Shown piece after piece: positions 1 to 64,000 of a stretch of DNA of 64,000 nucleotides. The translations under genes and the position numbers were made by a program. This DNA is from Acidimicrobiales bacterium (lineage in GTDB: Bacteria; Actinomycetota; Acidimicrobiia; Acidimicrobiales; Aldehydirespiratoraceae). The stretch covers positions 111,262 through 175,261 of the forward strand of contig OZ220743.1 of assembly GCA_965116965.1 (NCBI GenBank), in the 5' to 3' direction. The notes under the pieces were generated by a model that worked only from the letters and a program-made list of their open reading frames with translations, did no database searches and was not told the DNA's origin. Positions within the stretch are counted from its first letter, which is position 1. The number at the start of each line of letters is the position of its first letter.

Positions 1-62
1 GCACTACTAAGGGGATTCAACAGGAACTCGGCAAATCACTAACCGGTCATCAGCTAACCCTA

Positions 63-1226
63 ATGATTGATGAGACTTCGGGTAGCAGGGCGCACTTAGT
101 AAGAGACCCCCGCAATGCTATCGCCTGGGTTGATCTGAGCCGCGTCCAGATGAGTCGTGGCCATGTATTAGCGGCCCGCAAGAGTATAGATGTTGCACTC
201 AGCTTAGCGCCACAGAACCGATTTATCCTTCGCGCTGCCGCTGCGTTCTATGCGGGCATTGATGACCCGGATAGAGCGGCGCATATTCTCGCGCCGGCTG
301 CCTCTGCCAGCAGTGATCCATGGATTATGTCGGCTGAAATCGCGGTATCCTCACTCTCAGGAGGAAAGTCTAGGTCGATCATGAAGGGGCGCTCTCAGTT
401 GCGTTCTGGTGTGTGGGACCAACGTTCCTTGTCAGAGTTGGCTTCTGAGATAGCAACGTTGGAAGCCAAGTCTGGCAAGGATAAGAGCGCCAAGAAGCTC
501 TTTGGTATGTCGCTGGTTGAGCCGACTGAGAATGCCGTAGCACAAGCTGCTTATGTATCTATGGATGAACCTACGCTCGTGCCCGATCATCTCTTGATTG
601 AAGGCACACAACATGCTTGGGGTGCTCATGAAGCGCAGGCGATACAGTCAGAGATGGGATCAGACTTTGCTGGTGCAAGCAGGCACTCGGTGGCTTGGTT
701 TGATGATCAACCCTTCTCGTTACGAGCAGCAACATACGCGTCCTACATTGCTGCATCTGGCACGGAAGACTGGCCGCGTGCTATTCACTTAGCGCACAGG
801 GGCCTGATGATACATAGAGAGAACTCACTACTCCTAAACAATCTTGCCTATGCCATGATCGAATCGGGTGGAGATTTGTCTATAGCACGCCGATTGATTG
901 ATCGATCAGAGAAGGGCAAAGATGCGATCACTTTCGCTGCTACTATCGCTGCAACCAAGGGTCTTCTGGAGTATCGCGTCGGCAATACCGCCGTAGGCCG
1001 TCGCTTGTATGATCTTGCGGCTGCCACCGCAAGGAAGGCGAAGGAACGCGACGTTGAGGCTAGAGCATTGGTGATGCACGCACGCGAAGTAGATAATCGT
1101 CGTGACGCCCTCAGGATGCTTGGGCGGGCCGAACGTATCAGCAGTGACAAGGATACAGTTCTGAAGCTCCTACTGGAGCGCGCAGAGAAGTCGATTCGCG
1201 CAGAGAAGTCGGATCGACAGAGTTGA
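63..1226 (+). CDS. TPR-like helical-repeat hypothetical protein (possibly 5'-partial)
   Basis: 387-aa ORF in a visibly less GC-rich patch. It contains repeated Ala/Leu-rich helix-hairpin stretches (AWVDLSRVQMSRGHVLAARKSIDVALSLAPQN; NNLAYAMIESGGDLSIARRLIDRS). The frame has no stop between nt 3 and the ATG at 63, so the true start may lie upstream of the window. Confidence 0.5.
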   Translation: MIDETSGSRAHLVRDPRNAIAWVDLSRVQMSRGHVLAARKSIDVALSLAPQNRFILRAAAAFYAGIDDPDRAAHILAPAASASSDPWIMSAEIAVSSLSGGKSRSIMKGRSQLRSGVWDQRSLSELASEIATLEAKSGKDKSAKKLFGMSLVEPTENAVAQAAYVSMDEPTLVPDHLLIEGTQHAWGAHEAQAIQSEMGSDFAGASRHSVAWFDDQPFSLRAATYASYIAASGTEDWPRAIHLAHRGLMIHRENSLLLNNLAYAMIESGGDLSIARRLIDRSEKGKDAITFAATIAATKGLLEYRVGNTAVGRRLYDLAAATARKAKERDVEARALVMHAREVDNRRDALRMLGRAERISSDKDTVLKLLLERAEKSIRAEKSDRQS

Positions 1227-1241
1227 CTTCTCTTGGCGTAC

Positions 1242-2393
1242 TCACGTCACCCTGCACGACTCCCGGTAGGAGTCCCGGTACGCAAGTTGGGCTTCGTCAT
1301 TTGCCAAGAACTCGGAGCCGACTGTTGCCCGGTTCGCTTCGAGTCGGGAGTTGGCGGTCTCATCGAATCTGAGCTTGTTTGCGGGTCTGGCGGCTTCGAG
1401 GCCGCTGTCGGCGTAGCGGCGATGCCTGTTCCAGTAGGCAGCGAGTACAACCTCTGCGACACCATCAGACTCGAAATTCTTGAAGGCTGCGAGGTCGCCA
1501 AAATGTGCATCGAAGGTGTCCCACGCACGGGAAGCTGCCACCAACTCGGATTCCTCCATCCGTTCATGCCAGGCCGTGTAGGTGATGCGATCCATCCCCT
1601 GAGCTAGCCGATCCATTCTCTCTGCTACTTCCTCTTCTATGCGGTCGCCTGTGTTGTGCAGGCTGATATCGGCATCGAACTGCTCGTCTTCCCTGATGAT
1701 CTGCTCGATCCAATCGACCACACCAGGAGCTAGCTCGGGAAACGCCACTGCGAGCCGTGTCTCCAACGTGTAGTTGAGGAGGTTCTTGCGCCGTTCGTCG
1801 TGCTCCTTCTCTGCGTCCCGGTGGACTTGCTGCGCTACTTCTACGGCTTCCTTCGCTTCCGCAATGTCCAGTTCGTCGGTGGCAGCAGCGAGCACGTCCT
1901 CGGCTGTTTGGAGTTCTGCTGCGGCTACATCAAGCGTCTCTGACGCGAAGTCGAAGCGATCCCAACGAATCTGCACCCTCCCGCACCACTCGAACCGGTC
2001 ACCCAACCGCTCCGGCTCGGGCACCGTCGTGGTCGTGGTCGTGGTTGTGGTGGCGACCGTCGTTGTGGTGGTGCTCTCCGGCTGGTCGGCTTGCTCCTGG
2101 CTTAGATTGGTCGTGGGGTCTTCCTGCCCCGCCTCAGGCTCCGAGACGGGATCAGGTTGCTCTTGCTGCTCTGCTTCCGGGATGGGGTCAGGCTCATCAG
2201 GAGGCTGCTGCTCAACCTCCGGGATGGGGTCAGGGGCGGCGGTGGTCTCCTGATCGGCTTCGGATGCGATGGTAGTCGTGGGGCTTGTGTCGGCTGTCTG
2301 TTCGGGCTGGGGGCTGTCATCACCCCCACAAGCTGTGGAAGCCAGAGAGACGACTAGGGCAGCTACTACGGGGCGGGCACGGAACGCTGGCAT
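1242..2393 (-). CDS. putative secreted lipoprotein with Thr/Pro/Glu-rich linker
   Basis: The N-terminus MPAFRARPVVAALVVSLASTACGG looks like a signal peptide with a lipobox-like Cys. It is followed by a low-complexity PEQ/poly-Thr linker and a roughly 250-aa acidic helical domain of unknown family. Confidence 0.6.
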   Translation of the reverse strand: MPAFRARPVVAALVVSLASTACGGDDSPQPEQTADTSPTTTIASEADQETTAAPDPIPEVEQQPPDEPDPIPEAEQQEQPDPVSEPEAGQEDPTTNLSQEQADQPESTTTTTVATTTTTTTTTVPEPERLGDRFEWCGRVQIRWDRFDFASETLDVAAAELQTAEDVLAAATDELDIAEAKEAVEVAQQVHRDAEKEHDERRKNLLNYTLETRLAVAFPELAPGVVDWIEQIIREDEQFDADISLHNTGDRIEEEVAERMDRLAQGMDRITYTAWHERMEESELVAASRAWDTFDAHFGDLAAFKNFESDGVAEVVLAAYWNRHRRYADSGLEAARPANKLRFDETANSRLEANRATVGSEFLANDEAQLAYRDSYRESCRVT

Positions 2394-2880
2394 GGTGGTT
2401 CCCTCCGGTGCGGGTTTGGGCGTTCGTGCCAGCGAATGCCTGTGACCGAGCCGAAGGGAACCATGGCGAGGCCCACCCGCGGTAGTCCCCGGTCACTGAT
2501 CAGGGGTTGGCATAACCCCCTGCATTCGCTGGCGAGCGGCACCGTAGCTGTACCTGCGGAAGGGGCGCAAGCTGCTTGGGGTGGACCGTTCGCCATGAAC
2601 GTGGTGGATGGGGCCGAGCATCACCTACATGTCGGCGGGGAGGGGTTCCTTTCCGGCGTGGTGTGGGGAGAGCATCAGGGCCTCCACAAGGGAGTCTCCG
2701 TTGCGCCACTAGGCACACAATTCAGACGCTCGCCAGCTCGGGCAGATTCGCTTTCGCGCCGCTCTGACCTCGGAAGACGTGCTCGGGAGATCATGCTGAA
2801 GTTGCAGTGCTGATCCTGGCAGGGCCAAAATCCGTTTCGCTATAGAGAAAATCCGTTGCAGGCCCTCATCGGTGACCCTT

Positions 2881-2908
2881 CAAGATCGTTGAAATCCCAA
2901 CGATCTTG
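2881..2908. repeat. perfect 10-bp inverted repeat (hairpin) in non-coding DNA
   Basis: caagatcgtt-gaaatccc-aacgatcttg. About 40 nt upstream is a second imperfect palindrome (agggcc...ggccct) containing two direct aaatccgtt copies. Confidence 0.5.
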
Positions 2909-3310
2909 GGACTTACACACCAACCCCACGAGGGCGGAGGGTGCGCGAATCACGGCGCGAAATGCGCTGTGAGGCCGCGATGTTGGGATCTGGAGGTTAG
3001 CGGGGCGCTGTTTGGGGTGTCGCTGGGCCGGTTGGGCGCTGTTGGACGTGTCGGCGCGCGGCGGTGTGGCGCGGGGGCGCGCTGGTTCCGTCTCGGTGTC
3101 GGTTTCGAGCCGGTTAGGCCGCTTGTTGGAGGGGTATGTCCCCCGCGGCGATGCGGTGCTTGCCGAACCAGCGGGTCATGTCCGCGCCGGTGTGTTCGTG
3201 GTGCGCCGCCAACGCAGTGACCAGAACATGGATTTGGTACGCGATCTTGGTGAAGTCGACTCTGTTGTGCCCCAGGGCGCGGCAGCGGCGGTTCCACAGC
3301 CTGGATTTGT

Positions 3311-4720
3311 GGCGCTTCGCGTTTGAGGTCGGAGTGGGGGCGGTAGGGGTCCCCGGCTGAACGCGAGGGATCCCCCAGAATCGGCGCTTCGCGACAGCCG
3401 AGATCTGGAGGATCCCTGTGGAGTGCGACCCTACGCGTGTGTGCGAGCTGATGTTGGGACTGGGCGACGTGGAGGTGCTCGGCGTCGAGGGCGAGGCCGG
3501 TGCGCCGCTGCGGGTGCGTGTGCGGCTGCGGGTGCCGAGGCCGGGCTGTGTGGGCTGCGGCGGGCGGCCGTGGTCAAACGGCGACAGCCGGGTGGAGTTG
3601 GTGGACCTGCCGGCGTTCGGGCGGTCTGTGCGGCTGGTGCAGCAGGCGGCGGTGGCGTTGCGGTGACTGCGACTGCGAGGCGGGCACCGTCACCGAGCAG
3701 GACCCGCGGATCGCGCCCGAGCATGGGAGGCTGACGACGCGGGCGGGACGTTGGGCGACGCGCCAGGCCAAGCTGGGCCGCACCGTGGCGGAGGTCGCCG
3801 ACGAGCTCGGGTGCAGCCGGCACCCGGTGAACGCCTCGGTGCGGCGCTGGGGCGAGGCGCTGCTCGAGGCCGACACTGAGCGCATCTCAGCCGTCGTCGC
3901 GCTGGGGCTCGACGAGCACCTGATGTGGCGGCGGGGACGGTCCCGGACCAAGGCCTGGGCCACCGGCATCGTCGACGCGGGCGGGCCAGCTGTTGGACAT
4001 AGTCCCAGGCCGCACCGCCAAAGCACCCGCAGCGTGGCTGCTTGAGCGGCCCCGCAGCTGGTTGGCCGGCATCCGCTGGGCTGTTCTGGACCTCTCAGGC
4101 CCCTACCGCACGGCCTTCGACACCGCGGTGCCCGACGCGGCCCAGGTCGCGGACCCGTTCCACGTCGTGCGGTTGGGCAACACCGCCCTCGACGAGGTCC
4201 GCCGTCGTGTCCAGAACCAGACCCTCGGGCACCGCGGCCACAAACACGACCCGCTGTATCGGGCCCGCAAACTGCTGGTGTCCGCGTCCGAGAAGACCAC
4301 CGACTCCGGACGCGTCCGGCTGCGGGGCCTGCTCGACGCCGACGACCCCTACGGCGAAGTCAAAGACGCCCGGCACCGCTGAAGAAACCCTGCGCAGCAT
4401 CTATGACATCAACGACGCCGAAGTGGGCGCCGCGACCGTGAACCAGCTCGCCAAGGACCTCCAGGACCCCGGCCTGCCGCCCGAGGTCAACCGGCTCGGC
4501 CGCACCCTGTGGACCTGGAAACACCAGATCGCCAACCGGCACACCGCCAAAGTCACCAACGCCGCTGCCGAAGCCGCCAACAACCTCGTCAAACGCGTCA
4601 AACGCGCCGCCTTCGGGTCCACTGACTTCGCCAACTACCGAATCCGAGCCCTCCTCTACGCCGGCAGACCCAACTGGACACTGCTCGACACCCTCACCCC
4701 GACCTGAAACGCGGAGAGCC
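3311..4720 (+). mobile_element. degenerate ISL3-family insertion sequence
   Basis: Imperfect terminal inverted repeats: ggcgcttcgcgtttgaggtcgg (3311-3332) against the reverse complement of 4699-4720, ggctctccgcgtttcaggtcgg (19/22). They enclose the ISL3-type transposase reading frames. No matching 8-bp target duplication is seen. Confidence 0.75.
3418..4707 (+). pseudogene. ISL3-family transposase, broken by at least three frameshifts
   Basis: Transposase-like segments are spread over several frames. Examples: the N-terminal Zn-finger region CVGCGGRPWSNGDSRVELVDLPAFGR; LGLDEHLMWRRG; AVLDLSGPYRTAFDTAVPDAAQVADPFHVVRLGNTALDEVRRRVQ; and the C-terminal NRHTAKVTNAAAEAANNLVKRVKRAAFGSTDFANYRIRALLYAGRPNW. 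Confidence 0.85.
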
Positions 4721-5165
4721 CGATATCTTGCATGTGATTGCGCACGCAGATCACAAGGAACTCGATGTCGGTATCGCGAAGAAGCGCGTCAAGCATCTGA
4801 ACTCGAACGACAAGCAAAGTCGGGCAAGAGAGTAGCTCCGATTGTCATCTCTACCGCGTGTAGCTTCCAGAGCAGCGCGTGGCAGTCTGCATTTCGCACT
4901 GCGGGAGCTCGGCTGCTGATTGGTGCCAGAGGCAAGGTGTCGCTAACGAATGTTACAGCTTTTGACATGTCATTTTATGGCACCTTGCTGTCGTGTGTGT
5001 ACAAGGGTCATTCGACCGAGTACCGTGTCCGCGAGTCCTTCAAGCTAGCCAGGAACCACTACAACGCCATTCATGCTCACGGGGGACGGCCCCCGGCATT
5101 CACTATGGTTCAGCTGTAGTCATTGGATTCCGGCCAACACAAGCGGGCTCCTCCAACGATGGGAG

Positions 5166-5885
5166 TCAGGTCGTCTGCTTCCGGAACAGGCTCCGTCGAC
5201 GGGGTCTCGGTTCGCGGCGCCGTCGGAGGGCGAGGAACACTGACCCGCACGGCTCGTGGTCGAAGAACTCGAGCACGCCCTTCTGGGGGTGATCCTTGTC
5301 GACCGTCCAGATCGACTTCTGCTTCCACGCGTCGGCGGAATCACTCGCCTGCTGGCGATGCTCGGGCAGGAACACCAGAGAGACCTCCGTCTGGAAGGTC
5401 TCCGCGCCATCGCCCGGCTCTGGTCGGTAGCCGCCGACCCAGGCTTGGCCGGTGCTGAACACGGGAGCCATGAAGATGACCCACTCGCGGAACAGGCGCT
5501 CCTCGTCAATTGGAATCCCGGCGGCCTCCTCATCCCGCTCTGGGGAGACGACCCAAGTGACCGGGAGGTCCGTGCCTGGGAGCGCGACGCAATGGTGGCC
5601 GTCGTCGGGCGTCGCGAAAGTGTCCGTCTCGTCCAGTGTCGGCGAGAACGTGAAGCCTTCGCTGCATTCGACGGCGGCCATCTCGTTGAGCAGCCTTGTG
5701 ATCGGCACCGGTCCGGCAGGCGTGGGCGGCGGCGCGAGAAGGCCCAGTTCGGCCAGGGCTCTGACGGTTGCTTCTGCAATGTCGTTGGGGAACGCCGCTG
5801 CTTTGGCCTCATCGTCTTGGGCCTGCACGGCCAACTCTTGCGCGACCTCGACGGCGCGACGGCAGTCGCCAGGCACCTGACCCAC
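5166..5885 (-). CDS. hypothetical protein
   Basis: 239-aa ORF with ordinary amino-acid composition, unlike the Arg/Pro-rich antisense frames around it. No family recognised. Confidence 0.5.
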   Translation of the reverse strand: MGQVPGDCRRAVEVAQELAVQAQDDEAKAAAFPNDIAEATVRALAELGLLAPPPTPAGPVPITRLLNEMAAVECSEGFTFSPTLDETDTFATPDDGHHCVALPGTDLPVTWVVSPERDEEAAGIPIDEERLFREWVIFMAPVFSTGQAWVGGYRPEPGDGAETFQTEVSLVFLPEHRQQASDSADAWKQKSIWTVDKDHPQKGVLEFFDHEPCGSVFLALRRRREPRPRRRSLFRKQTT

Positions 5886-6043
5886 CTGTCAGTCGCTCCG
5901 GGTATTGGGCGCGGGGGACTCGCGGCGGGGACGAGGATGCATGTTCTCGCCGGGGTCAGCCAGGAGAGCGATACACGGCGCAGCGCTTGGAGTCGCCCGC
6001 GTGCCGACGACCGAGTGCCGAGACTGACAACGTTGTAGGGGTA

Positions 6044-6547
6044 TCAGCCAGCGGCGGGCTTGACGCGAGCCGGCGCTGTCCGCGGTCGGGGCGCGGCGAG
6101 CGTCTCCTCGGCCTCGGTCTCGGAAACGCCGTTGGCCCCGACGGGATCCGGGCTGAATGTTCCCAGTGACGCTTCGGCAGGAGCGATGGGCTTGGGATTC
6201 AGATTGTCGAGCACTTCACGCAGGCGCTCCTTGCGATCCTCTGGGACAGTGGGGTCGGCAATCAGGTCCTCGATGGCCCGCGCCCTGTACGCCTCGCGCT
6301 GATCGGCGTTGCCCCCGCGAGCCCCCATGAAGTTCTCGCACGCGCGCATGAGTTCGTCGTCCTGATGGCCGGCCGTCCCACCGTCCTCGGCCATCTCCGG
6401 ACGCATGTACGCGGGCATCGTGGGGTCGAGGCGCAGCACCCGCTGGGCGGCGAACCTCACACGGATGTGAGCGAGCCTCAACAACCGGAGCCGCGGATGA
6501 AGAATCATCGGCGGCGGCTCTCCGTAGACATTGCGCAGAAGTCTCAT
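6044..6547 (-). CDS. hypothetical protein
   Basis: The internal ATG at 6547 (MRLLRNVYGEPPP...) starts the protein-like part of ORF 6044..6778. The upstream extension is Arg/Pro-rich junk. No family recognised. Confidence 0.4.
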   Translation of the reverse strand: MRLLRNVYGEPPPMILHPRLRLLRLAHIRVRFAAQRVLRLDPTMPAYMRPEMAEDGGTAGHQDDELMRACENFMGARGGNADQREAYRARAIEDLIADPTVPEDRKERLREVLDNLNPKPIAPAEASLGTFSPDPVGANGVSETEAEETLAAPRPRTAPARVKPAAG

Positions 6548-7578
6548 GAGCGTCTTCTCCTGGTCGGGTTGGGGTCGGGCGTGCGTCCATGGCAAGAAAC
6601 TTGCGGTGGGCGCGGCGGCAGGCGGCTCTCCTGACGGGGCTTCCCCAATGGGACGGTGCCTGCAATTCTGGGTCGGGTGGCAGCCTGATCCACCGCGGCC
6701 ACAACGCGCGGCTGCTCGAGGCTCCGTGTCGAGGCTGCGAGGCGGTAACGGGTGCCAGTGCTCCCTAGTGGGCGGCACGATGGGGTGTTCGGAGAGGCTT
6801 GAAAGAGGTGAGCAGCGGTGTCGAATGGCATCACTGCCGCACGACGCGCTCCTGTGAAGGCTGCATCGGTTGGTCTCCTCTCGCTGGCGGGACGCTGGCG
6901 AACCGCCAACGCCCTGCGCTCCCGAATGCTACGGGAAGGTGCCAGGCTAAATCGTGGATACGTCGACCACAAGTCCGCGGCCGCCAAGCCGCCGGCACCT
7001 CCCGATCGCAAGGCCCCACATGGGCGTGCCCATTCCACACTGATTTCATGGCCGCCAACCGGCAGTCGTGTCGGCGACCGTTCCGGTCGGCCATCCCGCC
7101 TGGGGATGACGGCCCGCCAATCGCGCCACGCGTTTGGGCCTGTGACCTGGGCTCTCGCACCACACAGGCCAAGAAAGCGTTCCAGGATTTCGCGAAATCC
7201 GTTCCAAGTCCCTCCTAACTCAAGCCGCTGACCTCGGCGTTTGAATTTCGCGCATGTCCCACGAGGGCAGCGATTGTGCGGGATTGTGTGCGGGATTGGC
7301 CGCTGACCCGCACGTGGGTGTGCTGAGGGTAGTCGAAGCCGCTGTCGGGGCCTGATCGGCTCTCCAAAGGCGCGTTTGGCGGCGCTCGACGCGTGTTGGG
7401 GCGCGCCGAACTGGCGGTGTCCGCTTGGTGGAGCGAGCTATGCGGCTATGGGGACTGGTTCGTCGCCTGCTGGTAGCCGCTGGATGCGGACGGGTCCGGC
7501 GCGTGGCTGCCGCGGGGTGAGCAGCGGGCCGCTGGCGGCTGCGGTGCGTTCGTCGTAGGCGGTCTTGGCTGCGGTGAG

Positions 7579-8433
7579 TTACAGGATGCAATAGGTCAAG
7601 ATGTTGAGTCGGGAGTGGTCGTGTTGGCTGGTGCGTAGCCGGGCGGGCTTGAATGGCAGCAGGTCCTTGATGTGGGAGTTGGTTGATTCCACGTCGGGTC
7701 GCAGGCCGCGTATGCGGGCGTATCTGGGGTCGGATGGGGCGATGCTGCGAGAGGCGCGGGTGCGGCGCTTGTGGGGTTTGGCGTTGATTTCTGTGTGGGT
7801 GCTGTTGAACGGGATGATGGCCTGCGCGCCGATGAGAGGCGTCGGGACTAGGGCGTTGTCGGGCATCTCGAACAAGCCGTAGATGGTGTAGCCGTCTTTG
7901 CGGGCGACGCGTTTGCGTTGCTTGCAGTCCAGCGGCACATAGCAGGCGTCGCCGTTGACGTCGGGGAAGACCACGACGGCGGAGCCGGCTATGGCGATCA
8001 CGGTGTGGTAGCTGATGGCGCCGGTGGTGGTCTTGAAGTTGTAGGCGCCGAGATTGGCGGCGGCGTGGTTGCCTGCGGAGGTCTTGCTGGTCGGAACGAC
8101 GGGGTGTTTGCCCCGGTTGAGGATCCGGTCGACGAGCTCTGAGTCCGCGGCTCCGTCATAGACGAGGCCGTGCACGAGTGCGTCGAGGGCCGGGAACTTG
8201 TCGAGGAGGTCGATGTAGCGGTCGCCGCACACGTCGCCGTTGAGGAACCGTTTGCGGGCCCGCATGTGCTGGTAGCGGCTCGGGGCGTTGGCCGACAGGC
8301 GCCGGTTCGGGTCGTCGGGGTACGCCTCCTCGACCGCGTCGACAAGGCGCTGCCAGTTCTTGGGGTCCCGATAGAGGTTGTTGTGAGCACCAAGGAAGGT
8401 CTTGTACACCCACGACGCCGCCTCGAACAACAT
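7579..8433 (-). CDS. DDE-transposase-like protein (probably incomplete)
   Basis: The C-terminal RPDVESTNSHIK fits the R-x3-E-x6-K part of the Y-R-E-K signature of IS4/IS5/IS1380-type DDE transposases, followed by RLNILTYCIL. No other domain recognised. Confidence 0.4.
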   Translation of the reverse strand: MLFEAASWVYKTFLGAHNNLYRDPKNWQRLVDAVEEAYPDDPNRRLSANAPSRYQHMRARKRFLNGDVCGDRYIDLLDKFPALDALVHGLVYDGAADSELVDRILNRGKHPVVPTSKTSAGNHAAANLGAYNFKTTTGAISYHTVIAIAGSAVVVFPDVNGDACYVPLDCKQRKRVARKDGYTIYGLFEMPDNALVPTPLIGAQAIIPFNSTHTEINAKPHKRRTRASRSIAPSDPRYARIRGLRPDVESTNSHIKDLLPFKPARLRTSQHDHSRLNILTYCIL

Positions 8434-8460
8434 GATGTACCGTGGGGTTCAGGCTCCGGC

Positions 8461-9057
8461 ATGGCCATCAGCAACGGCGAAGGCCCTGGCTACGTGTTCT
8501 GCATCCGGGTCGGCGACTGGCCACAACCAGTGTTCCGCTACGTCACCCTCGCTGACCCCGACAACCCCCAGACAATCTCTGACACGCTCGCCTGTCTCGA
8601 CCGCGCACACCCCGCCGCCGGCTTCGACACACCACGGATGCTCAGCGAAGACACCCACCGAGGCCTCTTTGCCGCCTGGCCCCTGGCAGCCGCCGACGTG
8701 CTCGCGCGATGGAACCACCTAGCCGACAAAGCCAACCTCGAACCGCGGCTACCGGCCGCGCTGATGAGAGCAGCCGACATCGTGCGCGACCACGCCCCCG
8801 ACCGTCTCACACAACAGGAGATCGACCGGGCCGTCGACACGCTGTATGCCCCATACCCCGAACGCACCCTACGCAGCTTCCGGACAGCGATGAACTCCAG
8901 CGCTGAACCCGCCGAGCAGGCAGAACTCATCCTGGGGGTCATCCGCGACCTCGGCCTTGAGCCCTACACACCACCAGAGCCGCTGCCGGAGATCACCGAA
9001 GACGACATCCATCTCGTCTGTTGGCTCGCGCTATCCGCACAGGGCGAAGAGCCATGA
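8461..9057 (+). CDS. hypothetical protein, possibly the C-terminal remnant of a larger protein
   Basis: The ATG at 8461 lies 27 nt from the divergent start at 8433, and the ORF upstream of it is antisense to the neighbouring gene. The protein ends ...PPEPLPEITEDDIHLVCWLALSAQGEEP. Family not recognised with confidence. Confidence 0.4.
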   Translation: MAISNGEGPGYVFCIRVGDWPQPVFRYVTLADPDNPQTISDTLACLDRAHPAAGFDTPRMLSEDTHRGLFAAWPLAAADVLARWNHLADKANLEPRLPAALMRAADIVRDHAPDRLTQQEIDRAVDTLYAPYPERTLRSFRTAMNSSAEPAEQAELILGVIRDLGLEPYTPPEPLPEITEDDIHLVCWLALSAQGEEP

Positions 9058-9247
9058 GGCCAGGGCGTGAGAGCGAGCCAGGCACCGAGAGGATCCCGGC
9101 CGGATTCGATCCCCGGCGGTGATTGGCTCCAACGCCCCCGGGGTGTCAGCACCAGACTGGCTTGGCGAGCGGCCCTGTTGATCATCCGCCCGTCGACGGC
9201 TCAGAAGGCCTCAGCGACAAGGAAGGTCAGATACAGGGCCATGAACA

Positions 9248-9466
9248 TCAAGGGCACCTTCCGTTCGACCCACCCCAAGTCCCTGTACTTGCCCCACCAC
9301 GGATGCGGCGCCTTGCCTCAGCCTTCCATCCGGGCGTTGCCTCCTTTATCGACCAGTCCGCTATCTCAAACGGCGAGTCAGGCATCCTCGCTTGGCCGAC
9401 GAGGGCGTCCTTCAGTTCGCTGTCGTGGTCGTAGTCGAAACTGATGAAGACGCGTTGCCTGCCCAC
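9248..9466 (-). pseudogene. truncated TIR-like (DUF1863/MTH538-type) domain fragment
   Basis: The N-terminal RVFISFDYDHDSELKDALVGQARMPDSPFEIADWSIKE matches the VFISF..D beginning of TIR-like domains. Only 72 codons remain and the tail is nonsensical. Confidence 0.5.
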
Positions 9467-9721
9467 TTCCTCACCCTACAGAGACCACCTGACACCGGCG
9501 ACTAGCCCAACAGGCGACAACAACCGCCTCCTACGACGGCCGCTACCCTCCCGGGACTTCGACGGATCAGACATCTGACGCTCCTCTCACAACGCCACGA
9601 TCCCACCCCCAATGCTGCGTGATCAAACACCCCAAAACGGACACAATCCCAGACTCATTGCACTAGGTGTTTCTGGACATAGAGGTTGGTAGCTCCTTGA
9701 TGGGGTGAGCCTCCTGCATGG

Positions 9722-9846
9722 CGTGAGCGGGGCCGCGAGTTCCGGCTATACATCCAGCAATGGGAACAGCCCGCAACGGCGAGATCGAGATCGCCTACGA
9801 GACCTTCGGCTCGGGCGACGACCCTGCGCTGGTGCTGCTCCACGGC
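9722..9846 (+). repeat. direct repeat copy 1 (promoter-proximal region plus first 29 codons of an alpha/beta-hydrolase gene)
   Basis: About 90% identical over about 125 bp to 11185-11309 by manual alignment (about 13 mismatches). Confidence 0.85.
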
Positions 9847-9990
9847 CTCGGCTCGAGCATGCTCGTGTGGCCCGAGGAGATGTGCGCCGGGTTCGTCGAC
9901 CGCGGCTTCTTCGTGCTGCGGATGGACTACCGCGGCTCAGAACTGTCGACAGTGCTTGCCGACGGCGCCCGCTACACCCTCGACGACTGT
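9760..9990 (+). pseudogene. alpha/beta-hydrolase N-terminal fragment
   Basis: MGTARNGEIEIAYETFGSGDDPALVLLHGLGSSMLVWPEEMCAGFVDRGFFVLRMDYRG is a typical alpha/beta-hydrolase N-terminus. Recognisable similarity ends after about 77 codons. Confidence 0.65.
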
Positions 9991-10444
9991 CGTTCGGGTC
10001 GATCTGGCCTCCGCAGTGCGGGGCGGCGACCCCGATCACCCGCCAACGACGCGTTCGGCCCGCCCGGCGCCGCCTGCGCTGCCGGGCCCGACCTCATCAC
10101 CGTGTCGAGTTCGGAGCTCCCCATGCGGGACCGCTACCTGCACTCGAGCGACCAGCCCCTGCCCGAGGTGCAGCCGCGGTCCGCCGCAGCGGCCGCGGTG
10201 CGCGCCGCTACCTGAACCCGGGCGGCCAGACCCTGCTCGTCGCCCTCACCAGCGTGAGGCGACTGTCCGACGAGACGTCGAGCCTCCGGTACCCAAGAGC
10301 GGACCGCTGGGCCGCTTGACCGGTGCGCTGTGTCGTGATGGTTTGACCTTTGAGGTATGATCTCGTTCCAACAGGTCAATTTCCTGTCTCGAGCCTCGTC
10401 GATGTGGCCGGCTCCTCACGCAGCGCTGCGGAAGGAGCGGGCCC

Positions 10445-10726
10445 ATGGCGAGGGGCGTCCATCCCAAGAAGGAGGTCCGCAAGGCACTTGAGGAGTTGCG
10501 GGCGGCGGGCTGGACCATCGAGGTCGCCGTCGGCGGTCATTCCCACCGGTGGGGGACTGCGACATGCCCGCGCCAGCATCCCGACGCCTCGGGTGAGGCG
10601 ACCCGCTGTGTGCATTTCATACGCAGCACTCCGCGAGACGAGAGCAACCATGCAAAGCAGCTTCGGCACGCGCTCAGCGCGTGCCGAAGGAAGGGCCGGC
10701 ACGATCCGAGCAACAGGAGCGGATAG
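10445..10726 (+). CDS. small HicA-like protein (putative toxin)
   Basis: 93 aa with a GGAAGGAG Shine-Dalgarno upstream. ALEELRAAGWTIEVAVGGHSHRWG resembles the L..GW......GSHH core of HicA/YcfA-type proteins. Similarity was judged by eye only. Confidence 0.35.
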   Translation: MARGVHPKKEVRKALEELRAAGWTIEVAVGGHSHRWGTATCPRQHPDASGEATRCVHFIRSTPRDESNHAKQLRHALSACRRKGRHDPSNRSG

Positions 10727-11128
10727 ATGACCAGAACTAGGCGTATCGAATACGACTTCACGCTTGAGACCAGTGGGCGGGACGTCCTCGACGAGGAGGT
10801 CTTCGATGCTCTCACTGAGGCCGGGTGCGACGACGCCCTGATCGGACGCGTCGGCGGAGTCGACCGCCTCAACTTTATTCGCGAGGCCGGGTCCTACTGC
10901 GAGGCGGTGCGCAGCGCCATGGAGGACGTTCAATCGGTGCCGGGCGTTCGCGTGACCCGTGTGATCAACGAGAACGCCGCTGTCGGCGTTGCCTTCGCGG
11001 AGGCGGTCAATACGGTTCTCGGCTCCCCGCAGCAATGCCCCAACGTGCCAGGTGGCGAGGAGCAAGCCGAGTTGAGGCGCATCCGGGAGATGGCCGTGGA
11101 CGCTCCATCCCGAAGCGGCCTCGGCTGA
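10727..11128 (+). CDS. hypothetical partner protein of the HicA-like gene (putative antitoxin)
   Basis: Its ATG directly abuts the stop of the preceding gene (TAGATG). The N-terminal segment VFDALTEAGCDDALIGRVGGVDRLNFIREAGSYCEAVRSAMEDVQSVPGVRVTRV is a domain I have seen at the N-termini of antitoxin-like proteins. This is recalled from memory and was not searched. Confidence 0.35.
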   Translation: MTRTRRIEYDFTLETSGRDVLDEEVFDALTEAGCDDALIGRVGGVDRLNFIREAGSYCEAVRSAMEDVQSVPGVRVTRVINENAAVGVAFAEAVNTVLGSPQQCPNVPGGEEQAELRRIREMAVDAPSRSGLG

Positions 11129-11184
11129 GCGGCGACCGGTCTCGACGACATCGGCGAAGTGGCGCGCTTGCTTCGCGATCGCGC

Positions 11185-11309
11185 CGTGAGCGGGGCCGCG
11201 AGTTCCGGCTATACATCCGGCCATGGGAACAGCCCGCCACGGCGAGATCGAGATCGCCTACGAGAGCTTCGGCGCTGAGGGCGATCCTGCGCTGATCCTG
11301 CTCCACGGC
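11185..11309 (+). repeat. direct repeat copy 2 (alpha/beta-hydrolase 5' region)
   Basis: See 9722-9846. It encodes MGTARHGEIEIAYESFGAEGDPALILLHG. Confidence 0.85.
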
Positions 11310-11312
11310 TGG
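11223..11312 (+). pseudogene. 30-codon alpha/beta-hydrolase 5' stub
   Basis: Hydrolase similarity stops after LLHGW. The long ORF 11223..12491 is an artefactual fusion with the downstream abiEi frame. Confidence 0.6.
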
Positions 11313-11630
11313 GTCGGCAGGCGGGGATCGCGGCTGAACAGGCCGGTCTGGTCGAAGGTCTCGGTCAGTCGGGCGTTGGTGCGGAAGACCTCCCTACGGG
11401 TCGGGTGCACGTCCAGGAACGGGAAGTTGACGTTGGCATCCTCCGGTGCGGGCACGACGTGGCTTGCCGCCGTCGCGGTCTTGGAGCGCTGTAGTCGGTC
11501 CGGCCAGCTCGCAAGGGAGCCGGCCACGAGACGTCCTTCATGTGCGGCGGCATCACGGACCGCCCTGGCGGGGGGACTGCTCGCCAATGCCCCCCTCTGG
11601 TACGGTTCATGTATCAAACAACCGGGTAAG

Positions 11631-12491
11631 ATGTGGGTGATGGGCGCACCCCGGGCGGTCCAGCCGGCAGTTCTGGCCGATTATCTGATCGAACGCGGCG
11701 ACAGGGTCGTCACCACGGAGCAAGTGGCTGCGCTGCTGGGGGTGCGTGCGGAGCGGGTGACGCGCAGCTTGGCTGTGCCCCGGCGCGACAAGCGCATGCT
11801 GTCGGTCACCAAGGGGCTGTGGGCGCCGGTGAGCGCGGCGCGGCGCGCGGCGGGAACCAACCCGCCGGTGGAGTACATCGATGAGATGATGTCTCATCTG
11901 GGGCACCGCTACTGCCTGGGGTATCGCAGCGCCGCAGCCATGTACGGGGCCGCGCACTTCGGATGGTGGGACCTGCAGGTGATCACCACCGCCCGGCTGC
12001 GCAGCCGCCGCCTGGGCGTCTGGCCGCTGGTGTTCGTGACACGCCCCGACCTCGATCGCCTGCCCCAGCGGACCCTCGCCCGTGCGGGCGCGCCCGTGCA
12101 GGTCGCGTCGCCGGAGACGACCGTGTTCGATCTGGTCGCCCGGCCAGATCTGGCGCTGGGCCTGTCGCACACCGCGACCCTCGTCGCTGAACTGTTGACC
12201 CTCGACGCTCTCGACGGCGGCGCGCTTGTGACCGCGGCGCGTCGGCATCCCGCCGCGGTCGTGCGACGCGGCGGGATGCTCCTTGACCGGTTGCAGTCAG
12301 AGCTCGGCTGGGACATGGACAGCCCGCTGGACCTCGAGCCCCTGGCGGAACACGTCAAGGAACTGCCCCAGCGCACGGTGAGGCTCTCGGCCGGCCGGGA
12401 CTCCTGCCTGCGCGTCGGCAGCGGCGCCGAAGAACGCGTCGATTCCCGCTGGGGCGTGCTCGTCGACATGGACATCGAGTACTCGCTGTGA
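11631..12491 (+). CDS. abiEi: type IV toxin-antitoxin / abortive-infection antitoxin, AbiEi family
   Basis: N-terminal wHTH-like VVTTEQVAALLGVRAERVTRSL...VTKGLWAPV and C-terminal VASPETTVFDLVARPDLALGL. A 4-nt overlap (GTGA) joins it to the downstream AbiEii gene. The start at ATG 11631 (or 11640) was chosen because upstream residues are hydrolase stub and junk. Confidence 0.8.
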   Translation: MWVMGAPRAVQPAVLADYLIERGDRVVTTEQVAALLGVRAERVTRSLAVPRRDKRMLSVTKGLWAPVSAARRAAGTNPPVEYIDEMMSHLGHRYCLGYRSAAAMYGAAHFGWWDLQVITTARLRSRRLGVWPLVFVTRPDLDRLPQRTLARAGAPVQVASPETTVFDLVARPDLALGLSHTATLVAELLTLDALDGGALVTAARRHPAAVVRRGGMLLDRLQSELGWDMDSPLDLEPLAEHVKELPQRTVRLSAGRDSCLRVGSGAEERVDSRWGVLVDMDIEYSL

Positions 12492-13462
12492 TCCCCCGCC
12501 ACGAAATCGACGCGGCGGCGCGGCAGCGCCCGGGCTGGGACACTCAGCAAGTCGAGCAGGACATCGTGCTCACACGGCTGATGGCGGAGGTCGCCGACGA
12601 CAAGTACCTGGCCGGCGCGCTCGTGCTCAAGGGAGGCACCTGCCTGCACAAGCTGTGGCTGCCCGAGCCGTGGCGCTACAGCAAAGACCTCGATTATGCC
12701 CGCACCGAGGACACTCCCATGGGCGCGATCTTTGACGCTTTGCGCGCCGCGGGCCAGCGGGTCGGGCTAGACCCGGACAGGACGCGCGTCAACTCTGGAC
12801 GGTTGGTGTCACATGTCACCTACAGGGCCACCTACGCCGACGGCGCGACCATGAAGATCACAGTCGACATCCCCACCAGCCCGTCGGCGGTCCCGGCCCT
12901 GACGCAGACCCGCGTCCTGGCCCTCCCAGGAGGCAGCCACGTCACATCAGTAGAGATCGTCTCGGTCACCCCCGCTGAGATGATCGCCTCCAAAGCAGCC
13001 GCCGTCTTCGGCCGCAGACAGCCCCGCGACGCATACGACGTGTGGGCGGCCGCAACGGCGGGGCTAACCACAGCCCAGCAGGCTGCGGCGCGCTTCCAGC
13101 ACTATCGAGCCCCCGTCTGGAGCCTACGCCGCGCCGTCTCGAACCTCGACGCCAAGTGGGCCGACCCGAACTACCTCGCCGAGATGAAGGCCTTCGGGGC
13201 GCAGGCGCCGGTGCCGTTCGAGCTCGACGCGTGCCGCTCCGCCGTTGACGAGTTGATGGTCGAATGCTCCTTCAACTCGCACCCTGTGGCCAACCCCGCC
13301 TCCTCAGACACAGCCAACGAGCAGCGACCGCAACGACCCGAAGACCTTGACCCAGCAGCGACGAGACCCCAGAACCCCAAACGGCCACAGATCGAAGACG
13401 CGCTCCGCAAAGGCAACAGAACACAGGCCCAGATCGCGAAGGCGCTAGTGGTCCGTCGCTGA
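12488..13462 (+). CDS. abiEii: nucleotidyltransferase toxin, AbiEii/AbiGii family
   Basis: VEQDIVLTRLMAEV...LVLKGGTCLHKLWLPEPWRYSKDLDY matches the characteristic N-terminal nucleotidyltransferase core of AbiEii. The last five codons and the stop lie inside the MITE-like repeat. Confidence 0.85.
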   Translation: MIPRHEIDAAARQRPGWDTQQVEQDIVLTRLMAEVADDKYLAGALVLKGGTCLHKLWLPEPWRYSKDLDYARTEDTPMGAIFDALRAAGQRVGLDPDRTRVNSGRLVSHVTYRATYADGATMKITVDIPTSPSAVPALTQTRVLALPGGSHVTSVEIVSVTPAEMIASKAAAVFGRRQPRDAYDVWAAATAGLTTAQQAAARFQHYRAPVWSLRRAVSNLDAKWADPNYLAEMKAFGAQAPVPFELDACRSAVDELMVECSFNSHPVANPASSDTANEQRPQRPEDLDPAATRPQNPKRPQIEDALRKGNRTQAQIAKALVVRR

Positions 13463-13545
13463 AATGATCGGGGCGTCCGGAGCGCTCTCAAGCAGGGTCT
13501 CGGTCCTGCTGCGCTGCCCTAGCCATTTCGACGACACAGCACTAG
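13445..13545 (+). mobile_element. 93-bp MITE-like element flanked by CTAG duplications (copy 1)
   Basis: About 97% identical to 47778-47878 (3 mismatches). Both copies have identical left and right limits, and CTAG is present on both sides of both copies. Termini are imperfect inverted repeats (tggtccgtcgctga against the reverse complement of the right end, tgctgtgtcgtcga). Confidence 0.6.
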
Positions 13546-13562
13546 CAGGATGAGGAGATGCC

Positions 13563-13811
13563 ATGTCTGAGACACGTAGACAGTACGACCCGGAGTTCAA
13601 GGCGAGTGCTGTGCGGATTGTCCTGGAGACTCGAAGATCGGTCGCTGAGGTGGCCCGAGAGCTGGGGATCGGTGCGGGCACGTTGGGCAATTGGGTCCGC
13701 AGGGACCGCGCTGAGCGCTCGGGCGAGCGTCTCGACGGCGACGAGCGCGTCGAGTTGGTGCGGCTGCGCCGCCGATGCGCCGAGCTCGGCGGCGGGGCCG
13801 CCGGCAGATGA
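13563..13811 (+). pseudogene. IS3-family transposase OrfA fragment
   Basis: MSETRRQYDPEFKASAVRIVLETRRSVAEVARELGIGAGTLGNWVRRDR is the typical IS3/IS911 OrfA HTH. The ORF breaks off in the leucine-zipper region and no OrfB follows. Confidence 0.8.
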
Positions 13812-13824
13812 GCGGGCGCCGGTT

Positions 13825-14020
13825 CATGACCGGGGGAGGCTGCTGGTGCATGCGGCGTTGATGCTCGCGGGCGGTCTGGAGGCTTGCAGCGATACTGGGC
13901 GCCTGCGGGCCCAGCCGGTGCTGTTCGGGGAGGTGGCGTCGGACTCGACGCTGTATCGCACAGTCCATGGGCTGGGCTCCGACGCGGCGGAGCGGGTCGC
14001 CGCGGCCGCGGCCGGTACGC
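13825..14020 (+). pseudogene. IS1380-family transposase internal fragment
   Basis: HDRGRLLVHAALMLAGGLEACSDTGRLRAQPVLFGEVASDSTLYRTV resembles the conserved N-proximal block of actinobacterial IS1380 transposases, from memory. Only about 65 codons are present. Confidence 0.5.
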
Positions 14021-14530
14021 GACATCGAGACGGTGCTCGAGAGCACCTTCGGCCTGTCGCTCGTCGTGGTGGTGCGCTCGCACCGGCAGCTCCGCAATGT
14101 CGTCACCCGGGCACCGGACGGGTTCGGCGCTGCGCCCGACATCCATCACTCCGATGTGATCTTCCTGAAGGCGCCGCTGACGAGCCGTCAAGCTCTGCGA
14201 GCCGTCGAGTTGCGCGACGGCGTCGACCAGGCGTGGCCCGGCACCGGGGTGCTCTACTTCTCGCGCCTCAGCGAGCGGTTGTCGCAGAGCCGGATGAGCC
14301 GGATCGCCAGCACCTCGCAATACCAGAACATGACCATCCGCAACTGGAGGACGACGACCAGGCTGCTGAGCCTCCTCGACGAGCGGAGGGCCGCTCAGGG
14401 CGCTCGGGGCAAGCAGCGTGGCAATCCGGCCGAATCAATGATCAGCGGGGGCGCCGTGTACGGGCCCATAGCCAGCGCACCCCGCCTACGCAAGTCGCTG
14501 TCAGCGTCGCCACCAACAGCACCCACTTGA
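14021..14530 (+). pseudogene. DUF1697-family protein, N-terminally truncated
   Basis: IETVLESTFGLSLVVVVRSHRQLRNVV...VLYFSRLSE...MTIRNWRTTTRLLSLL matches the central and C-terminal DUF1697 pattern. The N-terminal GINVGG region is missing. Confidence 0.6.
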
Positions 14531-14975
14531 CCAAGGTGAACACCGCGGCCGGCCACGCCAGCCGGGACGGCGTGCCGTCGTGGCTCAGCGCCAGCGCCGC
14601 AATGGTGATGTTCTCCAGCGCATCGGCCAGGGCGACGGCCAGCGGCAGCACAAACAGCCGCGGCCCGCCTCGAAACAGCCGGAACAGCAGGACTGCCAAC
14701 AGCAGGCCGTAGCAGGCCGGAAAGACCATGTCGATGGTAAGCGCGGTCGTCGCATAGACAGCCCTGGCGCTCGCGTCGAGCTGGTCGAGGGCATCGAACA
14801 GGGCCGCCGCCTCTTCAGGTGTGTACCAGCCCCGACCGTCAAGCAGGTCCAATCCCGCCAGCCGCGCCTGCCGCCAGGCAAGGCCCGCCGCGCAGCCAAC
14901 GACACCCACCAATGCCGCGACCGCGGTTCGACGGGTCGCCCATCGATCCACGGCGGCACCGATCGAGAACGCCAT
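14442..14975 (-). CDS. hypothetical integral membrane protein (about 4 TM)
   Basis: Its ATG at 14975-14973 overlaps the stop of the upstream MazF-like gene by 1 nt (TGATG). Hydrophobic segments include VAALVGVVGCAAGLAW, MVFPACYGLLLAVLLF, LFVLPLAVALADAL and VFTLVKWVLLVATLTA. Confidence 0.6.
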   Translation of the reverse strand: MAFSIGAAVDRWATRRTAVAALVGVVGCAAGLAWRQARLAGLDLLDGRGWYTPEEAAALFDALDQLDASARAVYATTALTIDMVFPACYGLLLAVLLFRLFRGGPRLFVLPLAVALADALENITIAALALSHDGTPSRLAWPAAVFTLVKWVLLVATLTATCVGGVRWLWARTRRPR

Positions 14976-15310
14976 CAGACCGACCCACCGAGTTCGAGCA
15001 GGTCGGCGATCAGTTCTCGAATCTGTTGCAGCGCGACGGGCCCGATGTTCGTGCCAGCCGTCTCGACGACGCGGTCGACGCTGATGGTCGTCGGCAGGTG
15101 CGCCTGAGCCACACCGAATCCAGCTATGTCGACCTCGCTCAACCATCCTCGCCTCGTGGTCGTGCAGGGCACGACCACGATCGCGTGCTGCCGGAACCCG
15201 AGCACATCATCGGAGGTGACGACGATGGCCGGCCGGACGAACCCCGGCTCGCCCCGCGCCGGCGTCCCGAAGTCGCAGCGGACGACGTCACCGGCTCGCA
15301 TCGGCGACAT
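14975..15310 (-). CDS. PemK/MazF-family type II toxin (mRNA interferase)
   Basis: MRAGDVVRCDFGTPARGEPGFVRPAIVVTSDDVL...AIVVVPCTTT is a typical PemK/MazF N-terminal pattern. Its start overlaps the end of the upstream antitoxin ORF. Confidence 0.8.
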   Translation of the reverse strand: MSPMRAGDVVRCDFGTPARGEPGFVRPAIVVTSDDVLGFRQHAIVVVPCTTTRRGWLSEVDIAGFGVAQAHLPTTISVDRVVETAGTNIGPVALQQIRELIADLLELGGSV

Positions 15311-15515
15311 CGCTCGCAGACGCATCAAGCACAGCCTCGGCGTCAGCATCGAGCGGGACACTGGCAAGCTGAGCCCCCATGATGCGACGACGTTCCCGTC
15401 GGACCAGCTTCTCGATCTGCGCGTCGAAGGTCAGCCCCTCACGATCGGCGAGCTCACGAAGAGCGTCCCGTGTCTGGACGGAGACCTTAATGGTAGTCGT
15501 ATCAGGCATACCCAA
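15288..15515 (-). CDS. type II antitoxin (RHH/MazE-like) paired with the MazF-like toxin
   Basis: 75 aa. TTIKVSVQTRDALRELADREGLTFDAQIEKLV looks like a ribbon-helix-helix N-terminus, and the tail is acidic. It lies immediately upstream of and overlapping the toxin gene. Confidence 0.7.
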   Translation of the reverse strand: MGMPDTTTIKVSVQTRDALRELADREGLTFDAQIEKLVRRERRRIMGAQLASVPLDADAEAVLDASASDVADASR

Positions 15516-15720
15516 AAGTATACCATACGCGGATGGGTGCCGCTGTTAGCCTCGCCGCGTGAGCAGTGTCATACCCGGTGTGCGGCCGGCTTGGGCATCG
15601 GACGAGTTGTATCCCATGTTCGACGAAGAGGAGGTCACCCAACCGGGATTCATCGACTACTTCGCGGGCGCCTGCCGCACGGCCTCGCCCTACATGGAGT
15701 TCCTGACCCAAGCGGTCGGC

Positions 15721-18700
15721 TTACCGTACTGAAGGAGGCTTGAAGTCCGTGGGTGTGACGCTCGAACTCGACTCTGCCCGCGGTGGCGGTGATCCGCTCG
15801 TTGTTGCGATGTAGCTCGACAGGGCCCGGTCCAGCGCGGCGCGGTATTCGCCCGCACGCCGAACCTTGAGCTCCTCGAAGCCGCGGACCCCGTCGGCGAG
15901 GCCGGCGATGCGCACCGCCTCGTCGAGGGCTTGCGCGCAGAGGCCTGTGAGCAGCACGTCGATGGCGCGCTCGTACTCGACGATGAGGGCCCGTTCCAGT
16001 CGTCGCAGGTGTGTGTGCCCGAACGGGTCCAGGGGCGTGCCCCGCAGTCGCCTGCCGGCTGCCAGGACCCCCAGCAGCGGCCGCGACCAGCGGCCGAACC
16101 GCAGCTTGCGCTTCATCCCGAGGGCCCGCAGCAACGGCGGATGGAGATGCCAGACGATGCGACGGCCCGATCCCCCGACTGCTTTGGCCGCGCGGTGTGC
16201 TTCGGGCGCGACCAGCAGTCGCGCCACCTCGTACTCGTCCTTGTATGCCATCAGGCGGTGCAGGCCATGGGCGACCTCGGCGGTGAGCCGGATCGAGCTG
16301 CCGTCAACCGCCTGCTCGGCTCGGGCGGCAGCCTCCACCCGGTCCAAGAACCTCGCCGCGTAGGCAGCGTTCTGGTAGGCGACCAGGTCGGCGGCCCGCA
16401 GTCGCACAGCGGACTGGAGGTCGTCGACCCGTGGAAGGTTGACGATCCGGTCCTCAAGTTCCGCGGGGAGGTCCGGCACGATGACTTCGGTTTCGAGCGA
16501 CGGTGACCTGGTGGCGGCCTCGGCCTCCACCGCAGCCGCGTCGACGGCCCATCTTCGTCCCCACTCGAACGCGGCGAGGTTGTTTTCGACCGCGACTCCG
16601 TTGAGGTTGATGGCCTGTTCGATGGAGGCGACCGACACGGGGATGGCTCCGGCCTGGAGGGCGACGCCGAGCAGGAAGACATTGGCCGGTGTGGCGTCGC
16701 CTATGAGCCGCCGGGTGAGGTCGTTGGCGTCCATCCACAGATCGTTGGCCCCGTCGCGGATGTTGAACCGGGCCAGCAGCTCGTCCTGGGTCGGGTACTG
16801 GACCTGTGGGTTGGCGATCATGGCTCCGGTGGGCGTCGTGTGGATCGATCCGATGATCCGGGTGTGGGTGTGCGCCGCCGCGAGCACACCGTCGCCGGCG
16901 GCGACCAGTTGATCGAGCACCAAGATCGCGTCGGCCTCCCCGGCGCCGATCACGTTGGTGGATCCCGCGCCCGAGCGGCCGATAATGACGTCGGAGACCA
17001 CAGGCCCGGCCTTCTGGGACAGTCCAGTCTGGTCGAGTCCGGCGACGTCCCAGCCGTCGATCATGGCCGCGGTCGACAGGATCTGGGCCACGGTGACCAC
17101 ACCGGTGCCGCCGACGCCGGCGAGCCGCAGCGCCACGCGCTCGCTGCTCGCTCCGGCGGGCTCCGGATCCGGCAGCGGTGGGTGCGGTCCCGCACCGGTG
17201 ATGCGGTCGGACGGGCCGTCGACGGGCACCGTCATGAACGACGGGCAGTCCCCCTCGAGGCATGACAGATCGTGGTTGCATGTGGCCTGATCGATGAGTG
17301 TCTTGCGTCCCAGCGGCGTGTCGAGAGGCTGGACCGACAGGCAGTTGCTCACGTCGCCGCAGTCGCCGCACCCTTCGCAGATCCGATGGTTGATCACGAT
17401 GCGTGTGCGGGGCGCTTCGGCGCGCCCCCGCTTGCGGGCCCGACGCAGTTCCGCAGCACAGGCCTGATGATGAATCAGAACGGTCACGCCCGGAATCCCG
17501 GCAAGGGTCTCCTGCGCCTCGACGATCCGGGAACGGTCCCAAACCTCGACCGACGGCGGCAGCCCGCCACGGTCGTAGGCGCTGGGATCCTCAGTGGTGA
17601 CGAGCACCCTGGCCGCGCCCTGAGCCTCGAGGATCCGAGCGAGTTCCGGCACCCCGAGCCGATGCACCGGCTCCTGTCCTCCGGTCATTGCGACGGTGTC
17701 GTTGTACAGGATCTTGAAGGTCATGGTCGTGCCGGACCCGATGGCGGCCTGGACGGCCAGCTGCGCGGAGTGCAGGTAGGTGCCGTCGCCGACGTTCTGA
17801 ACGGCATGGCGGGCGTCGACGAAGGGCGCCATGCCGATCCAGTGAGCCCCCTCGTTTCCCATGGCGGTGACGCCGATCGTCTCGCCCACCCGTGCCGGGT
17901 CCATGAGCAGTGACATTCCGTGGCATCCGGTGCCCGCACCGACCAGCGTGTCGTCGGGGACCTTCGTGCCCCAGTTGTGCGGGCAGCCCGAGCAGAAGAA
18001 GGGGGTGCGGCCGACCGACAGCGGTATCAGGCTCCGCCGCGGCCGGAGCCGGACCTGCTCGATCGGCGCGAGCCGATCGGCGAGCCGAGTCTCGAGCCGG
18101 GCGCGCAGACCGGCCACGATGGCGTCCGCGTCCATCCGGCCGTAGCTCGGCATCAACGCATCACCCCGCTCGTCAGTCTTGCCGAGCACGGCGGGACGGT
18201 CCGCGGCCGAGTACAGCGCGTCCTTGATGAGCCATTCCAGCGTCGGGTTCTTCTCCTCGACCACCACCACCTCCCGCAGCCCGCGGGCGAAGCGCCGCAC
18301 GAGCCCGCGGTGCAACGGCACCGGCATCCGCAGCTGCAGCAGCCGGATCCCCGCGGCGCGGACGTCGTCCGGGTGGGCGAGTCCCAGCCGGCGCAGAGCC
18401 TCGATGAGCTGCTGGTAGGTGAAGCCGGTGGCGACGAGCCCGATCCACGCGTCGGCAGGATCGACGGTGATGCGGTTGAGTGTGTTGTCCACCCCGTACT
18501 GCTGGGCCAGCACCGACCGCACCTCGCGGAACTCGCGTTCCAGCTCCACCATTCGAGGCCCCAGGAACACCGCGCTGGGCCGGCTCTCCCACCGCCGGCC
18601 GTCGATCTCCCGCTCGGGCATGACCGGCTCGGCGTCCAGCGCGGGCAGGTCGACGGTGCCTGACCCGTCGGCGACCGGCGTCACGATCTTCATCGCCGAC

Positions 18701-19293
18701 CAGAGCCCGGACGCCCGGCTCATCGCCACCGCGTGCAAGCCCAGCTCGAGGCACTCCTGCGTCGTGCCCGGGTACAGGATCGGCATGTGCAGGTCCACGA
18801 GCGCGGCGTCCGACGACGACGGCATCGTCGAGGACTTCGCCATCGGATCGTCGCCGACCATCACGACCGCGCCGCCGAGACGCGACGACCCGGCGAACAC
18901 GCCGTGGCGCATCGCGTCGGTGGCGCGGTCCAGGCCGGGAGCCTTGCCGTACCAGAAACCCACCACGCCCTCGTAGCGGGCGTCGGGCCGGCCCGCCGCC
19001 AACTGGGAACCCATCACCGCAGTAGCCGCAAGCTCCTCGTTCACCGCGGGCTGATGCACGATCGACAGGTCACCGAACCGGCGCACCACCCGGCTCATCT
19101 CCAAGTCGAAGCCGCCGAGAGGAGACCCGGGGTAGCCCGTCACCAACGCCGCGGTGTCGCGGCCGGCGGCACGGTCGATGCGCATCTGGTCCACCGGCAC
19201 CCGGGCCAGGGCCTGCACACCGGTGAGGAATACCCGGCCTGCCTCTGAGTCATAGCGATCAGCGAGCCGGTAGTCACGCACAGCAGTGGACAT
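15721..19293 (-). CDS. indolepyruvate ferredoxin oxidoreductase family protein (fused alpha/beta)
   Basis: 1190 aa. The N-terminus is YRLADRYDSEAGRVFLTGVQALARVPVDQMRIDRAAGRDTAALVTGYPGSPLGG. It has a TPP-binding region and Cys clusters CEGCGDCGDVSNC...CNHDLSCLEGDCPSF, as in 2-oxoacid:ferredoxin oxidoreductases of the IOR type. Confidence 0.9.
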   Translation of the reverse strand: MSTAVRDYRLADRYDSEAGRVFLTGVQALARVPVDQMRIDRAAGRDTAALVTGYPGSPLGGFDLEMSRVVRRFGDLSIVHQPAVNEELAATAVMGSQLAAGRPDARYEGVVGFWYGKAPGLDRATDAMRHGVFAGSSRLGGAVVMVGDDPMAKSSTMPSSSDAALVDLHMPILYPGTTQECLELGLHAVAMSRASGLWSAMKIVTPVADGSGTVDLPALDAEPVMPEREIDGRRWESRPSAVFLGPRMVELEREFREVRSVLAQQYGVDNTLNRITVDPADAWIGLVATGFTYQQLIEALRRLGLAHPDDVRAAGIRLLQLRMPVPLHRGLVRRFARGLREVVVVEEKNPTLEWLIKDALYSAADRPAVLGKTDERGDALMPSYGRMDADAIVAGLRARLETRLADRLAPIEQVRLRPRRSLIPLSVGRTPFFCSGCPHNWGTKVPDDTLVGAGTGCHGMSLLMDPARVGETIGVTAMGNEGAHWIGMAPFVDARHAVQNVGDGTYLHSAQLAVQAAIGSGTTMTFKILYNDTVAMTGGQEPVHRLGVPELARILEAQGAARVLVTTEDPSAYDRGGLPPSVEVWDRSRIVEAQETLAGIPGVTVLIHHQACAAELRRARKRGRAEAPRTRIVINHRICEGCGDCGDVSNCLSVQPLDTPLGRKTLIDQATCNHDLSCLEGDCPSFMTVPVDGPSDRITGAGPHPPLPDPEPAGASSERVALRLAGVGGTGVVTVAQILSTAAMIDGWDVAGLDQTGLSQKAGPVVSDVIIGRSGAGSTNVIGAGEADAILVLDQLVAAGDGVLAAAHTHTRIIGSIHTTPTGAMIANPQVQYPTQDELLARFNIRDGANDLWMDANDLTRRLIGDATPANVFLLGVALQAGAIPVSVASIEQAINLNGVAVENNLAAFEWGRRWAVDAAAVEAEAATRSPSLETEVIVPDLPAELEDRIVNLPRVDDLQSAVRLRAADLVAYQNAAYAARFLDRVEAAARAEQAVDGSSIRLTAEVAHGLHRLMAYKDEYEVARLLVAPEAHRAAKAVGGSGRRIVWHLHPPLLRALGMKRKLRFGRWSRPLLGVLAAGRRLRGTPLDPFGHTHLRRLERALIVEYERAIDVLLTGLCAQALDEAVRIAGLADGVRGFEELKVRRAGEYRAALDRALSSYIATTSGSPPPRAESSSSVTPTDFKPPSVR

Positions 19294-19394
19294 GGGTCAC
19301 CTCCAGCGCATCGCGGGCTCCAAACCGCGGCTGTCGTCTCGCCGGGTACCTGCATCGCGTCGCGAAGCTTCCCCGAGGTGCTCAACAGCGGAGG

Positions 19395-20285
19395 TCATCC
19401 ACGGTGCCCCAGTCGTTGGCTTATCTGGGTCGTCACCGTGCACAGCTGACGCGCCGTTCGGGCAACGTCGAGAACCTGCGAGCCGGCGGTGACCGACACC
19501 GCCCCGAGGACTCTGCCCCGGAACTCGAACAGAGGAGCGGCTACCGAATTGAAGCCGACCACGAACTCTTCCCGCTCGATCGAATAGCCGCGCCGCCTGG
19601 TCTGGGCGAGGTCGGCCGCGAGAGCCGTGGAGTCCACGATGGTGTTCGGCGTGATCGCCGCCAGCGGTCTGGCCAGTATCTCCAGGATCCTGCCTGGGTC
19701 GCCGAAGGCCAGCACCGCCTTGCCGGTGGCTGACGCGTGCAGCACGACACGCTCGCCCACCTGTGTGGGCGTCGGCGTCGTCGACTGCATCTCGAGCTTC
19801 TCCAGATAGAGGTTCGACTCCCCGCGATCCACCGCGAGGTGGATGGTGTGACCCGTTGAGATGAGCAGCTCTTGGAGGTAGGGAAGCGCCAGATCGCGCA
19901 CACGGCGCTGGCTCGGCACATGGGCCCCGAGTTCGAACAGCTTCGGTCCGAGCCGGAAACCGTCGCCGCTGCGCTCCACCACGCCCCATTCGACCAGCTC
20001 GCCGCATAGCCGGTGAACGCTGGATTTCGCCACCCCGCAGCGGCGCGCCAACTCCGACAGCCCCAGTGTTCCGTCGGCAGCACTCAAGGCATCCAGAATG
20101 AGCGCCACCTTCGCAAGCAGCGACACCGGAGCCGCGTCCGGGGTTTCATTGTCCGCGATCTTGCCAGCACCTCCCGCGGGTTGCCGCCGCACTCGCCGCT
20201 GCTCTTCCGCAGGCAAGCTACTGCAAGCACGTCGGGCGAGGCTGTGGGGCGCAAGGACGGACAGCCCCGCACCCCGCAGCGTCAC
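19395..20285 (-). CDS. IclR-family transcriptional regulator
   Basis: HTH region LGLSELARRCGVAKSSVHRLCGELVEWGVVER followed by an IclR effector domain. The true start may be downstream of 20285, because the N-terminal extension is unusually long. Confidence 0.8.
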   Translation of the reverse strand: MTLRGAGLSVLAPHSLARRACSSLPAEEQRRVRRQPAGGAGKIADNETPDAAPVSLLAKVALILDALSAADGTLGLSELARRCGVAKSSVHRLCGELVEWGVVERSGDGFRLGPKLFELGAHVPSQRRVRDLALPYLQELLISTGHTIHLAVDRGESNLYLEKLEMQSTTPTPTQVGERVVLHASATGKAVLAFGDPGRILEILARPLAAITPNTIVDSTALAADLAQTRRRGYSIEREEFVVGFNSVAAPLFEFRGRVLGAVSVTAGSQVLDVARTARQLCTVTTQISQRLGHRG

Positions 20286-20294
20286 CCAGCGGCG

Positions 20295-21734
20295 TTATGG
20301 CGCGTAGGAGAACACGACGTTGCCGACGCTGGCTTCGACGTTCTCCTCGCCGCCGATGTTCTGCACGACGGTGATGCGGGCCGCGCCGCAGTCGCCGAAT
20401 CCGTCGCAGTTGATCGTGCCGATGATGCCGCTGTATCCCTGAACGCTGTTCAGGTGGTCGCGGACGCCCTGGCGGTCGATCATCAGGCTGCCGTCCTCAA
20501 GCCAGGACGCGGCCTTGACGGCATCGAGCAGCAGCGTGGTGGCGTCGTAGCTGTGGGCCCAGAACGGCGCCGCCGGGATCTCGCCGTAGCGCTCCTCGTA
20601 GACGGCCAGGAAGTCGTCGGCGGTCTTGCCGGTGCTCTGGTTGACGTTGGTGCCGAAGCGGGTGTCCGGACCGGACAGGTACATGCCCGCGGTCTGCGGC
20701 AGCGACAGATAGCTGGTGTTCAACAAGCCGTCGGCGGCCATCAGGATCGTGTCCTCCAGCCCCGGAACCCCCGGCGCCTGGTCGGCCACGAAGTCGCCGG
20801 CCGGCTGGAAGATCGGGAAGAACAGCGCAGCCGGGCTGCCTGCGGCGATCTCGGTGAGCGCCGGCACCATGTCGGTGTCCTCCTTGTTGACTGCGGTGAA
20901 GCCCGTGACCGTTCCGCCTTCGGCCTCGAAGGCGTCCGCGAATGCTTGCGCGAGCCCCTGGGTATAGGGGTCGCCGTCATGGATCGCGGCGGCAGCGCCG
21001 ATGCCCAACTCGGAGAACACGAACCTGGCCATGGCCGCGCCCTGGTACAGGTCGTTGTGAGCCGTGCGGTAGTAGCCGACGCTGTAGTTGTTCCCCGGGT
21101 TCCCGACCAGATCAGACGTCAGCGAGGGTGAGGTGTTGCTCGGGGAGATCAGCACCATTCCAGCGTCGGTGATCAGCGGGGCTGCGGCCGTGGCCGCGCC
21201 CGAGCACGACGTGCCGATCACGCCGACCACATCCTCGTCGGCGACGATGGCCTGGGCCGCGGCCTGCCCGCCGTCGGCGGAGCACAGGTCGTCGAGCCCC
21301 GTGCCCAAGTCCACGTCGAAGCCGTGGATCGAGCCGTAGTCCTCAATGGCCAGGGTGCTGGCCCGCTGGTTGGGAAGACCCAGGAAAGCGACGTCGCCGG
21401 AGATCGCCTGAAGCGAACGGATCTGGATCGCGTCACCCGCCTCGACCTCGACGACGCCCAGCGAGCCGTCACCGAGATGCTCCATCATCGCTTCTTCCTC
21501 AGCAGGAGCCTCCTCGTCGGGCTCCGGCGCCTCCTCGTCAGGAGCCTCCTCGTCGGGCTCCGGCGCCTCCTCGTCGGGCGCCTCCTCGGGCTCCGGCGCG
21601 ACCGGCTCTGCGGGCGCGGCAGGAGCGTCGTCGTCGACATCGTCGTCGCTGCAAGCCGCGGCAATGAGCGATAGCGACGCCAACACTCCAAGAGCGGCCA
21701 GCAGACGCCCGAATTTGCTGCGTCGTGGGTTCAT
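20295..21734 (-). CDS. ABC transporter substrate-binding lipoprotein, LivJ/type-I periplasmic binding protein family
   Basis: The internal ATG at 21734 gives MNPRRSKFGRLLAALGVLASLSLIAAACSDDD (signal peptide plus lipobox). An acidic EEAPDEEAPEPD repeat linker follows, then a Leu/Ile/Val-binding-like domain (VIGTSCSGAATAAAPLITDAGMVLISPSNTSP). Confidence 0.85.
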   Translation of the reverse strand: MNPRRSKFGRLLAALGVLASLSLIAAACSDDDVDDDAPAAPAEPVAPEPEEAPDEEAPEPDEEAPDEEAPEPDEEAPAEEEAMMEHLGDGSLGVVEVEAGDAIQIRSLQAISGDVAFLGLPNQRASTLAIEDYGSIHGFDVDLGTGLDDLCSADGGQAAAQAIVADEDVVGVIGTSCSGAATAAAPLITDAGMVLISPSNTSPSLTSDLVGNPGNNYSVGYYRTAHNDLYQGAAMARFVFSELGIGAAAAIHDGDPYTQGLAQAFADAFEAEGGTVTGFTAVNKEDTDMVPALTEIAAGSPAALFFPIFQPAGDFVADQAPGVPGLEDTILMAADGLLNTSYLSLPQTAGMYLSGPDTRFGTNVNQSTGKTADDFLAVYEERYGEIPAAPFWAHSYDATTLLLDAVKAASWLEDGSLMIDRQGVRDHLNSVQGYSGIIGTINCDGFGDCGAARITVVQNIGGEENVEASVGNVVFSYAP

Positions 21735-22113
21735 GGTTCCCCCTCTGTGGCTGCGACCCAAGTTGATGGGCCATGAGAAGCGGCACAATAAGTCGCCTAC
21801 CGAGACACGCGCGGCCCGTCCGGCCTTGGCCGGTCCACTGAGAGGACCACAGCTTGGGGAGACCGCCGCGAGCCACCGCTGGTTGTCGTGCCGGCTGCCG
21901 GAACGAGCCGCGATTGATGCGTAGGAGCGAAACAACCCGACACCCAGGTTTGCTGAACTGTGCCGGTAGCTCCGCAACGGAGGCGCGTCTCGCCCGCTCC
22001 TCCAACCGCGGTCCACTGAGCAGAACGCCTCCTCGATGTCAGGAGCGTCGAGTTGCGCCTCTCGGACGCCCTTGCCGGTGGATGACCTGCTTCGACGGTC
22101 TGGGAACGTCCCG

Positions 22114-24028
22114 CTAGGCCGGGTTGACGGCACGCCAGCCGCGAGCGGCAACGATCAGGCCGCCGACAACCACAAGGAACGCGCTGGCGCCGGGTGACAG
22201 CGCCGGGGTCGCCAAGCGGACGAAGGAGGCGATCCAGGCCACCCCGATGGCCGCGATGGCGCATCCCAGCCCGAACGTCACGAGGCCGAGGTAGCGCTGG
22301 ACGGCGTGGCTGCGCACCAACCGACCGAGGGTCGCCACCAGGGACACGATCGTCAGGACCAGGACTATGTAACCGATCCCCGGTCCTTCGGTATCCAAGC
22401 CGCGGACTACCACCCGGCGCGTCTCGGCCAGGGCTTCGGCCAGCACCTCGGCCGCCAGGCCGCCCTGATCGGCGCCCTCTGCCTCAGCCGCCAGTTCCGC
22501 GGCGATCTGAGCGGCGTCGCTGCGCTGGTCCAGTATCCAGGATCCCGAAGCTCCCGCGAACACGAGGAACAGGGTCAATACGACCATGCCCGTCAACTCG
22601 CGGGTACTGGCACGGGCCGGCTCGTCGGCAGACCTCATCCGTAGGGCCGCACCGGCGCCACCGCCGAGGACGATCAACGCGCCGACCAGTCCCAGCCACA
22701 CGCCGGGGCCGTGACTGTAGTTCTCGCCCCTCGGCGACACCGTCAGGTAGGCCGCCGCCAGCGAGACCAGCACCAGTCCCGCCGAGAGGAAGGCGGCGCC
22801 GCCGGCCATGAACTTGCCTCGGCTGCGCGGCCGCCATAGCGCCGAAGCACCGCCGAAGGCAACAACCACGGAGACGAGGCCGAACACGATCCCGAACCAG
22901 GAGCCGCCCGTCGCGTCCAGCCCGCTGTGGGCGCCGGGAAGGTCGGTGTCGTCGAAGCGGGCGTGTCCCGACAGCAACCCGGCGTCGTTCCCCCAAGTCA
23001 GCAGCACTGAGAACGCGCCGAGCACACCGCCGATGAGAGCAGCTGCGGCCCCGATGCGGTGCGAGGCGCTCAGCCCGGGCTCAGCCGGTGCAACCGGTGC
23101 GACCGGAGTCCCCGGGTCGGCCTCCATGCCGGGCACAGCAGGGACCGGTGGGTCGGTTCGGGTGGTCCAGGCACTCCGTATGCGCGCCAGCAGGCTGCGC
23201 CGGTCGTCGGTGTCCTCGGGCTGCGAGATCCGGTCGAGGAGCACCCCGACGAAATAGAGGCCTGCACCCGCCGACGCGCCGACGGGAATGTCGGCCGTGT
23301 TCAGCGCGGTGAGGATCGGCTTGCCGAGGCCGCCGCCGGCGATGATCGCCACGATCCCCACCATCGACAGCGACAGCAGCAGGGTCTGGTTGAGTCCGGC
23401 CATGATGGCCGGCCGGGCCAGCGGCATCTGCACCTCGCGCAGGATCCGGGTCTCGGTCGCTCCGAACGCCCGGGCCGCCTCGACAACGTCGGAGGGGACC
23501 TGGCGGATCCCCAGGTTGGTGAGCCGAACGATGGGTGGCAGCGCGAAGACCAGCGTTGCCAGCACGCCGGGAGTCCGGCGCACGCCGAACAGGAAGATGA
23601 TGGGCAGCAGGTACACGAAGGGGTGAATCACCTGCATGCCGTCGAGGACGGGACGCAACCGGCTCCAGAACGCGTCAACGCGCGCCGCCAAGATTCCTAA
23701 GGGGATGCCGAGCACCGTGCAGATCAACACGGCCACGATGATCATCCCGAGCGTCTCCATGGTGAGATCCCAGTACTCGTTTTCGAGCAGCCCGCAGATC
23801 AGCAGGCCGGCCGCGCTGCCCAGCCCCACCAGGAAGTTCCGGGTGGCCAACCCCAGCAGGAAGAACAGCACCAGCACGACCGGCCACGGGACCAGTCCTG
23901 GAGGAGGTTGTCGATGATGAGCTCCAGCAGCTTGTCGACGGGCCACTTGACCGCGTCCAGGAATCCCTTGATGTGGGCGGTCAGCCAGAAGACGATCTCG
24001 AACTCGCCCGGTCTCCCGAACCGTCCTA
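22114..24028 (-). pseudogene. ProW/OpuAB-like glycine-betaine-type ABC permease with a roughly 300-aa extra multi-TM C-terminal region; frameshifted and lacking a start
   Basis: Permease core: MQVIHPFVYLLPIIFLFG...LPPIVRLTNLGIRQVPSDVVEAARAFGATETRILREVQMPLARPAIMAGLNQT. The N-terminal FEIVFWLTAHIKGFLDAVKWPVDKLLELIIDNLLQ is in a different frame, with a 1-nt shift near 23,897. No ATG, GTG or TTG is available upstream before the sequence becomes the antisense of a beta-lactamase-like remnant. Confidence 0.6.
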
Positions 24029-24071
24029 CCCGTCGGGCGGCGGCGGGCTCTACAGCACGGCTGAGGACTAA
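24029..24071 (+). pseudogene. beta-lactamase-family serine hydrolase remnant, part left of the IS5 insertion
   Basis: Encodes SYPSGGGGLYSTAED. This continues in frame across the IS as GRFLQMILGRGSRNGVQVL (25052 onward), the GGGL.ST..D..RF motif region of class-C-type serine hydrolases. Confidence 0.55.
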
Positions 24072-25048
24072 GAGCGAGCGCGGATTGATCATGGGTGGGG
24101 GTTCCATCGGTCGCGGTGGTCGATGAGTTTGGCTGTGATAATGAGGGTTATGGCGAGGGAGAGTTGGGCTCGTCGGTGCTGGGGGCGGCGGTCTGTGTTG
24201 CGGCGCATCTGTCCGAAGTTCGACAGCCACGAGTTGGTGCGCTCGACGCTCCAGCGCAGCCCGAGGGGAGCCGTGTTGGGTTTGCGGCGCTTGGCGTGGC
24301 GGGGGCGCTTCTTCGCGCACACGACGTCGTCGATGCCCATCGCGGCGCACACCGCGCGCGCCGGCGCGTTGTCATATCCGCGGTCGAGGTGCAGGGTCTC
24401 CACGTCGGCTAGCAGCCCTTCGGGGGCGGCTCGCAGTGTGGGTTCCAACAAGATGGTGTCGTGTCGGTTGGCGCCGTCGGCGACCGCCGCGACCGGCACC
24501 CCGGCCCGGTCGGCCAATATGGACCACTTCCAGCCCAGTTTGGCCCGGTCAACAGGGCTTTTGGCGGTGCCTTCGCCGCCGCAGGGCGCCTTGTGGATCG
24601 ACCCGTCCACCGACACCTCGGACAAGTCGAGGCCCACGATGCGGTCATAGGCGCGCAGCGCCTCAGACTCCAGGCCCTCAAAGACTCCGGCCTCGACCCA
24701 CTCGTCGCGGCGGGCGCGCATAGTCGTGTCAGACACGCGCCCGCCCAACAGCCTCTCCGCGGTGACCCACGAGCAGCCCGTCACCAACCGGATCAAGATC
24801 CCCCAGAACACGATCTTGTCCGGTATCCGGCGCCGGTGCCCGCCGGTGGGATGGTTGTCCACAGGCACCGGCACAAGCGGCTCGATCGCCGCCCACACCG
24901 GATCCACCACTTCCGACTCCAACGCGCGCATGATGTGTCTGACCTCCACGGTCGTCTCGTTGACAGGACACCCGACATTCCAGTCGGGACAACCAGACGA
25001 CCCGTGGATGGTCAATCCGCGCGGCCTCTAAGGTCGCTTCCTCCAGAT
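24072..25048 (-). mobile_element. IS5-family insertion sequence (977 bp)
   Basis: Imperfect 21-bp terminal inverted repeats gagcgagcgcggattgatcat / gaggccgcgcggattgaccat (17/21). TAA (within CTAAG) is duplicated on both flanks. A single transposase ORF lies inside. Confidence 0.8.
24089..25015 (-). CDS. IS5-family DDE transposase
   Basis: RRIPDKIVFWGILIRLVTGCSWVTAERLL, VDGSIHKAPCGGEGTAKSPVDRAKLGWKWSILADRAGVPV, LHLDRGYDN and LRWSVERTNSWLSNFGQMRRNTDR are hallmark IS5/IS1182-type motifs. The start may be ATG 24931. Confidence 0.9.
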   Translation of the reverse strand: MTIHGSSGCPDWNVGCPVNETTVEVRHIMRALESEVVDPVWAAIEPLVPVPVDNHPTGGHRRRIPDKIVFWGILIRLVTGCSWVTAERLLGGRVSDTTMRARRDEWVEAGVFEGLESEALRAYDRIVGLDLSEVSVDGSIHKAPCGGEGTAKSPVDRAKLGWKWSILADRAGVPVAAVADGANRHDTILLEPTLRAAPEGLLADVETLHLDRGYDNAPARAVCAAMGIDDVVCAKKRPRHAKRRKPNTAPLGLRWSVERTNSWLSNFGQMRRNTDRRPQHRRAQLSLAITLIITAKLIDHRDRWNPHP

Positions 25049-25433
25049 GATCCTGGGTCGGGGCAGCCGCAACGGCGTGCAGGTGCTGCGCCCGTCCACG
25101 GTCGACCAGATGACGGTCAACAACATCGGGGACCTGCGAGTGGTTCCCCTGCACGCGGTGCGGCGAGAGCTCAGCAACGACGCCGAGTTCTTCCCCGGCG
25201 TGGCCAAGACCTGGGCCCTCACGTTCCAGGTCAACGAGGAGCCACTGCCCACAGGCCGCCCCGCCGGCGGGCTCATGTGGGCGGGCATAGCCAACACCTA
25301 CTTCTGGATCGACATGGAGAACCAGGTCGCCGGCGTGTACCTCAGCCAGCAGCTCCCTTTCGCAGACGCCCGCTCGTATCAGCTCTACCTCGACATCGAG
25401 ACCGCTGCCTACGCCCATCTCGGCCGCGGGTAG
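25049..25433 (+). pseudogene. beta-lactamase-family serine hydrolase, C-terminal remnant right of the IS5 insertion
   Basis: MILGRGSRNGVQVLRPSTVDQMTVNNIGDL...GGLMWAGIANTYFWIDMENQVAGVYLSQQLPF is a typical C-terminal third of esterase/PBP-like serine hydrolases. The roughly 300 N-terminal codons are absent from the window. Confidence 0.75.
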
Positions 25434-25507
25434 CGCGGCCGGCACGAGCCTTTGGCTACGGTTGGTCCAAGCCGAGAGAGGCGAGCTGACCATGCGCCGG
25501 AGCTGAC

Positions 25508-26384
25508 TTGCGGATCGGGATCTCACCGTTCGCCACTACACGTGAGACCACCCTGGAGCTGAGCCGGATCGCGGTCGAGGGCGGCCTCGACACGCTGTGG
25601 CTCGGGGACGGCTATCTCGACCGGCCATGACCAACCCCTACATGCGCCACCGGTTCCACACCGCTTCGGCGCTGGCCACGCTTCAGGAGACAGCCCGTGG
25701 CCGCGTGTTCTGCGGCATCACGGCCGGCGGATCCGAGGTCACCGCAGCGGCCCGCATCTCCCGGCGGGACGCGGCGGAGCGAGTCGCCGAACTGGCCGCC
25801 TTCCTCCGCGAGGTGGCCGCCAGCGGGACACTCGACGCGGCGTCCGGCTGCGGTCTCGACCTCGACCTAGATCCCGTCCCGATCCTGATCGCGGGGCGGA
25901 GCGATCAGGTGCTGCGCACCGCGGGCACGGTGGCCGACCGGGTCCTGCTGTGGGCGATCCCGGCGTCGGACCTCGAGCGCTCCGCTTCGATCGTCGAGGA
26001 GGGCGCCGCTAGTCGGCCCCGGCCGCCGGATCTGATCTGGGCCCCGCTCGTCCACCATGAAGACGCCCGCCGGCATCGATCCAGCACGTCGCCGTGTACG
26101 CGTCCCTCAACACGGCAGCCGCGGTCCGGCGCCGGTGGGGGCTCGACGACGCTCGGGCCGAGGCCATAAGGGCGGAACTCGTGCGGGGAGACATGCCGGC
26201 CGCGGCAGCCCTCGTACCGCCCGCCGCGCTAGAGGATCTGGTCTTCAAAGACGTCGACCCGGCTTCGGTCGCCGCCGTCGCCCGCAGGCTCGGCGTGTCG
26301 TCCGTGGCGGTGCCCGGGTTCGACCCGGCAACCGTCGGCAATCACGTCGGCTGGGCCGCCTCGGTCGAGGCCCTGCTCACCTGA
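25508..26384 (+). pseudogene. LLM-class (luciferase-like) F420-type oxidoreductase with internal deletion and frameshift
   Basis: The TTG-started LRIGISPFATTRETTLELSRIAVEGGLDTLWLGDGYLDRP runs into a stop. The next frame continues TNPYMRHRFHTASALATLQETARGRVFCGITAGG...PILIAGRSDQVLRTAG. A third frame carries the C-terminal ...ALVPPAALEDLVFKD.... Confidence 0.7.
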
Positions 26385-26408
26385 GGAACTGCCGACGCGG
26401 AGCCCCCG

Positions 26409-26999
26409 TCAGTCGTTCCTGCTTGCCTCGGTGAAGACCCGGCGGCTGTGCTCGTCGAGGGCGGCGGCCACGGCAATGGCCTGCTCCCGGCCGGAGGCGC
26501 TCATCTTGGCCAGGGTCTTGGCCAAGATTTGGGTCGCTTTGGTGTCGTCGTCGAGCCGATCCAGCACTGGACGCAATTCCGTCTCCAGGAAGGTCAGGCT
26601 CACCGCATCCTCGAAGGTCTGCACCTCGGGGTCGGAGCCCAAGCCCTTCTTGGCCACGATCTGTACAGCCCGAGCCGAGACCGCACCGTCGGCGCCGGCA
26701 GTGTCGAGGATGGCGGCCAGGTCGCGGGCATGGCGCTCCCCCTGAGCCTTCCGCCACCGCAGGTAGCCGGCCCGACCCTCGGGATAGGCCGAGCGGGGCA
26801 ACGCCCAGCGACGAAGGTGGTGGGCCCGGGCGGCCAGCCTCAGCGCGTCCGACGCGGCCGGATCGAGACGGACCACCCACTCCTCGGCCCGCCAGCCCTG
26901 GTCCAGCGCCAGCGGCGTGCCGTCATGCTCACGGGGATCGGTGGCGTTGGCCGCATCGATCGCGGCCCGGGACTCGGCGACGCTGCCGGAATCGCTCAC
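26409..26999 (-). CDS. DUF4202-family protein
   Basis: RAHHLRRWALPRSAYPEGRAGYLRWRKAQGERHA and EDAVSLTFLETEL match my recollection of the conserved DUF4202 blocks. Confidence 0.65.
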   Translation of the reverse strand: MSDSGSVAESRAAIDAANATDPREHDGTPLALDQGWRAEEWVVRLDPAASDALRLAARAHHLRRWALPRSAYPEGRAGYLRWRKAQGERHARDLAAILDTAGADGAVSARAVQIVAKKGLGSDPEVQTFEDAVSLTFLETELRPVLDRLDDDTKATQILAKTLAKMSASGREQAIAVAAALDEHSRRVFTEASRND

Positions 27000-27024
27000 C
27001 TCGTCAAACCCGCTCGCCCCGCAC

Positions 27025-28400
27025 TCACTGGTTGGCGATCTCGTGCTCCAGCCGAGCCTCGATGTGGGCTCGGGCCGCTTCGGTCCGGGTGGGCAGGTGC
27101 ATCGACGGATAGAAGCCGTCGGAGGGCTTGTACCCCTTGAGCACCTGCTTGGCGATGGTGTCCTTGTGGACCTCGGTCGGGCCGTCGGCGATGCCCATGA
27201 TCGGACCCGACATCCACATTTGAGCCAGCGGCATCTGGTTGGACACGCCGAGCGAGCCGTGGGCGTGCATGGCCCGGTACACCACGTCGATCAGCACCCT
27301 GGGCGTGGCCACCTTCACGCCGGCGATGTGGTGGCGGATCTTGGCGTAGTCGCCCACTTCGTCGATCAGCCAGGCGCAATGCAGCACCTGGAGGCGGAAC
27401 TGCTGGATCTGAACCCACGAGTCGGCGATCCAGTGCTGGATAGCCTGCTTCTCAGCGATCAGCGAGCCCTTGGTCTCCCGTGACAGCACCCGCTCGCACA
27501 TCATGTCCAACGCCCGCTGCGCCGTGCCCACCGAGCGCATGGCGTGATGGACCCGGCCCCCGCCCAGGCGGGTCTGGGCGATCTTGAAGCCCGATCCCTC
27601 CTCACCCAGCAGGTTCTCCGCCGGCACCCGCACGTCGTTGAACCGCAGATGGGGATGGTCGCCCTCGCCCAGAGGCTCGGAGCCCAAGCCCACATCGGTC
27701 ACCACCTCCAGGCCCTCCGCGTCCGAAGGCACCAGGACCATCGACGAGCCCCCAGGCCCTCCAGGCCCCTCGCTTGCCAGTCGACGCGGGACAGCCGGGC
27801 GATGGCCTCCACCACCTCGTAGGCCAGCCCGGCCCGGGCGTCCAGGTCCGAGTAGAACGGCTCGGGCCACTCCGGTTCGCTGATCGGCGACCATCCGTCC
27901 ACGTAGTCCATCAGGTAGAAGGCGGCGCCCAGCACGTCGGGGTCGTCGCAGGCACCGGCGGCGCGGGCGTGGGGCACGTCGGTGCCGTCGAGCGCGGCCA
28001 GGATGCGGAACTCGCGCATCATGGTCTCGTTGCGGCCCGGCGGTACCTGCCTCGGCGGGCGGCGCAAGGCCCAGCGATGCCCGCCCCGGCTCACCTCGAA
28101 GATCTCGTTGGACGCCCCGCCTGTGATGAAACGCACCGCCAAGGGCTCGCCGGCGCCGGGCAGACCCTGATCGTCCATCCAGGCACCGAGCCTCTCGGAG
28201 TCGACCAGACCCTCCGTGCGCTCGCCCTCGGGATCCCGCTTACCGGCGCGGCTTGCGGGAGGACCCTCCGTCTGGCGGCCGGTCGGCGGACTCACAGCGA
28301 CCGAACCTACCGGCGGCCGGTCCGCACCCACCTCTAGAGTCGGGCGGAGTGCGGGTCTAGAGTCGGGCGATGCTGCGGTGTTCTGAGTTCGACGAATCAC
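27025..28400 (-). pseudogene. deletion remnant joining the N-terminal part of an APH-type phosphotransferase to the C-terminal half of an acyl-CoA dehydrogenase
   Basis: Upstream frame: LAVRFITGGASNEIFEVSRGGHRWALRRPP...FYLMDYVDGW...VDWQARGLEG (aminoglycoside-phosphotransferase-like). Near 27,740-27,760 the reading switches frame to SMVLVPSDAEGLEVV...GGGRVHHAMRSVGTAQRALDMMCERVLSRETKGSLIAEKQAIQHWIADSW...GPTEVHKDTIAKQVLKGY, an ACAD10/11-type C-terminal half. Confidence 0.6.
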
Positions 28401-29356
28401 TGCGGATCGCGAGTCCGCCGCTGGCCTCGCTGCGGGTCCGGATACTGCGGCTCTCCGCCATCGGGCTGGCCCGAGTCATCGACGGTGCGGCCTGGATCGG
28501 TTCGCGCCTCCCCGCTTGGGTGGCTCACGGTCTGGCTGCACTGGGCGGGAACATCCAATGGGCCCTGCGGCCCAAGCGACGCCGGGCTCTGGCTGCCAAC
28601 CTTTGCCACGCCGTCGGGGCGCCACCCACCCATCGATCGGTCCGACGAGTGGTGCGCGGGGTGATGATCAACGAGGCCCACGCCGCTGCCGACCTGCTCT
28701 GGGCCATCGGGAAGCCAAGGGAGTTCCTGGACACGGTCGTCTACGAGAACTGGCACTTCGTCGACTCCACCGTCGCCCAGGGCCGGGGTCTGATCCTCGC
28801 AGGAACCCACCTCGGCGGATGGGAGGTGGCCACCGCCATCCCCGGAGAGAAGGTTGCGGTGCCCACGAACGTGATCGTGGCCGACAACTGGATCGCCTGG
28901 GCCATCGAGCACGTACGGGCCGGGGTCGGGCTGCGAGTGATGTACCGGCAGACGGCGGCCCTGCGCAGCGTGCGGCGACTCCAGGCCGGTGAGGCGGTGC
29001 TGCTTCTCGGCGACAACAGCGAGTTCGCCGGACACGCCCATACAGTTCGCTTCCTGGACAGCGAGATGCGGATGGCGGCCGGCGTGGCCGCCTTGGCCCG
29101 GCTGGCAGGCTCGCCCATCATCTCGTTCACGGTCCTGCCGCTAGGTCACCGCCGGTGGAGGGCCACAATGGATCCACCCATCGAGCCGCCGTCGCTTGAG
29201 GCGAGCAGGGCCGGCGAGCAGGCTGTGCTCCAGGAACTGGCGGATCGCTGGTCTGACGCAATCAGGGCCAATCCGGAGCACTGGGCGATGGCTGCCCCCC
29301 TCCATTGGATCGAAACAACCGGCGAAGAGAGGGCCCGGAAGGAGCCGCCGGGATGA
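28370..29356 (+). CDS. lysophospholipid/lipid-A-type acyltransferase (HtrB/LpxL-PatA family)
   Basis: GRGLILAGTHLGGWE (the H-x-G-x-W-E acyltransferase motif) and the overall LABLAT-like layout. Confidence 0.75.
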   Translation: MLRCSEFDESLRIASPPLASLRVRILRLSAIGLARVIDGAAWIGSRLPAWVAHGLAALGGNIQWALRPKRRRALAANLCHAVGAPPTHRSVRRVVRGVMINEAHAAADLLWAIGKPREFLDTVVYENWHFVDSTVAQGRGLILAGTHLGGWEVATAIPGEKVAVPTNVIVADNWIAWAIEHVRAGVGLRVMYRQTAALRSVRRLQAGEAVLLLGDNSEFAGHAHTVRFLDSEMRMAAGVAALARLAGSPIISFTVLPLGHRRWRATMDPPIEPPSLEASRAGEQAVLQELADRWSDAIRANPEHWAMAAPLHWIETTGEERARKEPPG

Positions 29357-30012
29357 AGATCCTCCGGGAGTTCGCCATCGGCGCGTTGTGCATCGGCTGC
29401 TATATGGGCGTCCGCCGGCTGGTGTGGAACGACCGGGGGCGGCAGCGGGCCGCCCGCAACGCCGATCGGGTGGTGGCCCTCGAAGAACGTCTCGGTATGC
29501 GAATCGAGCCCGCGGTCCAGCGGGTGGCCCTGCGCCACCGCTGGCTGGTCGACATGCTCAACGTGGGGTACGCGGTCGGCAACCTCAGTTTCAGCGCCGG
29601 GTGGCTGATCGTGCTCCACCGCCGTGGCAGCCCTGCCTTCTTCCGGGAGCGGCGGGCCGCGGTAGCGGCCTACGCCGCGGCCCTGCCCGTATTCCTGGCC
29701 TTTCCCACCGCACCTCCCCGCAACCGCGACGACCAAGTCGACACACTGCTCGACCGGGGCATCGACCTCGAGCACCAGACGCTGGTCAAGCTCTACAACC
29801 CCATCGCGGCCATGCCCAGCCACCATGTGGCCTTCGCGGTGGTCACCGGGCTCGGGATGGGCCGCTTCGCCCGCAATCCGGCGATGCGCGCCGTCGGGGT
29901 CGTCTACCCGGCCGCCGTGGCCGCGGTGGTGGTGGCCACGGGCAACCATTACACCCTGGATGTGGTCGCCGGGGCCGCTCTAGGCGTCGTGGCGAGGATC
30001 GCCACGCGATGA
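29353..30012 (+). CDS. PAP2_3 / sphingomyelin-IPC-synthase-like phosphotransferase membrane protein
   Basis: Its ATG overlaps the upstream stop (ATGA). Motifs AMPSHHVAFAV and NHYTLDVVAGAALG correspond to the S-x-H and H-Y-T-x-D-V motifs of the PAP2/SMS superfamily. Confidence 0.7.
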   Translation: MKILREFAIGALCIGCYMGVRRLVWNDRGRQRAARNADRVVALEERLGMRIEPAVQRVALRHRWLVDMLNVGYAVGNLSFSAGWLIVLHRRGSPAFFRERRAAVAAYAAALPVFLAFPTAPPRNRDDQVDTLLDRGIDLEHQTLVKLYNPIAAMPSHHVAFAVVTGLGMGRFARNPAMRAVGVVYPAAVAAVVVATGNHYTLDVVAGAALGVVARIATR

Positions 30013-31172
30013 GCCGTCAAACCCCCGCCGGCGACCCAACCCCACCCGACCCCCAGGATCCACCTTCGCCCGAGCCGCCAGATCCGCAGGATCCGCCCTC
30101 GACCGAGTCCATGTCGCCGGCCGCGGCGAACCGGCTCGAAGCATTGCGGGCGCTGCGGCCGGGGCAGGTGATCCTGACCGTCGGGGTGGCCGTGATCGTG
30201 ACCACGGTGCTGGTGGTTTCCATCGGTCGGCTGGCCGGGTTCACCAAGTTGAGCGACACGCTCAGCGGCGCCACCTGGGGCTGGCTCGGCCTGTGCGCTG
30301 TCGGCCAGATCGGGGTCTTCGTCGGCTACGCCGGAGCGTTCCGCATGTCGGTGGCCGCCGGCGGCGCTTCCCTTGCCGAGCCTGGCAGCCACCCGCCCCC
30401 GGTGCGGTTCTGGTACTCGCTCAAGGTGGCCCTGGCGGGATTCGGCCTCACCCAGCTTGTTGCCGCGGGCGGTGCTGCCGGCATGGCGTTCACGTTCTGG
30501 GTGTTCCGCCGGCTGGGGTTCTCCAGGCGCAACGCCATGGTTCAGCTCATCGCCCTCAATACTGCGGTCTACTTGGTCTTCGGCCTGCTGGGATGGCTGG
30601 GCGCGCTGGTGGGCCTGCTGGATCCGGCCATACCGGTAGTCATGGCCGGATGCTGGCTGGCCGGCTTCGCCGCGGCGATCGCGCTGGCTCTCTGGTTCAT
30701 CCACCCCGCCCGCAGAGCCCGGTTCACCGCATCCGAGGACTCGTCCCGCGTGCGCCGGGCTCTCGCAGTCGGCGTCTCAGCTGCGGCCCGGGTGCAGGAA
30801 TTCTCGCACACCGCCGACGGGCGCCGGCTGCTCGCCTGGGCGCTGCTGTACTGGGTCGGCGACCTGGTCAGCCTGTGGGCGGCCCTGCAGGCCTTCGGCG
30901 TGACGGTCTCGGCGCCCGCCATCGTGGTCGCCTACGTGCTGGGATACCTGGCCCAGTCGGTGCCTGTCCCGCTCATCGCTACCGGGGGTGTGGACGCGGT
31001 CACCACCTTCACCCTGCGAGCAGTCGGCGTTCCGATCGAAGTGGCCCTGCTGGGAGTAGTGGCCCACCGGGTGTTCGCCTTCTGGCTGCCCGTGATACCG
31101 GGCCTGTGGTCGGCCACGGCGCTGGCCCGAAACGAGATGCGTGCCGCCGCCCCAACCCCGAAATCCCTGTAG
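30009..31172 (+). CDS. UPF0104 / lysylphosphatidylglycerol-synthase-TM-region (flippase-like) membrane protein
   Basis: Its ATG overlaps the upstream stop (ATGA). It has a Pro-rich N-terminus followed by about 8 TM segments. The C-terminal LIATGGVDAVTTFTLRAVGVPIEVALLGVVAHRVFAFWLP is typical of the family. Confidence 0.7.
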   Translation: MSRQTPAGDPTPPDPQDPPSPEPPDPQDPPSTESMSPAAANRLEALRALRPGQVILTVGVAVIVTTVLVVSIGRLAGFTKLSDTLSGATWGWLGLCAVGQIGVFVGYAGAFRMSVAAGGASLAEPGSHPPPVRFWYSLKVALAGFGLTQLVAAGGAAGMAFTFWVFRRLGFSRRNAMVQLIALNTAVYLVFGLLGWLGALVGLLDPAIPVVMAGCWLAGFAAAIALALWFIHPARRARFTASEDSSRVRRALAVGVSAAARVQEFSHTADGRRLLAWALLYWVGDLVSLWAALQAFGVTVSAPAIVVAYVLGYLAQSVPVPLIATGGVDAVTTFTLRAVGVPIEVALLGVVAHRVFAFWLPVIPGLWSATALARNEMRAAAPTPKSL

Positions 31173-31218
31173 TAGAGGACCGCAGGAGTCCCTGCCGGAA
31201 GGGTTCTTGCTCGGAGGC

Positions 31219-32481
31219 CTACCGCGCGAAGGGATCGGCGGCTCCGGAGCGGGCACTCGGAGCGAACGTCACCGGCATCGACACCACGCCGGTCATCAGA
31301 AGGTTGCCCGGGTACGGCTCGAAACCCTCGGCGTCGACCTCGTAGTCGCCGATGCGTCTGAGCACGTCGCCCAGCATCAGCTCGGACTCGATGCGGGCTA
31401 TCGACGACCCGATGCAGCGGTGGCCGCCCAGACCGAAGGCCAAGTGCTTGTTGACGGCACGGTCGATGCGCACCTCGTCGGCTCCGTCGAACACCGACGG
31501 ATCGTGATTGGCGGCCACCCAGCTGATGAACACCACATCGCCCCGGCGGATCTGGCGGCCTCCCAACTCCACGTCGCGGGTGGCAGTGCGGGTGAGCGTC
31601 TCACTGGGGCTGTAGAAGCGCAGGAACTCCTCCACCGCTCCGCCGATGAGGCCGGGATCGGCGATCAGCCGGGTCCGGTCGGCGGGATGGGTGCCGAGGT
31701 GGTGCAGGCCCCACGACACCAGCGACGTCGTCGTGTCGAGACCGCCGGCCACCAAGTTCCACATGATCCCGGTGATCTCGTCATCGGTCAGGGGCCGACC
31801 GTCGATGACCGCGGCGACCAGGGCGGAGGTCACGTCGTCCGCCGGGTTGGCTCGCCGGAAGGCGGCGAAGCCGGCTAGTTCGGCCCACATGTCGTCGCGG
31901 CGGGCCACGGCGCTCCGGAACCTGTCATCGGAGGGCTCGTAGGACGCGGTGGCGTGGAAGAAGTCGGCGTAGTGTCTCCAGTTGGACGAATCCATGCCCA
32001 TCAGCTCGAGGGTCAGCACCGCCGGCACCGGGGTGGCGTAGTCAAGGACCAGATCGGCGGCGCCGGCCTCGGTGATCTGGTCGAGGAACCAGGCCGAGAC
32101 CGCCTCCATCCTCGGTCGCCGGCACTCGATGACACGAGTGGTCATATGCGGGTTGAGCACCCGGCGCAGGTCGGCGTGCTCGGGTCCGTCGACCTCCGAC
32201 ACCCCCATGCGGGGCACATGAGGCGGCCGGGGAATGCCGCAGACGCCGTGGTAGGAGATCCCGTCGTCGGAGTCGGGCTCGTACTTGTGGGCGAAGGTGT
32301 CGTTGTCGCGGGCCACCGCGGCCACCGACTCGTAGTCGGTGACCATCCAGAAGCCCCCGTAGCGCTGGTTGAACACCACCGGGCACCGGTCCCGCAACTC
32401 GGCATATCGGCCGTGGCGATCAGCAATGAAGCTCGGGGCTTGATGGTCAACATCGATGGTGCCGTGGGGCAGGTCTTGCAT
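31219..32481 (-). CDS. cytochrome P450
   Basis: Heme-binding loop FGLGGHRCIGSSIA, the EEFLRFYSP (E-x-x-R) motif and the I-helix NLVAGGLDTT. Confidence 0.9.
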   Translation of the reverse strand: MQDLPHGTIDVDHQAPSFIADRHGRYAELRDRCPVVFNQRYGGFWMVTDYESVAAVARDNDTFAHKYEPDSDDGISYHGVCGIPRPPHVPRMGVSEVDGPEHADLRRVLNPHMTTRVIECRRPRMEAVSAWFLDQITEAGAADLVLDYATPVPAVLTLELMGMDSSNWRHYADFFHATASYEPSDDRFRSAVARRDDMWAELAGFAAFRRANPADDVTSALVAAVIDGRPLTDDEITGIMWNLVAGGLDTTTSLVSWGLHHLGTHPADRTRLIADPGLIGGAVEEFLRFYSPSETLTRTATRDVELGGRQIRRGDVVFISWVAANHDPSVFDGADEVRIDRAVNKHLAFGLGGHRCIGSSIARIESELMLGDVLRRIGDYEVDAEGFEPYPGNLLMTGVVSMPVTFAPSARSGAADPFAR

Positions 32482-32576
32482 AGGTCTGGCCGATCCCGGT
32501 GCCGCGCATCGTACCCCGGTCGAGAGTCGCAGACAGGACCGGCGAGCCCCCCAACCCGGAGGCCGAGCGGGCAGGC

Positions 32577-32815
32577 GCGCGAGTCGGGGCCCAAGCGGGC
32601 GAGGCCGTGGCCCGAGCAGCCCTCAGGTCGCGGGACGCGCGAGTCGGGGCCCAAGCGGGCGAGGCCGTACGGGCGAGCGGCCCTCAGGTCGCGGGACGCG
32701 CGAGTCGGGGCCCAAGCGGGCGAGGCCGTGGCCCGAGCAGCCCTCAGGTCGCGGGACGCGCGAGTCGGGGCCCAAGCGGGCGAGGCCGTACGGGCGAGCG
32801 GCCCTCAGGTCGCAG
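32577..32815 (+). repeat. tandem array, 4 units of 60/61 bp (two alternating variants), related to the dispersed intergenic element
   Basis: gcgcgagtcggggcccaagcgggcgaggccgtggcccgagcagccctcaggtcgcgggac alternates with a ...gtacgggcgagcggcc... variant. Unit starts are at 32577, 32637, 32698 and 32758. The last unit ends ...cgcagcgaacgagatcgggag, as in the single-copy elements. Confidence 0.9.
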
Positions 32816-33000
32816 CGAACGAGATCGGGAGACACTCCGCCGCACCGTGACTGGCTTCTGCGCGCCCGCGCGTGTTCTAGGGTGAAGACGATCCCGGAGC
32901 GGTTCTTCTTGGCGGCTTGCGCACGCCCGCGCGTGTTCTAGGGTCTTCGGCGGTGACTGACCAGCCAGAAGACCAGGCAGCCGGCCGCGCCGCACCGGCC

Positions 33001-34686
33001 ATGACGGTGGCAGAGGCCGACGCCGCCCTCACCGGCCCGGGCGGGTTCTTCGAGATCGTCACCGAGAACGTCGGCGGGATCGAGATGGGAGTGGTGGCCG
33101 GCCCGCACCAGAGCCTGCGAGACCTGCTGGCCGCCTCGGCAAACCACGGCGGCGACGGCTCGGCCCGCTACTACCTCTTCGACGACGGCCGCCGCGCCAC
33201 TTTCGCCGAGAACATCGACCACGCCGCGGCAGTGGCCGCGGCCCTCTCACAGCGCTACGGGGTGGAGCCCGGCGACCGGGTGGGCCTGCTGGGATCCAAC
33301 CAGCCGGGCTGGATCCAGGCATTCTGGGGGACGGTCAGCGCGGGAGCTGTCGCGGTGGCCATGAACGGCTGGTGGAAGGGCGACGAGATCCGCTACGGCC
33401 TCGGGCTGACCGAGCCCAAGGTGCTGATCGCCGACCGCCGGCGCCTGGAGCGCCTCCACCACGATCCAGGTGTGCCGGTGATCGCCATGGATCCTGATCC
33501 GGACGCGGCGGCAACGATCGACGGCCTGGTCGACGCCTATGCCGGCACTCCCCTTCCCGACTGTGAGATCGCCATCGACGACCCAGCCGCCATCCTGTTC
33601 ACCTCAGGCACGACGGGCAGGCCCCGGGGCGCCATCCAGACCCAGCGCAACTTCTTCGCCTATCTGACCTGCGCTTTCATGATCGGCGCCCGCCAGTTCA
33701 TGCGCTTCCCGGGCGAGACGATGGACGTCGGCGGGCCGACCCTGGCGTGCAGCCCCCTGTTCCACGTGTCCGGCCTGCACGCCTGCGCGGTGATGGCCGT
33801 CGGAGCCGGCTTCAACCATCTGTGGACCACCGGCCGCTACGACGCCGAGAAGATCTTGCGCCTCACCGAGGAGCACGGCATCGCCCGCTGGTCGGGAGTG
33901 ACCACCCAGGTCTGGCGACTGATCGAGCATCCTCGGTTGAGCGACTACGACACCTCGTCAGTCACCAGCATCGGCGGCGGCGGGTCTGTCTGGTCGCCGG
34001 AGCTGCAGGAGACATGCCGGACCGCCCTGCCCCACGCCCGCATCAGCGTCACCATCGGCTACGGGCTCACCGAGAGCTCGGGTCTGGCCACCAGCGCAGC
34101 CGACGATGTGCTGAAGGCCCATCCCGACTCGGTGGGCTACCCGCTGCCCACCGTCGGTGTGCGCATCACCGACGACGACGGCCGCGAGCTTCCCACCGGC
34201 GAGGTCGGCAACATCTGCCTGTCCGGTCCGGTGGTCACCCCCGGCTACTGGAACGACGCCGCCGCCACCGCGGAGACCATCCGCGACGGCTGGCTGCGCA
34301 CCGGCGACTACGGATACCTCCGGGACGGGCTGCTGTTCCTGGTGAGCCGGCGCAGCGACCTCATCATCCGCGGCGGCGAGAACATCTACCCCGCCGAGAT
34401 CGAGCAGCGCCTCGACGCCCACCCCGCGGTGGCCGAGTCGGCCGTGGTGGGCGTGGAGCACCGGGAGCTGGGCCAGGAGGTGAAGGCAGTCGTGGTGGTC
34501 GGCGAGGAGCCGCCCGCCGCCGACCTGATCGGAGAACTCGAGGCCTGGGTGGCCGCTACATTGGCCGACATCAAGGTTCCGGCCCACTGGGAATTGCGGA
34601 CCGGCCCGCTGCCCCGGAACGCCACCGGCAAGATCCTCAAGCAAGTCGTGCGGGGCGACGCCGACTACGACTTCATCGAGGAGTAG
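33001..34686 (+). CDS. AMP-dependent acyl-CoA synthetase/ligase
   Basis: AMP-binding motifs ILFTSGTTGRPRGA, GYGLTESSG and TGDYGYLRDGLLFLVSRRSDLIIRGGENIYPAEIE. The start is set at ATG 33001; the ORF is open from 32917. Confidence 0.85.
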   Translation: MTVAEADAALTGPGGFFEIVTENVGGIEMGVVAGPHQSLRDLLAASANHGGDGSARYYLFDDGRRATFAENIDHAAAVAAALSQRYGVEPGDRVGLLGSNQPGWIQAFWGTVSAGAVAVAMNGWWKGDEIRYGLGLTEPKVLIADRRRLERLHHDPGVPVIAMDPDPDAAATIDGLVDAYAGTPLPDCEIAIDDPAAILFTSGTTGRPRGAIQTQRNFFAYLTCAFMIGARQFMRFPGETMDVGGPTLACSPLFHVSGLHACAVMAVGAGFNHLWTTGRYDAEKILRLTEEHGIARWSGVTTQVWRLIEHPRLSDYDTSSVTSIGGGGSVWSPELQETCRTALPHARISVTIGYGLTESSGLATSAADDVLKAHPDSVGYPLPTVGVRITDDDGRELPTGEVGNICLSGPVVTPGYWNDAAATAETIRDGWLRTGDYGYLRDGLLFLVSRRSDLIIRGGENIYPAEIEQRLDAHPAVAESAVVGVEHRELGQEVKAVVVVGEEPPAADLIGELEAWVAATLADIKVPAHWELRTGPLPRNATGKILKQVVRGDADYDFIEE

Positions 34687-34723
34687 AAGTAAGGCCAGAG
34701 GCCGAGCGGACAGGAAGAGACCC

Positions 34724-34816
34724 ATGAGCAGCTTCGCGAGGCAGACAGCGAGGCCGTGGCCCGAGCGGCCCGCGAGCGCAGCGAACAAGAGCGGGAGTGA
34801 CGCCCCATGGACATGA
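34724..34816 (+). CDS. 30-codon intercistronic mini-ORF carried by the dispersed element
   Basis: Encodes MSSFARQTARPWPERPASAANKSGSDAPWT. Its TGA (34814-34816) overlaps the second ATG (34813) of the downstream amidohydrolase as ATGA. It is homologous to the mini-ORF at 48705-48797. Confidence 0.45.
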   Translation: MSSFARQTARPWPERPASAANKSGSDAPWT

Positions 34817-36081
34817 ACGACATGATCCTGGTGAGCGTCGACGATCACTTGTGCGAGCCGCCTGACATGTTCGACCATCACCTGCCGGCCAAGTGGCGCG
34901 ACGAGGCCCCCAAGATCCTCCACACCGACAACGGCGACGACGTGTGGACCTTCAACGGCTCGATCATCCCCAACATCGGCCTCAACGCGGTGGCCGGCCG
35001 GCCCAAGGAGGAGTACGGCATCGAGCCGACCAGCTTCGACGAGATCCGGCCCGGCTGCTACAACGTCGGCGAGCGTGTCAAGGACATGAGCGCGGGCGGG
35101 GTGCTCGGATCGATGTGCTTCCCGTCGTTCCCCGGCTTCGCCGGGCGGCTGTTCGCCAACCACCCCGACAAGGACTTCGCGGCCGACCTGATCCGGGCCT
35201 ACAACGACTGGCACATCGGCGAGTGGTGCGGCGCCTACCCGGGCCGGTTCATCCCGATGGCGCTGCCCATGATCTGGTCGGCCGACGAGTGCGCGGCCGA
35301 GGTGCGCCGGGTGTCGGAGTTGGGCTGCCACTCGATGACCTTCACCGAGAACCCGGTCCCGCTGGGCCGGCCCAGCTTCCACGACCGCTACTGGGACCCG
35401 CTGTGGGAGGCCCTGGTGGACTGCGGGACGGTGCTGTCCATCCACCTGGGGTCGTCGGGCCAGATGGTGGTGAGCGCACCCGACGCGCCCATGGACGTGA
35501 TGATCCACATGCAGCCCATGAACACGTCGATCGCGGCCTCCGACCTCTTATGGTCGACGGTGCCGAGGCGGTATCCAGGGCTGAAGATCGCCCTGTCGGA
35601 GGGCGGGTCCGGCTGGGTTCCGTACTTCATGGACCGGGCCGACAAGACCTACGACATGCACCACCTGTGGACCGGCCAGTCCTTCGGCGACCTCAAGCCC
35701 AGCGACGTGTTCCGGCGCAACTTCCTCACCTGCTTCATCTCCGACCCGGTGGGGGTGGCCCTGCGTCACGAGATCGGCATCAACAACCTCTGCTGGGAGA
35801 TGGACTACCCCCACTCGGATTCGAACTGGCCCGAAGCCCCCGAGGAGCTGGTGGAGGTGTTCGAGGGCGTGCCCGACGCCGATATCGACCGGATCACCCA
35901 CCTCAACGCCATGGACTGGTTCAACTACGACCCGTTCTCGGTGCTGGACCGCTCAGACTGCACGGTGGGGGCGCTGCGGGCGTCGGTGGCCGGCCACGAC
36001 GTGTCGATCCAGTCGCGCGACACCGGCCGTCACGGCGGCAAGAACACGTCCCTCCAGGACTTCGCCGTCAAGACCCGCTGA
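34807..36081 (+). CDS. amidohydrolase-2 (ACMSD-like metal-dependent hydrolase/decarboxylase) family protein
   Basis: LVSVDDHLCEPPDMF..., MCFPSFPG..., WEMDYPHSDSNWP are typical amidohydrolase_2 blocks. The alternative start ATG 34813 is coupled to the mini-ORF stop. Confidence 0.8.
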   Translation: MDMNDMILVSVDDHLCEPPDMFDHHLPAKWRDEAPKILHTDNGDDVWTFNGSIIPNIGLNAVAGRPKEEYGIEPTSFDEIRPGCYNVGERVKDMSAGGVLGSMCFPSFPGFAGRLFANHPDKDFAADLIRAYNDWHIGEWCGAYPGRFIPMALPMIWSADECAAEVRRVSELGCHSMTFTENPVPLGRPSFHDRYWDPLWEALVDCGTVLSIHLGSSGQMVVSAPDAPMDVMIHMQPMNTSIAASDLLWSTVPRRYPGLKIALSEGGSGWVPYFMDRADKTYDMHHLWTGQSFGDLKPSDVFRRNFLTCFISDPVGVALRHEIGINNLCWEMDYPHSDSNWPEAPEELVEVFEGVPDADIDRITHLNAMDWFNYDPFSVLDRSDCTVGALRASVAGHDVSIQSRDTGRHGGKNTSLQDFAVKTR

Positions 36082-36093
36082 GCCCCCACCCCA

Positions 36094-36147
36094 CCGAAAT
36101 TGATGCGGATATTGGGTGTGGGCTACCCAATTCGTCGCCAATTTCGG
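36094..36147. repeat. long imperfect palindrome (copy 1 of a two-copy element)
   Basis: The outer stem ccgaaattg/caatttcgg and inner stem attgggt/acccaat lie between convergent stops (36081 and 36166). The homologous copy is at 57415-57467. Confidence 0.7.
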
Positions 36148-36165
36148 GGGATGAGCGAGGATGGG

Positions 36166-37389
36166 CTAGCGGGCGGAGGCTGACAGCAATTCGTAGGCGT
36201 TGTCCCGCATCACCTTGCGGACCTCGTCGTCGCTGAAGCCGGCGATGTCGTCCAGGTAGGAGGCCGGCTCGGCCAGACCCTCGGCGTGGGGGTAGTCCGA
36301 GCCGAACAGCATCCGGTCGGCCCCGATGCAGTCCTTGATGAGGGCCATGTCGTCCTCGAAGTAGGGCGACACCCACACGTTCTCGATGAAGACCTCCACC
36401 GGGTGGCGCTTGAACTCCCACGGCATCTTGCCGTGGCAGATCTTGAGGTTGCGCAACAGGTCGGGGACCCACATGGCCCCGTTCTCGATGGTGGCCAGGC
36501 GCAGATCGGGGAAGCGGTCGAGCACGCCGTGGCAGATCAGGGCCGCGAACGTGTCGGAGATCGAGCGGTCCGAGAAGGCCACCAGCGGGAAGGCCATGTG
36601 CTTGAACGCCTCGAACTGGCCCCGGGACGGCTCCCACACCTTGCCGTACTGGACGGTGCCGTTGAGGCCGGCGTGCATGGCCAGCGGCACCCCGGCCTCC
36701 TCCAGCCGGGCCCAGATCGGGTCGTAGTCGGCCATGCCCGGCGACTGGTAGCCGCTTCCGGTGGGCACCGGGCCGGGAACGGTGCACACGATGCGGGCGC
36801 CCATCCCCAGCAGCCGCTCCAGCTCGACCACCGCCAGCTCCGGGTCGGCGAAGGTGAGCATGGGCACAGCGAAGATGCGGCCGTCGCGGTCGAAGCCCCA
36901 GTCCTCGTCGAGCCAGTTGTTGAACGCGCTGAAGGCGGCGTGCAGGGCTGCAATGTCACGCTTGAGGGCCTCCTGCATGCCCACGCCCTGGGTGGGGAAC
37001 AGCAGCACCGACTCCAAACCCTGGCTGTCCATCAGCTCGACGCGGGCGTCGCGGTCGCGGAAGCCGGGGTGGTCCTCTAGGGGATCGAGGTCGCCGAACA
37101 TGGCCGCGATGTCGCGCCCCTCCAGGTTGCGGCCCCGGAAGTAATCCTCGAGGCTGCCCGGCTTGGCGATCGGGTCGAAGGTCGGGTTGGGGATGAACTT
37201 GTTGACCTTGCCGGCCACCATGAAGCGCTTTCGACCGTCGATCTCCGCCCACTGCATGCAGCGCTTCTTCATGGACGGGTCGATGTGGCGAATGAAGGCG
37301 TCGGGCGCCTCGTAGTAGTGCTCGTCCACATCGAACGCCCGGAATCCCAGTGCGGCTTGGGTCGTCATTGCTTCGAGGCTACCGGCCAC
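36166..37389 (-). CDS. amidohydrolase-2 family protein
   Basis: FDVDEHYYEAPDAF..., LLFPTQG..., FGSDYPHAEG. It is a paralog of 61628..62806. The start may be ATG 37368. Confidence 0.8.
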   Translation of the reverse strand: MAGSLEAMTTQAALGFRAFDVDEHYYEAPDAFIRHIDPSMKKRCMQWAEIDGRKRFMVAGKVNKFIPNPTFDPIAKPGSLEDYFRGRNLEGRDIAAMFGDLDPLEDHPGFRDRDARVELMDSQGLESVLLFPTQGVGMQEALKRDIAALHAAFSAFNNWLDEDWGFDRDGRIFAVPMLTFADPELAVVELERLLGMGARIVCTVPGPVPTGSGYQSPGMADYDPIWARLEEAGVPLAMHAGLNGTVQYGKVWEPSRGQFEAFKHMAFPLVAFSDRSISDTFAALICHGVLDRFPDLRLATIENGAMWVPDLLRNLKICHGKMPWEFKRHPVEVFIENVWVSPYFEDDMALIKDCIGADRMLFGSDYPHAEGLAEPASYLDDIAGFSDDEVRKVMRDNAYELLSASAR

Positions 37390-37481
37390 CCTGCCCAGCG
37401 AATCCCAGCATAACCAGCATTATCAGTTTTTTTTTGTGATTATTGTTATATTTCAATATGCACTCTGCTAACTTGCCTGTC

Positions 37482-37841
37482 ATGGACCCGGCGATAACCG
37501 CCACCGTCATCGGCGTGCTGCTAACCGTCGCCTTCGGCGCCTTCGCTACCGCGTTCGCCTGGTTCAGGTCCGACGTGATCGCTCGCTTGGACAAGATGGA
37601 TGAGAAGTCAGACAGCCGGTTCGAGAAGATCGACGGCAGGTTCGAGAAGATCGACGGCAGGTTCGAAGAGATCGACGGCAGGTTCGAAGAGATCGACGGC
37701 AGGTTCGAGAAGATCGACGCCCGGTTCGAGAAGATCGACGCCCGGTTCGACCGGCTGGAGACGACCGTTCAGACCCTGATTGTGACGCTCGCCCAGAGAG
37801 GGCATTTGACGGACCCAGACGACTCGGGGCCCGAAGACTGA
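37482..37841 (+). CDS. small membrane-anchored coiled-coil protein with six and a half 21-bp (heptad) repeats
   Basis: MDPAITATVIGVLLTVAFGAFATAFAWFRSDV (one TM helix), then RFEKIDG x2, RFEEIDG x2, RFEKIDA x2, RFDRLET, and a C-terminal LAQRGHLTDP. It lies behind a roughly 90-bp AT-rich tract. TAACTT sits 7 nt upstream of the ATG, and I saw no Shine-Dalgarno. Confidence 0.65.
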   Translation: MDPAITATVIGVLLTVAFGAFATAFAWFRSDVIARLDKMDEKSDSRFEKIDGRFEKIDGRFEEIDGRFEEIDGRFEKIDARFEKIDARFDRLETTVQTLIVTLAQRGHLTDPDDSGPED

Positions 37842-37848
37842 AGTAGAT

Positions 37849-38025
37849 GTGATCCTTGCCGCCATCGTCATCGGCGGGCTGTACCCGGCCTCACTCGCTG
37901 CCTTCATCATTCAGTTCGTCCGGCTGCGGTCTGACATGCACGCGGGTTTCGACAGGCTCGAGACCCGCTTCGACGAACTGTTCGACCGGCTGGAGAGTCA
38001 GGTGCCGATGACTGACTCTCCGTAA
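37849..38025 (+). CDS. small membrane-anchored coiled-coil protein (58 aa, GTG start; below the ORF-track cutoff)
   Basis: My own translation: VILAAIVIGGLYPASLAAFIIQFVRLRSDMHAGFDRLETRFDELFDRLESQVPMTDSP. It has the same TM, LRSD and RLE layout as the neighbouring paralog. The 3' end overlaps the convergent LLM gene. Confidence 0.4.
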   Translation: MILAAIVIGGLYPASLAAFIIQFVRLRSDMHAGFDRLETRFDELFDRLESQVPMTDSP

Positions 38026-38909
38026 TGCTGGAGGGCCTCTAGGGAGCGGTTCAGGGAGTCGGCGGGGATGGGGGCCGCGCACCAGGTGACGCCTAGCTCG
38101 GCCAACTCCTGCAGGGCCTCCGAGTGGGCGTCGGGATTGAAGTCGTCGGCGACGGGGCTACCGCCGGCCAAGGTCATGAACGAGACGTCGATCTCTGCGG
38201 GGTCGCGACCGGCTGACTCGGCTTGACGCCATAGGTCGTCCAGCATCGCTCTCAAGTCGTCGAGTGTCTCCAGCGGGACCGTTCGGGCGGTGGTGGCCAG
38301 CCGTCGGGGGGCGGGGAACGGGACCCAACCGTCGGCGACGGTCGCGACACGCCGGCGGCTGAGGCGGCTGTTGCCTCCGATCCAGATCGGGATCGGCCGC
38401 TCCGGCTTGGGGTTGGCGGTCTGGCCCCGGGCCGTGAAGTTGCGGCCCTCGTAACTGAAGTCGTCGGTGGTCCACACGCCCCGCACGACCTCGATGGCCT
38501 CGTCGAACAGGTCGTTGCGCTCTTCGAAGTCCACTCCGAGGGCCCGGTACTCGCCCTTGAGGTAGCCGGTGCCCACGGCCAGCACGAACCGGCCGTCGGA
38601 CATAGCGTCGATGGTGGCCGCCGACTTAGCCACCAGGAACGGGTTGCGGTAGGGCAGCACCACCACGTTGGGGATCAACTGCACGCGCTCCGTGACCGCG
38701 GCCGTGAAGGCCAGCGCCGCGAAGGGATCGAGCGCGTCGTGGCCGCCGGCCGCCATCCAGCGGTGAGTCGGGGCGGGATGATCGGTGAAGCCAATCCCGT
38801 CGAAGCCGGCCTCCTCGGCCGCCCGGGCGAACTCCACGAGCCCTTGGCGCGTCGCGAACTCGGGGCTGCAGCGGCCCGCGGCCAGCGGGTACGTCACCGA
38901 GAACTTCAC
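37998..38909 (-). CDS. LLM-class F420-dependent oxidoreductase
   Basis: MKFSVTYPL..., FDGIGFTDHP, VVLPYRNPFLVAKSAATIDAMSDGRFVLAVGTGY and PIWIGGNS are luciferase-like monooxygenase family blocks. It uses a GTG start. Confidence 0.85.
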   Translation of the reverse strand: MKFSVTYPLAAGRCSPEFATRQGLVEFARAAEEAGFDGIGFTDHPAPTHRWMAAGGHDALDPFAALAFTAAVTERVQLIPNVVVLPYRNPFLVAKSAATIDAMSDGRFVLAVGTGYLKGEYRALGVDFEERNDLFDEAIEVVRGVWTTDDFSYEGRNFTARGQTANPKPERPIPIWIGGNSRLSRRRVATVADGWVPFPAPRRLATTARTVPLETLDDLRAMLDDLWRQAESAGRDPAEIDVSFMTLAGGSPVADDFNPDAHSEALQELAELGVTWCAAPIPADSLNRSLEALQHYGESVIGT

Positions 38910-39234
38910 GAACGAACCCTCCCGGCTGCCAACGCGAACCCGGCGATAGGCAAGAGCGCCACCGAGAACTTCACGAACGAACCCTCCCAGCTGCCAACGC
39001 GAACCCGGCGATAGGCAAGAGCGCCACCGAGAACTTCACGAACGAACCCTCCCAGCTGCCAACGCGAACCCGGCGATAGGCAAGAGCGCCACCGAGAACT
39101 TCACGAACGAACCCTCCCAGCTGCCAACGCGAACCCGGCGATAGGCAAGAGCGCCACCGAGAACGTCACGAACGAACTCTCCCAGCTCCCAGCTCGAACG
39201 CAACGGCAGGCACGAGCATCACCGAGAACTTCAC
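38906..39234 (-). repeat. tandem array of five 65-bp units, each a 22-codon mini-cistron (relay between the FGGY kinase stop and the LLM start)
   Basis: Unit starts (GTG) are at 39234, 39169, 39104, 39039 and 38974. Each reads GTG AAG/ACG TTC TCG GTG ... GGG AGG GTT CGT TCG TGA (MKFSVALLPIAGFALAAGRVRS). Each TGA overlaps the next GTG, and the final TGA overlaps the LLM GTG at 38909. Confidence 0.9.
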
Positions 39235-40559
39235 CGGTCGGCGCCCTCACGGAAGCGGCGGTAGCGCCCCTCGGCGCCGGCGGCGTGCCCGGCGCGGGGC
39301 TCCAACCGATGCGACACCCGGCCCCAGCGCCGGGCCTGCGACGTGTCGGCCTCCAGTCCGGCGGTGACCCGGCTGTGGTAGGCCGCACCGAGAGCGGCGC
39401 TATAGGGCTCGGCCGACACGTCCACGGCCAGGCCTGTCGTGTCGGCCAGCGCCTGCATCCAGGCCGGCGACTGGGTCCCGCCGCCGACGGCGACGATCCG
39501 CGAGGCGTCGAGACCGGAGAGCTCTACGTGGTGGCGCACCACGAAGCCGGCCGCCTCGTAGGCGGCCATCAGGACATGGGCCGATGTGTGGCCGACGTGA
39601 AGGTCGAGCAACTCGGCCCGGCGATCGGGATCGTGCAACGGGGTGCGCTCCCCTCTCGGATAGGGCAGCCACACGGGTAGGTCGTCACCGTCGAGCGCCA
39701 GCAGATCTCCAGAGTCCGGGTCGCCCACCAGAGCCCGGACCCGGTCGACGAACAGGCCGCCGGCGTTACTGGCCCCGCCCACGGCCATGATGCCGGCCCG
39801 GGCCGAGGGGAACGTCCACAACCCGTCGACCTCGACCCACTGATCGGTCATCACCCACGGCAGCAGCGTGGTTCCGCACATCACCAGCACGTCGCCGGCA
39901 TCGCCGCAGGGCGCGACGAGCTGCTCCCCCAGCACGTCGATGGTCCCGGCCGACACCAGGGCGCCGTCACGCTCGCCGATGGCGGCCGCCCCCGGGCTGA
40001 TGGCCGGGAGCTGCTCCGAGGTCATGCCGATCTCATCGAGCAACTCGGGCGCCCAGCCCTGCCCGTCGGACATCGGGGTCAGAGCCATGGCGGTGGAGGA
40101 GTCGAGGGCGGCCACGCCGCACAGGGCGCGGTTGGCCGCGGCCTGTGCCGGCCACAGAGCCTCCACCCCGTCACAGCCGGCCAACCAGCGAGCAAACCCG
40201 ACGGCCTCCCCGTCAGTGGCCTCAGTACCGGTTCCGACGCCTCGGCCGCGAGCGTCACCGTAGAGCAGACCAACGGTGACCGGCGTTCCGGCCGAGTCGA
40301 CTCCGCACATGGACGGCACCATGGCGGAGACGGTGACGGCGGCGATGGATCGATCGGCGGTGCCGGCCAGCATCTGGTCCCAGGCGCCGAGCACGCCGTC
40401 GATCCACGCGCCCTGAGGATCGTGCTCGAACTGGCCGGGATCGGTCGACACGACCCGGTGAGGGATCCGGGCCCGGGCCAGGACCGCACCGTCGCCGTCG
40501 GCGGCCACAGCCTTGACCGAGGTCGTCCCGATGTCGATCCCTACCGTCACCTCGTCCAT
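39231..40559 (-). CDS. FGGY-family carbohydrate kinase (xylulokinase-like)
   Basis: N-terminal VTVGIDIGTTSVKAVA, and C-terminal VAVGGGTQSPAWMQALADTTGLAV. Confidence 0.85.
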   Translation of the reverse strand: MDEVTVGIDIGTTSVKAVAADGDGAVLARARIPHRVVSTDPGQFEHDPQGAWIDGVLGAWDQMLAGTADRSIAAVTVSAMVPSMCGVDSAGTPVTVGLLYGDARGRGVGTGTEATDGEAVGFARWLAGCDGVEALWPAQAAANRALCGVAALDSSTAMALTPMSDGQGWAPELLDEIGMTSEQLPAISPGAAAIGERDGALVSAGTIDVLGEQLVAPCGDAGDVLVMCGTTLLPWVMTDQWVEVDGLWTFPSARAGIMAVGGASNAGGLFVDRVRALVGDPDSGDLLALDGDDLPVWLPYPRGERTPLHDPDRRAELLDLHVGHTSAHVLMAAYEAAGFVVRHHVELSGLDASRIVAVGGGTQSPAWMQALADTTGLAVDVSAEPYSAALGAAYHSRVTAGLEADTSQARRWGRVSHRLEPRAGHAAGAEGRYRRFREGADR

Positions 40560-40785
40560 ACGCCCTCCTCGCCACGGATGACTGCCACCCTTCGAACATC
40601 TCCGCGACAGTCATCTCCGCAACAGTCATCCCCGCTCCCTGACGCTACGCCACCGAAGCCACGCTTTGGTCCGATTCTTGCCGTGAAGCGGCCTCCTCAC
40701 CCCGAAGAGCCGCAAGACGGTCAACATCTCGGTCGAGTTGGCCGACAAGCCCCACGACGGGTAATGCGCTGGCTACGGTGGCGGT

Positions 40786-41691
40786 ATGAGTTCGCCGATT
40801 TGGGATCCGCACGGGCCAAGCCTCGTAGTGCTGAGGGACAATCTCCCCATACTCGCCGAACTCCCGGACGAGTCAATCACGTTGGTGTACATCGACCCTC
40901 CGTTCAACACCGGCCGTCGGCAGTCGAGGCAGACGCTGCGAACCACCAGAAGCGAGAAAGGCGATCGCGTCGGGTTCAAGGGTGCAACCTACAAGACAGT
41001 GAAGGGCTCGCTGTCGGCATATGACGACGCCTTCGGTGACTACTGGTCGTTCTTGGAGCCCAGGCTGGAGCAGGCATGGCGACTGCTGACAGACGATGGC
41101 ACGCTGTACCTGCACCTCGACTACCGCGAAGTCCACTACGCCAAGGTCGTGCTTGACTCACTGTTTGGCCGGGAGTGTTTCCTGAACGAGATTATTTGGG
41201 CCTACGACTACGGTGCTCGGGCGCGAAGCCGCTGGCCAGCCAAGCACGACAACATCCTCGTCTACGTGAAGAACCCCGACGCCTACCACTTCGACAACGC
41301 CACCGTCGACCGCGAGCCCTACATGGCTCCGGGCCTAGTAACACCCGAGAAGGCGGCCAAAGGCAAGTTGCCCACCGATGTCTGGTGGCACACCATCGTG
41401 TCGCCGACAGGCAAAGAGAAGACCGGCTATCCAACTCAGAAACCCGAGGGCATCCTCCGCCGTATCGTGCAAGCCAGCAGCCGACAGGGCGACTGGGTGC
41501 TCGACTTCTTCGCTGGCAGTGGCACGGCTGGTGCTGTCGCGGCTCAACTCGACCGTCGCTTCATAATGGTCGACAACAACCCAGAGGCCTACGAAGTGAT
41601 GCAAAGGCGCCTCGGGAACGGAGGGTTGCTAACATCGATCAAGTATCTGGACCTAAGCACCGACCAGCCCGCGGAGCAGACGGTTGCCTGA
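40786..41691 (+). CDS. type II DNA methyltransferase, beta-class amino-methyltransferase (N6-A or N4-C)
   Basis: Motif IV LVYIDPPFNTG near the N-terminus. TGYPTQKPEGILRRIV and AdoMet motif I VLDFFAGSGTAGAVA near the C-terminus. Confidence 0.85.
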   Translation: MSSPIWDPHGPSLVVLRDNLPILAELPDESITLVYIDPPFNTGRRQSRQTLRTTRSEKGDRVGFKGATYKTVKGSLSAYDDAFGDYWSFLEPRLEQAWRLLTDDGTLYLHLDYREVHYAKVVLDSLFGRECFLNEIIWAYDYGARARSRWPAKHDNILVYVKNPDAYHFDNATVDREPYMAPGLVTPEKAAKGKLPTDVWWHTIVSPTGKEKTGYPTQKPEGILRRIVQASSRQGDWVLDFFAGSGTAGAVAAQLDRRFIMVDNNPEAYEVMQRRLGNGGLLTSIKYLDLSTDQPAEQTVA

Positions 41692-42238
41692 CCACGAGAT
41701 TATAGATCCGGAGGTCACCCTCCTAGCGGAGATCGCGACGACACTCGAAGGTCAGTATTCAGACGACTTTTCGATGTGGGCGGGGAGTCCGTTCCGCTGG
41801 ATCAAGACCCGGCCATCAAGACACGTCGGTGCCATAGCCGAGAAGCTCGTGAGCCATTGGTGTGCCGCCAAGGATCTGAACGTGTCACGTTCCCCGGATA
41901 GCCAGGCCGACCTTGTGATCGACGGGGCGAGGGTAGAAGTGAAGTACTCCAGCCTCTGGACCGACAACGGCATCTACAAGTTCCAACAGATTCGAGACCA
42001 GAATTACGACTACTGCTTCTGTCTGGGCGTCTCGCCATTCGAAGCACACGCCTGGTTCATTCCAAAGCCGGTGTTGATGACAGACAAGCCGCCGTCTTTG
42101 GTGCCACAGCATGGCGGGCAAGCCGGTCGAGATACGAAGTGGCTGTCGTTTCCCGCCACCTCGCCCCCGGATTGGCTGGCCCCGTTCGGTGGCACGCTTT
42201 CGGAGGTTCAAGGGCTGATCTTGGAGGCCGTCCGCTAG
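41684..42238 (+). CDS. putative type II restriction endonuclease (PD-(D/E)XK-like)
   Basis: It overlaps the methyltransferase stop by 8 nt. The candidate catalytic core is PDSQADLVIDGARVEVKYSS (D...E-x-K). No other family similarity recognised. Confidence 0.5.
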   Translation: MPDHEIIDPEVTLLAEIATTLEGQYSDDFSMWAGSPFRWIKTRPSRHVGAIAEKLVSHWCAAKDLNVSRSPDSQADLVIDGARVEVKYSSLWTDNGIYKFQQIRDQNYDYCFCLGVSPFEAHAWFIPKPVLMTDKPPSLVPQHGGQAGRDTKWLSFPATSPPDWLAPFGGTLSEVQGLILEAVR

Positions 42239-42247
42239 TTTCGGCTC

Positions 42248-43219
42248 ATGAGTCGGCCTCGGGTGTTGGTTACCGCGCCCCTTCGGGGCCCTGCCCTCGA
42301 CGAGTTGCGCGACATCGCCGACGTGGTGTTCGAACCCTGGATCGAACACCAGCCGATCAAGCTCTACCGATCCCGAGACTTCGCGGCCAAGATCCGCCAC
42401 GAGGGAGCCGACATCGTCGTGTGCGAGGCCGACTCGTGCAAGGGTCCGGTGCTGGAGCTGCCGCTGACGGCCATCGCCTCCACCCGGGCCCGGCCCACCA
42501 ACGTCGATGTCGACGCGGCCACCGCGGCCGGCATTCCCGTGCTGCGCACACCTGGCCGCAACTCCGACGCCGTGGCCGAGATGACGGTGGCTCTGCTGAT
42601 GGCAGTGACCCGGTTCGTGGTCGCCGGCGACCGCGACGTGCGAGCGGGCACGATGTTCGGCGAGACCCTCCCCTACCAGCGCTACCGGGCCTGGCAGGTG
42701 GCGGGACGCACTGCCGGGCTGGTGGGACTGGGTGCCGTGGGTCGGGCCGCCAAGTGGCGCCTGGAGGGCCTGGGCATGACGATGATCGCCGCCGATCCCT
42801 ATGCCGCCGACGCCACCCACGGCCTCGACGACCTCCTGGCGACCGCTGACGTGGTGTCGATGCACGCCGCCGTAACGCCGGAGACGTCACAGATGATGGG
42901 CTCGGACCAGTTCGCGGCGATGAAGCCGGGGGCGATCTACCTCAACACGGCTCGGGCCGCACTGCACGACACCGACGCCCTGGTGGCCGCCCTGGAGTCG
43001 GGCCATCTGGCCGGCGCCGGCCTCGACCACTTCGAGGGCGAGATCCTGCCCACCGACCATCCCCTCACCGCCATGGACAACGTGGTGCTCACACCTCACA
43101 TCGGCGGGGCCACCTACGACGTGGAGAGCAAGCAGGCGGCCATCGTGGTGGCCGACATCAAGGCCATCCTGTCGGGCGGCAAGCCGCTCCACTGCGCCAA
43201 CCCGGAGGTCCTCGAGTGA
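42248..43219 (+). CDS. D-isomer-specific 2-hydroxyacid dehydrogenase (phosphoglycerate-dehydrogenase-like)
   Basis: NAD-binding GRTAGLVGLGAVGRAAKWRLEGLGM, catalytic region NTARAALHDTDALVAAL and TPHIGGAT. Confidence 0.85.
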   Translation: MSRPRVLVTAPLRGPALDELRDIADVVFEPWIEHQPIKLYRSRDFAAKIRHEGADIVVCEADSCKGPVLELPLTAIASTRARPTNVDVDAATAAGIPVLRTPGRNSDAVAEMTVALLMAVTRFVVAGDRDVRAGTMFGETLPYQRYRAWQVAGRTAGLVGLGAVGRAAKWRLEGLGMTMIAADPYAADATHGLDDLLATADVVSMHAAVTPETSQMMGSDQFAAMKPGAIYLNTARAALHDTDALVAALESGHLAGAGLDHFEGEILPTDHPLTAMDNVVLTPHIGGATYDVESKQAAIVVADIKAILSGGKPLHCANPEVLE

Positions 43220-43260
43220 GCATCGCTGCCAGCCATCCCAACCCGGAGGTCCTCGAGTGA
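43216..43260 (+). repeat. 41-bp duplicated gene junction forming one 14-codon relay mini-cistron
   Basis: caacccggaggtcctcgagtgagcatcg occurs at 43198 and again at 43239. GTG AGC ATC GCT GCC AGC CAT CCC AAC CCG GAG GTC CTC GAG TGA encodes MSIAASHPNPEVLE. Its GTG overlaps the dehydrogenase TGA, and its TGA overlaps the aldolase GTG at 43257. Confidence 0.85.
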
Positions 43261-43916
43261 GCATCGAAGGAGACCGTCAGGATCCTGTCCACCAGGAGGT
43301 AGCCGACGTCTCGCAGCAGATGGAGCGGGCCGGACTGGTGGTGGGCACGGCCGGCAACGTGTCGGGCCGCCGCAGCGACGGCTCGGTCTGCCTCACCCCG
43401 TCGTCCACCCCCTACCCCGACGTCACCGCCGGCAACCTCGCCGTCCTCAGCCTCGAGGGCGAGCACCTGGCCGGATCGGGCCAGCCGTCCACCGAGAAGG
43501 CCATGCACCTGGCCTGCTACAACGCCTTCGAAGAGGTCGGCGGCGTCGTCCACTGCCATCCGCCCCACGCCTCGATGTTCGCGGTGGCCCACCAGCCCAT
43601 CCCGGCCAGCATCGAGGAGGTGATCGTCTACGTGGGCGGCGACGTGCCGGTGGCCGACTACGCCACCACCGGCACCGACGAACTGGCCGCAGAGGTGGTG
43701 CGCCACCTGGCCGACCGGGGCGCGGTGCTGATGGCCAACCACGGCCTGCTGTGCGTGGGCAAGTCGCCGTCCGACGCGCTGCACACTGCCCTGGTGGTGG
43801 AGCACACCGCCAAGATCATGTTCGGGGCCCGCGTCCTGGGCGGCGTCGTATCCCTGCCCGAGAAGATCGCCAGGGACTTCGCCGGCATTTACGGCTACAT
43901 CCGCAGCACCTGGTGA
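43257..43916 (+). CDS. class II aldolase/adducin-family protein
   Basis: GTAGNVSGRR..., EKAMHLACY and HCHPPHASMFA are motifs of L-fuculose-phosphate-aldolase-like proteins. Confidence 0.85.
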   Translation: MSIEGDRQDPVHQEVADVSQQMERAGLVVGTAGNVSGRRSDGSVCLTPSSTPYPDVTAGNLAVLSLEGEHLAGSGQPSTEKAMHLACYNAFEEVGGVVHCHPPHASMFAVAHQPIPASIEEVIVYVGGDVPVADYATTGTDELAAEVVRHLADRGAVLMANHGLLCVGKSPSDALHTALVVEHTAKIMFGARVLGGVVSLPEKIARDFAGIYGYIRSTW

Positions 43917-43930
43917 CCGAAGGAGGACAC

Positions 43931-44770
43931 ATGCAGCACATGCTCTACGAGACCGACGGGCGGGTGGCGGTGATCACCCTTAACCGTCCCGAGAAAGCCA
44001 ACGCGGTCAGCGGCCTGACGCTCAACGAGATGGACGAGTGCTTCACCCGAGCCGCCGACGACGCCGACGTGAGGGTGATCGTGCTGCGGTCGGTCGGCAA
44101 GCACTTCTGCGCCGGTCACGACCTCTCCGGCAGCGACGAGGCCCTGGAGAAGGCCGCGGCAGGCGAGGGCAGCCCGGCCAAGGGCAGCTTCGTGGACTGG
44201 AAGGAGCGGGGCCTCGAAGCCATCTACGAATGGGAGACGATCCACTACCTCGGCTACAGCCGGCGCTGGCGCGACATCCCCAAGCCCACCATCGCGGCGG
44301 TGCAGGGCCAGTGCATCGCCGGGGGACTGATGCTGTGCTGGCCCTGCGATCTGATCATCGCCGCCGACAACGCCATGTTCTCCGATCCGGTGGCCCGCAT
44401 GGGCATCGGCGGGGTGGAGTACCACGGCCACACCTGGGAGCTCGGCCCCCGCAAGGCCAAGGAGATGCTGTTCACCGCTCGCCGGATCGGCGCGGCGGAG
44501 GCCGAGGCGGCCGGCATGGTCAACAGGGTCGTTCCCCTCGACGACCTCCACACCGAGACCATGGCGCTGGCCCATGAGATCGCCCAGATGCACCCCTTCG
44601 CTCTGGCCCAGTCCAAGCGGGCCGTCAACCGCACCATGGACATCCAGGGCTTCTACTCGGCGCTCCAGGCCGTGTTCGACATCCACCAGACGGGCCACGG
44701 CAACGCCCTGTCGGTGGGCGGATACCCGATCCTCACCGGCCTGACCGACATGAAGAAGTCCCAGTCCTGA
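43931..44770 (+). CDS. enoyl-CoA hydratase/isomerase (crotonase) family protein
   Basis: AGGAGGA lies upstream of ATG 43931. VAVITLNRPEKANAV, FCAGHDL and AAVQGQCIAGGLML are crotonase blocks. Confidence 0.85.
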   Translation: MQHMLYETDGRVAVITLNRPEKANAVSGLTLNEMDECFTRAADDADVRVIVLRSVGKHFCAGHDLSGSDEALEKAAAGEGSPAKGSFVDWKERGLEAIYEWETIHYLGYSRRWRDIPKPTIAAVQGQCIAGGLMLCWPCDLIIAADNAMFSDPVARMGIGGVEYHGHTWELGPRKAKEMLFTARRIGAAEAEAAGMVNRVVPLDDLHTETMALAHEIAQMHPFALAQSKRAVNRTMDIQGFYSALQAVFDIHQTGHGNALSVGGYPILTGLTDMKKSQS

Positions 44771-44810
44771 GAACCGTCAGCTAGGGGAGCCCCCCACCGG
44801 CTGACCTAGC

Positions 44811-46394
44811 GTGAGCCGTGTGAGTCTCTGGGAGCGGCCGGACGTTCACGCCCGGCGCTGGTTCCTGCTCGGCGTGCTGAGCCTGACCCTGGTGCTGGTG
44901 GTCATGTCGGTCTCGGGCCTGAACGTGGCCCTGGCCACCTTGCAGCGGGATGTGGGTGTCACCGGGCCGCAGCTGCAGTGGATCGTCAACACCTACGCGC
45001 TCGCCTTCGGCGGGCTGCTGATGACCGGCGGAGCCATCGGCGACCGCTACGGCCGCAAGGGCGCCCTGCTCGGAGGCCTGCTCGTGTTCGGGCTCGGCGC
45101 GCTCCTCGGAGGCTTGGCCGACTCGGCCGAGGTCATCCTGGTCGCCCGGGGAGCCATGGGGGTGGCGGCCGCCTTCGTCATGCCGGCCACGCTGTCGCTG
45201 CTGATCGAGATCTTCCCGCCGCCGGAGAGGCCGACCGCCATCGCGGTGTGGTCGGGCTTCGCCGGGGGCGGCGCCGCCATCGGGCCCGCGCTGACCGGCC
45301 TGTTCGTGACCGGATGGTGGTTCGTGCCGTCGTGGGGCTGGGAGGCCGGCTTCCTCTACAACGTCCCGGTGGTGGCGGTGGTGATGGTCGCGGTGGTGCT
45401 GTGGCTGCCCCGATCCCGGGACGAGCACCCCCGGCATCTCGACCCTGCCGGAGCGGCGCTGTCCATCGTGGCCATGACCGCCCTCATCTACGGCATCATC
45501 GAGGGACCCGAGCAGGGCTGGACATCGGCACCGGTGCTCTCGGCCTTCGCGGTGGCGGTCGTCTTCGGTGCGGTCCTGCTGGGGTGGCAGCAGCGAGCCC
45601 GCCATCCGATGCTGCCGCTGGAACTGTTCGGCGACCGGCGCTTCAGCATCGGCTCGGCCGTGGTCACCATGACGTTCGTCGTGATGATCGGGTTCTGGTT
45701 CCTGTTCGCGCTCTACGTGCAGTTCGTCCTGGGATACTCCGCCCTGGAGGCGGGGCTGGCGACCATGCCGGAGGCGCTGGCGTCGATGGTTGTGGCCCCG
45801 TTCACCGCCCCGCTCGCCGCCAGGTACGGATCGCGCCGGATCATGGCGGTCGGCTTCGCGGTGTTGGCGCTCACATTCCTGCCGCTGGCGATGGTCGACA
45901 CCGATACCAGCTATTGGTTCCTTCTGGGACCGCTGGTGCTGGCCGGGGCGGGTCTCAGCCTGGCCATGACCCCGGCCACCAACGACATCATGGTCGCCAC
46001 TCCCTACGACAAGGCCGGCATCGGCTCGGCCGTCAACGACACCGCCCGCGAGCTGGGGGCGGCGCTGGGCATCGCCACGCTGGGCGCCCTGTCCACCTCG
46101 ATCTACCGCAGCACGGTGGACGTGGCCCAGCTACCGCCCGAGGTGGCCTCCCCGGCGGCCGAGTCGATGGGTGCGGCCATCGAGGCCGCCTACCAGCTGT
46201 CCCGATCGGGCACGCTGGGCGAGGCCGCGGCTCAGGCGACGATCACCGAGACGGGGCAGGCCTTCACCACTGCCTTCGCCCAGACGATGGCGATATCGGG
46301 CGTAGTGTCGGCCCTGGCCGCGGTCGCGCTGCTAGTCGGCCACCTCGCCGAGGCCCGCGCCCGCCCCAGAGGCCGACTGGTAGGCGGCGGATGA
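44811..46394 (+). CDS. MFS transporter, DHA2 (EmrB/QacA, 14-TM) type
   Basis: 527 aa with about 14 hydrophobic segments. Motif GAIGDRYGRKGALLGGL (the MFS motif A-like G-x-x-x-D-R-x-G-R-K). Confidence 0.85.
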   Translation: MSRVSLWERPDVHARRWFLLGVLSLTLVLVVMSVSGLNVALATLQRDVGVTGPQLQWIVNTYALAFGGLLMTGGAIGDRYGRKGALLGGLLVFGLGALLGGLADSAEVILVARGAMGVAAAFVMPATLSLLIEIFPPPERPTAIAVWSGFAGGGAAIGPALTGLFVTGWWFVPSWGWEAGFLYNVPVVAVVMVAVVLWLPRSRDEHPRHLDPAGAALSIVAMTALIYGIIEGPEQGWTSAPVLSAFAVAVVFGAVLLGWQQRARHPMLPLELFGDRRFSIGSAVVTMTFVVMIGFWFLFALYVQFVLGYSALEAGLATMPEALASMVVAPFTAPLAARYGSRRIMAVGFAVLALTFLPLAMVDTDTSYWFLLGPLVLAGAGLSLAMTPATNDIMVATPYDKAGIGSAVNDTARELGAALGIATLGALSTSIYRSTVDVAQLPPEVASPAAESMGAAIEAAYQLSRSGTLGEAAAQATITETGQAFTTAFAQTMAISGVVSALAAVALLVGHLAEARARPRGRLVGGG

Positions 46395-46556
46395 GCGGCG
46401 CCTCTCACCCACCCAGCGAGGCCGTGGCCCGAGCGGCCCGTGAGCGAAGCGAACAACAGCGGGAAGCAACATGCTTCATCGCGACGTCGTTCGATTCATT
46501 TGCACGGACCGGATAACCGTCGAACAACAGCGGGAAGCAACACGCCTCATCGCGAC
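46395..46556 (+). repeat. copy of the dispersed intergenic element plus an internal 36-nt direct duplication
   Basis: agcgaggccgtggcccgagcggcccgtgagcgaagcgaacaacagcggga, then cgaacaacagcgggaagcaaca(t/c)gc(t/c)tcatcgcgac at 46450 and 46521. Confidence 0.8.
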
Positions 46557-46564
46557 TCCGTCAT

Positions 46565-46580
46565 GGCCCAATGATGGGCC
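46565..46580. terminator. short perfect hairpin between convergent MFS genes (possible bidirectional terminator)
   Basis: ggccca-atga-tgggcc. No U-tract follows, so a terminator function is only a guess. Confidence 0.25.
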
Positions 46581-46608
46581 ACGGGCCAGTGCGATGGGGT
46601 CAGCGGAG

Positions 46609-47754
46609 TCAGAAGCGGTCGGCTACACAGATCGACACGGCTGCGCCGGCCACCGACGAGGCAGCCACGGCCAGCCACATCGCCGGGTAGCCGGAGTGCT
46701 CGATCAGCCATCCCGTGACCAGAGGCCCGATGAATACCCCTACGTAGACGCCCATCTGCGTGATCCCGGTGGCGCTGCCGGCAGCCCGGGGGTTGGCCCG
46801 CACGATCCCGTAGTTGGTGAACACCGGCCAGATCCAGCCGCATCCGAACGACAGCAGCATGGCGGCCACATGGGTGGCCGGCGAGCGCAGCGCCAGCCCG
46901 GCCATGCCTATCGAGCCGAACAGGGCGGTGATGCCCCCCACCCGGAACGGCTTGACCCTCATCGTGTCCGACAGCCGGCCGCTCGCCACTCTCATCGCGA
47001 TGCCGGTGGCCGCCCCGACACTAAGGAACAGTCCGGCGGTGCCGGGTCCCAGCCCGGCGTCGACGCCGGAGCCGACCCCCCACGCGACGAGCGATCCAGC
47101 ACTGAAGGCCAGGAACGCACCCACCGCGGCGCCCAGGAAGAGGTCCCGGGACGACGACTCCGGCTCGGCTGCGCGGGCCGGAGTCCGGAACACCGACGAC
47201 CCGACGGCCGCCCTGACCAGCACCAGCGACATCAGCGCGAACACCGCGCCGGCCACATAGGCCCAGCGCCAGCCCACACCGACGGCCAGCGAGGGCACTG
47301 CGAAGCCCGCCAGCAGGGTGGCCGTGGGCAGGCCCGACTGCTTGATCGACACGGCCAGACCCAGCCGAGGCAGTTGAGCCTGGGCCAGGGCCAGGTTGAC
47401 CGACGTCTGGTTGGCGGCGTTGGCCAGCCCGGCCAGCACCAGGAAGCCGATCACCGCCAGGAACGAGCGGGCGCTGGCGGCCAGAGCCAGCTGCACCGCT
47501 ATGGACACTGAGAGCGCGAGGGTCATCTGGTTGAGCGGCCCGATCCGCTGGGCCAGCCGGCCCAGCATGACCGACCCGACCATGGCGGCCCCGAAGAACG
47601 ATCCGAGACCCCATCCGTACACCCCCTCGGAGACGCCCATCTCCGCACTCACCTGCACCGACATGGCGCCGATGAGGAACCCGGGCAGCACGGTGGACAC
47701 GGTGGCCATCACCGCGGCACCGATCACCAGGGACGGACGCGCTTCAGCAGACAC
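46609..47754 (-). CDS. MFS transporter (12-TM type)
   Basis: The start is set at GTG 47754, with GAGAGGGAAG upstream. The longer ORF to 47859 would read through the MITE-like repeat. Multiple TM segments are present throughout. Confidence 0.75.
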   Translation of the reverse strand: MSAEARPSLVIGAAVMATVSTVLPGFLIGAMSVQVSAEMGVSEGVYGWGLGSFFGAAMVGSVMLGRLAQRIGPLNQMTLALSVSIAVQLALAASARSFLAVIGFLVLAGLANAANQTSVNLALAQAQLPRLGLAVSIKQSGLPTATLLAGFAVPSLAVGVGWRWAYVAGAVFALMSLVLVRAAVGSSVFRTPARAAEPESSSRDLFLGAAVGAFLAFSAGSLVAWGVGSGVDAGLGPGTAGLFLSVGAATGIAMRVASGRLSDTMRVKPFRVGGITALFGSIGMAGLALRSPATHVAAMLLSFGCGWIWPVFTNYGIVRANPRAAGSATGITQMGVYVGVFIGPLVTGWLIEHSGYPAMWLAVAASSVAGAAVSICVADRF

Positions 47755-47777
47755 GGCGCGAACTCTTCCCTCTCGCT

Positions 47778-47878
47778 CTAGTGGTCCGTCGCTGAAATGA
47801 TCGGGGTGTCCGGAGCGCTCCCAAGCAGGGTCTCGGTCCTGCTGCGCTGCCCTAGCCATTTCGACGACACAGCTCTAG
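47778..47878 (+). mobile_element. 93-bp MITE-like element flanked by CTAG duplications (copy 2)
   Basis: See 13445-13545. It occupies almost the whole spacer between the thioesterase stop (the right-hand CTAG contains that stop codon) and the MFS start. Confidence 0.6.
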
Positions 47879-48705
47879 CCCAGGTCGATGGGACGGATCA
47901 TGCACTCCTGGGCGAAGGAGGCGAGCAGCGCACCGCCGGCGTCGAAGGCGTGGCCCTGGCCGAAGCCCCGGGCCCGGGCCAGCGTGGGCGAGTGCTGCGT
48001 GATCAGGCACCACTGGTCGAGGCGGAACGGGCGGTGGAACCAGACGGTGTGGCTGGTCACTGCGGTGTGGAGGGTGCGGTAGGAGTCGGCCTGGCTCACG
48101 CCCTCGACCGGGAGCAGCACGGTCCCGACGATGGTGAGGTCGGTGGCGTGGGCCAGCAGCGCCTGGTGAACGGCCGGGTCGTCGCCCAACCTCCGGTCCT
48201 CGACGCGGGTCCAGAAGGCGTAGCGGGGAGGAGCCGGTGCGGGGTCCCGCAGGTCTGCGCCGCCCGTCACCCTGGTCGTCCAGGGGATCATGGACATCTC
48301 CGTCGCGGCGGCCTCGTCGGGGTGGCCCGCCTCGGGGGCGGGCTTCTGATGCTCGAAGGCCGACGCGGGCTCCAGCGCGTGCATCGAGAGCAGGGCGGCG
48401 AAGATGGTCCTGCCATGCTGGCCGGCCCGGACCCGGCGCAGCGCGAAGGTCCGTCCGGTCTGGGTCTCCTCCACCTCGAACTCGATTGGATCGGTGGTCG
48501 AACCCTCCCGCGGGAACAGGCAGCTCAACGACTTGACAACCTTGCCCTCGGTGGTGGCCGCCCCCAGCGCGACCGCTTGGGCCAGTAGCTGGCCGCCGAA
48601 GATCCGGGGATAGTCCATCTCGATGTTGGGCGCGGTCCACACGCCCGGCCGCACCGGCTCCACTTCCAGGCAGCCGAGCAGGTCGTCGATGGTGATGACC
48701 GCCAT
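47875..48705 (-). CDS. acyl-CoA thioesterase II (TesB-like, double hot-dog)
   Basis: IFGGQLLAQAV..., SLSCLFPREG... and HTVWFHRPFRLDQW are characteristic of TesB-type thioesterases. Confidence 0.85.
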   Translation of the reverse strand: MAVITIDDLLGCLEVEPVRPGVWTAPNIEMDYPRIFGGQLLAQAVALGAATTEGKVVKSLSCLFPREGSTTDPIEFEVEETQTGRTFALRRVRAGQHGRTIFAALLSMHALEPASAFEHQKPAPEAGHPDEAAATEMSMIPWTTRVTGGADLRDPAPAPPRYAFWTRVEDRRLGDDPAVHQALLAHATDLTIVGTVLLPVEGVSQADSYRTLHTAVTSHTVWFHRPFRLDQWCLITQHSPTLARARGFGQGHAFDAGGALLASFAQECMIRPIDLG

Positions 48706-48797
48706 CAGGACGTCTCGGCGGTTTCATGCCCGCTCTTGTTCGCTGCGCTCACGGGCCGCTCGGGCCACGGCCTCGCTGAGCGTCTCGCCGGGATCAC
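48705..48797 (-). CDS. 30-codon intercistronic mini-ORF carried by the dispersed element
   Basis: Its GTG (48797-48795) overlaps the DUF35 stop (GTGA). It encodes VIPARRSARPWPERPVSAANKSGHETAETS. Its TGA (48707-48705) overlaps the thioesterase ATG at 48705 (TGATG). Confidence 0.5.
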   Translation of the reverse strand: MIPARRSARPWPERPVSAANKSGHETAETS

Positions 48798-49231
48798 CGG
48801 GCGTCACCGCCCAACCGCTCGGCCTCTGCAGGACGGAACAGCGGAACGTGCCACTCGCCGCTCTCCTCGAACAGCACCTCGACCCGCATCCCGATCTCGA
48901 CCTCGTCGATGTCGCAGTCCACGATGTTGGTGCCGATCCGCACCGTCGGATCCTCGTCGAGTTCGACGAGCGCGAAGACATAGGGCGGCGTGAACCCCGG
49001 GATCCACTCCTTGCGATTGATCGTGTACGTGGCCACGGTGCCGGTTCCGGCCACCGGCTCGGGGCCGACCCGGCGCGAGTGGCAGAAGGGGCAGGCCGGG
49101 CCGGGCGGGTGGACCCAGCGGGAGCATTCGCCGCAACGCTGGATCCTGAGCCGGCCGTCGGCCCCGGAACGCCAGTAGAACTCGCTCTCGGGCGAGGCCA
49201 GCACGAACCGGGGCGGGTTGTCCGCGCTCAT
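48794..49231 (-). CDS. Zn-ribbon/OB-fold protein (DUF35), thiolase partner
   Basis: Rubredoxin-like CGECSRWVHPPGPACPFC followed by an OB-fold region. It lies immediately downstream of an SCP-x-type thiolase. Confidence 0.85.
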   Translation of the reverse strand: MSADNPPRFVLASPESEFYWRSGADGRLRIQRCGECSRWVHPPGPACPFCHSRRVGPEPVAGTGTVATYTINRKEWIPGFTPPYVFALVELDEDPTVRIGTNIVDCDIDEVEIGMRVEVLFEESGEWHVPLFRPAEAERLGGDAR

Positions 49232-49511
49232 GACGGTCCCCTGGTCAGCCGGTTGTCCGCGCTCACGACAGGCACCGAGTCAGCCGGTTGTCCGCGCTCA
49301 TGACGGTCCCCTGGTCAGCCGGTTGTCGGCGCTCACGACAGGCACCGAGTCAGCCGGTTGTCCGCGCTCATGACGGTCCCCTGGTCAGCCGGTTGTCGGC
49401 GCTCACGACAGGCACCGAGTCAGCCGGTTGTCCGCGCTCATGACGGTCCCCTGGTCAGCCGGTTGTCGGCGCTCACGACAGGCACCGAGTCAGCCGGTTG
49501 TCGGCGCTCAT
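49228..49511 (-). repeat. tandem array of eight 35-bp units (four 70-bp double units), each a 12-codon mini-cistron (relay between the thiolase stop and the DUF35 start)
   Basis: Starts at 49511, 49476, 49441, 49406, 49371, 49336, 49301 and 49266 alternate ATG and GTG. ATG AGC GCS GAC AAC CGG CTG ACT CGG TGC CTG TCG TGA encodes MSADNRLTRCLS, and GTG AGC GCC GAC AAC CGG CTG ACC AGG GGA CCG TCA TGA encodes SADNRLTRGPS. Every stop overlaps the next start, and the last overlaps the DUF35 ATG at 49231. Confidence 0.9.
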
Positions 49512-50686
49512 GACGGTCCCCTGGTCAGCAGCAGGCATCCGGTCTCGGGGCCGCCGCCGGCTCCGACCGCGACCACCTCGCAGCCGGGGACCTGGACGTT
49601 GGCTGTGCCCCGCAACTGCATCACTGCCTCGTGAAGGTGGCCGAAGCCGTGCAGCCGGCCCGCGGAGAGCTGGCCGCCGGACGTGTTGAGCGGCGCCGGG
49701 CCGTCGGGGCCGATGTTGGCGCCGCCCTCCACGAAGGCCCCGCTCTCCCCCTTGCCGCAGAAGCCCATGGCCTCGATCCAGGCCAGGGTCAACCAGCTGA
49801 AGCCGTCGTACAGCTGAGCGGTGTCCACGTCGTCGACCGTCAGCTCGGTGCGCTCCCACATCGAGGCGGCGGTGTGGCGCATCATCATCGACGTCAGGTC
49901 GTCGAACTGGTCCCAGGAGGGCCGGCCCCGGATGGCGGTCCCCATGGCGTTGACGCCGACCGCGCCCGCCGGGGCGTCGGGTGAGTGGTCGCGGTGCGAG
50001 ACCACCACCGCGGTGGACCCGTCGCAGGGAACATCACAGTCGTAGAGGCACAGCGGGTCGCTGATCATCCGCACGGCCAGGTAGTCGTCGATGGTCATGG
50101 GATCGGTGTAGACGGCCTGGGGGTTGGCCGCCGCGTTGGCCCGCCCGTTGATCGCAATGGCGCCGAGCTGCGTGCGGGTGGTGCCGTAGTCGTGCATGTG
50201 GCGGCGGGCGTAGCAGGCGACCCAGCAGGCGGCCGACGCCGCTCCGTAGGGGATCATGAACTGGAACGGACCGGCCGAGCCGGCCATCGGGCCGCCCCCA
50301 CCGCCGCCGCCGGGGCGCAACGGCCCTCCGCTGCCCTCCACCACGGTGCGGAACACCAGCACGTGGCGAGCCAGGCCGGTCGCCACCGCCAGGATGGCGT
50401 TGTGGACCGCGCCCAGCGGGCCGGCAGTCTCCACGCCCGAGCTGCGCCAGTTGAGCGCCAACCGCAGCGCCTCGTGCAGTTCAGCCCCCATGGCCCCTCC
50501 GAAGGAGCCGCCGAAGCCCGGATAGGTGGACACCCCGTCGATGTCGGCCGTCGTCAGCCCGGCGTCGGCGACCGCCCGGAGTGCGGCCTCGACGGTGAGG
50601 TCGATGCCGGTGCGGTACAGCCGGCGGCCGATCTCAGACTGGGCCGCGCCGCTGATAACGGCCCGCCGCTCCCGAGGCTCACCCAT
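49508..50686 (-). CDS. thiolase-like lipid-transfer (SCP-x-type) protein
   Basis: 392 aa with a thiolase-superfamily fold pattern (VISGAAQSEIGR..., GVSTYPG..., CDVPCDGSTAVVV, GGQLSAGRLHGFGHLHEAVMQLRG). It is paired with a DUF35 gene. Confidence 0.8.
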   Translation of the reverse strand: MGEPRERRAVISGAAQSEIGRRLYRTGIDLTVEAALRAVADAGLTTADIDGVSTYPGFGGSFGGAMGAELHEALRLALNWRSSGVETAGPLGAVHNAILAVATGLARHVLVFRTVVEGSGGPLRPGGGGGGGPMAGSAGPFQFMIPYGAASAACWVACYARRHMHDYGTTRTQLGAIAINGRANAAANPQAVYTDPMTIDDYLAVRMISDPLCLYDCDVPCDGSTAVVVSHRDHSPDAPAGAVGVNAMGTAIRGRPSWDQFDDLTSMMMRHTAASMWERTELTVDDVDTAQLYDGFSWLTLAWIEAMGFCGKGESGAFVEGGANIGPDGPAPLNTSGGQLSAGRLHGFGHLHEAVMQLRGTANVQVPGCEVVAVGAGGGPETGCLLLTRGPS

Positions 50687-50783
50687 CAGCCTCGCCTCCG
50701 GCGACCGATCGAACTCCTGTCAAGAATCCACCTCTCAGGTGGGAGACCCGCGGGTAGTTCGGCCCGAGGCTCCGCAACCATCA

Positions 50784-51512
50784 TCAACGGGCTGCTCCCG
50801 ACTCGAACAGGCGGGATTCCAGGAGGGCTCCTGCCTCGGCCGTCGGGCCCTGCCAGGTGATCAGCCCGTGCTCCAGGACTGCAGCCCGGTCGCACAGTTC
50901 CAGCGCGTGGCCGACCTGCTGCTCCACGATCAGCAAAGCTGTCCCCGCCCCCCGGATCTGCGAGAGCGTCCCGAACACCTGGTCCACAACCATCGGAGCG
51001 AGACCGAGGGAGAGTTCGTCGGCGATCAGCAGCCGGGGCGACTCCACCAGCACCCGGGCCAGCGAGAGCATCCTCTGCTCGCCGCCCGACATCGTGCCGG
51101 CCATCTGGCCGCGGCGCTCGCCCAGCCGGGGGAACAGCTCGTAGGCCCGGTCCAGCCCGCCGGCCAGCCCGGCTCGGCCGAAGGCCCTTTGGAACGACAG
51201 CGCCAGATTCTCCTGCACGGTCAGCGAAGCGAACACCGAGCGACCCTCGGGCGCATGGGCCACCCCTCGGCGCACGAAGTACCAGGCCGACGAGCGGCCG
51301 TCCGAGACCGGCTCGCCGTCCACCAGCACCCGCCCCGCCGTCGGCGTTACCAGCCCGCTGGCTACCCGGGCCAGAGTGGTCTTGCCCGCGCCGTTGGCAC
51401 CGACCAAGGCCACCGCCTCTCCCAGGCCGACCGACAGGGACACGCCGAACAGCGCCCGGAACGGGCCATAGCCGGCCTCCACGTCGCGCAACTCAAGGAT
51501 CGGCGCGCTCAC
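50784..51512 (-). CDS. ABC transporter ATP-binding protein, LivF-like
   Basis: Walker A GANGAGKTT, signature SGGEQRML and Walker B LLIADE. GTG 51512 (GGAGA upstream) is preferred over ATG 51566, which would add an atypical N-terminal extension. Confidence 0.8.
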   Translation of the reverse strand: MSAPILELRDVEAGYGPFRALFGVSLSVGLGEAVALVGANGAGKTTLARVASGLVTPTAGRVLVDGEPVSDGRSSAWYFVRRGVAHAPEGRSVFASLTVQENLALSFQRAFGRAGLAGGLDRAYELFPRLGERRGQMAGTMSGGEQRMLSLARVLVESPRLLIADELSLGLAPMVVDQVFGTLSQIRGAGTALLIVEQQVGHALELCDRAAVLEHGLITWQGPTAEAGALLESRLFESGAAR

Positions 51513-51614
51513 GACACGATCTCCCCAGGCCTGGGTCAGCGCAAGAAGGCGCGCGTGCCGCCGCATTCCGCACAGAGAACCTCACAACGCGCCGAAACGG
51601 GCCTTCGCACCTGC

Positions 51615-52382
51615 TCACGAGACCTCGAAGCTACCGAGATAGGCCCGACGGACCGAGGGATCGGCCAGCACGCCCGCGGTTGAACCCTCCGCGATGAGCG
51701 CGCCGGAGTCGAGCACGTAGGCCCGTTCAGTGAAATCGGCCACCAACGACACATCATGCTCCACCAGCAGCACCGCATAGCCGCGGGCGTCCTGCACGGC
51801 CCGCAGGGTGGCGGCCAAGGCCTGGGTCTCGTCCCGGTCGAGTCCCGACGAGGGCTCGTCGAGCAGCAGGACCTGTGGACCCGTCATCAGCGCCCGCCCG
51901 ACCTCCACCAGCCGGCTCTGCCCCAGGCTGAGCGACTCGACCGGCTTGGCGGCGAGATCGGCGACGCCCAGCAGTTCCAGCACCTCGTCGCACGCGGCGA
52001 CCTCGTCGGGCGTCGGCCGGCCCCGGCCGATCAGGTCCTTCCAGAATGCGCCCGTGCCGTTGCGGATCCGCTCCGCGATCAGCAGGTGCTCGCGCACGGT
52101 GGTGTCGGCGAACAGCTCGACCCGCTGGAACGTCCGGCCCATGCCGGCGCGGGCCCGGCGATGGGCGGGCCAGCCGCCGACATCGACGCCGTTGAGCAAC
52201 ACCCGACCGGCGTCGGGCCGCAGAATCCCGAGCAGGCAGTTGAACAGAGTGGTCTTGCCCGCGCCGTTGGGGCCGATCAGACCCACGCGCTCCGTGGCCG
52301 CGACGCTCACGCTCACATCGTCGAGGGCGCGGATACCCGCAAAGGCCACACTCACGCCGGAAACCTCCAGCAGCCGCGTCAT
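51615..52382 (-). CDS. ABC transporter ATP-binding protein, LivG-like
   Basis: Walker A GPNGAGKTT, signature LSLGQSRLVEV and Walker B LLLDEPSSGL. Its ATG overlaps the permease stop (ATGA). Confidence 0.9.
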   Translation of the reverse strand: MTRLLEVSGVSVAFAGIRALDDVSVSVAATERVGLIGPNGAGKTTLFNCLLGILRPDAGRVLLNGVDVGGWPAHRRARAGMGRTFQRVELFADTTVREHLLIAERIRNGTGAFWKDLIGRGRPTPDEVAACDEVLELLGVADLAAKPVESLSLGQSRLVEVGRALMTGPQVLLLDEPSSGLDRDETQALAATLRAVQDARGYAVLLVEHDVSLVADFTERAYVLDSGALIAEGSTAGVLADPSVRRAYLGSFEVS

Positions 52383-54433
52383 GTCGCGGCCCCCTGGCGG
52401 GCCTCGAGCCAGCGGTTGATGCGGGCAGCCGAGCGCCGCTTGCCGTGCTCCACCAGGCCCTCGGGATGGCGGGCGAACTGCATGGCCATGAGACCGAACA
52501 GGATCAGCCGCCAGTTGCCCGACAGGGGGAAGAACTCAGGGAGACGCTCCTCCCCCCGCACGATCCAGCCGAGCAGCTCGCCCTGCAGTATCAGCGGCTC
52601 GAACAGGGCGAAGGCCGCACCGGCCTGGATGGCTCCCTCCACGGTGCGAGCCCCGAGCGCGACCACCACCACCAGCCAGAACAACGCGACGACAGGAGCG
52701 AAGTTGAGCGCGTAGTTCACATTCTGCTGATGCATCGCCAGCAGCGCTCCGCCCAACCCGGCGATGGCGGCCGACACCGCGAAGGCGACGATGCGGGCCC
52801 GAGCCGCGGAGACGCCGATCGACGCGGCGGCCACCTCGCTGCCCCGGAGGGCGGCCAGAGTGCGCCCGATCGTGCCCTCGCGCAGCTGTATCACCACCAC
52901 CGACGCCACCACCAGCGCCACCACCGCCAGCACCAGGAAGGCCCGGTCGCTGGCGAAGTCGATCGGCCCGATCAGCGGGCGGGGCACCTGGGTGCCGGTG
53001 AGCAGGGCGGTGCTTCCGCCGCCCACCCAGGAGAACCTCACCATCACCGCGTCGAAGAAGAAGGCGAACGCCAGCGTGGCGATGGCGAGCCACACTCCCC
53101 CCAACCGCAGGACCGGAAGCGACAGCAACGCTCCGACTACAGCGGCCAGGGCCGCTCCGATCAGCGCGGCGGCCAGAACCGACATGTTGAACCGGTCCGC
53201 CATCTGGAAGACGGTGAAGCCTCCGATGGCCGCGAACGTCCCCTGGCACAGCGAGATCTGGCCGCCCATGCCGGTGATGACGGTGACCGACAGGTAGATG
53301 AGCGCGATGATCACCGCCTTCGTCACGAGGCTCATCCACAGGACGTCGGCCCGGAACCACACCACCAGCCCGACGACGGTCACGAAGAACACCCCGAACA
53401 GCCTGGTGAACAGCGTCAACTGGGGGTGACGCTCGAGGGCGGCCAACGCCGGAGGCGGGGGGTCCACGCCGGCCAGGGGATCGGACGCCTCGCGCTGCCG
53501 GCCGACGGCGCGCCACAGCACGAGGATGGCGAACAGCACGACGAACGGCAGCGACGGGGTGAGATTCTCCTGGAAGGGCCGCAGCCAGGTGTGGTCGTCG
53601 GCCAGTCCGGGCAGGAAGGTGTTGAACACCGCGATGAACCATCCCAGTCCGAGCCCGCCCAGCAGAGCCCGGGGCAGGCTGACGAGCAGTCCTGTGGCCG
53701 CCGCGGCCACCGCGATGATCACCAGCGTGAAGTAGTCCCCCGAGCTGAGCGAGTTGAACCGGGGCGCGATCAGCACGCCGGCCATGCCCGCGAACGTGCT
53801 CGACAGGGCCCAGGCGAACGCCGAGACCCGGTCGGCGTTGATGCCGCTCAACTCGGTCATCCGGGGACTCTCCACCACCGCCCGCATGGACAGGCCCATC
53901 ATCGTGAAGCGGAACAGGGCGGCCAACAGCAGCGTGCCGGCCAGCGCCACCGCCATCATGGCCACCTCGTCGCGGTTGAAGCGGTAGACCCCGAACGGGT
54001 CGTAGTACACGCCGGCGCCGTCACCCACGATGCCGGTTATCCGCCGACCGGCGACGGCGCTGAACCGGGCTGCCCAGTTGAAGATCTCGGGCAGGGCCAC
54101 GCTGAGACCGATGGTGACGACCAGCTTCGACACCGCCGAAGCGGTGCGGAGGTGGCGGAAGACAGCTCGCTCGAGCACCAGGCCCACCAGCGGCGCCAGC
54201 ACGAACACCGACACGAGGAGGGCCGCCCACTTGGGCCAGCCCCACACGCTGTGGGCTTTGAAGTACATGGCGGCCGAGATGTAGGCCTGCGCGCCGAACG
54301 CCAGGTTGAACACGCCGGAGGTCTTGTAGGTGAGCACGAAGCCGAGGGCGATGAGCGCGTAGACCGCTCCGGGCGGCGTGCCCTGCAAGACGCCTCGGAA
54401 GAGGTCCTCGAAGAACCCGGAAGCGAGGATCAC
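52379..54433 (-). CDS. fused branched-chain-amino-acid-type ABC permease (LivH-LivM fusion)
   Basis: The GTG 54433 start gives VILASGFFEDLFRGVLQGTPPGAVYALIALGFVLTYKTSGVFNLAFGAQ (LivH-like), then a second permease domain (...GGQISLCQGTFAAIGGF..., LivM-like). 684 aa. Confidence 0.8.
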   Translation of the reverse strand: MILASGFFEDLFRGVLQGTPPGAVYALIALGFVLTYKTSGVFNLAFGAQAYISAAMYFKAHSVWGWPKWAALLVSVFVLAPLVGLVLERAVFRHLRTASAVSKLVVTIGLSVALPEIFNWAARFSAVAGRRITGIVGDGAGVYYDPFGVYRFNRDEVAMMAVALAGTLLLAALFRFTMMGLSMRAVVESPRMTELSGINADRVSAFAWALSSTFAGMAGVLIAPRFNSLSSGDYFTLVIIAVAAAATGLLVSLPRALLGGLGLGWFIAVFNTFLPGLADDHTWLRPFQENLTPSLPFVVLFAILVLWRAVGRQREASDPLAGVDPPPPALAALERHPQLTLFTRLFGVFFVTVVGLVVWFRADVLWMSLVTKAVIIALIYLSVTVITGMGGQISLCQGTFAAIGGFTVFQMADRFNMSVLAAALIGAALAAVVGALLSLPVLRLGGVWLAIATLAFAFFFDAVMVRFSWVGGGSTALLTGTQVPRPLIGPIDFASDRAFLVLAVVALVVASVVVIQLREGTIGRTLAALRGSEVAAASIGVSAARARIVAFAVSAAIAGLGGALLAMHQQNVNYALNFAPVVALFWLVVVVALGARTVEGAIQAGAAFALFEPLILQGELLGWIVRGEERLPEFFPLSGNWRLILFGLMAMQFARHPEGLVEHGKRRSAARINRWLEARQGAAT

Positions 54434-54480
54434 ACTGCGGCGCTCAAGGCTCGGCTGCGGTCGAGCGAGCGTGCCAGGGG

Positions 54481-56028
54481 TCAGGCTGCGAAGTCGGTGG
54501 GCGCCGGCTCGGACCATTCCTCGGTGTCGCCGGGCCAGCACATCCACGGCGCGGGTTGGAACCCGACGAATCCCCCGCCCTCGATCCGCACCGAGGACGT
54601 GCAATGAAGCTCGTAAGCGTGGTCGTAGACGAACGGCTCGACCGCGGTGTGCTGGCGGCTCCAGTCGACGGGGTTGATCAGGCCGCCGGCGTCGTAGGTG
54701 ATCTGGTTGAGCGAGTCGATGACGGACTGCCGGTCGAATTCGGGACCGGCCTCCAACAGGCCGGTGACGAACAGGTCGGCGTTGATCCAGCCGATCAGCG
54801 TCTGCTCGGCCACCGGGCCTCCGTTGGCCGGCACCCACTGGTCGTAGGCCCGGCGCAGCGGGCTGTCGACCTCGTACTCGAACGCGGCGAACACCAGCAG
54901 GGCGTAGTCGCCATCGAACAGATCGCCGGCCGCCGCCACGAACTCATAGTTGTAGGAGTTCGGATGGAGCAGCGTGATCTGGTCCCTCGCGCCCTGGCGC
55001 TCGAGTTCCTGGGCCAGGGTCAGCATGGCGTTCAGGTCCATGCAGGTGGCGATGAAGTCGACGCCTGCGTCGATCATCTGGGTCACCTCGGGCCCGATGC
55101 CGTTGGGCAGGCCGTAGGCCATGTCGTCGTTGAAGTAGGCGACCTCCATACCGAGCGCAGGCCCGTAGAGGTCGATCGAGTCGGAGAAGGCTTTGGCGCA
55201 CACCTTGGAGGTCTCGGTGATGCCGTAGCCGAGCAGCCCGACCCTGGTGGCGCCGGCCTGTGACGCGATCCAGACGAAGCTCCGGATGGTGCAGGGGGGG
55301 CATCCGATGACGTGGTTGCCGAAGATGTTGTCGCGGTTGACGGCGTCGGCGCCGTGGATGTTCCACACGAAGGTCGGAACCCCTGCGTCGTTGAGGTCGC
55401 CCCATCCCGAGGGAAGGAGCGTCGCCTGGAAAGCTGCCAGGCTGCTGTTGTCGGCGATGACCTTGAGGGCGTGCTCCTGGTTGCGGAACAGCTCGTCGTC
55501 GAGGATCTCGTCGATGACCAGGTTGCGGCCGTAGACGCCGCCCGAGTCGTTGACGTAGTCGAAGTAGGACTGGATCCCGGTGACGTAGCAGTCGAGAATG
55601 CAGGTTCCCAGCGGGTTGTTCTGCTTGATGCCCACGACCGACGCCCGGATCTCGTCGTCGGCGACTCCCGGCACGCCCTCGAGGGCCACGAACGTGTGGC
55701 GCTCCGGGTAGGGGTCGACCGGCTCCTCGACGATGACCTCCACGGCAAGAGTGGTAGTTGATTCCGCGGGTTCGGGTGCCTCGTCACTGGTGGCGCCGGT
55801 CCCAGGGGCCTCGTCGGGAGCGTCCGGAGTCGCCGCGACGGTCTCGGTCGGCTCGGGAGCGGGCTCCTCGCCGGGAGCGGCCGGTGCGGCCGCGGTCGGA
55901 GCGGCCGTAGTCGGAGCGGCCGGGTCGGGGGTCGGGGAGACTCCGTCGCCGCTGGGGCTGTTGCCGCAGGCCGCGGCCAGCATGGCTGTGGCGAAGAGGG
56001 CTGTGAGTGTGCGTCGGCCTCGATTCAT
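54481..56028 (-). CDS. ABC transporter substrate-binding lipoprotein (LivJ-like type-I PBP)
   Basis: MNRGRRTLTALFATAMLAAACGNS (signal peptide plus lipobox), an Ala/Pro-rich linker, then a periplasmic-binding-protein-like domain. Confidence 0.8.
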   Translation of the reverse strand: MNRGRRTLTALFATAMLAAACGNSPSGDGVSPTPDPAAPTTAAPTAAAPAAPGEEPAPEPTETVAATPDAPDEAPGTGATSDEAPEPAESTTTLAVEVIVEEPVDPYPERHTFVALEGVPGVADDEIRASVVGIKQNNPLGTCILDCYVTGIQSYFDYVNDSGGVYGRNLVIDEILDDELFRNQEHALKVIADNSSLAAFQATLLPSGWGDLNDAGVPTFVWNIHGADAVNRDNIFGNHVIGCPPCTIRSFVWIASQAGATRVGLLGYGITETSKVCAKAFSDSIDLYGPALGMEVAYFNDDMAYGLPNGIGPEVTQMIDAGVDFIATCMDLNAMLTLAQELERQGARDQITLLHPNSYNYEFVAAAGDLFDGDYALLVFAAFEYEVDSPLRRAYDQWVPANGGPVAEQTLIGWINADLFVTGLLEAGPEFDRQSVIDSLNQITYDAGGLINPVDWSRQHTAVEPFVYDHAYELHCTSSVRIEGGGFVGFQPAPWMCWPGDTEEWSEPAPTDFAA

Positions 56029-56192
56029 GAGTCCCCCTAGGTGTCGCGCCGCAATACTGCCGTCCCGGCGCGGATCAGGGCGACTCGCGCCGCGGTCAGA
56101 TGCCTTCCCATCGCTGATGCTAGAGGGAGCCCTCCACTCGGCCTCTGACGGCTTGCCGATACAGTCGCTCCGGTGGACGCCCGGGGGATGGT

Positions 56193-57395
56193 GTGCGGCT
56201 GACCTATACCTCAGAGGTCGAGGCGTTCAGGGCTGAGTTCTCGGCCTGGCTCGACGCCAACCTGCCCGACCCGGCCTCCACGACGGTGCGGCCGCGGTCG
56301 AGCGGCGACATCCCGGCCTGGGCTCGGGAATTCCAGCGCCGCATGTTCGACGACGGCTGGCTGGTGCCGGGATACCCGCCCGAGTTCGGTGGGCGCAACG
56401 CCGGCCTCTACGAGCAGGCGGCGTTCTGGGAGGAGCTGGGCCGGCGCCGGGTGACCCAGAGCTTCAACCCCCAGGGTCTGGGCATCGTCAGCGCCTCGAT
56501 CATCACCTTCGGCACTGAGGAGCAGAAGCACCGCTGGGCGGTGCCGATCATGCGGGCGGAGAGGACCGCCGCGCTGGGCATGAGCGAGCCGGGCGCGGGC
56601 AGCGACCTGGCCGGGCTGTCCACCCGGGCCGTTCTCGACGGCGACCGCTTCATCGTCAACGGCCAGAAGGTGTGGACCTCCGGCGCCCATCAAGCCGACG
56701 TCCTGCTGGCCTTCGTGCGCACCGATCCCGATGTGCCCAAGCACAAGGGCATCTCGGCGCTGATCATCGAGACCGACACGCCCGGTCTGGAGCGCCGGCC
56801 GTTCCAGGACATCACGGCCCGTCAGCCCGACTTCAACGAGGTGTTCTTCGACGATGTGGAGGTGCCGGCCGAGAATCTGGTCGGTGAGCTCAACGACGGC
56901 TGGCGGGTCTGCACCGGCTCACTGGCCCACGAGCGCGAGATGCTGTGGATCCTGTGGTCGCAGGGCCTCGACCAGATGCTGGACGCCATGCTGTCGCAGC
57001 TGAACGACGGGGCCGGCGCGGGGGCGGCCGACGATCCGGTGGTGCTCGACGGGTTGGGAAGCTCGATCATGGACTCCTGGGCCCTGCGCCTGCTGGGCCA
57101 GCGTCAACTGGCCCGCAGCCAGAGAGGCCTGCACGTGGCCGACCAGTCGCTGCTGAAGCTGCTGGGCTCGGAGGCCCAGCAGAAGCTGGCGCTGCTGATG
57201 CTGGAGTCGCTGGGCCCGGCCGCGCTGGACCGCAGCGTGCCCGAAGGTGCGCAGTCGCCCTACGAGAGCGACCGTTCGGCGCTGTCGTGGGCCGACCGGT
57301 ACTGGTTCACATTCGCCGGCACCATCAGCGGGGGCACCAGCGAGATCCACCGCAACATCATCGCCGAGCGCGTCCTCGGCCAGCCCAGGGGCTAG
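56193..57395 (+). CDS. acyl-CoA dehydrogenase family protein
   Basis: ALGMSEPGAGSDLAGLSTRA, NGQKVWTSGA and C-terminal GGTSEIHRNIIAERVLG. Confidence 0.85.
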   Translation: MRLTYTSEVEAFRAEFSAWLDANLPDPASTTVRPRSSGDIPAWAREFQRRMFDDGWLVPGYPPEFGGRNAGLYEQAAFWEELGRRRVTQSFNPQGLGIVSASIITFGTEEQKHRWAVPIMRAERTAALGMSEPGAGSDLAGLSTRAVLDGDRFIVNGQKVWTSGAHQADVLLAFVRTDPDVPKHKGISALIIETDTPGLERRPFQDITARQPDFNEVFFDDVEVPAENLVGELNDGWRVCTGSLAHEREMLWILWSQGLDQMLDAMLSQLNDGAGAGAADDPVVLDGLGSSIMDSWALRLLGQRQLARSQRGLHVADQSLLKLLGSEAQQKLALLMLESLGPAALDRSVPEGAQSPYESDRSALSWADRYWFTFAGTISGGTSEIHRNIIAERVLGQPRG

Positions 57396-57414
57396 GGCGA
57401 TGACCACCACCGCT

Positions 57415-57467
57415 CGAAATTGGTGCGGATCCGGGCCCTCAGAGGGCCGATTCGTCGTCAGTTTCGG
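57415..57467. repeat. long imperfect palindrome (copy 2 of the two-copy element)
   Basis: The outer stem cgaaattg/cagtttcg is conserved with copy 1. The inner stem is replaced by ggccc/gggcc. The flanks caccac...cgaaat and tttcgg...ggggctag are shared with 36085-36170. Confidence 0.7.
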
Positions 57468-57495
57468 CCGGGGGCGTCACCGGAGGGGCTAGACG

Positions 57496-58617
57496 ATGGA
57501 GTTCGAGTTCACCGACGACCAGTTGGAGCTCCAACGAGCGGTGCGCGACGTACTAGACGCCGAGGCGCCGCCCGAGCTGGCCCGGGCGGTGGCCGACGGC
57601 CAGTCCGACGCCGCCGACCTCTGGCAGACGCTGGCGAGCCTGGAATGGCCCGCCATGGCGCTGCCGACCGATGCCGGCGGCCTCGGCTACGGCTGGGTGG
57701 AGCTGGCCATCGTGCTGGAGGAGCTGGGCCGCCACGCCGCGCCGGGTCCGTTCGTGGCCACCGTCACCCAGTTCGCCTCGCTGGTGGCCGAAGCCGCCGC
57801 GCCCTCCCAGGCCACTGAGCTGCTGGCGCCGGTGGCCGCGGGCCGAACCACCGGCACCATCGCGGTCGACGAGGGCGCCGGAACCTGGGATCCGGCAGAG
57901 GTGAGCGCCACCGCTCGCCGCGACGGCGACGATCTGGTGCTGTCAGGCACGAAGCAATATGTGCTCGACGGAGCCACCGCCGATGAGATCGCGGTCGCGG
58001 TCCGGATCGACGGCGAGTTGCGGGTGGTCACCGTGCCGGGCTCGTCGGTCCAAGCCACCGGCGGCATCCCCGTGGATCCCGGCGTCCGCCACGCCACCGT
58101 CACCCTCGACGGGGTGCGCGTGCCCGCCGAGAGACTGCTCGGCGACGGCGACGCCGCCGATGCGGTCCGCCGGGCGCTGGAGGAGTCGGTGACCGCGGTC
58201 GCCGCGGTCACGCTGGGCGCCTGCCAGCGGATCTTCGACATCATCAACGGCTACGCCAAGGAGCGCATCCAGTTCGGCGTGCCCATCGGCTCGTTCCAGG
58301 CCGTGAAGCACAAGCTGGCCGACATGTACCGCGACATCGAACGGGCCCGGGTGCTCGTCTACTACGCGGCCCTGACCCTGGCCGAGGACCACCCGGACCG
58401 GACGCTGGCCGCCTCGATGGCCAAGGCGGCTACGGGCGAGGCCCAACGCCGTTGCGTGCAGGACGGACTCCAGCTCGCGGGCGGGATCGGCTACACCTGG
58501 GAGCACGACCTGCACCTGTTCCTGCGCCGGGCCAAGGTGGGCGAGCTCCACTTCGGCTCGGCCTCCCACCACCGCCGGAGAGTCGCCCGCCTAGCCCTCC
58601 AATCCCAGCCCGCCTAG
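57496..58617 (+). CDS. acyl-CoA dehydrogenase family protein
   Basis: MEFEFTDDQLELQRAVRDVL..., ERIQFGVPIGSFQAVKHKLADM and GGIGYTWEHDLHLFLRRAK. Confidence 0.85.
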   Translation: MEFEFTDDQLELQRAVRDVLDAEAPPELARAVADGQSDAADLWQTLASLEWPAMALPTDAGGLGYGWVELAIVLEELGRHAAPGPFVATVTQFASLVAEAAAPSQATELLAPVAAGRTTGTIAVDEGAGTWDPAEVSATARRDGDDLVLSGTKQYVLDGATADEIAVAVRIDGELRVVTVPGSSVQATGGIPVDPGVRHATVTLDGVRVPAERLLGDGDAADAVRRALEESVTAVAAVTLGACQRIFDIINGYAKERIQFGVPIGSFQAVKHKLADMYRDIERARVLVYYAALTLAEDHPDRTLAASMAKAATGEAQRRCVQDGLQLAGGIGYTWEHDLHLFLRRAKVGELHFGSASHHRRRVARLALQSQPA

Positions 58618-58817
58618 GCCGGCGCCGAGTCCGCCGGCGGCTCCGGCATCTGAGGGTCGGTCAGATAGCCAGACCCGGCCAACGCCAGAACCAGATTGTC
58701 CAGCTTGCCTTCCACTCGACGGATGTCGGAGCGAAGCAGATGGAACGCCCCCGTCAGCACGCCAACGAGTGCGCTCCCCAGCACGCCGATGAGAGTCGCG
58801 GCGATCGCTGGATCCAC
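58614..58817 (-). CDS. small membrane-anchored coiled-coil protein (67 aa)
   Basis: VDPAIAATLIGVLGSALVGVLTGAFHLLRSDIRRVEGKLDNLVLALAGSGYLTDP. GTG start with AGGAA upstream. Paralog of 58827..59081 and 37482..37841. Confidence 0.6.
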   Translation of the reverse strand: MDPAIAATLIGVLGSALVGVLTGAFHLLRSDIRRVEGKLDNLVLALAGSGYLTDPQMPEPPADSAPA

Positions 58818-58826
58818 GACGCGTTC

Positions 58827-59081
58827 CTAACCCTGCGGCTCGGCAGGCGGCTGCGGCGGCTGGGGTTGGGCAGGGAATCCGGCTTGTGCCATCGCCCAGA
58901 TCAGCCCGTCCAGCTTCCCCTCGAGCCGGTCGATCCTCCGGTTGGTTTCGCGATGGTCGGCGCGGTTCTCGGCGCGCAACTCCTTGAGATCGGAGCGAAG
59001 TAGATGAAACGCGCCAGTTAGCACGCCGATGAGCCCAGTGCCCAAGACGCCGATGAGCGTTGCTGCGATGGCGGGGTCCAT
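58827..59081 (-). CDS. small membrane-anchored coiled-coil protein (84 aa)
   Basis: MDPAIAATLIGVLGTGLIGVLTGAFHLLRSDLKELRAENRADHRETNRRIDRLEGKLDGLIWAMAQAGF with a Pro/Gln-rich tail. It appears to be leaderless. Confidence 0.65.
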   Translation of the reverse strand: MDPAIAATLIGVLGTGLIGVLTGAFHLLRSDLKELRAENRADHRETNRRIDRLEGKLDGLIWAMAQAGFPAQPQPPQPPAEPQG

Positions 59082-59087
59082 GCAGTC

Positions 59088-59116
59088 ACATTACTGGCAG
59101 ACGCTCACTGGTGCAA
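59088..59116 (-). promoter_or_regulatory. sigma-70-like promoter positioned for a leaderless transcript of the small-protein gene
   Basis: On the minus strand: TTGCAC, 17 nt, TAATGT, 6 nt (gactgc), then ATG. A perfect palindrome CATGAT-n5-ATCATG (59120-59136) and a TTGACA lie just upstream in an AT-rich tract. Confidence 0.5.
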
Positions 59117-59163
59117 CTACATGATATGAAATCATGTCAAAAAGACTTTAAGACTGGGCAGAT

Positions 59164-60375
59164 TCACGGCGGGTCGAAGAGGACCGGGAGGCTCAGGGGG
59201 CCGCGGAAGGCGTAGCCGCTGATGGTCGGGGCCTCGGCGTGGGGGTCGAGGCGCAGATTGGGCAGGCGGTCGAGCACTGCGTTGATCCCCACCTCGAGTT
59301 CCATGCGGGCCAGGTGCATGCCCAGGCACTGGTGCGGCCCGGTGCCGAAGGCCATGTGCCGCTGCGGCTCCCGGTCGAGGTCCCACTCCCCGGGATCGTC
59401 CCAGCGGGCCTCGTCGTGTGATGCCGAGCCGTTCATCACCGAGACCGATGATCCCGCCGGCACCGGGCAGCCGCCGATCTCCGTGCCAGCTGCCGCCACC
59501 CGGGCCACCATCGTCACCGACGTCTCCCAGCGCAATGTCTCCTCAACCGCGGCGGGCACCAGCGACCGGTCGGCCCGCACCCGGGCCATCGCCTCGGCAC
59601 GCTCCAGCAGGGCCAGCAGGCAGGATCCGAAGGCCCGGTAGGTGGTCTCGGCCCCCGCCGGCAGCAGCAGCCGCAGGAACCCGTAGATCTTCTCGTCGGT
59701 GAGGCGGGCACCGTCGATCTCGGCGTGCACCAGCTCCGAGAGCAGGTCGCCGGTGGGCTCCGTCCGTCTGGCTTCCACCAGCGGCTCCAGGTAGTCGCGC
59801 ATGGCCTGGGACGCGGCCCGTCCCTCCTCGGGGTACAGCGGCCCGTAGTTGATTCGCATGGCCCAGTCGTTGAACTTCTCGTGGTCGGTGGTGGGCACGC
59901 CCACGATCCCGCAGATCACCTGCACCGGGAACTTGCTGGTGACCTGGTCGACCAGGTCGGCCCGCCCGGCCGGGGCTATGGAGTCCAGCAGCGTCTGGAT
60001 CACGGGCTCCACCAGCTCGCCCCGCCACCGTTCCAGGGTCGAGCGGCGGAAGGCGTAGGCCACCAGGTTGCGGTAGCGGCGGTGCTCGTCGCCGTCGAGG
60101 CCGAGCATCAGCTCCCCCATGTAGGGACCCATGACCTCGCCGTTGATCGACGCCGAGAACGAGCGCCAGTCCCGCAGCACCTGGTCGGCGTCGTCGAAAG
60201 TCGTGACCGTGAACCTCGGCAGCGCCGGATCCTCGGTGAGACTGAACCCCTCCTCCCGGATGACGGGGCAGTGCCGGCGGGCATGGTCCCACTGGCCGTA
60301 GGGCTGGGCCGAATCCCACTGGTCGTAAGGAGGCGCCGAGTAGTCCATCGCGTCCTCCACGTCGGCGCTCTCCAT
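59164..60375 (-). CDS. cytochrome P450
   Basis: Heme loop FGTGPHQCLGMHLA, E-x-x-R motif AVEETLRWET and I-helix LLLPAGAETT. Confidence 0.9.
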   Translation of the reverse strand: MESADVEDAMDYSAPPYDQWDSAQPYGQWDHARRHCPVIREEGFSLTEDPALPRFTVTTFDDADQVLRDWRSFSASINGEVMGPYMGELMLGLDGDEHRRYRNLVAYAFRRSTLERWRGELVEPVIQTLLDSIAPAGRADLVDQVTSKFPVQVICGIVGVPTTDHEKFNDWAMRINYGPLYPEEGRAASQAMRDYLEPLVEARRTEPTGDLLSELVHAEIDGARLTDEKIYGFLRLLLPAGAETTYRAFGSCLLALLERAEAMARVRADRSLVPAAVEETLRWETSVTMVARVAAAGTEIGGCPVPAGSSVSVMNGSASHDEARWDDPGEWDLDREPQRHMAFGTGPHQCLGMHLARMELEVGINAVLDRLPNLRLDPHAEAPTISGYAFRGPLSLPVLFDPP

Positions 60376-60377
60376 AC

Positions 60378-61601
60378 CTAGAGGATGGCTCCGCGGGACT
60401 TGAGAGCGGCGATCTCGTCCCAGTCGATGCCCAGCTCGGCCAGCACCAGCTCAGTGTGCTCGCCCAGCTCCGGCGCCCGGTCCACTTCCACAGGCGTCTC
60501 GTCGAACTGGGCGGGGCTGGCCACGAGCTGAACCGGGTTCCCGGCGGCGTCCTCGGTGGCGGGCAGGTAGTTGTTGGCCACCACCTGGGGGTCGTCGTGG
60601 AGCTCGGCCAGGGTCTGGAACGGGGTCCACACCCCCTCGAAGTCGGCCAGTCGCTCCCTCCACTCTTCGAGAGTGCGCCCGGCGAAGGCCTCGTCGATGA
60701 TGTCGATGCACTCCGGTCCGTTCTTCGAGCGGGCCTCGGAGGTGTTGAACCGCTCGTCGTCCACCAGGATCGGCCGCTCCAGCCGGGCCGCGAAGTCGTC
60801 CCAGTACCGGTCGCTCTGCAGCAGGATGAGGCTGATGTAGCGGTCGTCGGCGGTGCGGAACACGCCCACCCCCGGATTGGGGTTCCTGCGCCGGTCGCCC
60901 CGGGGCAGCGAGGTGAGCCCGAACAGCTTGGCCGCCACCACCAGCGGCGAGACCTGCCACATCGCGGTGGCCAGCAGCGACACGTCGATCACGCTGGGCT
61001 CGCCGGTGCGCTCCCGCTTGAGCAGCGCCGCGGCGATGGCGCCGGCCAGCGCCATTCCTCCCATCACGTCGCCGAAGGCCGGGGAGGGCTGGCCCTGGGG
61101 CCAGCCGGCCGCGTCGGGCGGGAACACCGCGGCCACCGCGCCCCGGGCCCAGAACGAGGCCCCGTCGAAACCGCCCTTCTCCGCGTCGGGACCGGCCGGA
61201 CCCTGCCCGGTGCCCCGGGCGATGACGATGGACGGGTTGCGGGCCCGGATCGCCTCGTTGTCGACGCCCAACCGGCGCCGCACCGGCTCCAGGTAGTTGG
61301 TGAGGAACACGTCGGCCGTCTCGACCAGCTTCATCAGGGCCTCCCGGCCGTCGGGGTGGGCGATGTTGAGCGCCGCCGAGCGCTTTCCCCGGTTGGGCTG
61401 CTCGACCATGAAGTTCACGGTGCCGGCTGGGATCAGCCCGGAGGTGATCAGACCCCGCTGCGGGTCGCCGCCGGCCGGGTTCTCGACCTTGATGACGTCG
61501 GCGCCCCAGTCCACCAGCACCGACCCGCCCGAGGGCACGAACATCCAGGACGCGACCTCGACGACCCTGACGCCCTCCAAGGGCCCCGCCACGGTTGGCA
61601 C
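60378..61601 (-). CDS. CaiB/BaiF family III CoA-transferase
   Basis: GVRVVEVASWMFVPSGGSVLVDWGADVIKVENPAGGDP and ADVFLTNYLEPVRRRLG are typical family III CoA-transferase N-terminal blocks. Confidence 0.85.
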   Translation of the reverse strand: MPTVAGPLEGVRVVEVASWMFVPSGGSVLVDWGADVIKVENPAGGDPQRGLITSGLIPAGTVNFMVEQPNRGKRSAALNIAHPDGREALMKLVETADVFLTNYLEPVRRRLGVDNEAIRARNPSIVIARGTGQGPAGPDAEKGGFDGASFWARGAVAAVFPPDAAGWPQGQPSPAFGDVMGGMALAGAIAAALLKRERTGEPSVIDVSLLATAMWQVSPLVVAAKLFGLTSLPRGDRRRNPNPGVGVFRTADDRYISLILLQSDRYWDDFAARLERPILVDDERFNTSEARSKNGPECIDIIDEAFAGRTLEEWRERLADFEGVWTPFQTLAELHDDPQVVANNYLPATEDAAGNPVQLVASPAQFDETPVEVDRAPELGEHTELVLAELGIDWDEIAALKSRGAIL

Positions 61602-61627
61602 GCTAATGGTGTGTCGCGCGCCGGCGG

Positions 61628-62806
61628 TCAGACCGCCAGCAGCTCCTTCAGGTTCCCGCCCATGATCTTGGCGGTATCGGCCCGCGGCAGCGACAGCGGC
61701 AGGTCGTCGTAGAAGCTCACCGGATCGCCCAGGCCCTCGGGGTGGGGGTAGTCGGAGCCGAACAGGATCCGGTCGGGGCTCATGACGTCGATCAGCCCCT
61801 CCAGCCCGTCCTCCCAGAAGGGATTGACGTAGACGTTGCGCCGGAACGCCTCGAGGGGATGCTCACCGAAGTCCTGAGGCAGCTTCTTGTAGACGCCCTC
61901 GAGCTTCTCCAGAAGGGGCCTCACCCAGGTGCCGCCGTTCTCGATGGTGGCGATGCGCAGGTCGGGGAACCGGGTGAAGGCCCCGTGGCAGATCATCGCG
62001 GTCATCATGTCGCTGACGGCCCGGTTCTGCATCACCAGCAGGCGCAGAGGGTTGGGCTTGAACGGCAGGAACTCGGTCTTGCCCTCCCAGATCGAGGCCA
62101 GGTCGGCGTAGCCCGAGTCCGACGCGTGCATGCCCACCAGCACCCCGGCCTCCTGCACCCGGGCCCAGAACGGATCGAACTCGGGCAGGCCCGGCGAGCG
62201 CGGCCCCCGCAGGCCCCAGGCCGGGGCGGGACGGATCAGGATGCAGCGGGCGCCCTTGTCCAGGCACCAGTCCAGTTCCTCGATGGCCTTCTCCACGATG
62301 GGCAGGGTGATGATGGGGGTGGCGAAGATCCGGTCGCGGTAGTTGAACGTCCACTCGTCGTAGATCCACTCGTTGAATGAATGGACGACCACGTGGGTCA
62401 GGTCGGGATCGTCGCGCATGCGCTCCTCGAGCAGGCTGGCCAGCGTCGGGAACATGAGCGAGCCCTGGATGCCGAGTTCGTCGAGATGGGGCAGCCGGGC
62501 CTCGGCGTTGCGGGCCCAGTCGGGACAGCGGATGGGCTCGCCGAAGATCTCCCGCAGCGACTTTCCCTCGGGGTTGCCGTGCCGGTAGTACTCCTCCTGA
62601 GCGCCGGGAGGGGCCACCACCTCGAAGGTCGGGTTGGGTATGTAATCCGATATCAGGCCCTTGATGGCGATCTTGGTGCGGCCGTCGACCTGCACGTAGC
62701 GGATGGCGCCCTTGTAGTCGGCGGGGAGATGCCGGGTGAAGGCGTCCTCCGTCTCGTACATGTGGTTGTCGGAGTCGTATACCGGAAAGCCGAGGTCGCG
62801 AGCCAT
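61628..62806 (-). CDS. amidohydrolase-2 family protein
   Basis: ATG 62806 is preceded by GAAGGAGGG. MARDLGFPVYDSDNHMYE..., LFGSDYPHPEG. Paralog of 36166..37389. Confidence 0.8.
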   Translation of the reverse strand: MARDLGFPVYDSDNHMYETEDAFTRHLPADYKGAIRYVQVDGRTKIAIKGLISDYIPNPTFEVVAPPGAQEEYYRHGNPEGKSLREIFGEPIRCPDWARNAEARLPHLDELGIQGSLMFPTLASLLEERMRDDPDLTHVVVHSFNEWIYDEWTFNYRDRIFATPIITLPIVEKAIEELDWCLDKGARCILIRPAPAWGLRGPRSPGLPEFDPFWARVQEAGVLVGMHASDSGYADLASIWEGKTEFLPFKPNPLRLLVMQNRAVSDMMTAMICHGAFTRFPDLRIATIENGGTWVRPLLEKLEGVYKKLPQDFGEHPLEAFRRNVYVNPFWEDGLEGLIDVMSPDRILFGSDYPHPEGLGDPVSFYDDLPLSLPRADTAKIMGGNLKELLAV

Positions 62807-62924
62807 GACGGTCCCTCCTTCACGGACGCCGATAGATCTCCAACCATATCCGTGCTCGGTCCTGGTCGGCATGAGCGTGCGCTGGATCTGCTGGCCATAT
62901 CAGGTTATTTGATGCTTTTTAGTG

Positions 62925-62954
62925 TTGCATCATTGCGCTGCGGCCTTCTATAGT
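62925..62954 (+). promoter_or_regulatory. sigma-70-like promoter positioned for a leaderless transcript of the small-protein gene
   Basis: TTGCAT (62925), 18 nt, TATAGT (62949), 6 nt (gacgct), then GTG 62961. A T-rich tract lies upstream. The layout and part of the sequence are shared with the promoter at 59088-59116. Confidence 0.5.
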
Positions 62955-62960
62955 GACGCT

Positions 62961-63458
62961 GTGGACGCGATCACGCTCACGGACCTCTTGGCAGTCGTAG
63001 CCGCTGTCCTCGGCCCGACGCTGGCCGCCGTCTTGGCTTTGGCCCGTTACCAGCACAAGGACAGCATCGAGACCCACCGATTGATCGCAGAGGCCAGAGA
63101 CGAGTTCCGCACCGGGATCGCAGAGGCCAGAGACGAGTTCCGCACCGGGATCGCAGAGGCCAGAGACGAGTTCCGCACCGGGATCGCAGAGGCCAGAGAC
63201 GAGTTCCGCACCGGGATCGCAGAGGCCAGAGACGAAACCCGCCAACTGTTCGACAAGGCCGTCGACGAAACCCGCAACCTGTTCGGAGAGGCCAGGGACG
63301 AGAACCGCGAGCACCGCCGCGAGAACGGTGAGATCCTCAAGGAAGTGATCCGGAGCCTCGCCGACGCCCGCGAGAGGCTGGCGCGCATCGAGGGACACTT
63401 CGGCATCGGGGGGAGTCCGAGAGACGAGGATGGTCGAGGCACGGCTGACGCCGCCTGA
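62961..63458 (+). CDS. membrane-anchored coiled-coil protein with four and a half 33-bp (11-residue) repeats
   Basis: The GTG start gives VDAITLTDLLAVVAAVLGPTLAAVLALA (TM), then IAEARDEFRTG x4, IAEARDETRQLF..., and RERLARIEGHFGIGG. The start was chosen by analogy with the MDPAI... N-termini of the paralogs and by the promoter spacing. Confidence 0.55.
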   Translation: MDAITLTDLLAVVAAVLGPTLAAVLALARYQHKDSIETHRLIAEARDEFRTGIAEARDEFRTGIAEARDEFRTGIAEARDEFRTGIAEARDETRQLFDKAVDETRNLFGEARDENREHRRENGEILKEVIRSLADARERLARIEGHFGIGGSPRDEDGRGTADAA

Positions 63459-64000
63459 GAGACCGCTGGAGCCGAGCACTCGTGGCGCGGTTGGCCACGA
63501 CTCGGAGGAGAGACGGGTCCGGGAGCCCGCGTACCTGCCAACCGCTGAGCGATTCGTGCGCCATGTGGCGGGTGAATGGGGGGACCGGGCCTTGGTGCTG
63601 CTGGGCGAGCGACGCTTGAGCTACCGGGAGCTGGAGGCGGAGTCCCGGCGGATGGCGCGGGCTCTGCTGGCGAGCGGCGTGACCCGCGGCAGCCGGGTGG
63701 GGCTGCTGGCGCCGAACGGGCCGGAGTGGGTGGTGGCCTGGCTGGCCGCGGCCCGGATCGGGGCCGTGGTGGTGCTGCTCAACACGTTCTACAAGGCGCG
63801 GGAGCTGGGCTGGGCGCTGGCCCACTGCGAAGCCGAGGTGCTGCTCACCGTGGACCGGTACCTCAACCACGACTACGCCGCCCGGCTGGAAGAAGCCATG
63901 GGAGGCCTGGCCGGCGCGAGCCGCGAGACGCTCTCCTGCGGGACCCATCCGCGCCTGCGGTCGGTGTGGATGTGGAGCGACGCCGGGTCCGCGCCGTCCT
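63430..64000 (+). CDS. AMP-dependent acyl-CoA synthetase/ligase, 3'-partial (runs off the window)
   Basis: My own translation has no stop from ATG 63430 to the window end: ...PTAERFVRHVAGEWGDRALVLLGERRLSYRELEAESRRMARALLASGVTRGSRVGLLAPNGPEWVVAWLAAARIGAVVVLLNTFYKARELGWAL. This is a typical N-terminal region of adenylate-forming enzymes. The start position is uncertain. Confidence 0.65.
   Translation, partial: MVEARLTPPERPLEPSTRGAVGHDSEERRVREPAYLPTAERFVRHVAGEWGDRALVLLGERRLSYRELEAESRRMARALLASGVTRGSRVGLLAPNGPEWVVAWLAAARIGAVVVLLNTFYKARELGWALAHCEAEVLLTVDRYLNHDYAARLEEAMGGLAGASRETLSCGTHPRLRSVWMWSDAGSAPS

Follow-up and report, generated by a model that had tools for sequence, protein, structure and literature searches.

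Three tandem arrays found between overlapping genes of the window (the whole 64,000-nucleotide stretch of DNA that was analysed) consist of short ORFs, each a copy of its own gene junction that joins the tail of the upstream gene to the head of the downstream gene. By sequence comparison, we show here that the array units are built from the local junction and that such arrays recur with different unit lengths, all of the form 3n-1. We consider it probable that slippage duplicates overlapping junctions and that selection retains only the copies that preserve termination-reinitiation coupling.

Relay mini-ORFs in the window

Array 1 is located on the reverse strand between the genes of an FGGY-family carbohydrate kinase (39231..40559; Pfam FGGY_N/FGGY_C) and a luciferase-like monooxygenase (37998..38909, starting with GTG at 38909), both taken from the ORF list and Pfam. 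An RTGA...RTGA frame scan delineated five 65-nt relay mini-ORFs in this array (38906..39234), of 22 codons each (39166-39234, 39101-39169, 39036-39104, 38971-39039 and 38906-38974). In the sequence, the TGA codon of the kinase gene (39233-39231) sits within the first GTGA of the array. All six boundaries are GTGA, a Shine-Dalgarno (SD)-like GGAGG lies 8 nt 5' of every GTG, and the first five codons of the monooxygenase (VKFSV) recur at the head of each unit. Unit 1 has diverged and the remaining four are near-identical; Tandem Repeats Finder reports a 65-nt period with 5.2 copies at 38895-39234.

Array 2, on the forward strand, separates a D-2-hydroxyacid dehydrogenase gene (42248..43219) from a class II aldolase gene (43257..43916; both from the ORF list and Pfam). 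The frame scan identified a single 41-nt relay mini-ORF, VSIAASHPNPEVLE (43216..43260), with GTGA at both ends. It originates from a two-copy, 41-nt duplication of the junction (43200-43226 is identical to 43241-43267), which scores under the Tandem Repeats Finder threshold. The sequence coding for the dehydrogenase tail, ...NPEVLE*, contains GGAGGT, and this SD-like motif is found 6 nt upstream of the mini-ORF. The two closest relatives, L001 and L002, have this mini-ORF as well.

Array 3 is found on the reverse strand between the genes of a thiolase-like protein (49508..50686; ORF list, Pfam) and of a DUF35/ChsH2 protein with a zinc ribbon and an OB fold (48794..49231; ATG at 49231, MSADNPP...; Pfam), for which an exact-protein look-up gave no match on record. 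The frame scan identified eight relay mini-ORFs of 35 nt and 12 codons each (49228..49511), whose boundaries alternate between ATGA and GTGA. Two variants follow each other, MSADNRLTRCLS (ATG start, GTGA end) and VSADNRLTRGPS (GTG start, ATGA end), and the thiolase-like tail ...LLTRGPS* recurs in every second unit. The initial annotation had counted eight 35-bp units; eight mini-ORFs are indeed present, but the variants differ at seven positions, so that the repeated entity is a 70-nt super-unit in four copies that are 99% identical. Tandem Repeats Finder gives periods of 35/70 nt with 9/4.5 copies at 49216-49529. An SD-like run had also been ascribed to every unit, which holds for arrays 1 and 2 and, in a weak form (AGGGGA), for the ATG units of array 3, but not for its GTG units, which have none.

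Two further relays adjoin the genes that flank array 3. The first, in the operon of array 3, is a 92-nt mini-ORF, VIPARRSARPWPERPVSAANKSGHETAETS (48705..48797, reverse strand), that starts with a GTGA within the DUF35 stop and ends with TGATG at the start of an acyl-CoA thioesterase gene (47875..48705, reverse strand; ORF list, Pfam). It arose by insertion of the dispersed 'ARPWPERP' element (core at 48724-48787). The other, a non-repeated 101-nt mini-ORF (50686..50787, reverse strand; TTGA start, TGATG end), leads from an ABC ATPase gene (50784-51566) to the thiolase-like gene. Its peptide, in contrast to those encoded by the arrays, shows conservation across five related genomes.

In all three arrays, the mechanical frame scan found mini-ORF chains devoid of internal stops between co-directional genes confirmed by Pfam, and the chains traced from each upstream stop land exactly on the start and in the frame of the downstream gene. 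This agrees with the 4-nt stop/start overlaps, open units and in-register ends first noted. The array boundaries in the window are all GTGA or ATGA, as had been stated for RTGA overlaps throughout; the rule nevertheless extends to 1-nt overlaps, since TGATG marks the starts of the thioesterase and thiolase genes and also occurs in a 47-nt array of the related locus L012. The arrays differ from tandem repeats of coding sequences: their periods are 65, 41 and 35, and an in-frame TGA closes every unit. Their units have no sequence similarity to one another, as initially proposed, since their mutual local-alignment scores, and those against the dispersed element, are within the range of shuffled controls.

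Folding predictions for the arrays were no more stable than those of shuffled sequences (z +0.5 to +1.7), and the hypothesis of a structural RNA or attenuator was dropped on these grounds. An Rfam scan of the entire window gave no match, indicating that neither the arrays nor the dispersed element are known RNA families, and a tRNA scan detected none. Scans of the 38-51 kb region for sigma-70-like promoters and intrinsic terminators gave no match in the arrays, a result of limited weight in an actinobacterium of high G+C content.

Orthologous junctions in related genomes

The window belongs to a relative of Candidatus Aldehydirespirator (Acidimicrobiia), a group with many members of sponge-metagenome origin; the closest loci are those of Acidimicrobiia / Candidatus Aldehydirespirator MAGs, at an aldolase identity of 92-95%. 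Across about 25 related genomes, the orthologous junctions comprise either a single overlap or one to eight mini-ORFs of other lengths. These lengths are 65, 62, 50, 44 and 179 nt between the FGGY kinase and monooxygenase genes, 41, 47, 59 and 86 nt between the dehydrogenase and aldolase genes, 35, 47, 44, 20 and 5 nt between the thiolase and DUF35 genes, and 47 (as TGATG), 53, 92, 101 and 176 nt between the DUF35 and thioesterase genes. Nearly all the chains are complete. The exceptions are L015 at the FGGY junction, with a 610-nt insert that contains a gene of its own, L023 at the thioesterase junction and, in L012, a 74-nt array at its last link. The relatives and outgroups without arrays carry a single overlapping (RTGA) junction, which is the ancestral state.

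The mini-ORF lengths in relatives (44, 47, 50, 59, 62, 65, 179 and more) are all 3n-1. At the four orthologous junctions, 19 distinct insert lengths form complete relays vs four that do not, and the lengths of unit variants are multiples of 3 apart; within the 179-nt mini-ORF of L014, a 39-nt sequence is repeated in frame in four copies. One mini-ORF is exactly 47 nt long in eight lineages, with a mean interior identity of ~46% and unrelated peptides. The gap lengths at the FGGY-monooxygenase, thiolase-DUF35 and DUF35-thioesterase junctions revealed no 3n duplications beyond small in-frame indels, although such duplications would read as N-terminal extensions and be harder to spot.

A census of unit length modulo 3 by genetic context had been proposed, and the part that was run agrees with the prediction. 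The Tandem Repeats Finder arrays that lie across overlapping junctions all have a period of 2 modulo 3 (9/9), vs 3/16 for non-coding arrays in divergent, convergent or spacer positions (Fisher p = 1e-4), where all three classes are represented. An all-junction relay tally was excluded from the statistics as noisy: the gene caller misses genes, so that the tally lists real genes as long 'mini-ORFs' and counts some chains as broken where the next gene is uncalled. The second neighbourhood sampled contained zero overlapping-junction arrays.

The common phase of the three unit lengths, all 2 modulo 3 as first reported, has a probability of 1/27 (0.037) from the window by itself. The comparative data lower it to about 1e-4 to 1e-6, with the proviso that the genomes are mutually related, so that the events are not fully independent, and that the junctions all come from one 20-kb neighbourhood. 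The completion of the chains was dropped as an argument, as about half of the TGA stops are preceded by A or G. An RTGA motif at a stop is thus cheap, and the case rests on length modulo 3, length conservation and the contrast with other contexts. The modest value for the window and the frequency of RTGA at TGA stops in a 70% G+C genome are what chance, or an assembly error, has in its favour. Nevertheless, these junctions are also expanded, with other 3n-1 lengths, in independent chromosome-level assemblies of relatives, the comparative statistics speak against coincidence, and the arrays contain diverged units, unlike collapsed or mis-joined repeats. We regard this explanation as barely tenable.

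Origin of the arrays and alternative explanations

The starting point would be operon neighbours with a 4-nt overlap (RTGA). A short segment spanning the junction would be duplicated through replication slippage or unequal recombination, so that every copy would carry the last codons of the upstream gene with their ribosome-binding purines, the RTGA and the first codons of the downstream gene. At a length of 3n-1, a ribosome would stop at the upstream TGA, restart at the overlapping RTG, read the unit as an open frame and terminate precisely within the following RTGA. The cycle would repeat itself unit by unit up to a restart on the real downstream gene, and translational coupling through termination-reinitiation would thereby be preserved. 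Other lengths would send out-of-frame ribosomes across the true start or create an N-terminal extension, and selection would purge them. A tolerated array would then expand and contract like a minisatellite, its interior drifting while its length class is held.

The two parts of this proposal, duplication of overlapped junctions and retention of phase, had both been put forward from the window alone, and both gain support here. Units made of flanking tail and head, and array-free relatives with a single RTGA junction, argue for duplication, with slippage as its likely mechanism. The 19 vs 4 insert lengths, the multiples-of-3 variants, the constancy of the 47-nt length and the unbiased arrays elsewhere argue for selection, probably on coupling. 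A systematic use of intercistronic mini-ORFs by the genome is borne out as a pattern but not as a function. The relay of ribosomes through the units is probable but faces a difficulty in array 3, where eight successive reinitiations should strongly attenuate DUF35 synthesis unless the units are also initiated de novo; yet half of the array 3 units have no SD motif.

Mobility of the MIRU type would explain the architecture differently: an element would insert at start codons, duplicating RTGA as its target site and bringing its own coupled ORF. MIRUs are viewed in this way in the literature (PMC12548453, PMC3184786), and a dispersed element of that kind is indeed present in the window. The 'ARPWPERP' element is ~130-150 nt long and gave 29 nhmmer hits at differing sites in related loci. 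Its ends, 5' AGAGGCCGAGCGGATAGGCG... and 3' ...CTCGCCTAT...GC, are reverse complements in the alignment. Short, non-coding and bounded by terminal inverted repeats at non-orthologous sites, it is MITE-like, and its copy at the DUF35-thioesterase junction amounts to a complete relay mini-ORF in each of the window, L006 and L014. However, the three arrays share no sequence with it or with each other, every unit is made from the tail and head of its own flanking genes, and the 44-nt units of L014, a fresh case, are exact copies of the local junction. Mobility is therefore a very improbable origin for the arrays.

The arrays might alternatively be adaptive translational rheostats. If each relay step passed on only a fraction of the ribosomes, unit number would set the ratio of downstream to upstream protein, slippage would make that ratio heritable yet reversible, and copy number itself would be selected. 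Copy numbers differ sharply among close relatives, with 0, 1, 3 or 5 units at the FGGY junction and 0, 1, 2 or 8 at the thiolase junction. Recent expansions are near-identical, as in the 70-nt super-units, and expansion has recurred at the same junctions. A neutral minisatellite filtered for phase would be expected to show this pattern just as well, however, and the SD motif is kept in most units, so that de novo initiation could make copy number irrelevant. A metagenome scan with the DUF35 protein yielded four close contigs only, none from the same species, and recovered no within-species copy-number alleles. We thus find selection on copy number unlikely. The same doubt applies to the broader idea that operon junctions in this clade are evolvable rheostats setting enzyme stoichiometry, for instance of thiolase and DUF35, and that MIRU-like architecture generally arises by self-duplication of junctions, not by transposition.

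It is hardly credible that the small proteins encoded by the mini-ORFs are themselves required. The conserved peptide of the 101-nt relay would fit, as would the hydrophobic peptides of array 1, whose ...GRVR(S/G/R) end is retained in 7/9 lineages. On the other hand, peptides at orthologous positions are unrelated across species while their length is fixed, the ends that are conserved fall on the copied gene head and on the SD/RTGA nucleotides, and arrays 1 and 3 are entirely missing from the closest relatives.

The combination of conserved length, free sequence drift and no rule outside overlapping junctions is unusually clean evolutionary evidence for natural selection on the stop/start hand-over of ribosomes. 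The arrays also offer natural constructs with 0 to 8 relay steps, with or without SD, for measuring reinitiation efficiency. Such arrays are prone to mis-annotation as intergenic repeats or spurious small genes and will break short-read assemblies; a use as strain markers for these symbionts is conceivable.

Comparison with known systems

The MIRU grammar was reportedly described by Supply et al. (1997, Mol Microbiol 26:991), as recounted in PMC3184786, PMC12548453 and PMC4213456; the initial annotation had not drawn this parallel. Like MIRUs, the arrays consist of tandem units between genes of the same operon, the 35-nt unit being slightly under the usual 40-100 bp, with one ORF per unit in the direction of the operon. 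In both cases the unit ends overlap the neighbours' stop and start; MIRU ORFs are coupled to adjacent genes at -4 spacing (PMC12548453, PMC3184786). The senX3-regX3 MIRU units of 77 and 53 bp (PMC4213456) are also both 3n-1 by our arithmetic. MIRU copy number varies among strains, e.g. two or three in BCG strains (PMC9392950); here, variation of 0-8 units was found between related genomes of separate species, with zero same-species contigs recovered from metagenomes. MIRUs form one dispersed family of ~40 loci in several Mycobacterium species and are regarded as mobile (PMC3184786). In contrast, the arrays described here form no shared family, each having a sequence of its own that was copied from the local junction; the host belongs to Acidimicrobiia, and expansions of one and the same junction have occurred repeatedly, with differing unit lengths. 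Homology with the mycobacterial MIRU consensus is very unlikely because the units are locally derived; the closer analogue of MIRU in the window is the separate 'ARPWPERP' element.

Termination-reinitiation coupling is documented at overlapping pairs of the ATGA/GTGA and TGATG types (Huber et al. 2019, 2023, cited in the review PMC12548453). Every array boundary is of these classic types, and the ancestral junctions are ordinary overlapping pairs. Those systems involve a single junction between two real genes, whereas the arrays repeat it as many as eight times via non-conserved mini-cistrons. Short upstream ORFs, and synthetic bicistronic designs, deliver ribosomes to a downstream gene (PMC12548453), and hand-over to the next start may likewise be the sole role of the mini-ORFs. 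However, upstream ORFs are single leaders at the 5' end of the message, while the mini-ORFs form tandem chains inside operons, made by duplication. With ordinary VNTR minisatellites the arrays share a head-to-tail arrangement, high identity of recent copies and copy-number shifts between relatives. VNTRs are 3n in coding sequences and follow no phase rule in intergenic regions, as for the 121-, 73-, 46- and 37-nt intergenic arrays of this clade, whereas junction arrays are restricted to 3n-1.

As copies of their own junction in another class than that of mycobacteria, the array units are distinct from MIRUs while having the same grammar. Small ORFs in 3n-1 units that overlap the neighbouring stop and start codons are thus not confined to one mycobacterial repeat family: in this remote and uncultivated branch of the actinobacteria, they emerge time and again out of the junctions.

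Anatomy and origin of the three junction arrays

Tandem Repeats Finder detected a 65-nt repeat (5.2 copies, 38895-39234) and a 35/70-nt repeat (49216-49529) in the window, whose G+C content is ~69%. The first of them, array 1, follows an FGGY-kinase gene (39231-40559, minus strand) that terminates in GTGA. According to our reading of the sequence, it consists of five 22-codon mini-ORFs in 65-nt steps on the same strand, each running from GTGA to GTGA, and its sixth GTG is the start of a luciferase-like monooxygenase gene (37998-38909, minus). Array 3, also on the minus strand, connects a thiolase-like gene (49508-50686, minus) terminating in ATGA with a DUF35/ChsH2 gene (48794-49231, minus), whose start is the final ATG of the array; its eight 12-codon frames proceed in 35-nt steps with GTGA and ATGA in turn. 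Array 2, on the plus strand, is a 41-nt duplication (43200-43226 identical to 43241-43267) with a single mini-ORF (43216-43260) that has GTGA at either end; the neighbouring genes, one on each side, encode a 2-hydroxyacid dehydrogenase and a class II aldolase. The identities of the flanking genes were borne out by Pfam.

A mechanical scan and a chain-following script showed that all units of the three arrays are open and that all chains finish in register, as the initial annotation had stated. Its claim of a Shine-Dalgarno (SD)-like purine run in every unit holds for arrays 1 and 2, in which a clear GGAGG precedes every start, but not for array 3, which has a weak AGGGGA at its ATG units and none at its GTG units. 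Similarly, the eight relay frames described for array 3 stand, but the repeat is better viewed as two 35-nt variants in alternation, 7 positions apart, amplified as a 70-nt super-unit.

The three unit sequences are no more similar to one another than shuffled controls, in agreement with the view that the arrays are mutually unrelated. Unit heads correspond to the opening codons of the gene downstream (VKFSV for array 1, VSI for array 2 and M/VSADN for array 3), and unit tails to the final codons of the upstream gene with SD-like purines (ending in NPEVLE-stop in array 2 and LTRGPS-stop in array 3). Each unit is thus a copy of its own junction and results from junction duplication rather than from the insertion of a foreign element.

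Other readings of the arrays were considered. Rfam matches and tRNA genes were absent across the window, and no matches to sigma-70-type promoters or terminators were found within the arrays. Taken as structural RNAs, the arrays are no more stable than shuffled sequences and tend to be less so (z +0.5 to +1.7). An assembly artefact is unlikely, because the arrays hold diverged units and the same junctions are expanded in related long-read chromosomes.

A scan with the aldolase protein, limited to one genome per species, yielded 76 loci. Those with the closest aldolase (92-95% identical) are from MAGs of the Acidimicrobiia, which carry the labels Candidatus Aldehydirespirator, Acidimicrobiaceae or Acidimicrobiales. 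Sponge metagenomes are the source of several of these MAGs, and the family is treated as sponge-associated (PMC11706023). Gene order is kept over +/-10 kb among related loci, and orthologous junctions can therefore be compared. In outgroups and many close relatives, each site has a single overlapping junction, GTGA or ATGA at the kinase/monooxygenase, dehydrogenase/aldolase and thiolase/DUF35 junctions and TGATG at the DUF35/thioesterase junction; we take this form to be ancestral. L001 and L002, to which the window is most closely related, have neither array 1 nor array 3; these two arrays therefore grew recently in the window's lineage, from zero or one unit.

Selection on the phase of junction arrays

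Starts that overlap the preceding stop by 4 nt (RTGA) or 1 nt (TGATG) impose a start-to-start spacing of 2 mod 3. A new duplication across an overlapping junction leaves both genes intact whatever its length, but only with a length of 3n-1 does an ORF that begins at the first copy end precisely at the second; the phase is thus not a by-product of duplication. A length of 3n puts the first start in the reading frame of the gene, which gains an N-terminal extension, and with 3n+1 the ORF passes over the next start out of frame. This arithmetic gives each independent event one chance in three of the right phase, the value implied by the initial annotation.

The mini-ORFs inserted at the four orthologous junctions all have 3n-1 lengths. 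At the kinase/monooxygenase junction, we found single mini-ORFs of 65 nt (L003, L005, L007, L008 and L020), three (L012) or one (L017) of 62 nt, a 50 + 62-nt pair (L016), and mini-ORFs of 50 (L009), 44 (L013) and 179 nt (L014). The dehydrogenase/aldolase junction harbours 41 nt (window, L001, L002 and L016), 80 nt plus seven units of 59 nt (L012), five to eight units of 47 nt (L014), 83 nt plus three units of 47 nt (L015), 68 + 47 nt (L017) or 86 nt (L023). The thiolase/DUF35 junction has 47 nt in L003, L004, L006, L010, L012, L015, L017 and the metagenome contig L077, two units of 44 nt in L014, 20 nt in L025 and 5 nt in L023. Finally, the DUF35/thioesterase junction contains seven 47-nt units with TGATG boundaries (L012), 53 nt (L015), or 92, 101 and 176 nt at sites of insertion of a dispersed element. 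The chains are nearly all complete, the exceptions being L015 (610-nt insert with its own gene), L006 (rearranged site) and L023 (overshoot).

Length variants within one junction differ by steps of 3 (65/62/50/44 at one, 47/35 at another), and in L014 four copies of a 39-nt repeat lie inside the 179-nt mini-ORF, a 3n array within a 3n-1 frame. The thiolase-junction mini-ORF is exactly 47 nt long in eight lineages, with an average interior nucleotide identity of 46% and unrelated peptides, and the proteins flanking it are 85-100% identical. Its length is thus under constraint and its sequence free.

Non-coding arrays that lie elsewhere than across an overlapping junction lack this phase bias. 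They are found between divergent genes (121 nt x2 at 32576-32813 of the window; 73 nt x6.7 in L015), in spacers with an independent SD (73 nt x1.9 in L016, 36 nt x6.5 in L014 and 35 nt x2.6 in L017) and between convergent genes (41 nt x3.6 in L014). In a second, independent neighbourhood, that of the indolepyruvate oxidoreductase gene in seven related genomes, no overlapping-junction arrays were found; arrays with periods of 46, 37, 45, 72, 73 and 223 nt sit there at 3' ends, at 5' ends, in spacers and within a disrupted gene. A period of 2 mod 3 characterizes 9/9 junction arrays vs 3/16 other non-coding arrays (Fisher p = 1e-4). At orthology-defined junctions, 19 distinct insert lengths are relay-forming and four are not (binomial p ~2e-6), and distinct lengths imply distinct events; both p values are approximate because the genomes are related.

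At the level of the sequences compared, these data demonstrate selection on the phase of the junction arrays, in addition to their anatomy and origin. The initial annotation had proposed either a mechanism duplicating overlapped junctions or selection retaining phase-preserving copies. The first is supported by units made of their own junction's tail and head and by relatives with a single junction, and the second by the period tally, the relay-forming insert lengths and the fixed 47-nt length. The observation of the initial annotation was confirmed, and its interpretation is supported and widened to a clade-wide rule. In L107 (19684-19810), the 5' end of recN is duplicated as a 37-nt x3.4 array that has a 3n+1 period and does not lie across an overlapping junction; every unit contains a 9-codon ORF whose TGA lies 7 nt ahead of the next GTG, a gapped relay devoid of overlap. 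The common rule may be that an ORF opened in a copy must not cross the next start.

The dispersed ARPWPERP element and other repeats

The ARPWPERP element occurs at 34737-34800 (+), 46404-46466 (+) and 48724-48787 (-) of the window and in relatives, e.g. L006 15208-15271, L012 16831-16893 and L019 10690-10746. Its conserved core is AGCGAGGCCGTGGCCCGAGCGGCCCGTGAGCGCAGCGAACAAGAGCGGG. Full copies span ~130-150 nt, and the element is MITE-like, since its ends (AGAGGCCGAGCGGATAGGCG... and ...CTCGCCTAT...) are mutually reverse complementary, forming terminal inverted repeats. It has 29 matches at non-orthologous sites among related loci and no Rfam match; copies are intergenic, mostly oriented like the adjoining genes, and form tandem arrays with periods of 41 nt in L017, 44 nt in L014 and 45 nt in L027. 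In the window, in L006 and in L014, the element is inserted at the DUF35/thioesterase junction within the last codons of DUF35, creating a new GTGA stop/start, and the mini-ORF thus opened reaches the original TGATG.

The 32576-32813 array (121 nt x2, or 60 nt x3.9), flanked by divergent genes (31219-32622, minus; 32881-34686, plus), holds a variant of the core (ARPWPEQPSGRG frame); its period is 1 mod 3, and it contains no relay chain. Two diverged 71-nt direct repeats (46405-46564, minus; MRRVASRCCS... and MKHVASRCCS... frames, ATGA boundaries) overlap an opposite-strand copy of the element in the convergent intergenic region of two MFS transporter genes.

Other small ORFs were noted. A 33-codon ORF (50686-50787, minus) overlaps an ABC ATPase gene (TTGA) and the thiolase-like gene (TGATG). 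L009, L011, L012 and L015 share its conserved peptide, ..AELPAG.PP.RWI.DRSSI.RRRR.; the ORF could encode a genuine small protein or be conserved for its part in coupling. Three overlapping short ORFs (19140-19400, minus; 98, 23 and 134 nt; ATGA/GTGA) are chained into the indolepyruvate ferredoxin oxidoreductase gene (15721-19296). Another group of small ORFs, at 37443-37841 (+) and 62913-63458 (+) of the window and at ~6100-6540 (minus) of L015, combines a hydrophobic N-terminus with tandem repeats that continue its reading frame (21 nt x7, 'EKIDGRF'; 33 nt x4.6, 'IAEARDEFRTG'). The 610-nt insert that breaks the kinase/monooxygenase relay of L015 belongs among them and shares a C-terminal ...RLARIEG.. 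with the 62913-63458 ORF. They resemble paralogues of a coiled-coil family in which the number of repeats varies; Pfam coiled-coil matches are weak.

The related genome L111 (3,324,494-nt contig) is very rich in long arrays (2659-3202, 4029-4505 and 5794-6401). Among them, one of 73 nt x7.5 seems to disrupt a MatE transporter gene, one of 48 nt x12.7 lies within a DUF222/HNH gene, and a further one is 223 nt x2.1. The first 2000 nt of the window have a G+C content of 0.556, vs ~0.69 in the rest, with no tRNA or Rfam match.

Proposed ribosome hand-over and comparison with MIRUs

We propose that an overlapping junction would be duplicated by slippage or unequal exchange, and that 3n-1 copies would be tolerated as they preserve termination-reinitiation coupling at every unit; such arrays could later expand or contract while their interiors diverge. 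From the sequences we infer that ribosomes are relayed through the units and that coupling is the selected property. Eight serial reinitiations should attenuate the DUF35 protein, unless de novo initiation takes place at the units too, and an SD is missing from half of the array 3 units. This leaves two possibilities: efficient reinitiation at RTGA in this organism, or a lower DUF35 output that is tolerated or useful.

Mycobacterial interspersed repetitive units (MIRUs) lie in tandem between the genes of operons as units of 40-100 bp, with small ORFs overlapping the adjacent genes (PMC3184786), coupled through a -4 spacing (PMC12548453), and their copy number differs among strains (PMC9392950). 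The senX3-regX3 units are 77 and 53 bp long (PMC4213456), both 3n-1. The arrays of the window have the same architecture and grammar; they are not categorically new, and any function beyond tolerated coupling is hypothetical. In contrast with MIRUs, they have no shared consensus, their units are of local origin and their host belongs to another class, and for these reasons we file them as arrays of MIRU architecture outside the MIRU family. The closer analogue of MIRUs in the window is the dispersed ARPWPERP element. As evidence from nature, the arrays speak for selection on the hand-over of ribosomes, and they generalize the MIRU architecture.

Follow-up and report, generated by a model that had tools for sequence, protein, structure and literature searches.

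The 41-nt insert between the 2-hydroxyacid dehydrogenase and aldolase genes of this Acidimicrobiales genome represents, with a probability that we put at roughly three in four, a single unit of a variable-number tandem repeat that arose locally and occupies a junction between translationally coupled genes. The unit sits between two co-directional genes and contains a 14-codon mini-ORF, the peptide product of which is most likely without function, and the one-unit allele of this genome is probably tolerated and close to neutral.

Anatomy of the dehydrogenase-aldolase junction

The features listed here were located in the window, i.e., the whole stretch of 64,000 nucleotides that was analysed; all are on the plus strand.

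42248..43219 (+): D-isomer-specific 2-hydroxyacid dehydrogenase gene (Pfam PF02826, E 2.5e-50, and PF00389), with C-terminus ...HCANPEVLE and TGA at 43217-43219
43197..43225 (+): repeat copy 1 (29 nt), with dehydrogenase tail codons, the SD-like GGAGG at 43204-43208, GTGA at 43216-43219, then 6 nt
43216..43260 (+): relay mini-ORF VSIAASHPNPEVLE plus stop, 14 codons, from translation and chain analysis
43226..43237 (+): spacer CTGCCAGCCATC, 12 nt, putatively left over from a former aldolase N-terminus (codons A-A-S-D/H)
43238..43266 (+): repeat copy 2 (29 nt), with the mini-ORF tail, the second GGAGG at 43245-43249, GTGA at 43257-43260 and the aldolase start
43257..43916 (+): class II aldolase/adducin-type gene, 219 aa, GTG start (Pfam PF00596, E 6.6e-49, residues 13-188)
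43291..43300 (+): ACCAGGAGGT inside the aldolase gene (codons H-Q-E-V), nearly identical to ACCCGGAGGT of the dehydrogenase tail at 43200-43209 and its putative slippage partner

The 29-nt direct repeat CCAACCCGGAGGTCCTCGAGTGAGCATCG is exact in both copies, which have a start-to-start spacing of 41 nt, and none of 100 dinucleotide-preserving shuffles contained any match to it with up to three mismatches permitted. It occurs twice genome-wide (4,121,895 bp searched), both times at this junction, and no further copies of the repeat unit were found elsewhere in the 4.12-Mb genome when up to 3 mismatches were allowed. The initial annotation had described a sequence that occurs twice, 41 bp apart, which is borne out by these data, albeit with a repeat that is one base longer than first claimed. 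Its designation of the locus as a single 41-bp duplication goes beyond what this sequence shows by itself, as the 12-nt spacer lacks a duplicate in the adjoining sequence of this genome. In the unit, 29 of the 41 nt are identical to the local junction flank, the 41-nt periodicity spans only 70 nt (1.7 copies), and the full period is encountered only in a sponge metagenome contig (L129; see below).

The mini-ORF measures 45 nt including its stop codon. Its GTG (43216) overlaps the dehydrogenase stop codon in the first GTGA, and its TGA (43258-43260) overlaps the aldolase GTG (43257) in the second; these overlaps had been proposed earlier and agree with the translations, as does the unit arithmetic (41 = 45 - 4). 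Since 41 equals 2 modulo 3, a mini-ORF opened at the first GTGA reaches its stop precisely at the following one. Both GTG codons are preceded at 7 nt by GGAGG, which pairs with the 16S tail of this genome (GATCACCTCCTTT) at -10.7 kcal/mol, a value that is reached by 6% of background windows. Given the strong GGAGG before its GTG, the aldolase in this genome could be translated without any relay, and the passage of ribosomes through the mini-ORF is suggested by the anatomy of the junction in combination with the comparative constraint described below. No terminator-like or promoter-like sites were found within 40500-46500. The predicted fold of the one-unit transcript (151 nt) has an energy of -52.2 kcal/mol and that of a reconstructed transcript lacking the unit (110 nt) of -36.5 kcal/mol; neither displays a distinctive structure, and no structural RNA role is claimed.

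Alleles and reading register among relatives

Comparison of orthologous junctions, which the initial annotation had proposed as a check, was performed for the same dehydrogenase-aldolase junction in 25 genomes of the genus Ca. Aldehydirespirator (sponge-associated Acidimicrobiales) and revealed junctions with 0, 1, 2, 3, 4 and about 8 units, the array in L129 included. A direct NTGA junction that lacks any unit is found in 15 of the 25 genomes, one 41-nt unit in four (G000, G018, G044 and G012), arrays with other unit lengths in five, and an unrelated insert in the remaining one (G011). The five arrays consist of 2, about 8 and 4 units of 47 nt (G017, G003 and G023, respectively), 8 units of 59 nt, 7 of which are identical (G052), and 2 units of 86 nt (G048); the long arrays are nearly identical internally. 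The mini-ORF in G018 and G044 is identical to VSIAASHPNPEVLE, that in G012 is homologous and diverged, and L129 has three mini-ORFs. This contig (LXNJ01058402.1), which was found by a protein-based metagenome scan, carries the 41-nt unit at 3.6 copies with 98% identity, one base off the unit of this genome. An exact metagenome pattern scan for the junction gave no match, and neither did an exact-protein look-up of the aldolase in public assemblies. Beyond the genus, nearly all junctions are direct overlaps (NTGA, TAATG or TGATG); one relative, which belongs to another genus (L076), contains a 60-nt sub-array (0 mod 3) with a last link that is non-overlapping. Judged from these sequences, direct NTGA overlap of the dehydrogenase stop and aldolase start is the ancestral state.

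All holders of the 41-nt unit belong to one clade (support 93/95), in which they are interspersed with genomes that have no unit. The copy number of the unit thus varies between lineages, as expected of a variable-number tandem repeat, from 0 (e.g., G021, G008 and G016) through 1 (the four genomes mentioned above) to 3 (L129), and at least 7 state changes occurred across the genus. Confinement to one clade marks the unit as old; the copy found in this genome may be what contraction has left behind and is not necessarily a new duplication. The earlier proposal that the locus represents a one-unit stage is supported by the range of unit numbers among relatives, but since the unit is common to the whole clade, such a stage may be an outcome of contraction as well as a start. 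A single origin followed by at least four losses and spread between lineages by homologous recombination are indistinguishable from these data.

The periods of all units in the genus equal 2 modulo 3, including those of longer first units (83, 80 and 68 nt), a rule that is based on only 4-6 independent unit types. Moreover, the chain from dehydrogenase stop via the mini-ORFs to aldolase start is unbroken in 9 of 9 genus arrays. Selection appears to remove chain-breaking expansions, which would account for the shared register of all periods. This layout is found again elsewhere within this genome, where scans limited to exact direct repeats of NTGA junctions between long open frames yielded spacings of 2 mod 3 in 15 cases, as compared to 5 for 1 mod 3 and 7 for 0 mod 3. 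An unfiltered genome-wide scan for NTGA-linked short ORFs returned thousands of chance chains that drowned the signal, and a crude count of NTGA in repeats did not discriminate. In the window, relay chains were re-derived for a 65-bp array (38906-39234, 5 units) and a 35-bp array (49228-49511, 8 units), which share GTGA/ATGA chaining and the 3n-4 arithmetic with the locus described here. While these arrays have 5 and 8 units, the dehydrogenase-aldolase locus has one, and it is distinguished by a full allelic series in relatives and a traceable origin of the unit.

Proposed origin and function of the unit

In every species, the head of the unit matches the N-terminus of that species' own aldolase (MSDGTAT.., VTHTTAT.., MSNT.. 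or VNDxxPA..), and in three unit types (41-nt, G023 and G048) the unit ends with a sequence similar to the dehydrogenase tail. The aldolase residues ahead of the Pfam domain, which starts at residue 13, are variable in length and sequence among relatives. When the spacer and its flanks (16 nt) were compared with the aldolase N-terminal codons of G041, 14 of 16 positions matched, a score that is reached by none of 3481 background windows in the G041 locus; at the corresponding site in eight other relatives 11-12 of 16 positions matched, which is also reached by 1-7 background windows per locus. The possibility that the spacer is a diverged copy of dehydrogenase sequence was rejected, as the in-register match one period upstream is about 3 of 13 by eye, and the best match (11 of 16) is 8 nt out of register and equals background. 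The unit is no fresh duplication of the present-day junction, because its spacer agrees with codons (AA[S]DP, found in outer relatives) of an older aldolase N-terminus and because the unit is clade-wide. We infer that the unit is chimeric and joins an older aldolase head to a dehydrogenase tail. This derivation of the spacer requires that a G>C change occurred (GAT>CAT) and that the terminal copy subsequently received a different aldolase head (AAS > EGDRQ), which would be a plausible history. In G023, G017 and G003, the point at which the unit passes from aldolase head into dehydrogenase tail lies within the ACCAGGAGGT/ACCCGGAGGT motif, and these two sequences are the putative slippage partners behind the 47-nt unit types of relatives.

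The preferred reading may be summarized as follows. In an ancestor of the clade within Ca. Aldehydirespirator, replication slippage or unequal recombination between very short homologies would have duplicated 41 nt, a stretch that begins at the dehydrogenase Asn codon (AAC CCG GAG GTC...), crosses GTGA and ends with the Pro codon in the D-P-V-H motif of the aldolase. The resulting unit would join the aldolase head V-S-I-A-A-S-(D>H)-P in frame to N-P-E-V-L-E-stop. A ribosome that ends the dehydrogenase would reinitiate on the overlapping GTG, read 14 codons, stop at the aldolase start and reinitiate there, such that the coupling between aldolase and dehydrogenase would be relayed rather than broken; direct initiation at either GGAGG-GTG site would also be possible. 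Units are readily gained and lost, and other lineages have built their own units of 47, 59 and 86 nt.

Alternative readings and relation to known elements

Among the known systems closest to this one are the mycobacterial MIRUs, which, in the summaries of Supply et al. 1997 provided by PMC12548453 and PMC3184786, are elements of 40-100 bp that occur in tandem between co-directional genes of operons and contain a small ORF with -4 overlaps with its neighbours. According to the same summaries, their insertion should have little effect on downstream translation, their copy number varies between lineages, and they form a dispersed family of about 40-50 loci per genome that is thought to be mobile and has imperfect terminal inverted repeats. 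The 41-nt unit resembles these elements in its length, its position between co-directional genes, its tandem arrangement (1.7 copies here and 3.6 in L129), and the GTGA overlaps, with -4 spacing, of the mini-ORF start and stop with the stop and start of the flanking genes. It differs from them in being restricted to a single locus, lacking dispersed copies in 4.12 Mb, and in its origin from the ends of the two flanking genes, whereby different species made different units at one and the same junction. Moreover, it bears no mark of foreign insertion: empty sites exist in 15 genomes, yet the filling is identical to the flank at 29 of 41 nt and matches aldolase N-terminal codons in the rest. The unit would work like a MIRU but stands outside the MIRU family, because it is local and not dispersed, and homology to the mycobacterial MIRU consensus is not expected since the unit derives from local flanks. 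Ordinary NTGA (-4) coupling (PMC12548453), which is the junction state in 15 of the 25 genus genomes and in most outgroups, shares the overlap motif and the position of the downstream SD within the upstream coding sequence. Here, however, the junction is multiplied and coupling must cross one intermediate mini-cistron, and elsewhere up to 8. The synthetic bicistronic design leader (cited as ref. 78 in PMC12548453) likewise employs a short ORF that contains the SD for the target gene and has a stop codon that overlaps the target start, thereby delivering a translating ribosome to the start codon; the present unit is natural, born by duplication and chained behind a full-length upstream gene instead of being placed at a 5' end.

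Insertion at the start codon of a mobile MIRU-like or MITE-like element, an origin that has been proposed for MIRUs of mycobacteria, would fit the MIRU layout outlined above as an alternative to local duplication, and small repeats are scattered over this genome, among them one with about 254 copies that occupies the dehydrogenase-aldolase junction of G011. The unit itself is present at this locus only, even when 3 mismatches are allowed, its 12 nt that differ from the local junction match aldolase N-terminal codons of relatives, and the unit types of other species follow each species' own flanks, which brings this explanation close to refutation. It is scarcely credible that the insert is an error of assembly or sequencing: the genome is metagenome-assembled and short tandem duplications are prone to mis-assembly, but the insert is shared by G018 (a complete chromosome) and G044 (a short-read contig), two species with independent assemblies, which makes assembly error unlikely, and in addition a diverged homologue is found in G012 and three units in the unrelated contig L129. 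The same low probability applies to a mis-called gene end. The initial annotation had considered that the spacer and second copy could belong to a longer, conserved dehydrogenase C-terminus, whereas in all direct-junction relatives, other genera included, the dehydrogenase stops at the first TGA after NPEVL(x), and thus the spacer and second copy are not part of a longer tail. A function of the 14-residue peptide as a micro-protein is likewise very improbable. Its mini-ORF is intact in G000, G018, G044 and G012 and three times in L129, but this is already explained by identity to the flanks and the need for an open chain; the peptide is pieced together from the ends of two proteins, other unit types at this junction encode quite different peptides (16, 20 and 29 aa), and 15 relatives lack any such peptide.

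An adaptive role, in which the number of units is selected to tune the aldolase to dehydrogenase ratio, is unlikely in our estimation, although several observations are in its favour. In such an expression rheostat each relay step would pass on a fraction of the ribosomes or add an initiation site, which would provide heritable and reversible tuning. Close relatives differ widely, from 0 to 8 units, the near-identity of units within long arrays (the 7 identical units of G052 in particular) suggests recent turnover, and copy number of MIRUs has been hypothesised to affect the expression of the host operon (PMC3635867). Furthermore, in G052, G003 and G017, which have long arrays, SD pairing at the starts of the units and of the aldolase does not rise above background (-2.9 to -5.4). 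The aldolase would have to be translated by hand-off in these genomes, and with the strong SD lost, output should depend on the chain. In the present genome, however, the full GGAGG is kept at both GTG codons and one unit may change little. Moreover, 15 of the 25 genus genomes manage without a unit, and neutral, slippage-prone DNA predicts equal turnover, the genome containing 449 tandem arrays with a period of at least 20 nt.

MIRU-type repeats are in wide use as typing markers, but their origin and translational effect are, to our knowledge, largely a matter of conjecture. The comparative data indicate that a MIRU-like architecture is built from flanking genes at least four times independently within one genus, and units made in this way at a junction are a candidate source from which MIRU-like elements could arise. 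The recurrent 2 mod 3 register provides comparative evidence that selection on coupling is strong enough to filter surviving duplications. In practical terms, mini-ORFs of this kind will escape gene callers, and arrays of them may come out collapsed or broken from short-read assembly. The natural series of 0, 1, 3, 4 and 8 units, with and without Shine-Dalgarno sequences, could serve to measure the efficiency of hand-off by mini-cistrons. More speculatively, and in our view doubtfully, stop/start junctions in Acidimicrobiia might be a breeding ground of MIRU-type elements, where slippage makes modules of SD, start and stop that are kept in 3n+2 register, where copy number is a heritable dial of the stoichiometry of two enzymes, and where the modules are a possible source of dispersed MIRU-like families. 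If that were true, the locus, with its different unit numbers across the genus, would constitute a natural titration series.

The junction repeat and its reading frames

Across the dehydrogenase end and the aldolase start the sequence reads ...CAC TGC GCC AAC CCG GAG GTC CTC GAG TGA GCATCG CTGCCAGCCATC CCAACCCGGAGGTCCTCGAGTGAGCATCG AAGGAG..., and the following features were located in this region of the window:

42248-43219, D-isomer-specific 2-hydroxyacid dehydrogenase ORF (PF02826, PF00389), upstream of the unit
43197-43225 and 43238-43266, exact 29-nt direct repeat at a spacing of 41 (repeat search)
43257-43916, class II aldolase ORF (PF00596), downstream of the unit
43751-44770, listed ORF for enoyl-CoA hydratase, with a GTG start within the aldolase gene

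GTG 43216, which overlaps the dehydrogenase TGA, opens the 14-codon mini-ORF VSIAASHPNPEVLE, the TGA of which overlaps the aldolase GTG. The junction repeat and the mini-ORF are real, and repeat search and translations reproduced all factual statements of the initial annotation on the 41-bp-apart repeat and its GTGA-linked mini-ORF. Its description as a single 41-bp duplication needs one qualification: only 70 nt are periodic in this genome (1.7 copies), and no duplicate of the 12-nt spacer CTGCCAGCCATC lies next to it. Pattern searches allowing 3 mismatches detected only two copies of the 29-nt repeat within the window and none in 100 shuffles, and beyond the two junction copies the repeat is absent from the whole single-contig genome (4,121,895 bp).

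The next gene, encoding the hydratase, most likely starts at ATG 43932 (5 nt past AAGGAGG and 15 nt past the aldolase stop), rather than at GTG 43751, and no terminator-like or promoter-like sites were found in 40500-46500, which suggests that a single operon comprises the dehydrogenase, aldolase, hydratase, and MFS genes. The genome (4.12 Mb, 68% G+C) abounds in tandem repeats and contains 449 tandem arrays with a period of at least 20 nt, many at 98-100% identity, including arrays, at many loci, of a roughly 71-nt family that contains inverted repeats (GAATTGGCAGC...GCTGCCAATTC). Outside the window, at 474572-474895 of the same contig (G000:C1), five successive 6-codon mini-ORFs (VTTERA, period 17 nt) are GTGA-chained behind a long ORF.

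Junction states in relatives and origin of the unit

Orthologous junctions were compared by placing the dehydrogenase tail and the aldolase head with tblastn per locus, followed by tracing of the frames from the dehydrogenase stop. The genus records are mostly sponge-associated metagenome-assembled genomes.

Junction states in 25 genus genomes with both genes on one contig in each (G000, the window's own genome)
Direct NTGA overlap, zero units: 15 of 25 genomes
One 41-nt unit: G000, G018 (identical), G044 (one substitution), G012 (diverged homologue, VTGPVSHPNPEVLQ)
47-nt units, 4 mini-ORFs (MSDGTATEPVHPEVLR): G023
47-nt units, second type: G017 (2 units), G003 (about 8 units)
59-nt units, 8 mini-ORFs (VTHTTATNPSHRPHPQETHQ): G052
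86-nt units, 2: G048
Unrelated 149-nt insert: G011

A metagenome scan guided by protein sequence added the contig LXNJ01058402.1 (locus L129), with three successive mini-ORFs VSIAASH(T/P)NPEVL(Q/E) in an array of period 41 (3.6 copies, 98% identity; TRF), the consensus of which differs by one base from the unit studied here. Beyond the genus, nearly every junction is a direct overlap (NTGA, TAATG or TGATG) that follows a conserved ...NPEV(L/F)x-stop tail. Direct overlap is therefore the ancestral state, and the dehydrogenase truly stops at the first TGA. The comparison of relatives proposed in the initial annotation thus came out in favour of its reading. The possibility that the spacer and the second copy belong to a longer dehydrogenase C-terminus does not fit this comparison, since the conserved tail ends at the first TGA.

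In G011 (L015/L041, OZ242033.1) the insert separates the dehydrogenase stop from the aldolase GTG, and the stop/start overlap is absent. Within it lies, reverse-oriented, a repeat core (GGCCCGAGCGGCCCGTGAGCGnAGCGAACAnGAGCGG) that is dispersed through the window's own genome in about 254 copies (at most 5 substitutions), some of which themselves read as GTGA-chained mini-ORFs (...GPSGP-stop/VSEANKSG...). In another genus (L076, OY730477.1, 826-1159) the same junction holds an array of 107 nt x2.2 linked by TAATG (-1) and a second one of 60 nt x2.7, and the final step to the aldolase lacks an overlap; the tendency of this junction to expand thus extends beyond the genus.

In each species the 5' part of the unit equals the aldolase head of that same species. 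A likeness of the 3' part to the dehydrogenase tail is seen in the 41-nt, G023, and G048 types, and not clearly in those of G017, G003, and G052. A mobile element was ruled out by these matches to the local flanks together with the uniqueness of the repeat in the genome. The 47-nt units change from aldolase head to tail within near-identical ACC(C/A)GGAGGT motifs of the dehydrogenase tail (N-P-E-V) and the aldolase (H-Q-E-V; 43291-43300 in the window), and slippage between the two may have generated these units. The spacer with its flanks (GCTGCCAGCCATCCCA) matches, at 14 of 16 positions, the A-A-S-D-P codons that immediately precede the conserved PVH in the G041 aldolase, a score reached by 0 of 3481 background windows in that locus; at the same site in eight other relatives 11-12 of 16 match, as scored equally by 1-7 background windows per locus. 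The best match to the dehydrogenase, considered as an alternative spacer source, is out of register. These matches point to a unit in which a former aldolase head, V-S-I-A-A-S-(D>H)-P, is fused with N-P-E-V-L-E-stop, equivalent to a 41-nt duplication spanning the Asn codon to the Pro codon, and today's aldolase head (VSIEGDRQ...) would have replaced the older one after the unit formed.

Among relatives, the 8-16 residues before the conserved DPVHQEV of the aldolase (window 43257-43292) vary greatly in length and sequence, and in-frame internal duplications occur there (DPAATDPVH in G020, DPVAAADPVH in G048), as well as in the first unit of G023 (TEPTATEPAATEP). This suggests repeated duplication-and-decay cycles.

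Age of the 41-nt unit

In maximum-likelihood trees from the flanking coding sequence, with the junction left out, the holders of the 41-nt unit (G000, G044, G018, L129, and G012) group into a single clade (support 93/95) in which zero-unit genomes are interspersed, and at least 7 state changes are required across the genus. Most simply, the unit arose once, was precisely lost several times by way of the 29-nt direct repeats, and expanded once, in L129; recombination may instead have spread the unit between lineages. The phylogenetic distribution of its holders indicates that the unit in this genome is old, and it may be a contraction product rather than a first step. The 3.6-copy array of L129 supports the initial proposal of a one-unit stage of an array-forming process, a stage that may be a leftover of contraction as much as a start.

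The reading-frame chain and translation

An unbroken chain from dehydrogenase stop through mini-ORFs to aldolase start is present in 9/9 genus arrays, including those of G003 (L045) and G048 (L046). In these two, mutation has turned the dehydrogenase TGA into TTGA, and the enzyme acquires an extra tail of 18 or 31 residues, read from the first repeat unit, and ends on a later GTGA. In G003 the ORF after the dehydrogenase crosses three units out of register and then rejoins the chain. All unit periods (41, 47, 47, 59, 86), and likewise the lengths of the longer first units (83, 80, 68), are 2 mod 3; in no other register would an ORF that starts at one NTGA terminate at the following one. The chance of such uniformity is about 1 in 81, for at least 4 independent unit lengths and assuming equal thirds. 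Outside the genus the rule is less clean, as the 107-nt array of L076 fits it and its 60-nt sub-array and non-overlapping last link do not. Repeated NTGA junctions between long open frames in the whole genome have spacings of 2 mod 3 (n = 15), 1 mod 3 (n = 5), and 0 mod 3 (n = 7); the window's 65-bp and 35-bp arrays were both recovered by a scan for NTGA-chained ORFs, and the 65-bp array also by a repeat-restricted scan.

GGAGG lies 7 nt upstream of each GTG, with a predicted pairing to the 16S rRNA end (...GATCACCTCCTTT) of -10.7 kcal/mol, which 6% of background windows reach. This SD is encoded within the conserved P-E-V codons of the dehydrogenase, so that SD, start, and stop all lie within each unit. 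A ribosome would terminate at the dehydrogenase TGA, reinitiate on the overlapping GTG, translate 14 codons, terminate on the aldolase start codon, and reinitiate there. Given the strong SD, one unit probably changes little in this genome. In G052, G003, G017, and G048 predicted SD pairing at unit starts and aldolase start is at background level (-2.9 to -5.8); aldolase translation in these genomes would have to depend on the chain, which is the best, albeit indirect, argument for relay use.

Prokaryotic genes are coupled most commonly through the -4 NTGA overlap, and the review that covers this motif also places MIRUs, as repeats, at start codons, where their internal ORF is coupled with -4 spacing (PMC12548453); MIRUs measure 40-100 bp, number about 40-50 per genome, are possibly mobile, and their ORFs overlap neighbours (PMC3184786). 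The junction unit shares their architecture and copy-number variability, but it neither belongs to a dispersed family nor is a foreign insert, and by analogy it would therefore work like a MIRU while standing outside that family. A literature search found no paper on locally made junction repeats of this type. Overall, the initial interpretation is supported once the unit's age and origin are corrected. By itself the single unit is modest; the allelic series at one junction is a useful natural experiment on translational coupling and the rise of MIRU-like elements.

Follow-up and report, generated by a model that had tools for sequence, protein, structure and literature searches.

MITEs derived from the IS5 family go with DDE_Tnp_1/DUF4096 transposases and have short target duplications that are T-N-A or contain TA. 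REPs are palindromes of 20–40 nt, which are mobilised by the RAYT Y1 transposase without target duplications. MIRUs (Supply et al. 1997) are described, in PMC12548453 and PMC3184786, as short intercistronic repeats with a small ORF that overlaps the flanking stop and start codons, and are thought there to preserve translational coupling after insertion. The feature that we analysed here belongs to known kinds, an IS5-type MITE and, putatively, MIRU-like coupling. Our best explanation for the locus, to which we give a probability of about 50%, is that a truncated IS5-type MITE lies on an ancestral gene overlap and that the mini-ORF running through it acts as a ribosome relay.

The focal junction is located on the minus strand of the window (the whole 64-kb stretch of DNA that was analysed), and its features are as follows.

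48794..49231, minus strand: DUF35/ChsH2-like OB-fold gene (Pfam PF01796, OB_ChsH2_C; PF12172, zf-ChsH2)
48705..48797, minus strand: 30-codon mini-ORF (GTG...TGA), MIPARRSARPWPERPVSAANKSGHETAETS, from the minus-strand reading and the ORF list
47875..48705, minus strand: acyl-CoA thioesterase gene (Pfam PF02551, Acyl_CoA_thio; PF20789, 4HBT_3; PF13622)
48707..48828, minus strand: truncated MITE copy, the focal copy (profile positions 2–115 of 146; nhmmer 86.2 bits, E=8.9e-25)
48703..48714, minus strand: ancestral stop/start junction CGTCCTGATGGC, kept downstream of the insertion

The junction anatomy given in the preliminary description was borne out base for base. The DUF35/ChsH2-like gene ends with GAC GCC CGG TGA, and its TGA (48796-48794) is overlapped by the GTG start of the mini-ORF (48797-48795) to form GTGA at 48797-48794. 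At the other end, the TGA of the mini-ORF (48707-48705) shares its A (base 48705) with the thioesterase ATG, forming TGATG at 48707-48703. The 88-nt gap between the two genes (48706..48793) is wholly covered by the mini-ORF, which has at both ends the stop/start overlaps of -4 or -1 nt expected of a translationally coupled relay ORF. Comparison of N-termini and junctions showed that the thioesterase ATG is conserved in the orthologs, and no GGAGG-like motif was seen by eye in the 20 nt before this ATG in the window or in the orthologous operons L117, L118 and L119. The leading motif of the element had also been placed correctly inside the 3′ end of the DUF35 gene, since gaggccgagcgg at 48826-48815 lies within the coding sequence. 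The focal copy carries the left terminal repeat GAGGCCGAGCGGTTGGG and an exact match to the conserved core GAGGCCGTGGCCCGAGCGGCCCGTGAGCGCAGCGAACAAGAGCGGG; it is truncated at its 3′ end, with the right arm missing and the left repeat alone kept. The DUF35 reading frame enters MITE-derived sequence from about the GAG GCC codons at 48826 and ends at a TGA internal to the element.

The history of this arrangement was read from the orthologous operons. L118 and L119 keep the thiolase-DUF35-thioesterase order without the element and have a plain TGATG overlap (..GAACCGTCCTGATGGCT.. and ..GGCCGCCTGATGGCG.., respectively); at these empty sites, the DUF35 stop is the same TGA as that of the ancestral junction. 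L117 (..GAGCCGTCCTGATGGCG..) is filled at the same site by a nearly full-length copy, 45 nt longer than the window copy, and its bridging ORF (1285..1422, 45 codons) runs in the same frame and overlaps its neighbours through TGATG at either end. The DUF35 C-termini differ, reading ...FRPAEAERLGGDAR* in the window, ...FRPAEAERAGGDS* in L117, and ...FRPIAAEPS* and ...FRPIAAEAA* at the empty sites. These comparisons demonstrate that the element was inserted into the last DUF35 codons, just upstream of the ancestral TGATG, in an ancestor common with the L117 organism. DUF35 now reads about 11 codons of the element and stops at the internal TGA, and the GTG over this TGA opens a frame through the remaining element to the old TGA, whose overlap with the thioesterase ATG persists. 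The 5′ end of the mini-ORF was thus made by the element; given the plain TGATG in L118 and L119 and the same-site insertion in L117, its 3′ end is therefore the relic of the ancestral junction.

The inserted sequence, previously called a "dispersed element", was shown to be a non-autonomous MITE of IS5-family type, about 145 nt long and without transposase coding capacity; it is small, non-coding, multi-copy and insertion-polymorphic, with empty sites in L118, L119 and L039. Its terminal inverted repeats read GAGGCCGAGCGGAT(A/T)G..., and the left arm AGAGGCCGAGCGGATAGG and the right arm CCTATCCGCGC.CGCTCT are approximately reverse complements. A terminal stem was imposed from one sequence and its pairs were then counted, a procedure that leans towards structure, giving 70.6% of cells paired in the terminal helix, nine pairs changed on both sides, covariation in the arms at columns 16-135 (GC 15, AU 12), and 36 two-sided-change cells in the arms against 24.9 ± 3.5, the count of 36 being reached by 0/500 shuffles. 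Run by itself, RNAalifold missed this stem. Among the matches listed, 13 of 69 copies carry the same 3-mer to the left of GAGG and behind the right arm, compared with 4.9 ± 2.05 by permutation (p ~0.001), which is statistical evidence that the family bears a 3-bp T-N-A target duplication; no T-N-A duplication was recognisable at the focal copy. Assignment to an IS5 subgroup by this duplication would follow ISfinder conventions.

None of the 116 listed loci yielded an autonomous element, and the partner came from the window itself.

24071..25029, minus strand: complete IS5-family insertion sequence (959 bp) with TAA/TAA flanks and a transposase ORF at 24089..25027

The transposase matches Pfam DUF4096 (1.5e-11) and DDE_Tnp_1 (6.4e-9), as well as the NCBIfam model NF033580, IS5 family transposase, with 152 bits (cut-off 110). 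In a terminal alignment, the terminal repeats of this insertion sequence, GAGCGAGCGCGGATTGATCAT and GAGGCCGCGCGGATTGACCAT, match the MITE termini; only the termini align, and the interiors are unrelated. It is the likely autonomous relative. Like other IS5-derived MITEs, the family combines a length of ~145 nt and the lack of a transposase gene with termini matching a complete IS5-family element, 3-bp T-N-A flanks, dispersed intergenic copies, and presence or absence at orthologous sites. Unlike them, it has an unusually invariant stretch of ~48 nt across many species and tandem arrays grown from internal segments. It also resembles REP/BIME, ERIC, Correia and RUP sequences as a GC-rich, hairpin-forming intergenic repeat that often lies just past stop codons and may affect mRNA, but its ~145-nt length, long terminal repeats, 3-bp duplication and DDE-type IS5 partner set it apart from REP/RAYT. 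A literature search with the sequence strings of the element and for MITEs in Acidimicrobiia found no published description of it.

The 46-nt core occurs three times in the window compared with 0.00 expected (100 shuffles), and nhmmer with the 146-position family profile found four MITE copies there, the focal copy and the following three.

34697..34832, plus strand: copy 1, profile positions 2–130, between the acyl-CoA synthetase and amidohydrolase genes
46368..46505, plus strand: copy 3, profile positions 2–135, in the convergent gap between two MFS transporter genes
32559..32880, plus strand: copy 4, expanded internally by a 60-bp x 3.9 tandem repeat and lying where the P450 and acyl-CoA synthetase genes diverge

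The mini-ORF of copy 1 (34724..34816) ends in a TGA that forms ATGA with the amidohydrolase gene's second ATG (34813), and its 5′ end does not overlap the stop of the upstream gene. Copy 3 has no downstream cistron to which a ribosome could be relayed, and the ORF that overlaps its upstream gene as ATGA uses a different frame of the core. Copy 4 is missing from the orthologous gap of L039, which is too diverged for the insertion point to be placed. The copies at 46368-46505 and 32559-32880, like the ~50 nt by which the canonical element extends further, had been overlooked in the preliminary description.

Beyond the window, a 23-mer scan returned at least 116 DNA stretches, all from Acidimicrobiia MAGs among the matches listed. 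Carriers of the element include the complete genomes OZ244832.1, OZ242033.1 and OY759762.1. Among the loci listed, the 180 profile matches merge into 161 units, 159 of them intergenic, which lie in sense orientation between co-directional genes (58–62), antisense to them (25–28), or in convergent (25–26) and divergent (22–31) gaps. The orientation bias, also among the matches listed, is 58 sense versus 25 antisense (p=4e-4), a co-oriented upstream gene has its stop codon at the left edge of the MITE in 21 of 61 cases, and a convergent gene has its own at the right edge in 10 of 28. With gene starts taken from a simple codon-bias gene caller, a strictly bridging ORF was found in 2 of the 56 sense co-directional copies among the matches listed, and one bridging within ±12 nt in 13 of the 56. 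Element-free co-directional gaps of the same genomes bridged strictly in 8/117 (40–100 nt) and 4/47 (101–180 nt), or ~7%, and loosely in 26/117 and 10/47. Exact bridging is no commoner in MITE gaps than in element-free gaps and is not a property of the family. Because orthologs lack the element, copies occupy convergent, divergent and antisense positions, and bridging is limited to 2/56, the element is a MITE and not a "relay element". The preliminary description had held that orthologs without the element, together with copies elsewhere, would speak against a relay, and both exist for the element as a class. Its relay reading therefore fails for the element, and for the focal mini-ORF it stands as a reasonable, still unproven reading.

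A rival to the relay is a neutral explanation, in which the same MITE was inserted, the bridging ORF is a by-product without selection, and the thioesterase is translated otherwise. Stops are rare in DNA of 68% GC, an A, G or T before any TGA suffices for an "overlapping start", and the ancestral TGATG lies downstream in any case. The ~7% of element-free gaps that already bridge exactly and the lack of enrichment in element-bearing gaps fit this explanation, as do the peptide results described below and the fact that the window and L117 inherited one ancestral insertion and are not independent cases. Taken by itself, the exactness of the bridge is not beyond chance, given strict bridging at 8/117 and 4/47 without the element.

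The other junction of the operon bears on this question.

49232..49507, minus strand: thiolase-DUF35 junction, filled by 35-nt tandem units with 8 mini-ORFs

Each of these mini-ORFs encodes twelve residues (13 codons with the stop; MSADNRLTRCLS*/VSADNRLTRGPS*), and they follow one another through successive NTGA overlaps, the last of which is with the DUF35 ATG. The ancestral junction at this position is a plain ATGA overlap in L118, L120, L129 and L173, and L117 has a single GTGA..GTGA ORF. A third NTGA mini-ORF chain lies at 38910-39230, which makes three mini-ORF-chain junctions in 64 kb. The neutral explanation sits poorly with exact double-ended overlaps at both operon junctions in two genomes plus the third chain in the window, and with tandem units of 35 and 65 nt, each a length of 2 mod 3 such as chaining through NTGA demands. 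The window and L117 copies differ in length by 45 nt, a multiple of 3 and thus in frame (chance 1 in 3), and no ribosome-binding motif was seen before the thioesterase ATG; both points also count against it. We consider the neutral explanation possible but somewhat doubtful.

The relay reading survives for the focal mini-ORF because the frame was kept in L117, the TGATG is ancestral, no ribosome-binding motif was seen, and the other junction is filled with NTGA overlaps. It also counts in favour of a relay that the strong hairpin of canonical copies has been lost from the operon copies (z -1.1 and +0.25 compared with -4.3 and -5.0). Judged from the sequence, the odds are about even that the mini-ORF relays ribosomes from DUF35 to the thioesterase. 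In such a mechanism, the thioesterase, having no evident ribosome-binding site, would ancestrally have relied on termination-reinitiation coupling, and the tolerated insertion variants would be only those that bring a terminating ribosome to TGATG. The mini-ORF would then be a ribosome relay of the sort suggested for mycobacterial MIRUs, and its peptide would be functionless, the conservation being a property of the element DNA or RNA.

The likeness to MIRUs is one of arrangement; seen in the focal copy, in L117 and at the neighbouring junction, it covers gene orientation, a bridging ORF, empty and filled sites, imperfect terminal repeats and tandem arrays. Unlike MIRUs, the family is hosted by Acidimicrobiia and not Mycobacterium (23-mer matches listed), and an autonomous IS5 partner can be identified for the window element. 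Intercistronic co-orientation holds for the focal copy only and is not a family property, and the small ORF that overlaps at both ends, present at the focal locus and in L117, is found in just 2/56 family-wide (among the matches listed).

We also asked what the conservation of the mini-ORF reflects. The preliminary description had counted 17 identical residues between two mini-ORFs of the window, which BLASTP confirmed (17/22), and the window and L117 agree in all of the first 23 residues. Such identity could point to a conserved micro-protein (ARPWPERP-x-SAANKSG) expressed from many loci. Among the matches listed, however, the 24 nt following the anchor, compared over 123 copies, carry 26/52/14 substitutions at positions 1/2/3 of the codons in the peptide frame; third positions are the least variable, and the codon changes are 13 synonymous versus 64 non-synonymous. 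The conservation is at the nucleotide level, because substitutions avoid the third codon positions of the peptide frame; the earlier caution that selection on the peptide was undemonstrated proved apt, as the synonymous/non-synonymous comparison found none. The peptide-frame ends are scattered across the family with no common stop, indels in lengths other than multiples of 3 occur in the variable left region, the frame is shifted by a GTGAG to TCAGGT variant, and roughly half of the copies lie antisense to co-directional pairs or outside them (among the matches listed). A micro-protein is therefore very improbable. A conserved ORF running through the whole element to a right-end TAA/TAG/TGA was also considered and rejected on account of the scattered peptide-frame stops; the T-N-A flank, or the stop codon that the target originally had, accounts better for the stop at the right end.

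The nucleotide-level conservation raises the alternative that the core is a functional structured RNA or protein-binding DNA site, such as an mRNA stabiliser, processing site or operator, with the mini-ORF irrelevant. The ~48-nt core is near-invariant across many Acidimicrobiia species-level genomes, also in copies not chosen by the 23-mer, and the core-containing stretch differs at 1/67 positions between the window and L117 compared with 22–24% at third codon positions of the flanking genes. The orientation bias and the folding of canonical copies (z -4.3 and -5.0) point the same way. Whole-element RNA structure in the window copies reaches z of about -1 or weaker. Rfam gave no match at gathering scores in the window or on the elements in 18 loci, and, with E allowed up to 10, none inside the canonical copy in L013. 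Covariation is limited to the terminal arms, which are also the repeats recognised by the transposase, and the uniformity of the core could arise from gene conversion among copies or recent spread. An RNA or DNA site would add to the MITE explanation and not replace it, and it says nothing about the bridge; as an account of this locus we regard it as unlikely. A tRNA-like origin of the elements, considered for the resemblance of GGCCGAGCGG to a tRNA D-arm, was rejected, as ARAGORN turned up no tRNA within them.

Annotators should not treat the ARPWPERP...SAANKSG "peptide" as a gene family, since it is a single frame of a MITE, and in the window the DUF35 C-terminus is in part derived from a transposon. 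The locus offers a clean comparison between empty sites and filled ones, where a mobile element splits a coupled pair yet leaves an unbroken chain of overlapping ORFs; together with the two nearby junction-derived mini-ORF chains, it provides a testable non-mycobacterial parallel to MIRUs. We tentatively suggest, as a possible generalisation, that in this lineage sequences landing on or growing from overlapping junctions, be they a MITE or a tandem copy of the junction, persist only as NTGA/TGATG mini-ORF chains that pass ribosomes between cistrons. If true, MIRU-VNTR logic would have an independent counterpart outside mycobacteria, and the 8 mini-ORFs in a row at 49232-49507 would form a natural test bed for the limits of successive termination-reinitiation.

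The MITE family is abundant in uncultured Acidimicrobiia, and its near-invariant 48-nt core could be a marker or hide a function. Internal segments of the MITE expand into tandem arrays, and CTAG flanks a minimal 40-nt derivative in L001 on either side.

On the minus strand, the junction between the DUF35/ChsH2-like gene and the acyl-CoA thioesterase gene comprises the following features:

48794..49231, minus strand: DUF35-type gene, with Pfam OB_ChsH2_C and zf-ChsH2 zinc ribbon
47875..48705, minus strand: acyl-CoA thioesterase gene, whose ATG base 48705 is common to the mini-ORF TGA
GTG 48797 to TGA 48707-48705, minus strand: mini-ORF of 30 codons, MIPARRSARPWPERPVSAANKSGHETAETS, from sequence reading and the ORF list

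The preliminary description of the sequence around 48705-48830 was confirmed. The DUF35 gene ends in GAC GCC CGG TGA, the GTG start of the mini-ORF uses the G directly before this TGA, and the 88-nt gap is filled exactly by one ORF overlapped at both ends. The leading motif gaggccgagcgg lies at 48826-48815, within the DUF35 coding sequence, and the 17 residues said to be common to both mini-ORFs correspond to 17 identities over 22 aligned positions (second mini-ORF, 34724..34816). Three occurrences of the core (46 nt) lie in the window, and none in 100 shuffles. By eye, no GGAGG-like motif was seen before the thioesterase ATG in sites with or without the element.

A genome scan found the exact 23-mer of the core in at least 116 stretches of genome DNA. 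Among the matches listed, the hosts are Acidimicrobiia metagenome-assembled genomes throughout (labelled Acidimicrobiia/-ales/-aceae, Candidatus Aldehydirespirator(-aceae) or Ca. Poriferisodalis), plus one labelled only Actinomycetota. Among the matches listed, a profile from the window copies gave 170 hits and a full-length profile 180. Most copies extend about 50 nt past ...AACAAGAGCGGG, and the full unit of about 145 nt carries terminal inverted repeats (left arm AGAGGCCGAGCGGATAGG, right arm CCTATCCGCGC.CGCTCT). The arms covary: columns 16/135 alternate between GC (15) and AU (12), and 36 cells were changed on both sides, a number that 0 of 500 shuffles reached (shuffles, 24.9 +/- 3.5). 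In 13 of 69 copies the same 3-mer stands left of GAGG and beyond the right arm (permutation, 4.9 +/- 2.05), and the matching 3-mers are mostly T-N-A. The window also holds a larger mobile element:

24071..25029: complete IS5-family insertion sequence of 959 bp with TAA/TAA flanks, encoding an IS5-family DDE transposase

It carries the terminal repeats GAGCGAGCGCGGATTGATCAT and GAGGCCGCGCGGATTGACCAT, and its transposase matches Pfam DUF4096 and DDE_Tnp_1 and NCBIfam NF033580 (152 bits, cut-off 110). At their termini the insertion sequence and the small element align, and this is all that the two share, the interior of the small element being unrelated; the insertion sequence is the likely autonomous relative. 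By its arms, flanking 3-mers and termini, the dispersed element is a MITE derived from an IS5-family insertion sequence. It has no match among Rfam families, and a search on its sequence and on MITEs in Acidimicrobiia turned up no report in the papers covered. The insertion sequence has an ABC-permease gene on one side and a beta-lactamase-like fragment on the other. In a locus of another genome (L001, 6170-6225) lies a minimal derivative of about 40 nt that has nothing but the two terminal repeats (CTAGAGGCCGAGCGACGAGGGAGCCATTTGCGCTCGCTCTAGG), with CTAG on each side.

Orthologous operons with the order thiolase-DUF35-thioesterase were found by a metagenome scan with the thioesterase. L118 and L119 (thioesterase identity 81% and 72%, DUF35 91-92%) keep this order without any element. 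There the DUF35 gene ends in ...CCG TCC TGA or ...GCC GCC TGA, overlapped by the thioesterase ATG as TGATG. In the more distant L120, L123 and L173 the gap is 1-5 nt, and L129 has one more gene in between. In L117 (identities 84% and 90%), a nearly full-length element (profile 2-137) occupies the same position, and the insertion is common to L117 and the window by descent, because both carry the same locus-specific variable segment. The old junction ...CGTCCTGATGGCG is kept 3' of the element in both filled sites, so the 3' end of the mini-ORF is what remains of the ancestral DUF35 stop and the overlapping thioesterase start. The DUF35 protein now runs into the left arm (...FRPAEAERLGGDAR* vs ...FRPIAAEPS*), and the 5' end of the mini-ORF is a TGA inside the element, entered through the G before it in the window and through a TGATG overlap in L117.

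The preliminary description had cautioned that selection on the peptide was not demonstrated, and the synonymous/non-synonymous check bears this out. Over the 24 nt after the anchor in 123 copies, the substitutions at codon positions 1/2/3 of the peptide frame numbered 26/52/14, with 13 synonymous and 64 non-synonymous codon changes, versus 45/25 and 24/65 in the other frames; the 45 are due to one hypervariable base. No common stop was found in the peptide frame across copies. Left of the core, copies differ by indels of lengths not divisible by three, and the frame is also shifted in a common variant (GTGAG to TCAGGT). The peptide is thus not under selection, and reading the mini-ORF as a conserved peptide is not supported. 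Compared with L117, the window differs at 22-24% of third codon positions in the flanking genes and at 1 base in the 67 nt that run from GATCCCGG to AGCGGG. What is conserved is the nucleotide sequence, through either a function of the core or homogenisation among copies. Core base 7 after GAGGCCGTGGCCCGAGCGGCCCG (window 48744, minus strand) is hypervariable (C 96, A 26, G 11, T 3 in 136 copies), and the remainder of the 48-nt core around it is almost invariant.

Placement was surveyed with our own simple codon-bias gene caller, counting context classes with flanking genes within 300 nt. Among the matches listed, 159 of 161 element units were intergenic: 58 co-directional sense, 25 co-directional antisense, 25 in convergent and 22 in divergent gaps (sense:antisense bias, p = 4e-4). 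In 21 of 61 cases a co-oriented upstream gene has its stop codon exactly at the left edge, and in 10 of 28 a convergent gene has its stop at the right edge. At 68% genomic GC most T-N-A targets are stop codons (TAA, TGA), which accounts for the frequent abutment of the element on gene ends. Two further window copies lie in gaps where they cannot relay anything:

46368-46505: MITE copy 3, convergent gap
32559-32880: MITE copy 4, divergent gap

As a family property, bridging is not beyond chance. Of 56 sense co-directional copies, 2 have an exactly bridging ORF and 13 one that bridges to within +/-12 nt. In co-directional gaps that lack the element, from the same genomes, strict bridging was counted at 8/117 and 4/47 and loose bridging at 26/117 and 10/47. 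The case is better at the focal operon. The bridging ORF of L117 is 45 codons long (MIPARRSARPWPERPVSAANKSGSDTAATRWVLACSRRSRTVEPS*), keeps the frame of the window ORF and overlaps its neighbours at both ends, and the two copies differ by an in-frame 45 nt at the right arm; sharing one insertion, they do not count as two separate cases. Further chains lie in the window:

49232-49507, minus strand: thiolase-DUF35 chain, eight twelve-residue mini-ORFs (13 codons with stop; MSADNRLTRCLS/VSADNRLTRGPS)
38910-39230, minus strand: third chain, five 22-residue mini-ORFs (23 codons with stop; VKFSVALLPIAGFALAAGRVRS*), 65-nt units x5.2

The first is built of 35-nt tandem units (TRF: 70 nt x 4.5), its mini-ORFs overlapping successively as ATGA or GTGA until the last reaches the DUF35 ATG. 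In L118, L120, L129 and L173 the same junction shows a simple ATGA overlap and in L117 a single 16-residue GTGA..GTGA mini-ORF, and the 35-nt units look like duplications of the ancestral ATGA junction. The third chain occupies the gap that follows the FGGY-kinase stop and precedes the start of gene 37998..38909; each mini-ORF opens with the first five codons of that gene and overlaps the next by GTGA. Both unit lengths, 35 and 65 nt, are 2 mod 3; with no other class of length does an NTGA chain stay in register. Fold z against shuffles was -4.3 and -5.0 for canonical intergenic copies and -1.1 and +0.25 for operon copies. The operon evidence fits selection for uninterrupted termination-reinitiation, none of it being decisive. 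The proposed relay thus has partial support, as a locus-specific, MIRU-like result of MITE insertion, and lacks support as a function of the element (2/56).

The element and its bridge belong to known kinds. In mechanism of spread the element is an IS5-type MITE, and the closest precedent for its relation to the operon is the mycobacterial MIRU (Supply et al. 1997; PMC3184786). Its membership in the MIRU family lacks support: the host is not the same, and neither intercistronic location nor overlapping ORFs hold as features of the whole family. The interest of the locus lies mainly in the cluster of chained mini-ORFs within one window.

Other tandem repeats, apparently inside predicted genes, lie at 63083-63306 (33-nt units, 100% identity, 4.6 copies) and 37602-37750 (21-nt units x 7.1). 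The interior of copy 4 consists of four 60-nt units, two variants alternating with a 121-nt period at 100% identity, and its right end CGCCCGCGCGTGTTCTAGGGT recurs once about 60 nt downstream (32925-32944); the copy, its expansion and the repeated end are all absent from the orthologous gap of L039, between the P450 and acyl-CoA-synthetase genes. After copy 3, an element piece of about 38 nt (gaacaacagcgggaagcaaca.gc.tcatcgcgac, 46448-46485) is directly repeated at 46521-46558 with a 35-nt spacer. Array formation is a general habit of the MITE family, with tandem arrays of element pieces or whole elements in other genomes (L113 4882-5190, L072 3878-4247, L081 1553-1727, L069 4300-4581) at periods of about 44, 94 and 138 nt. 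Finally, L013, from an Acidimicrobiia MAG, carries at 2091-2190 (plus strand) a match to Rfam PYLIS_3, the pyrrolysine insertion sequence of mttB (44.9 bits, gathering score 38).
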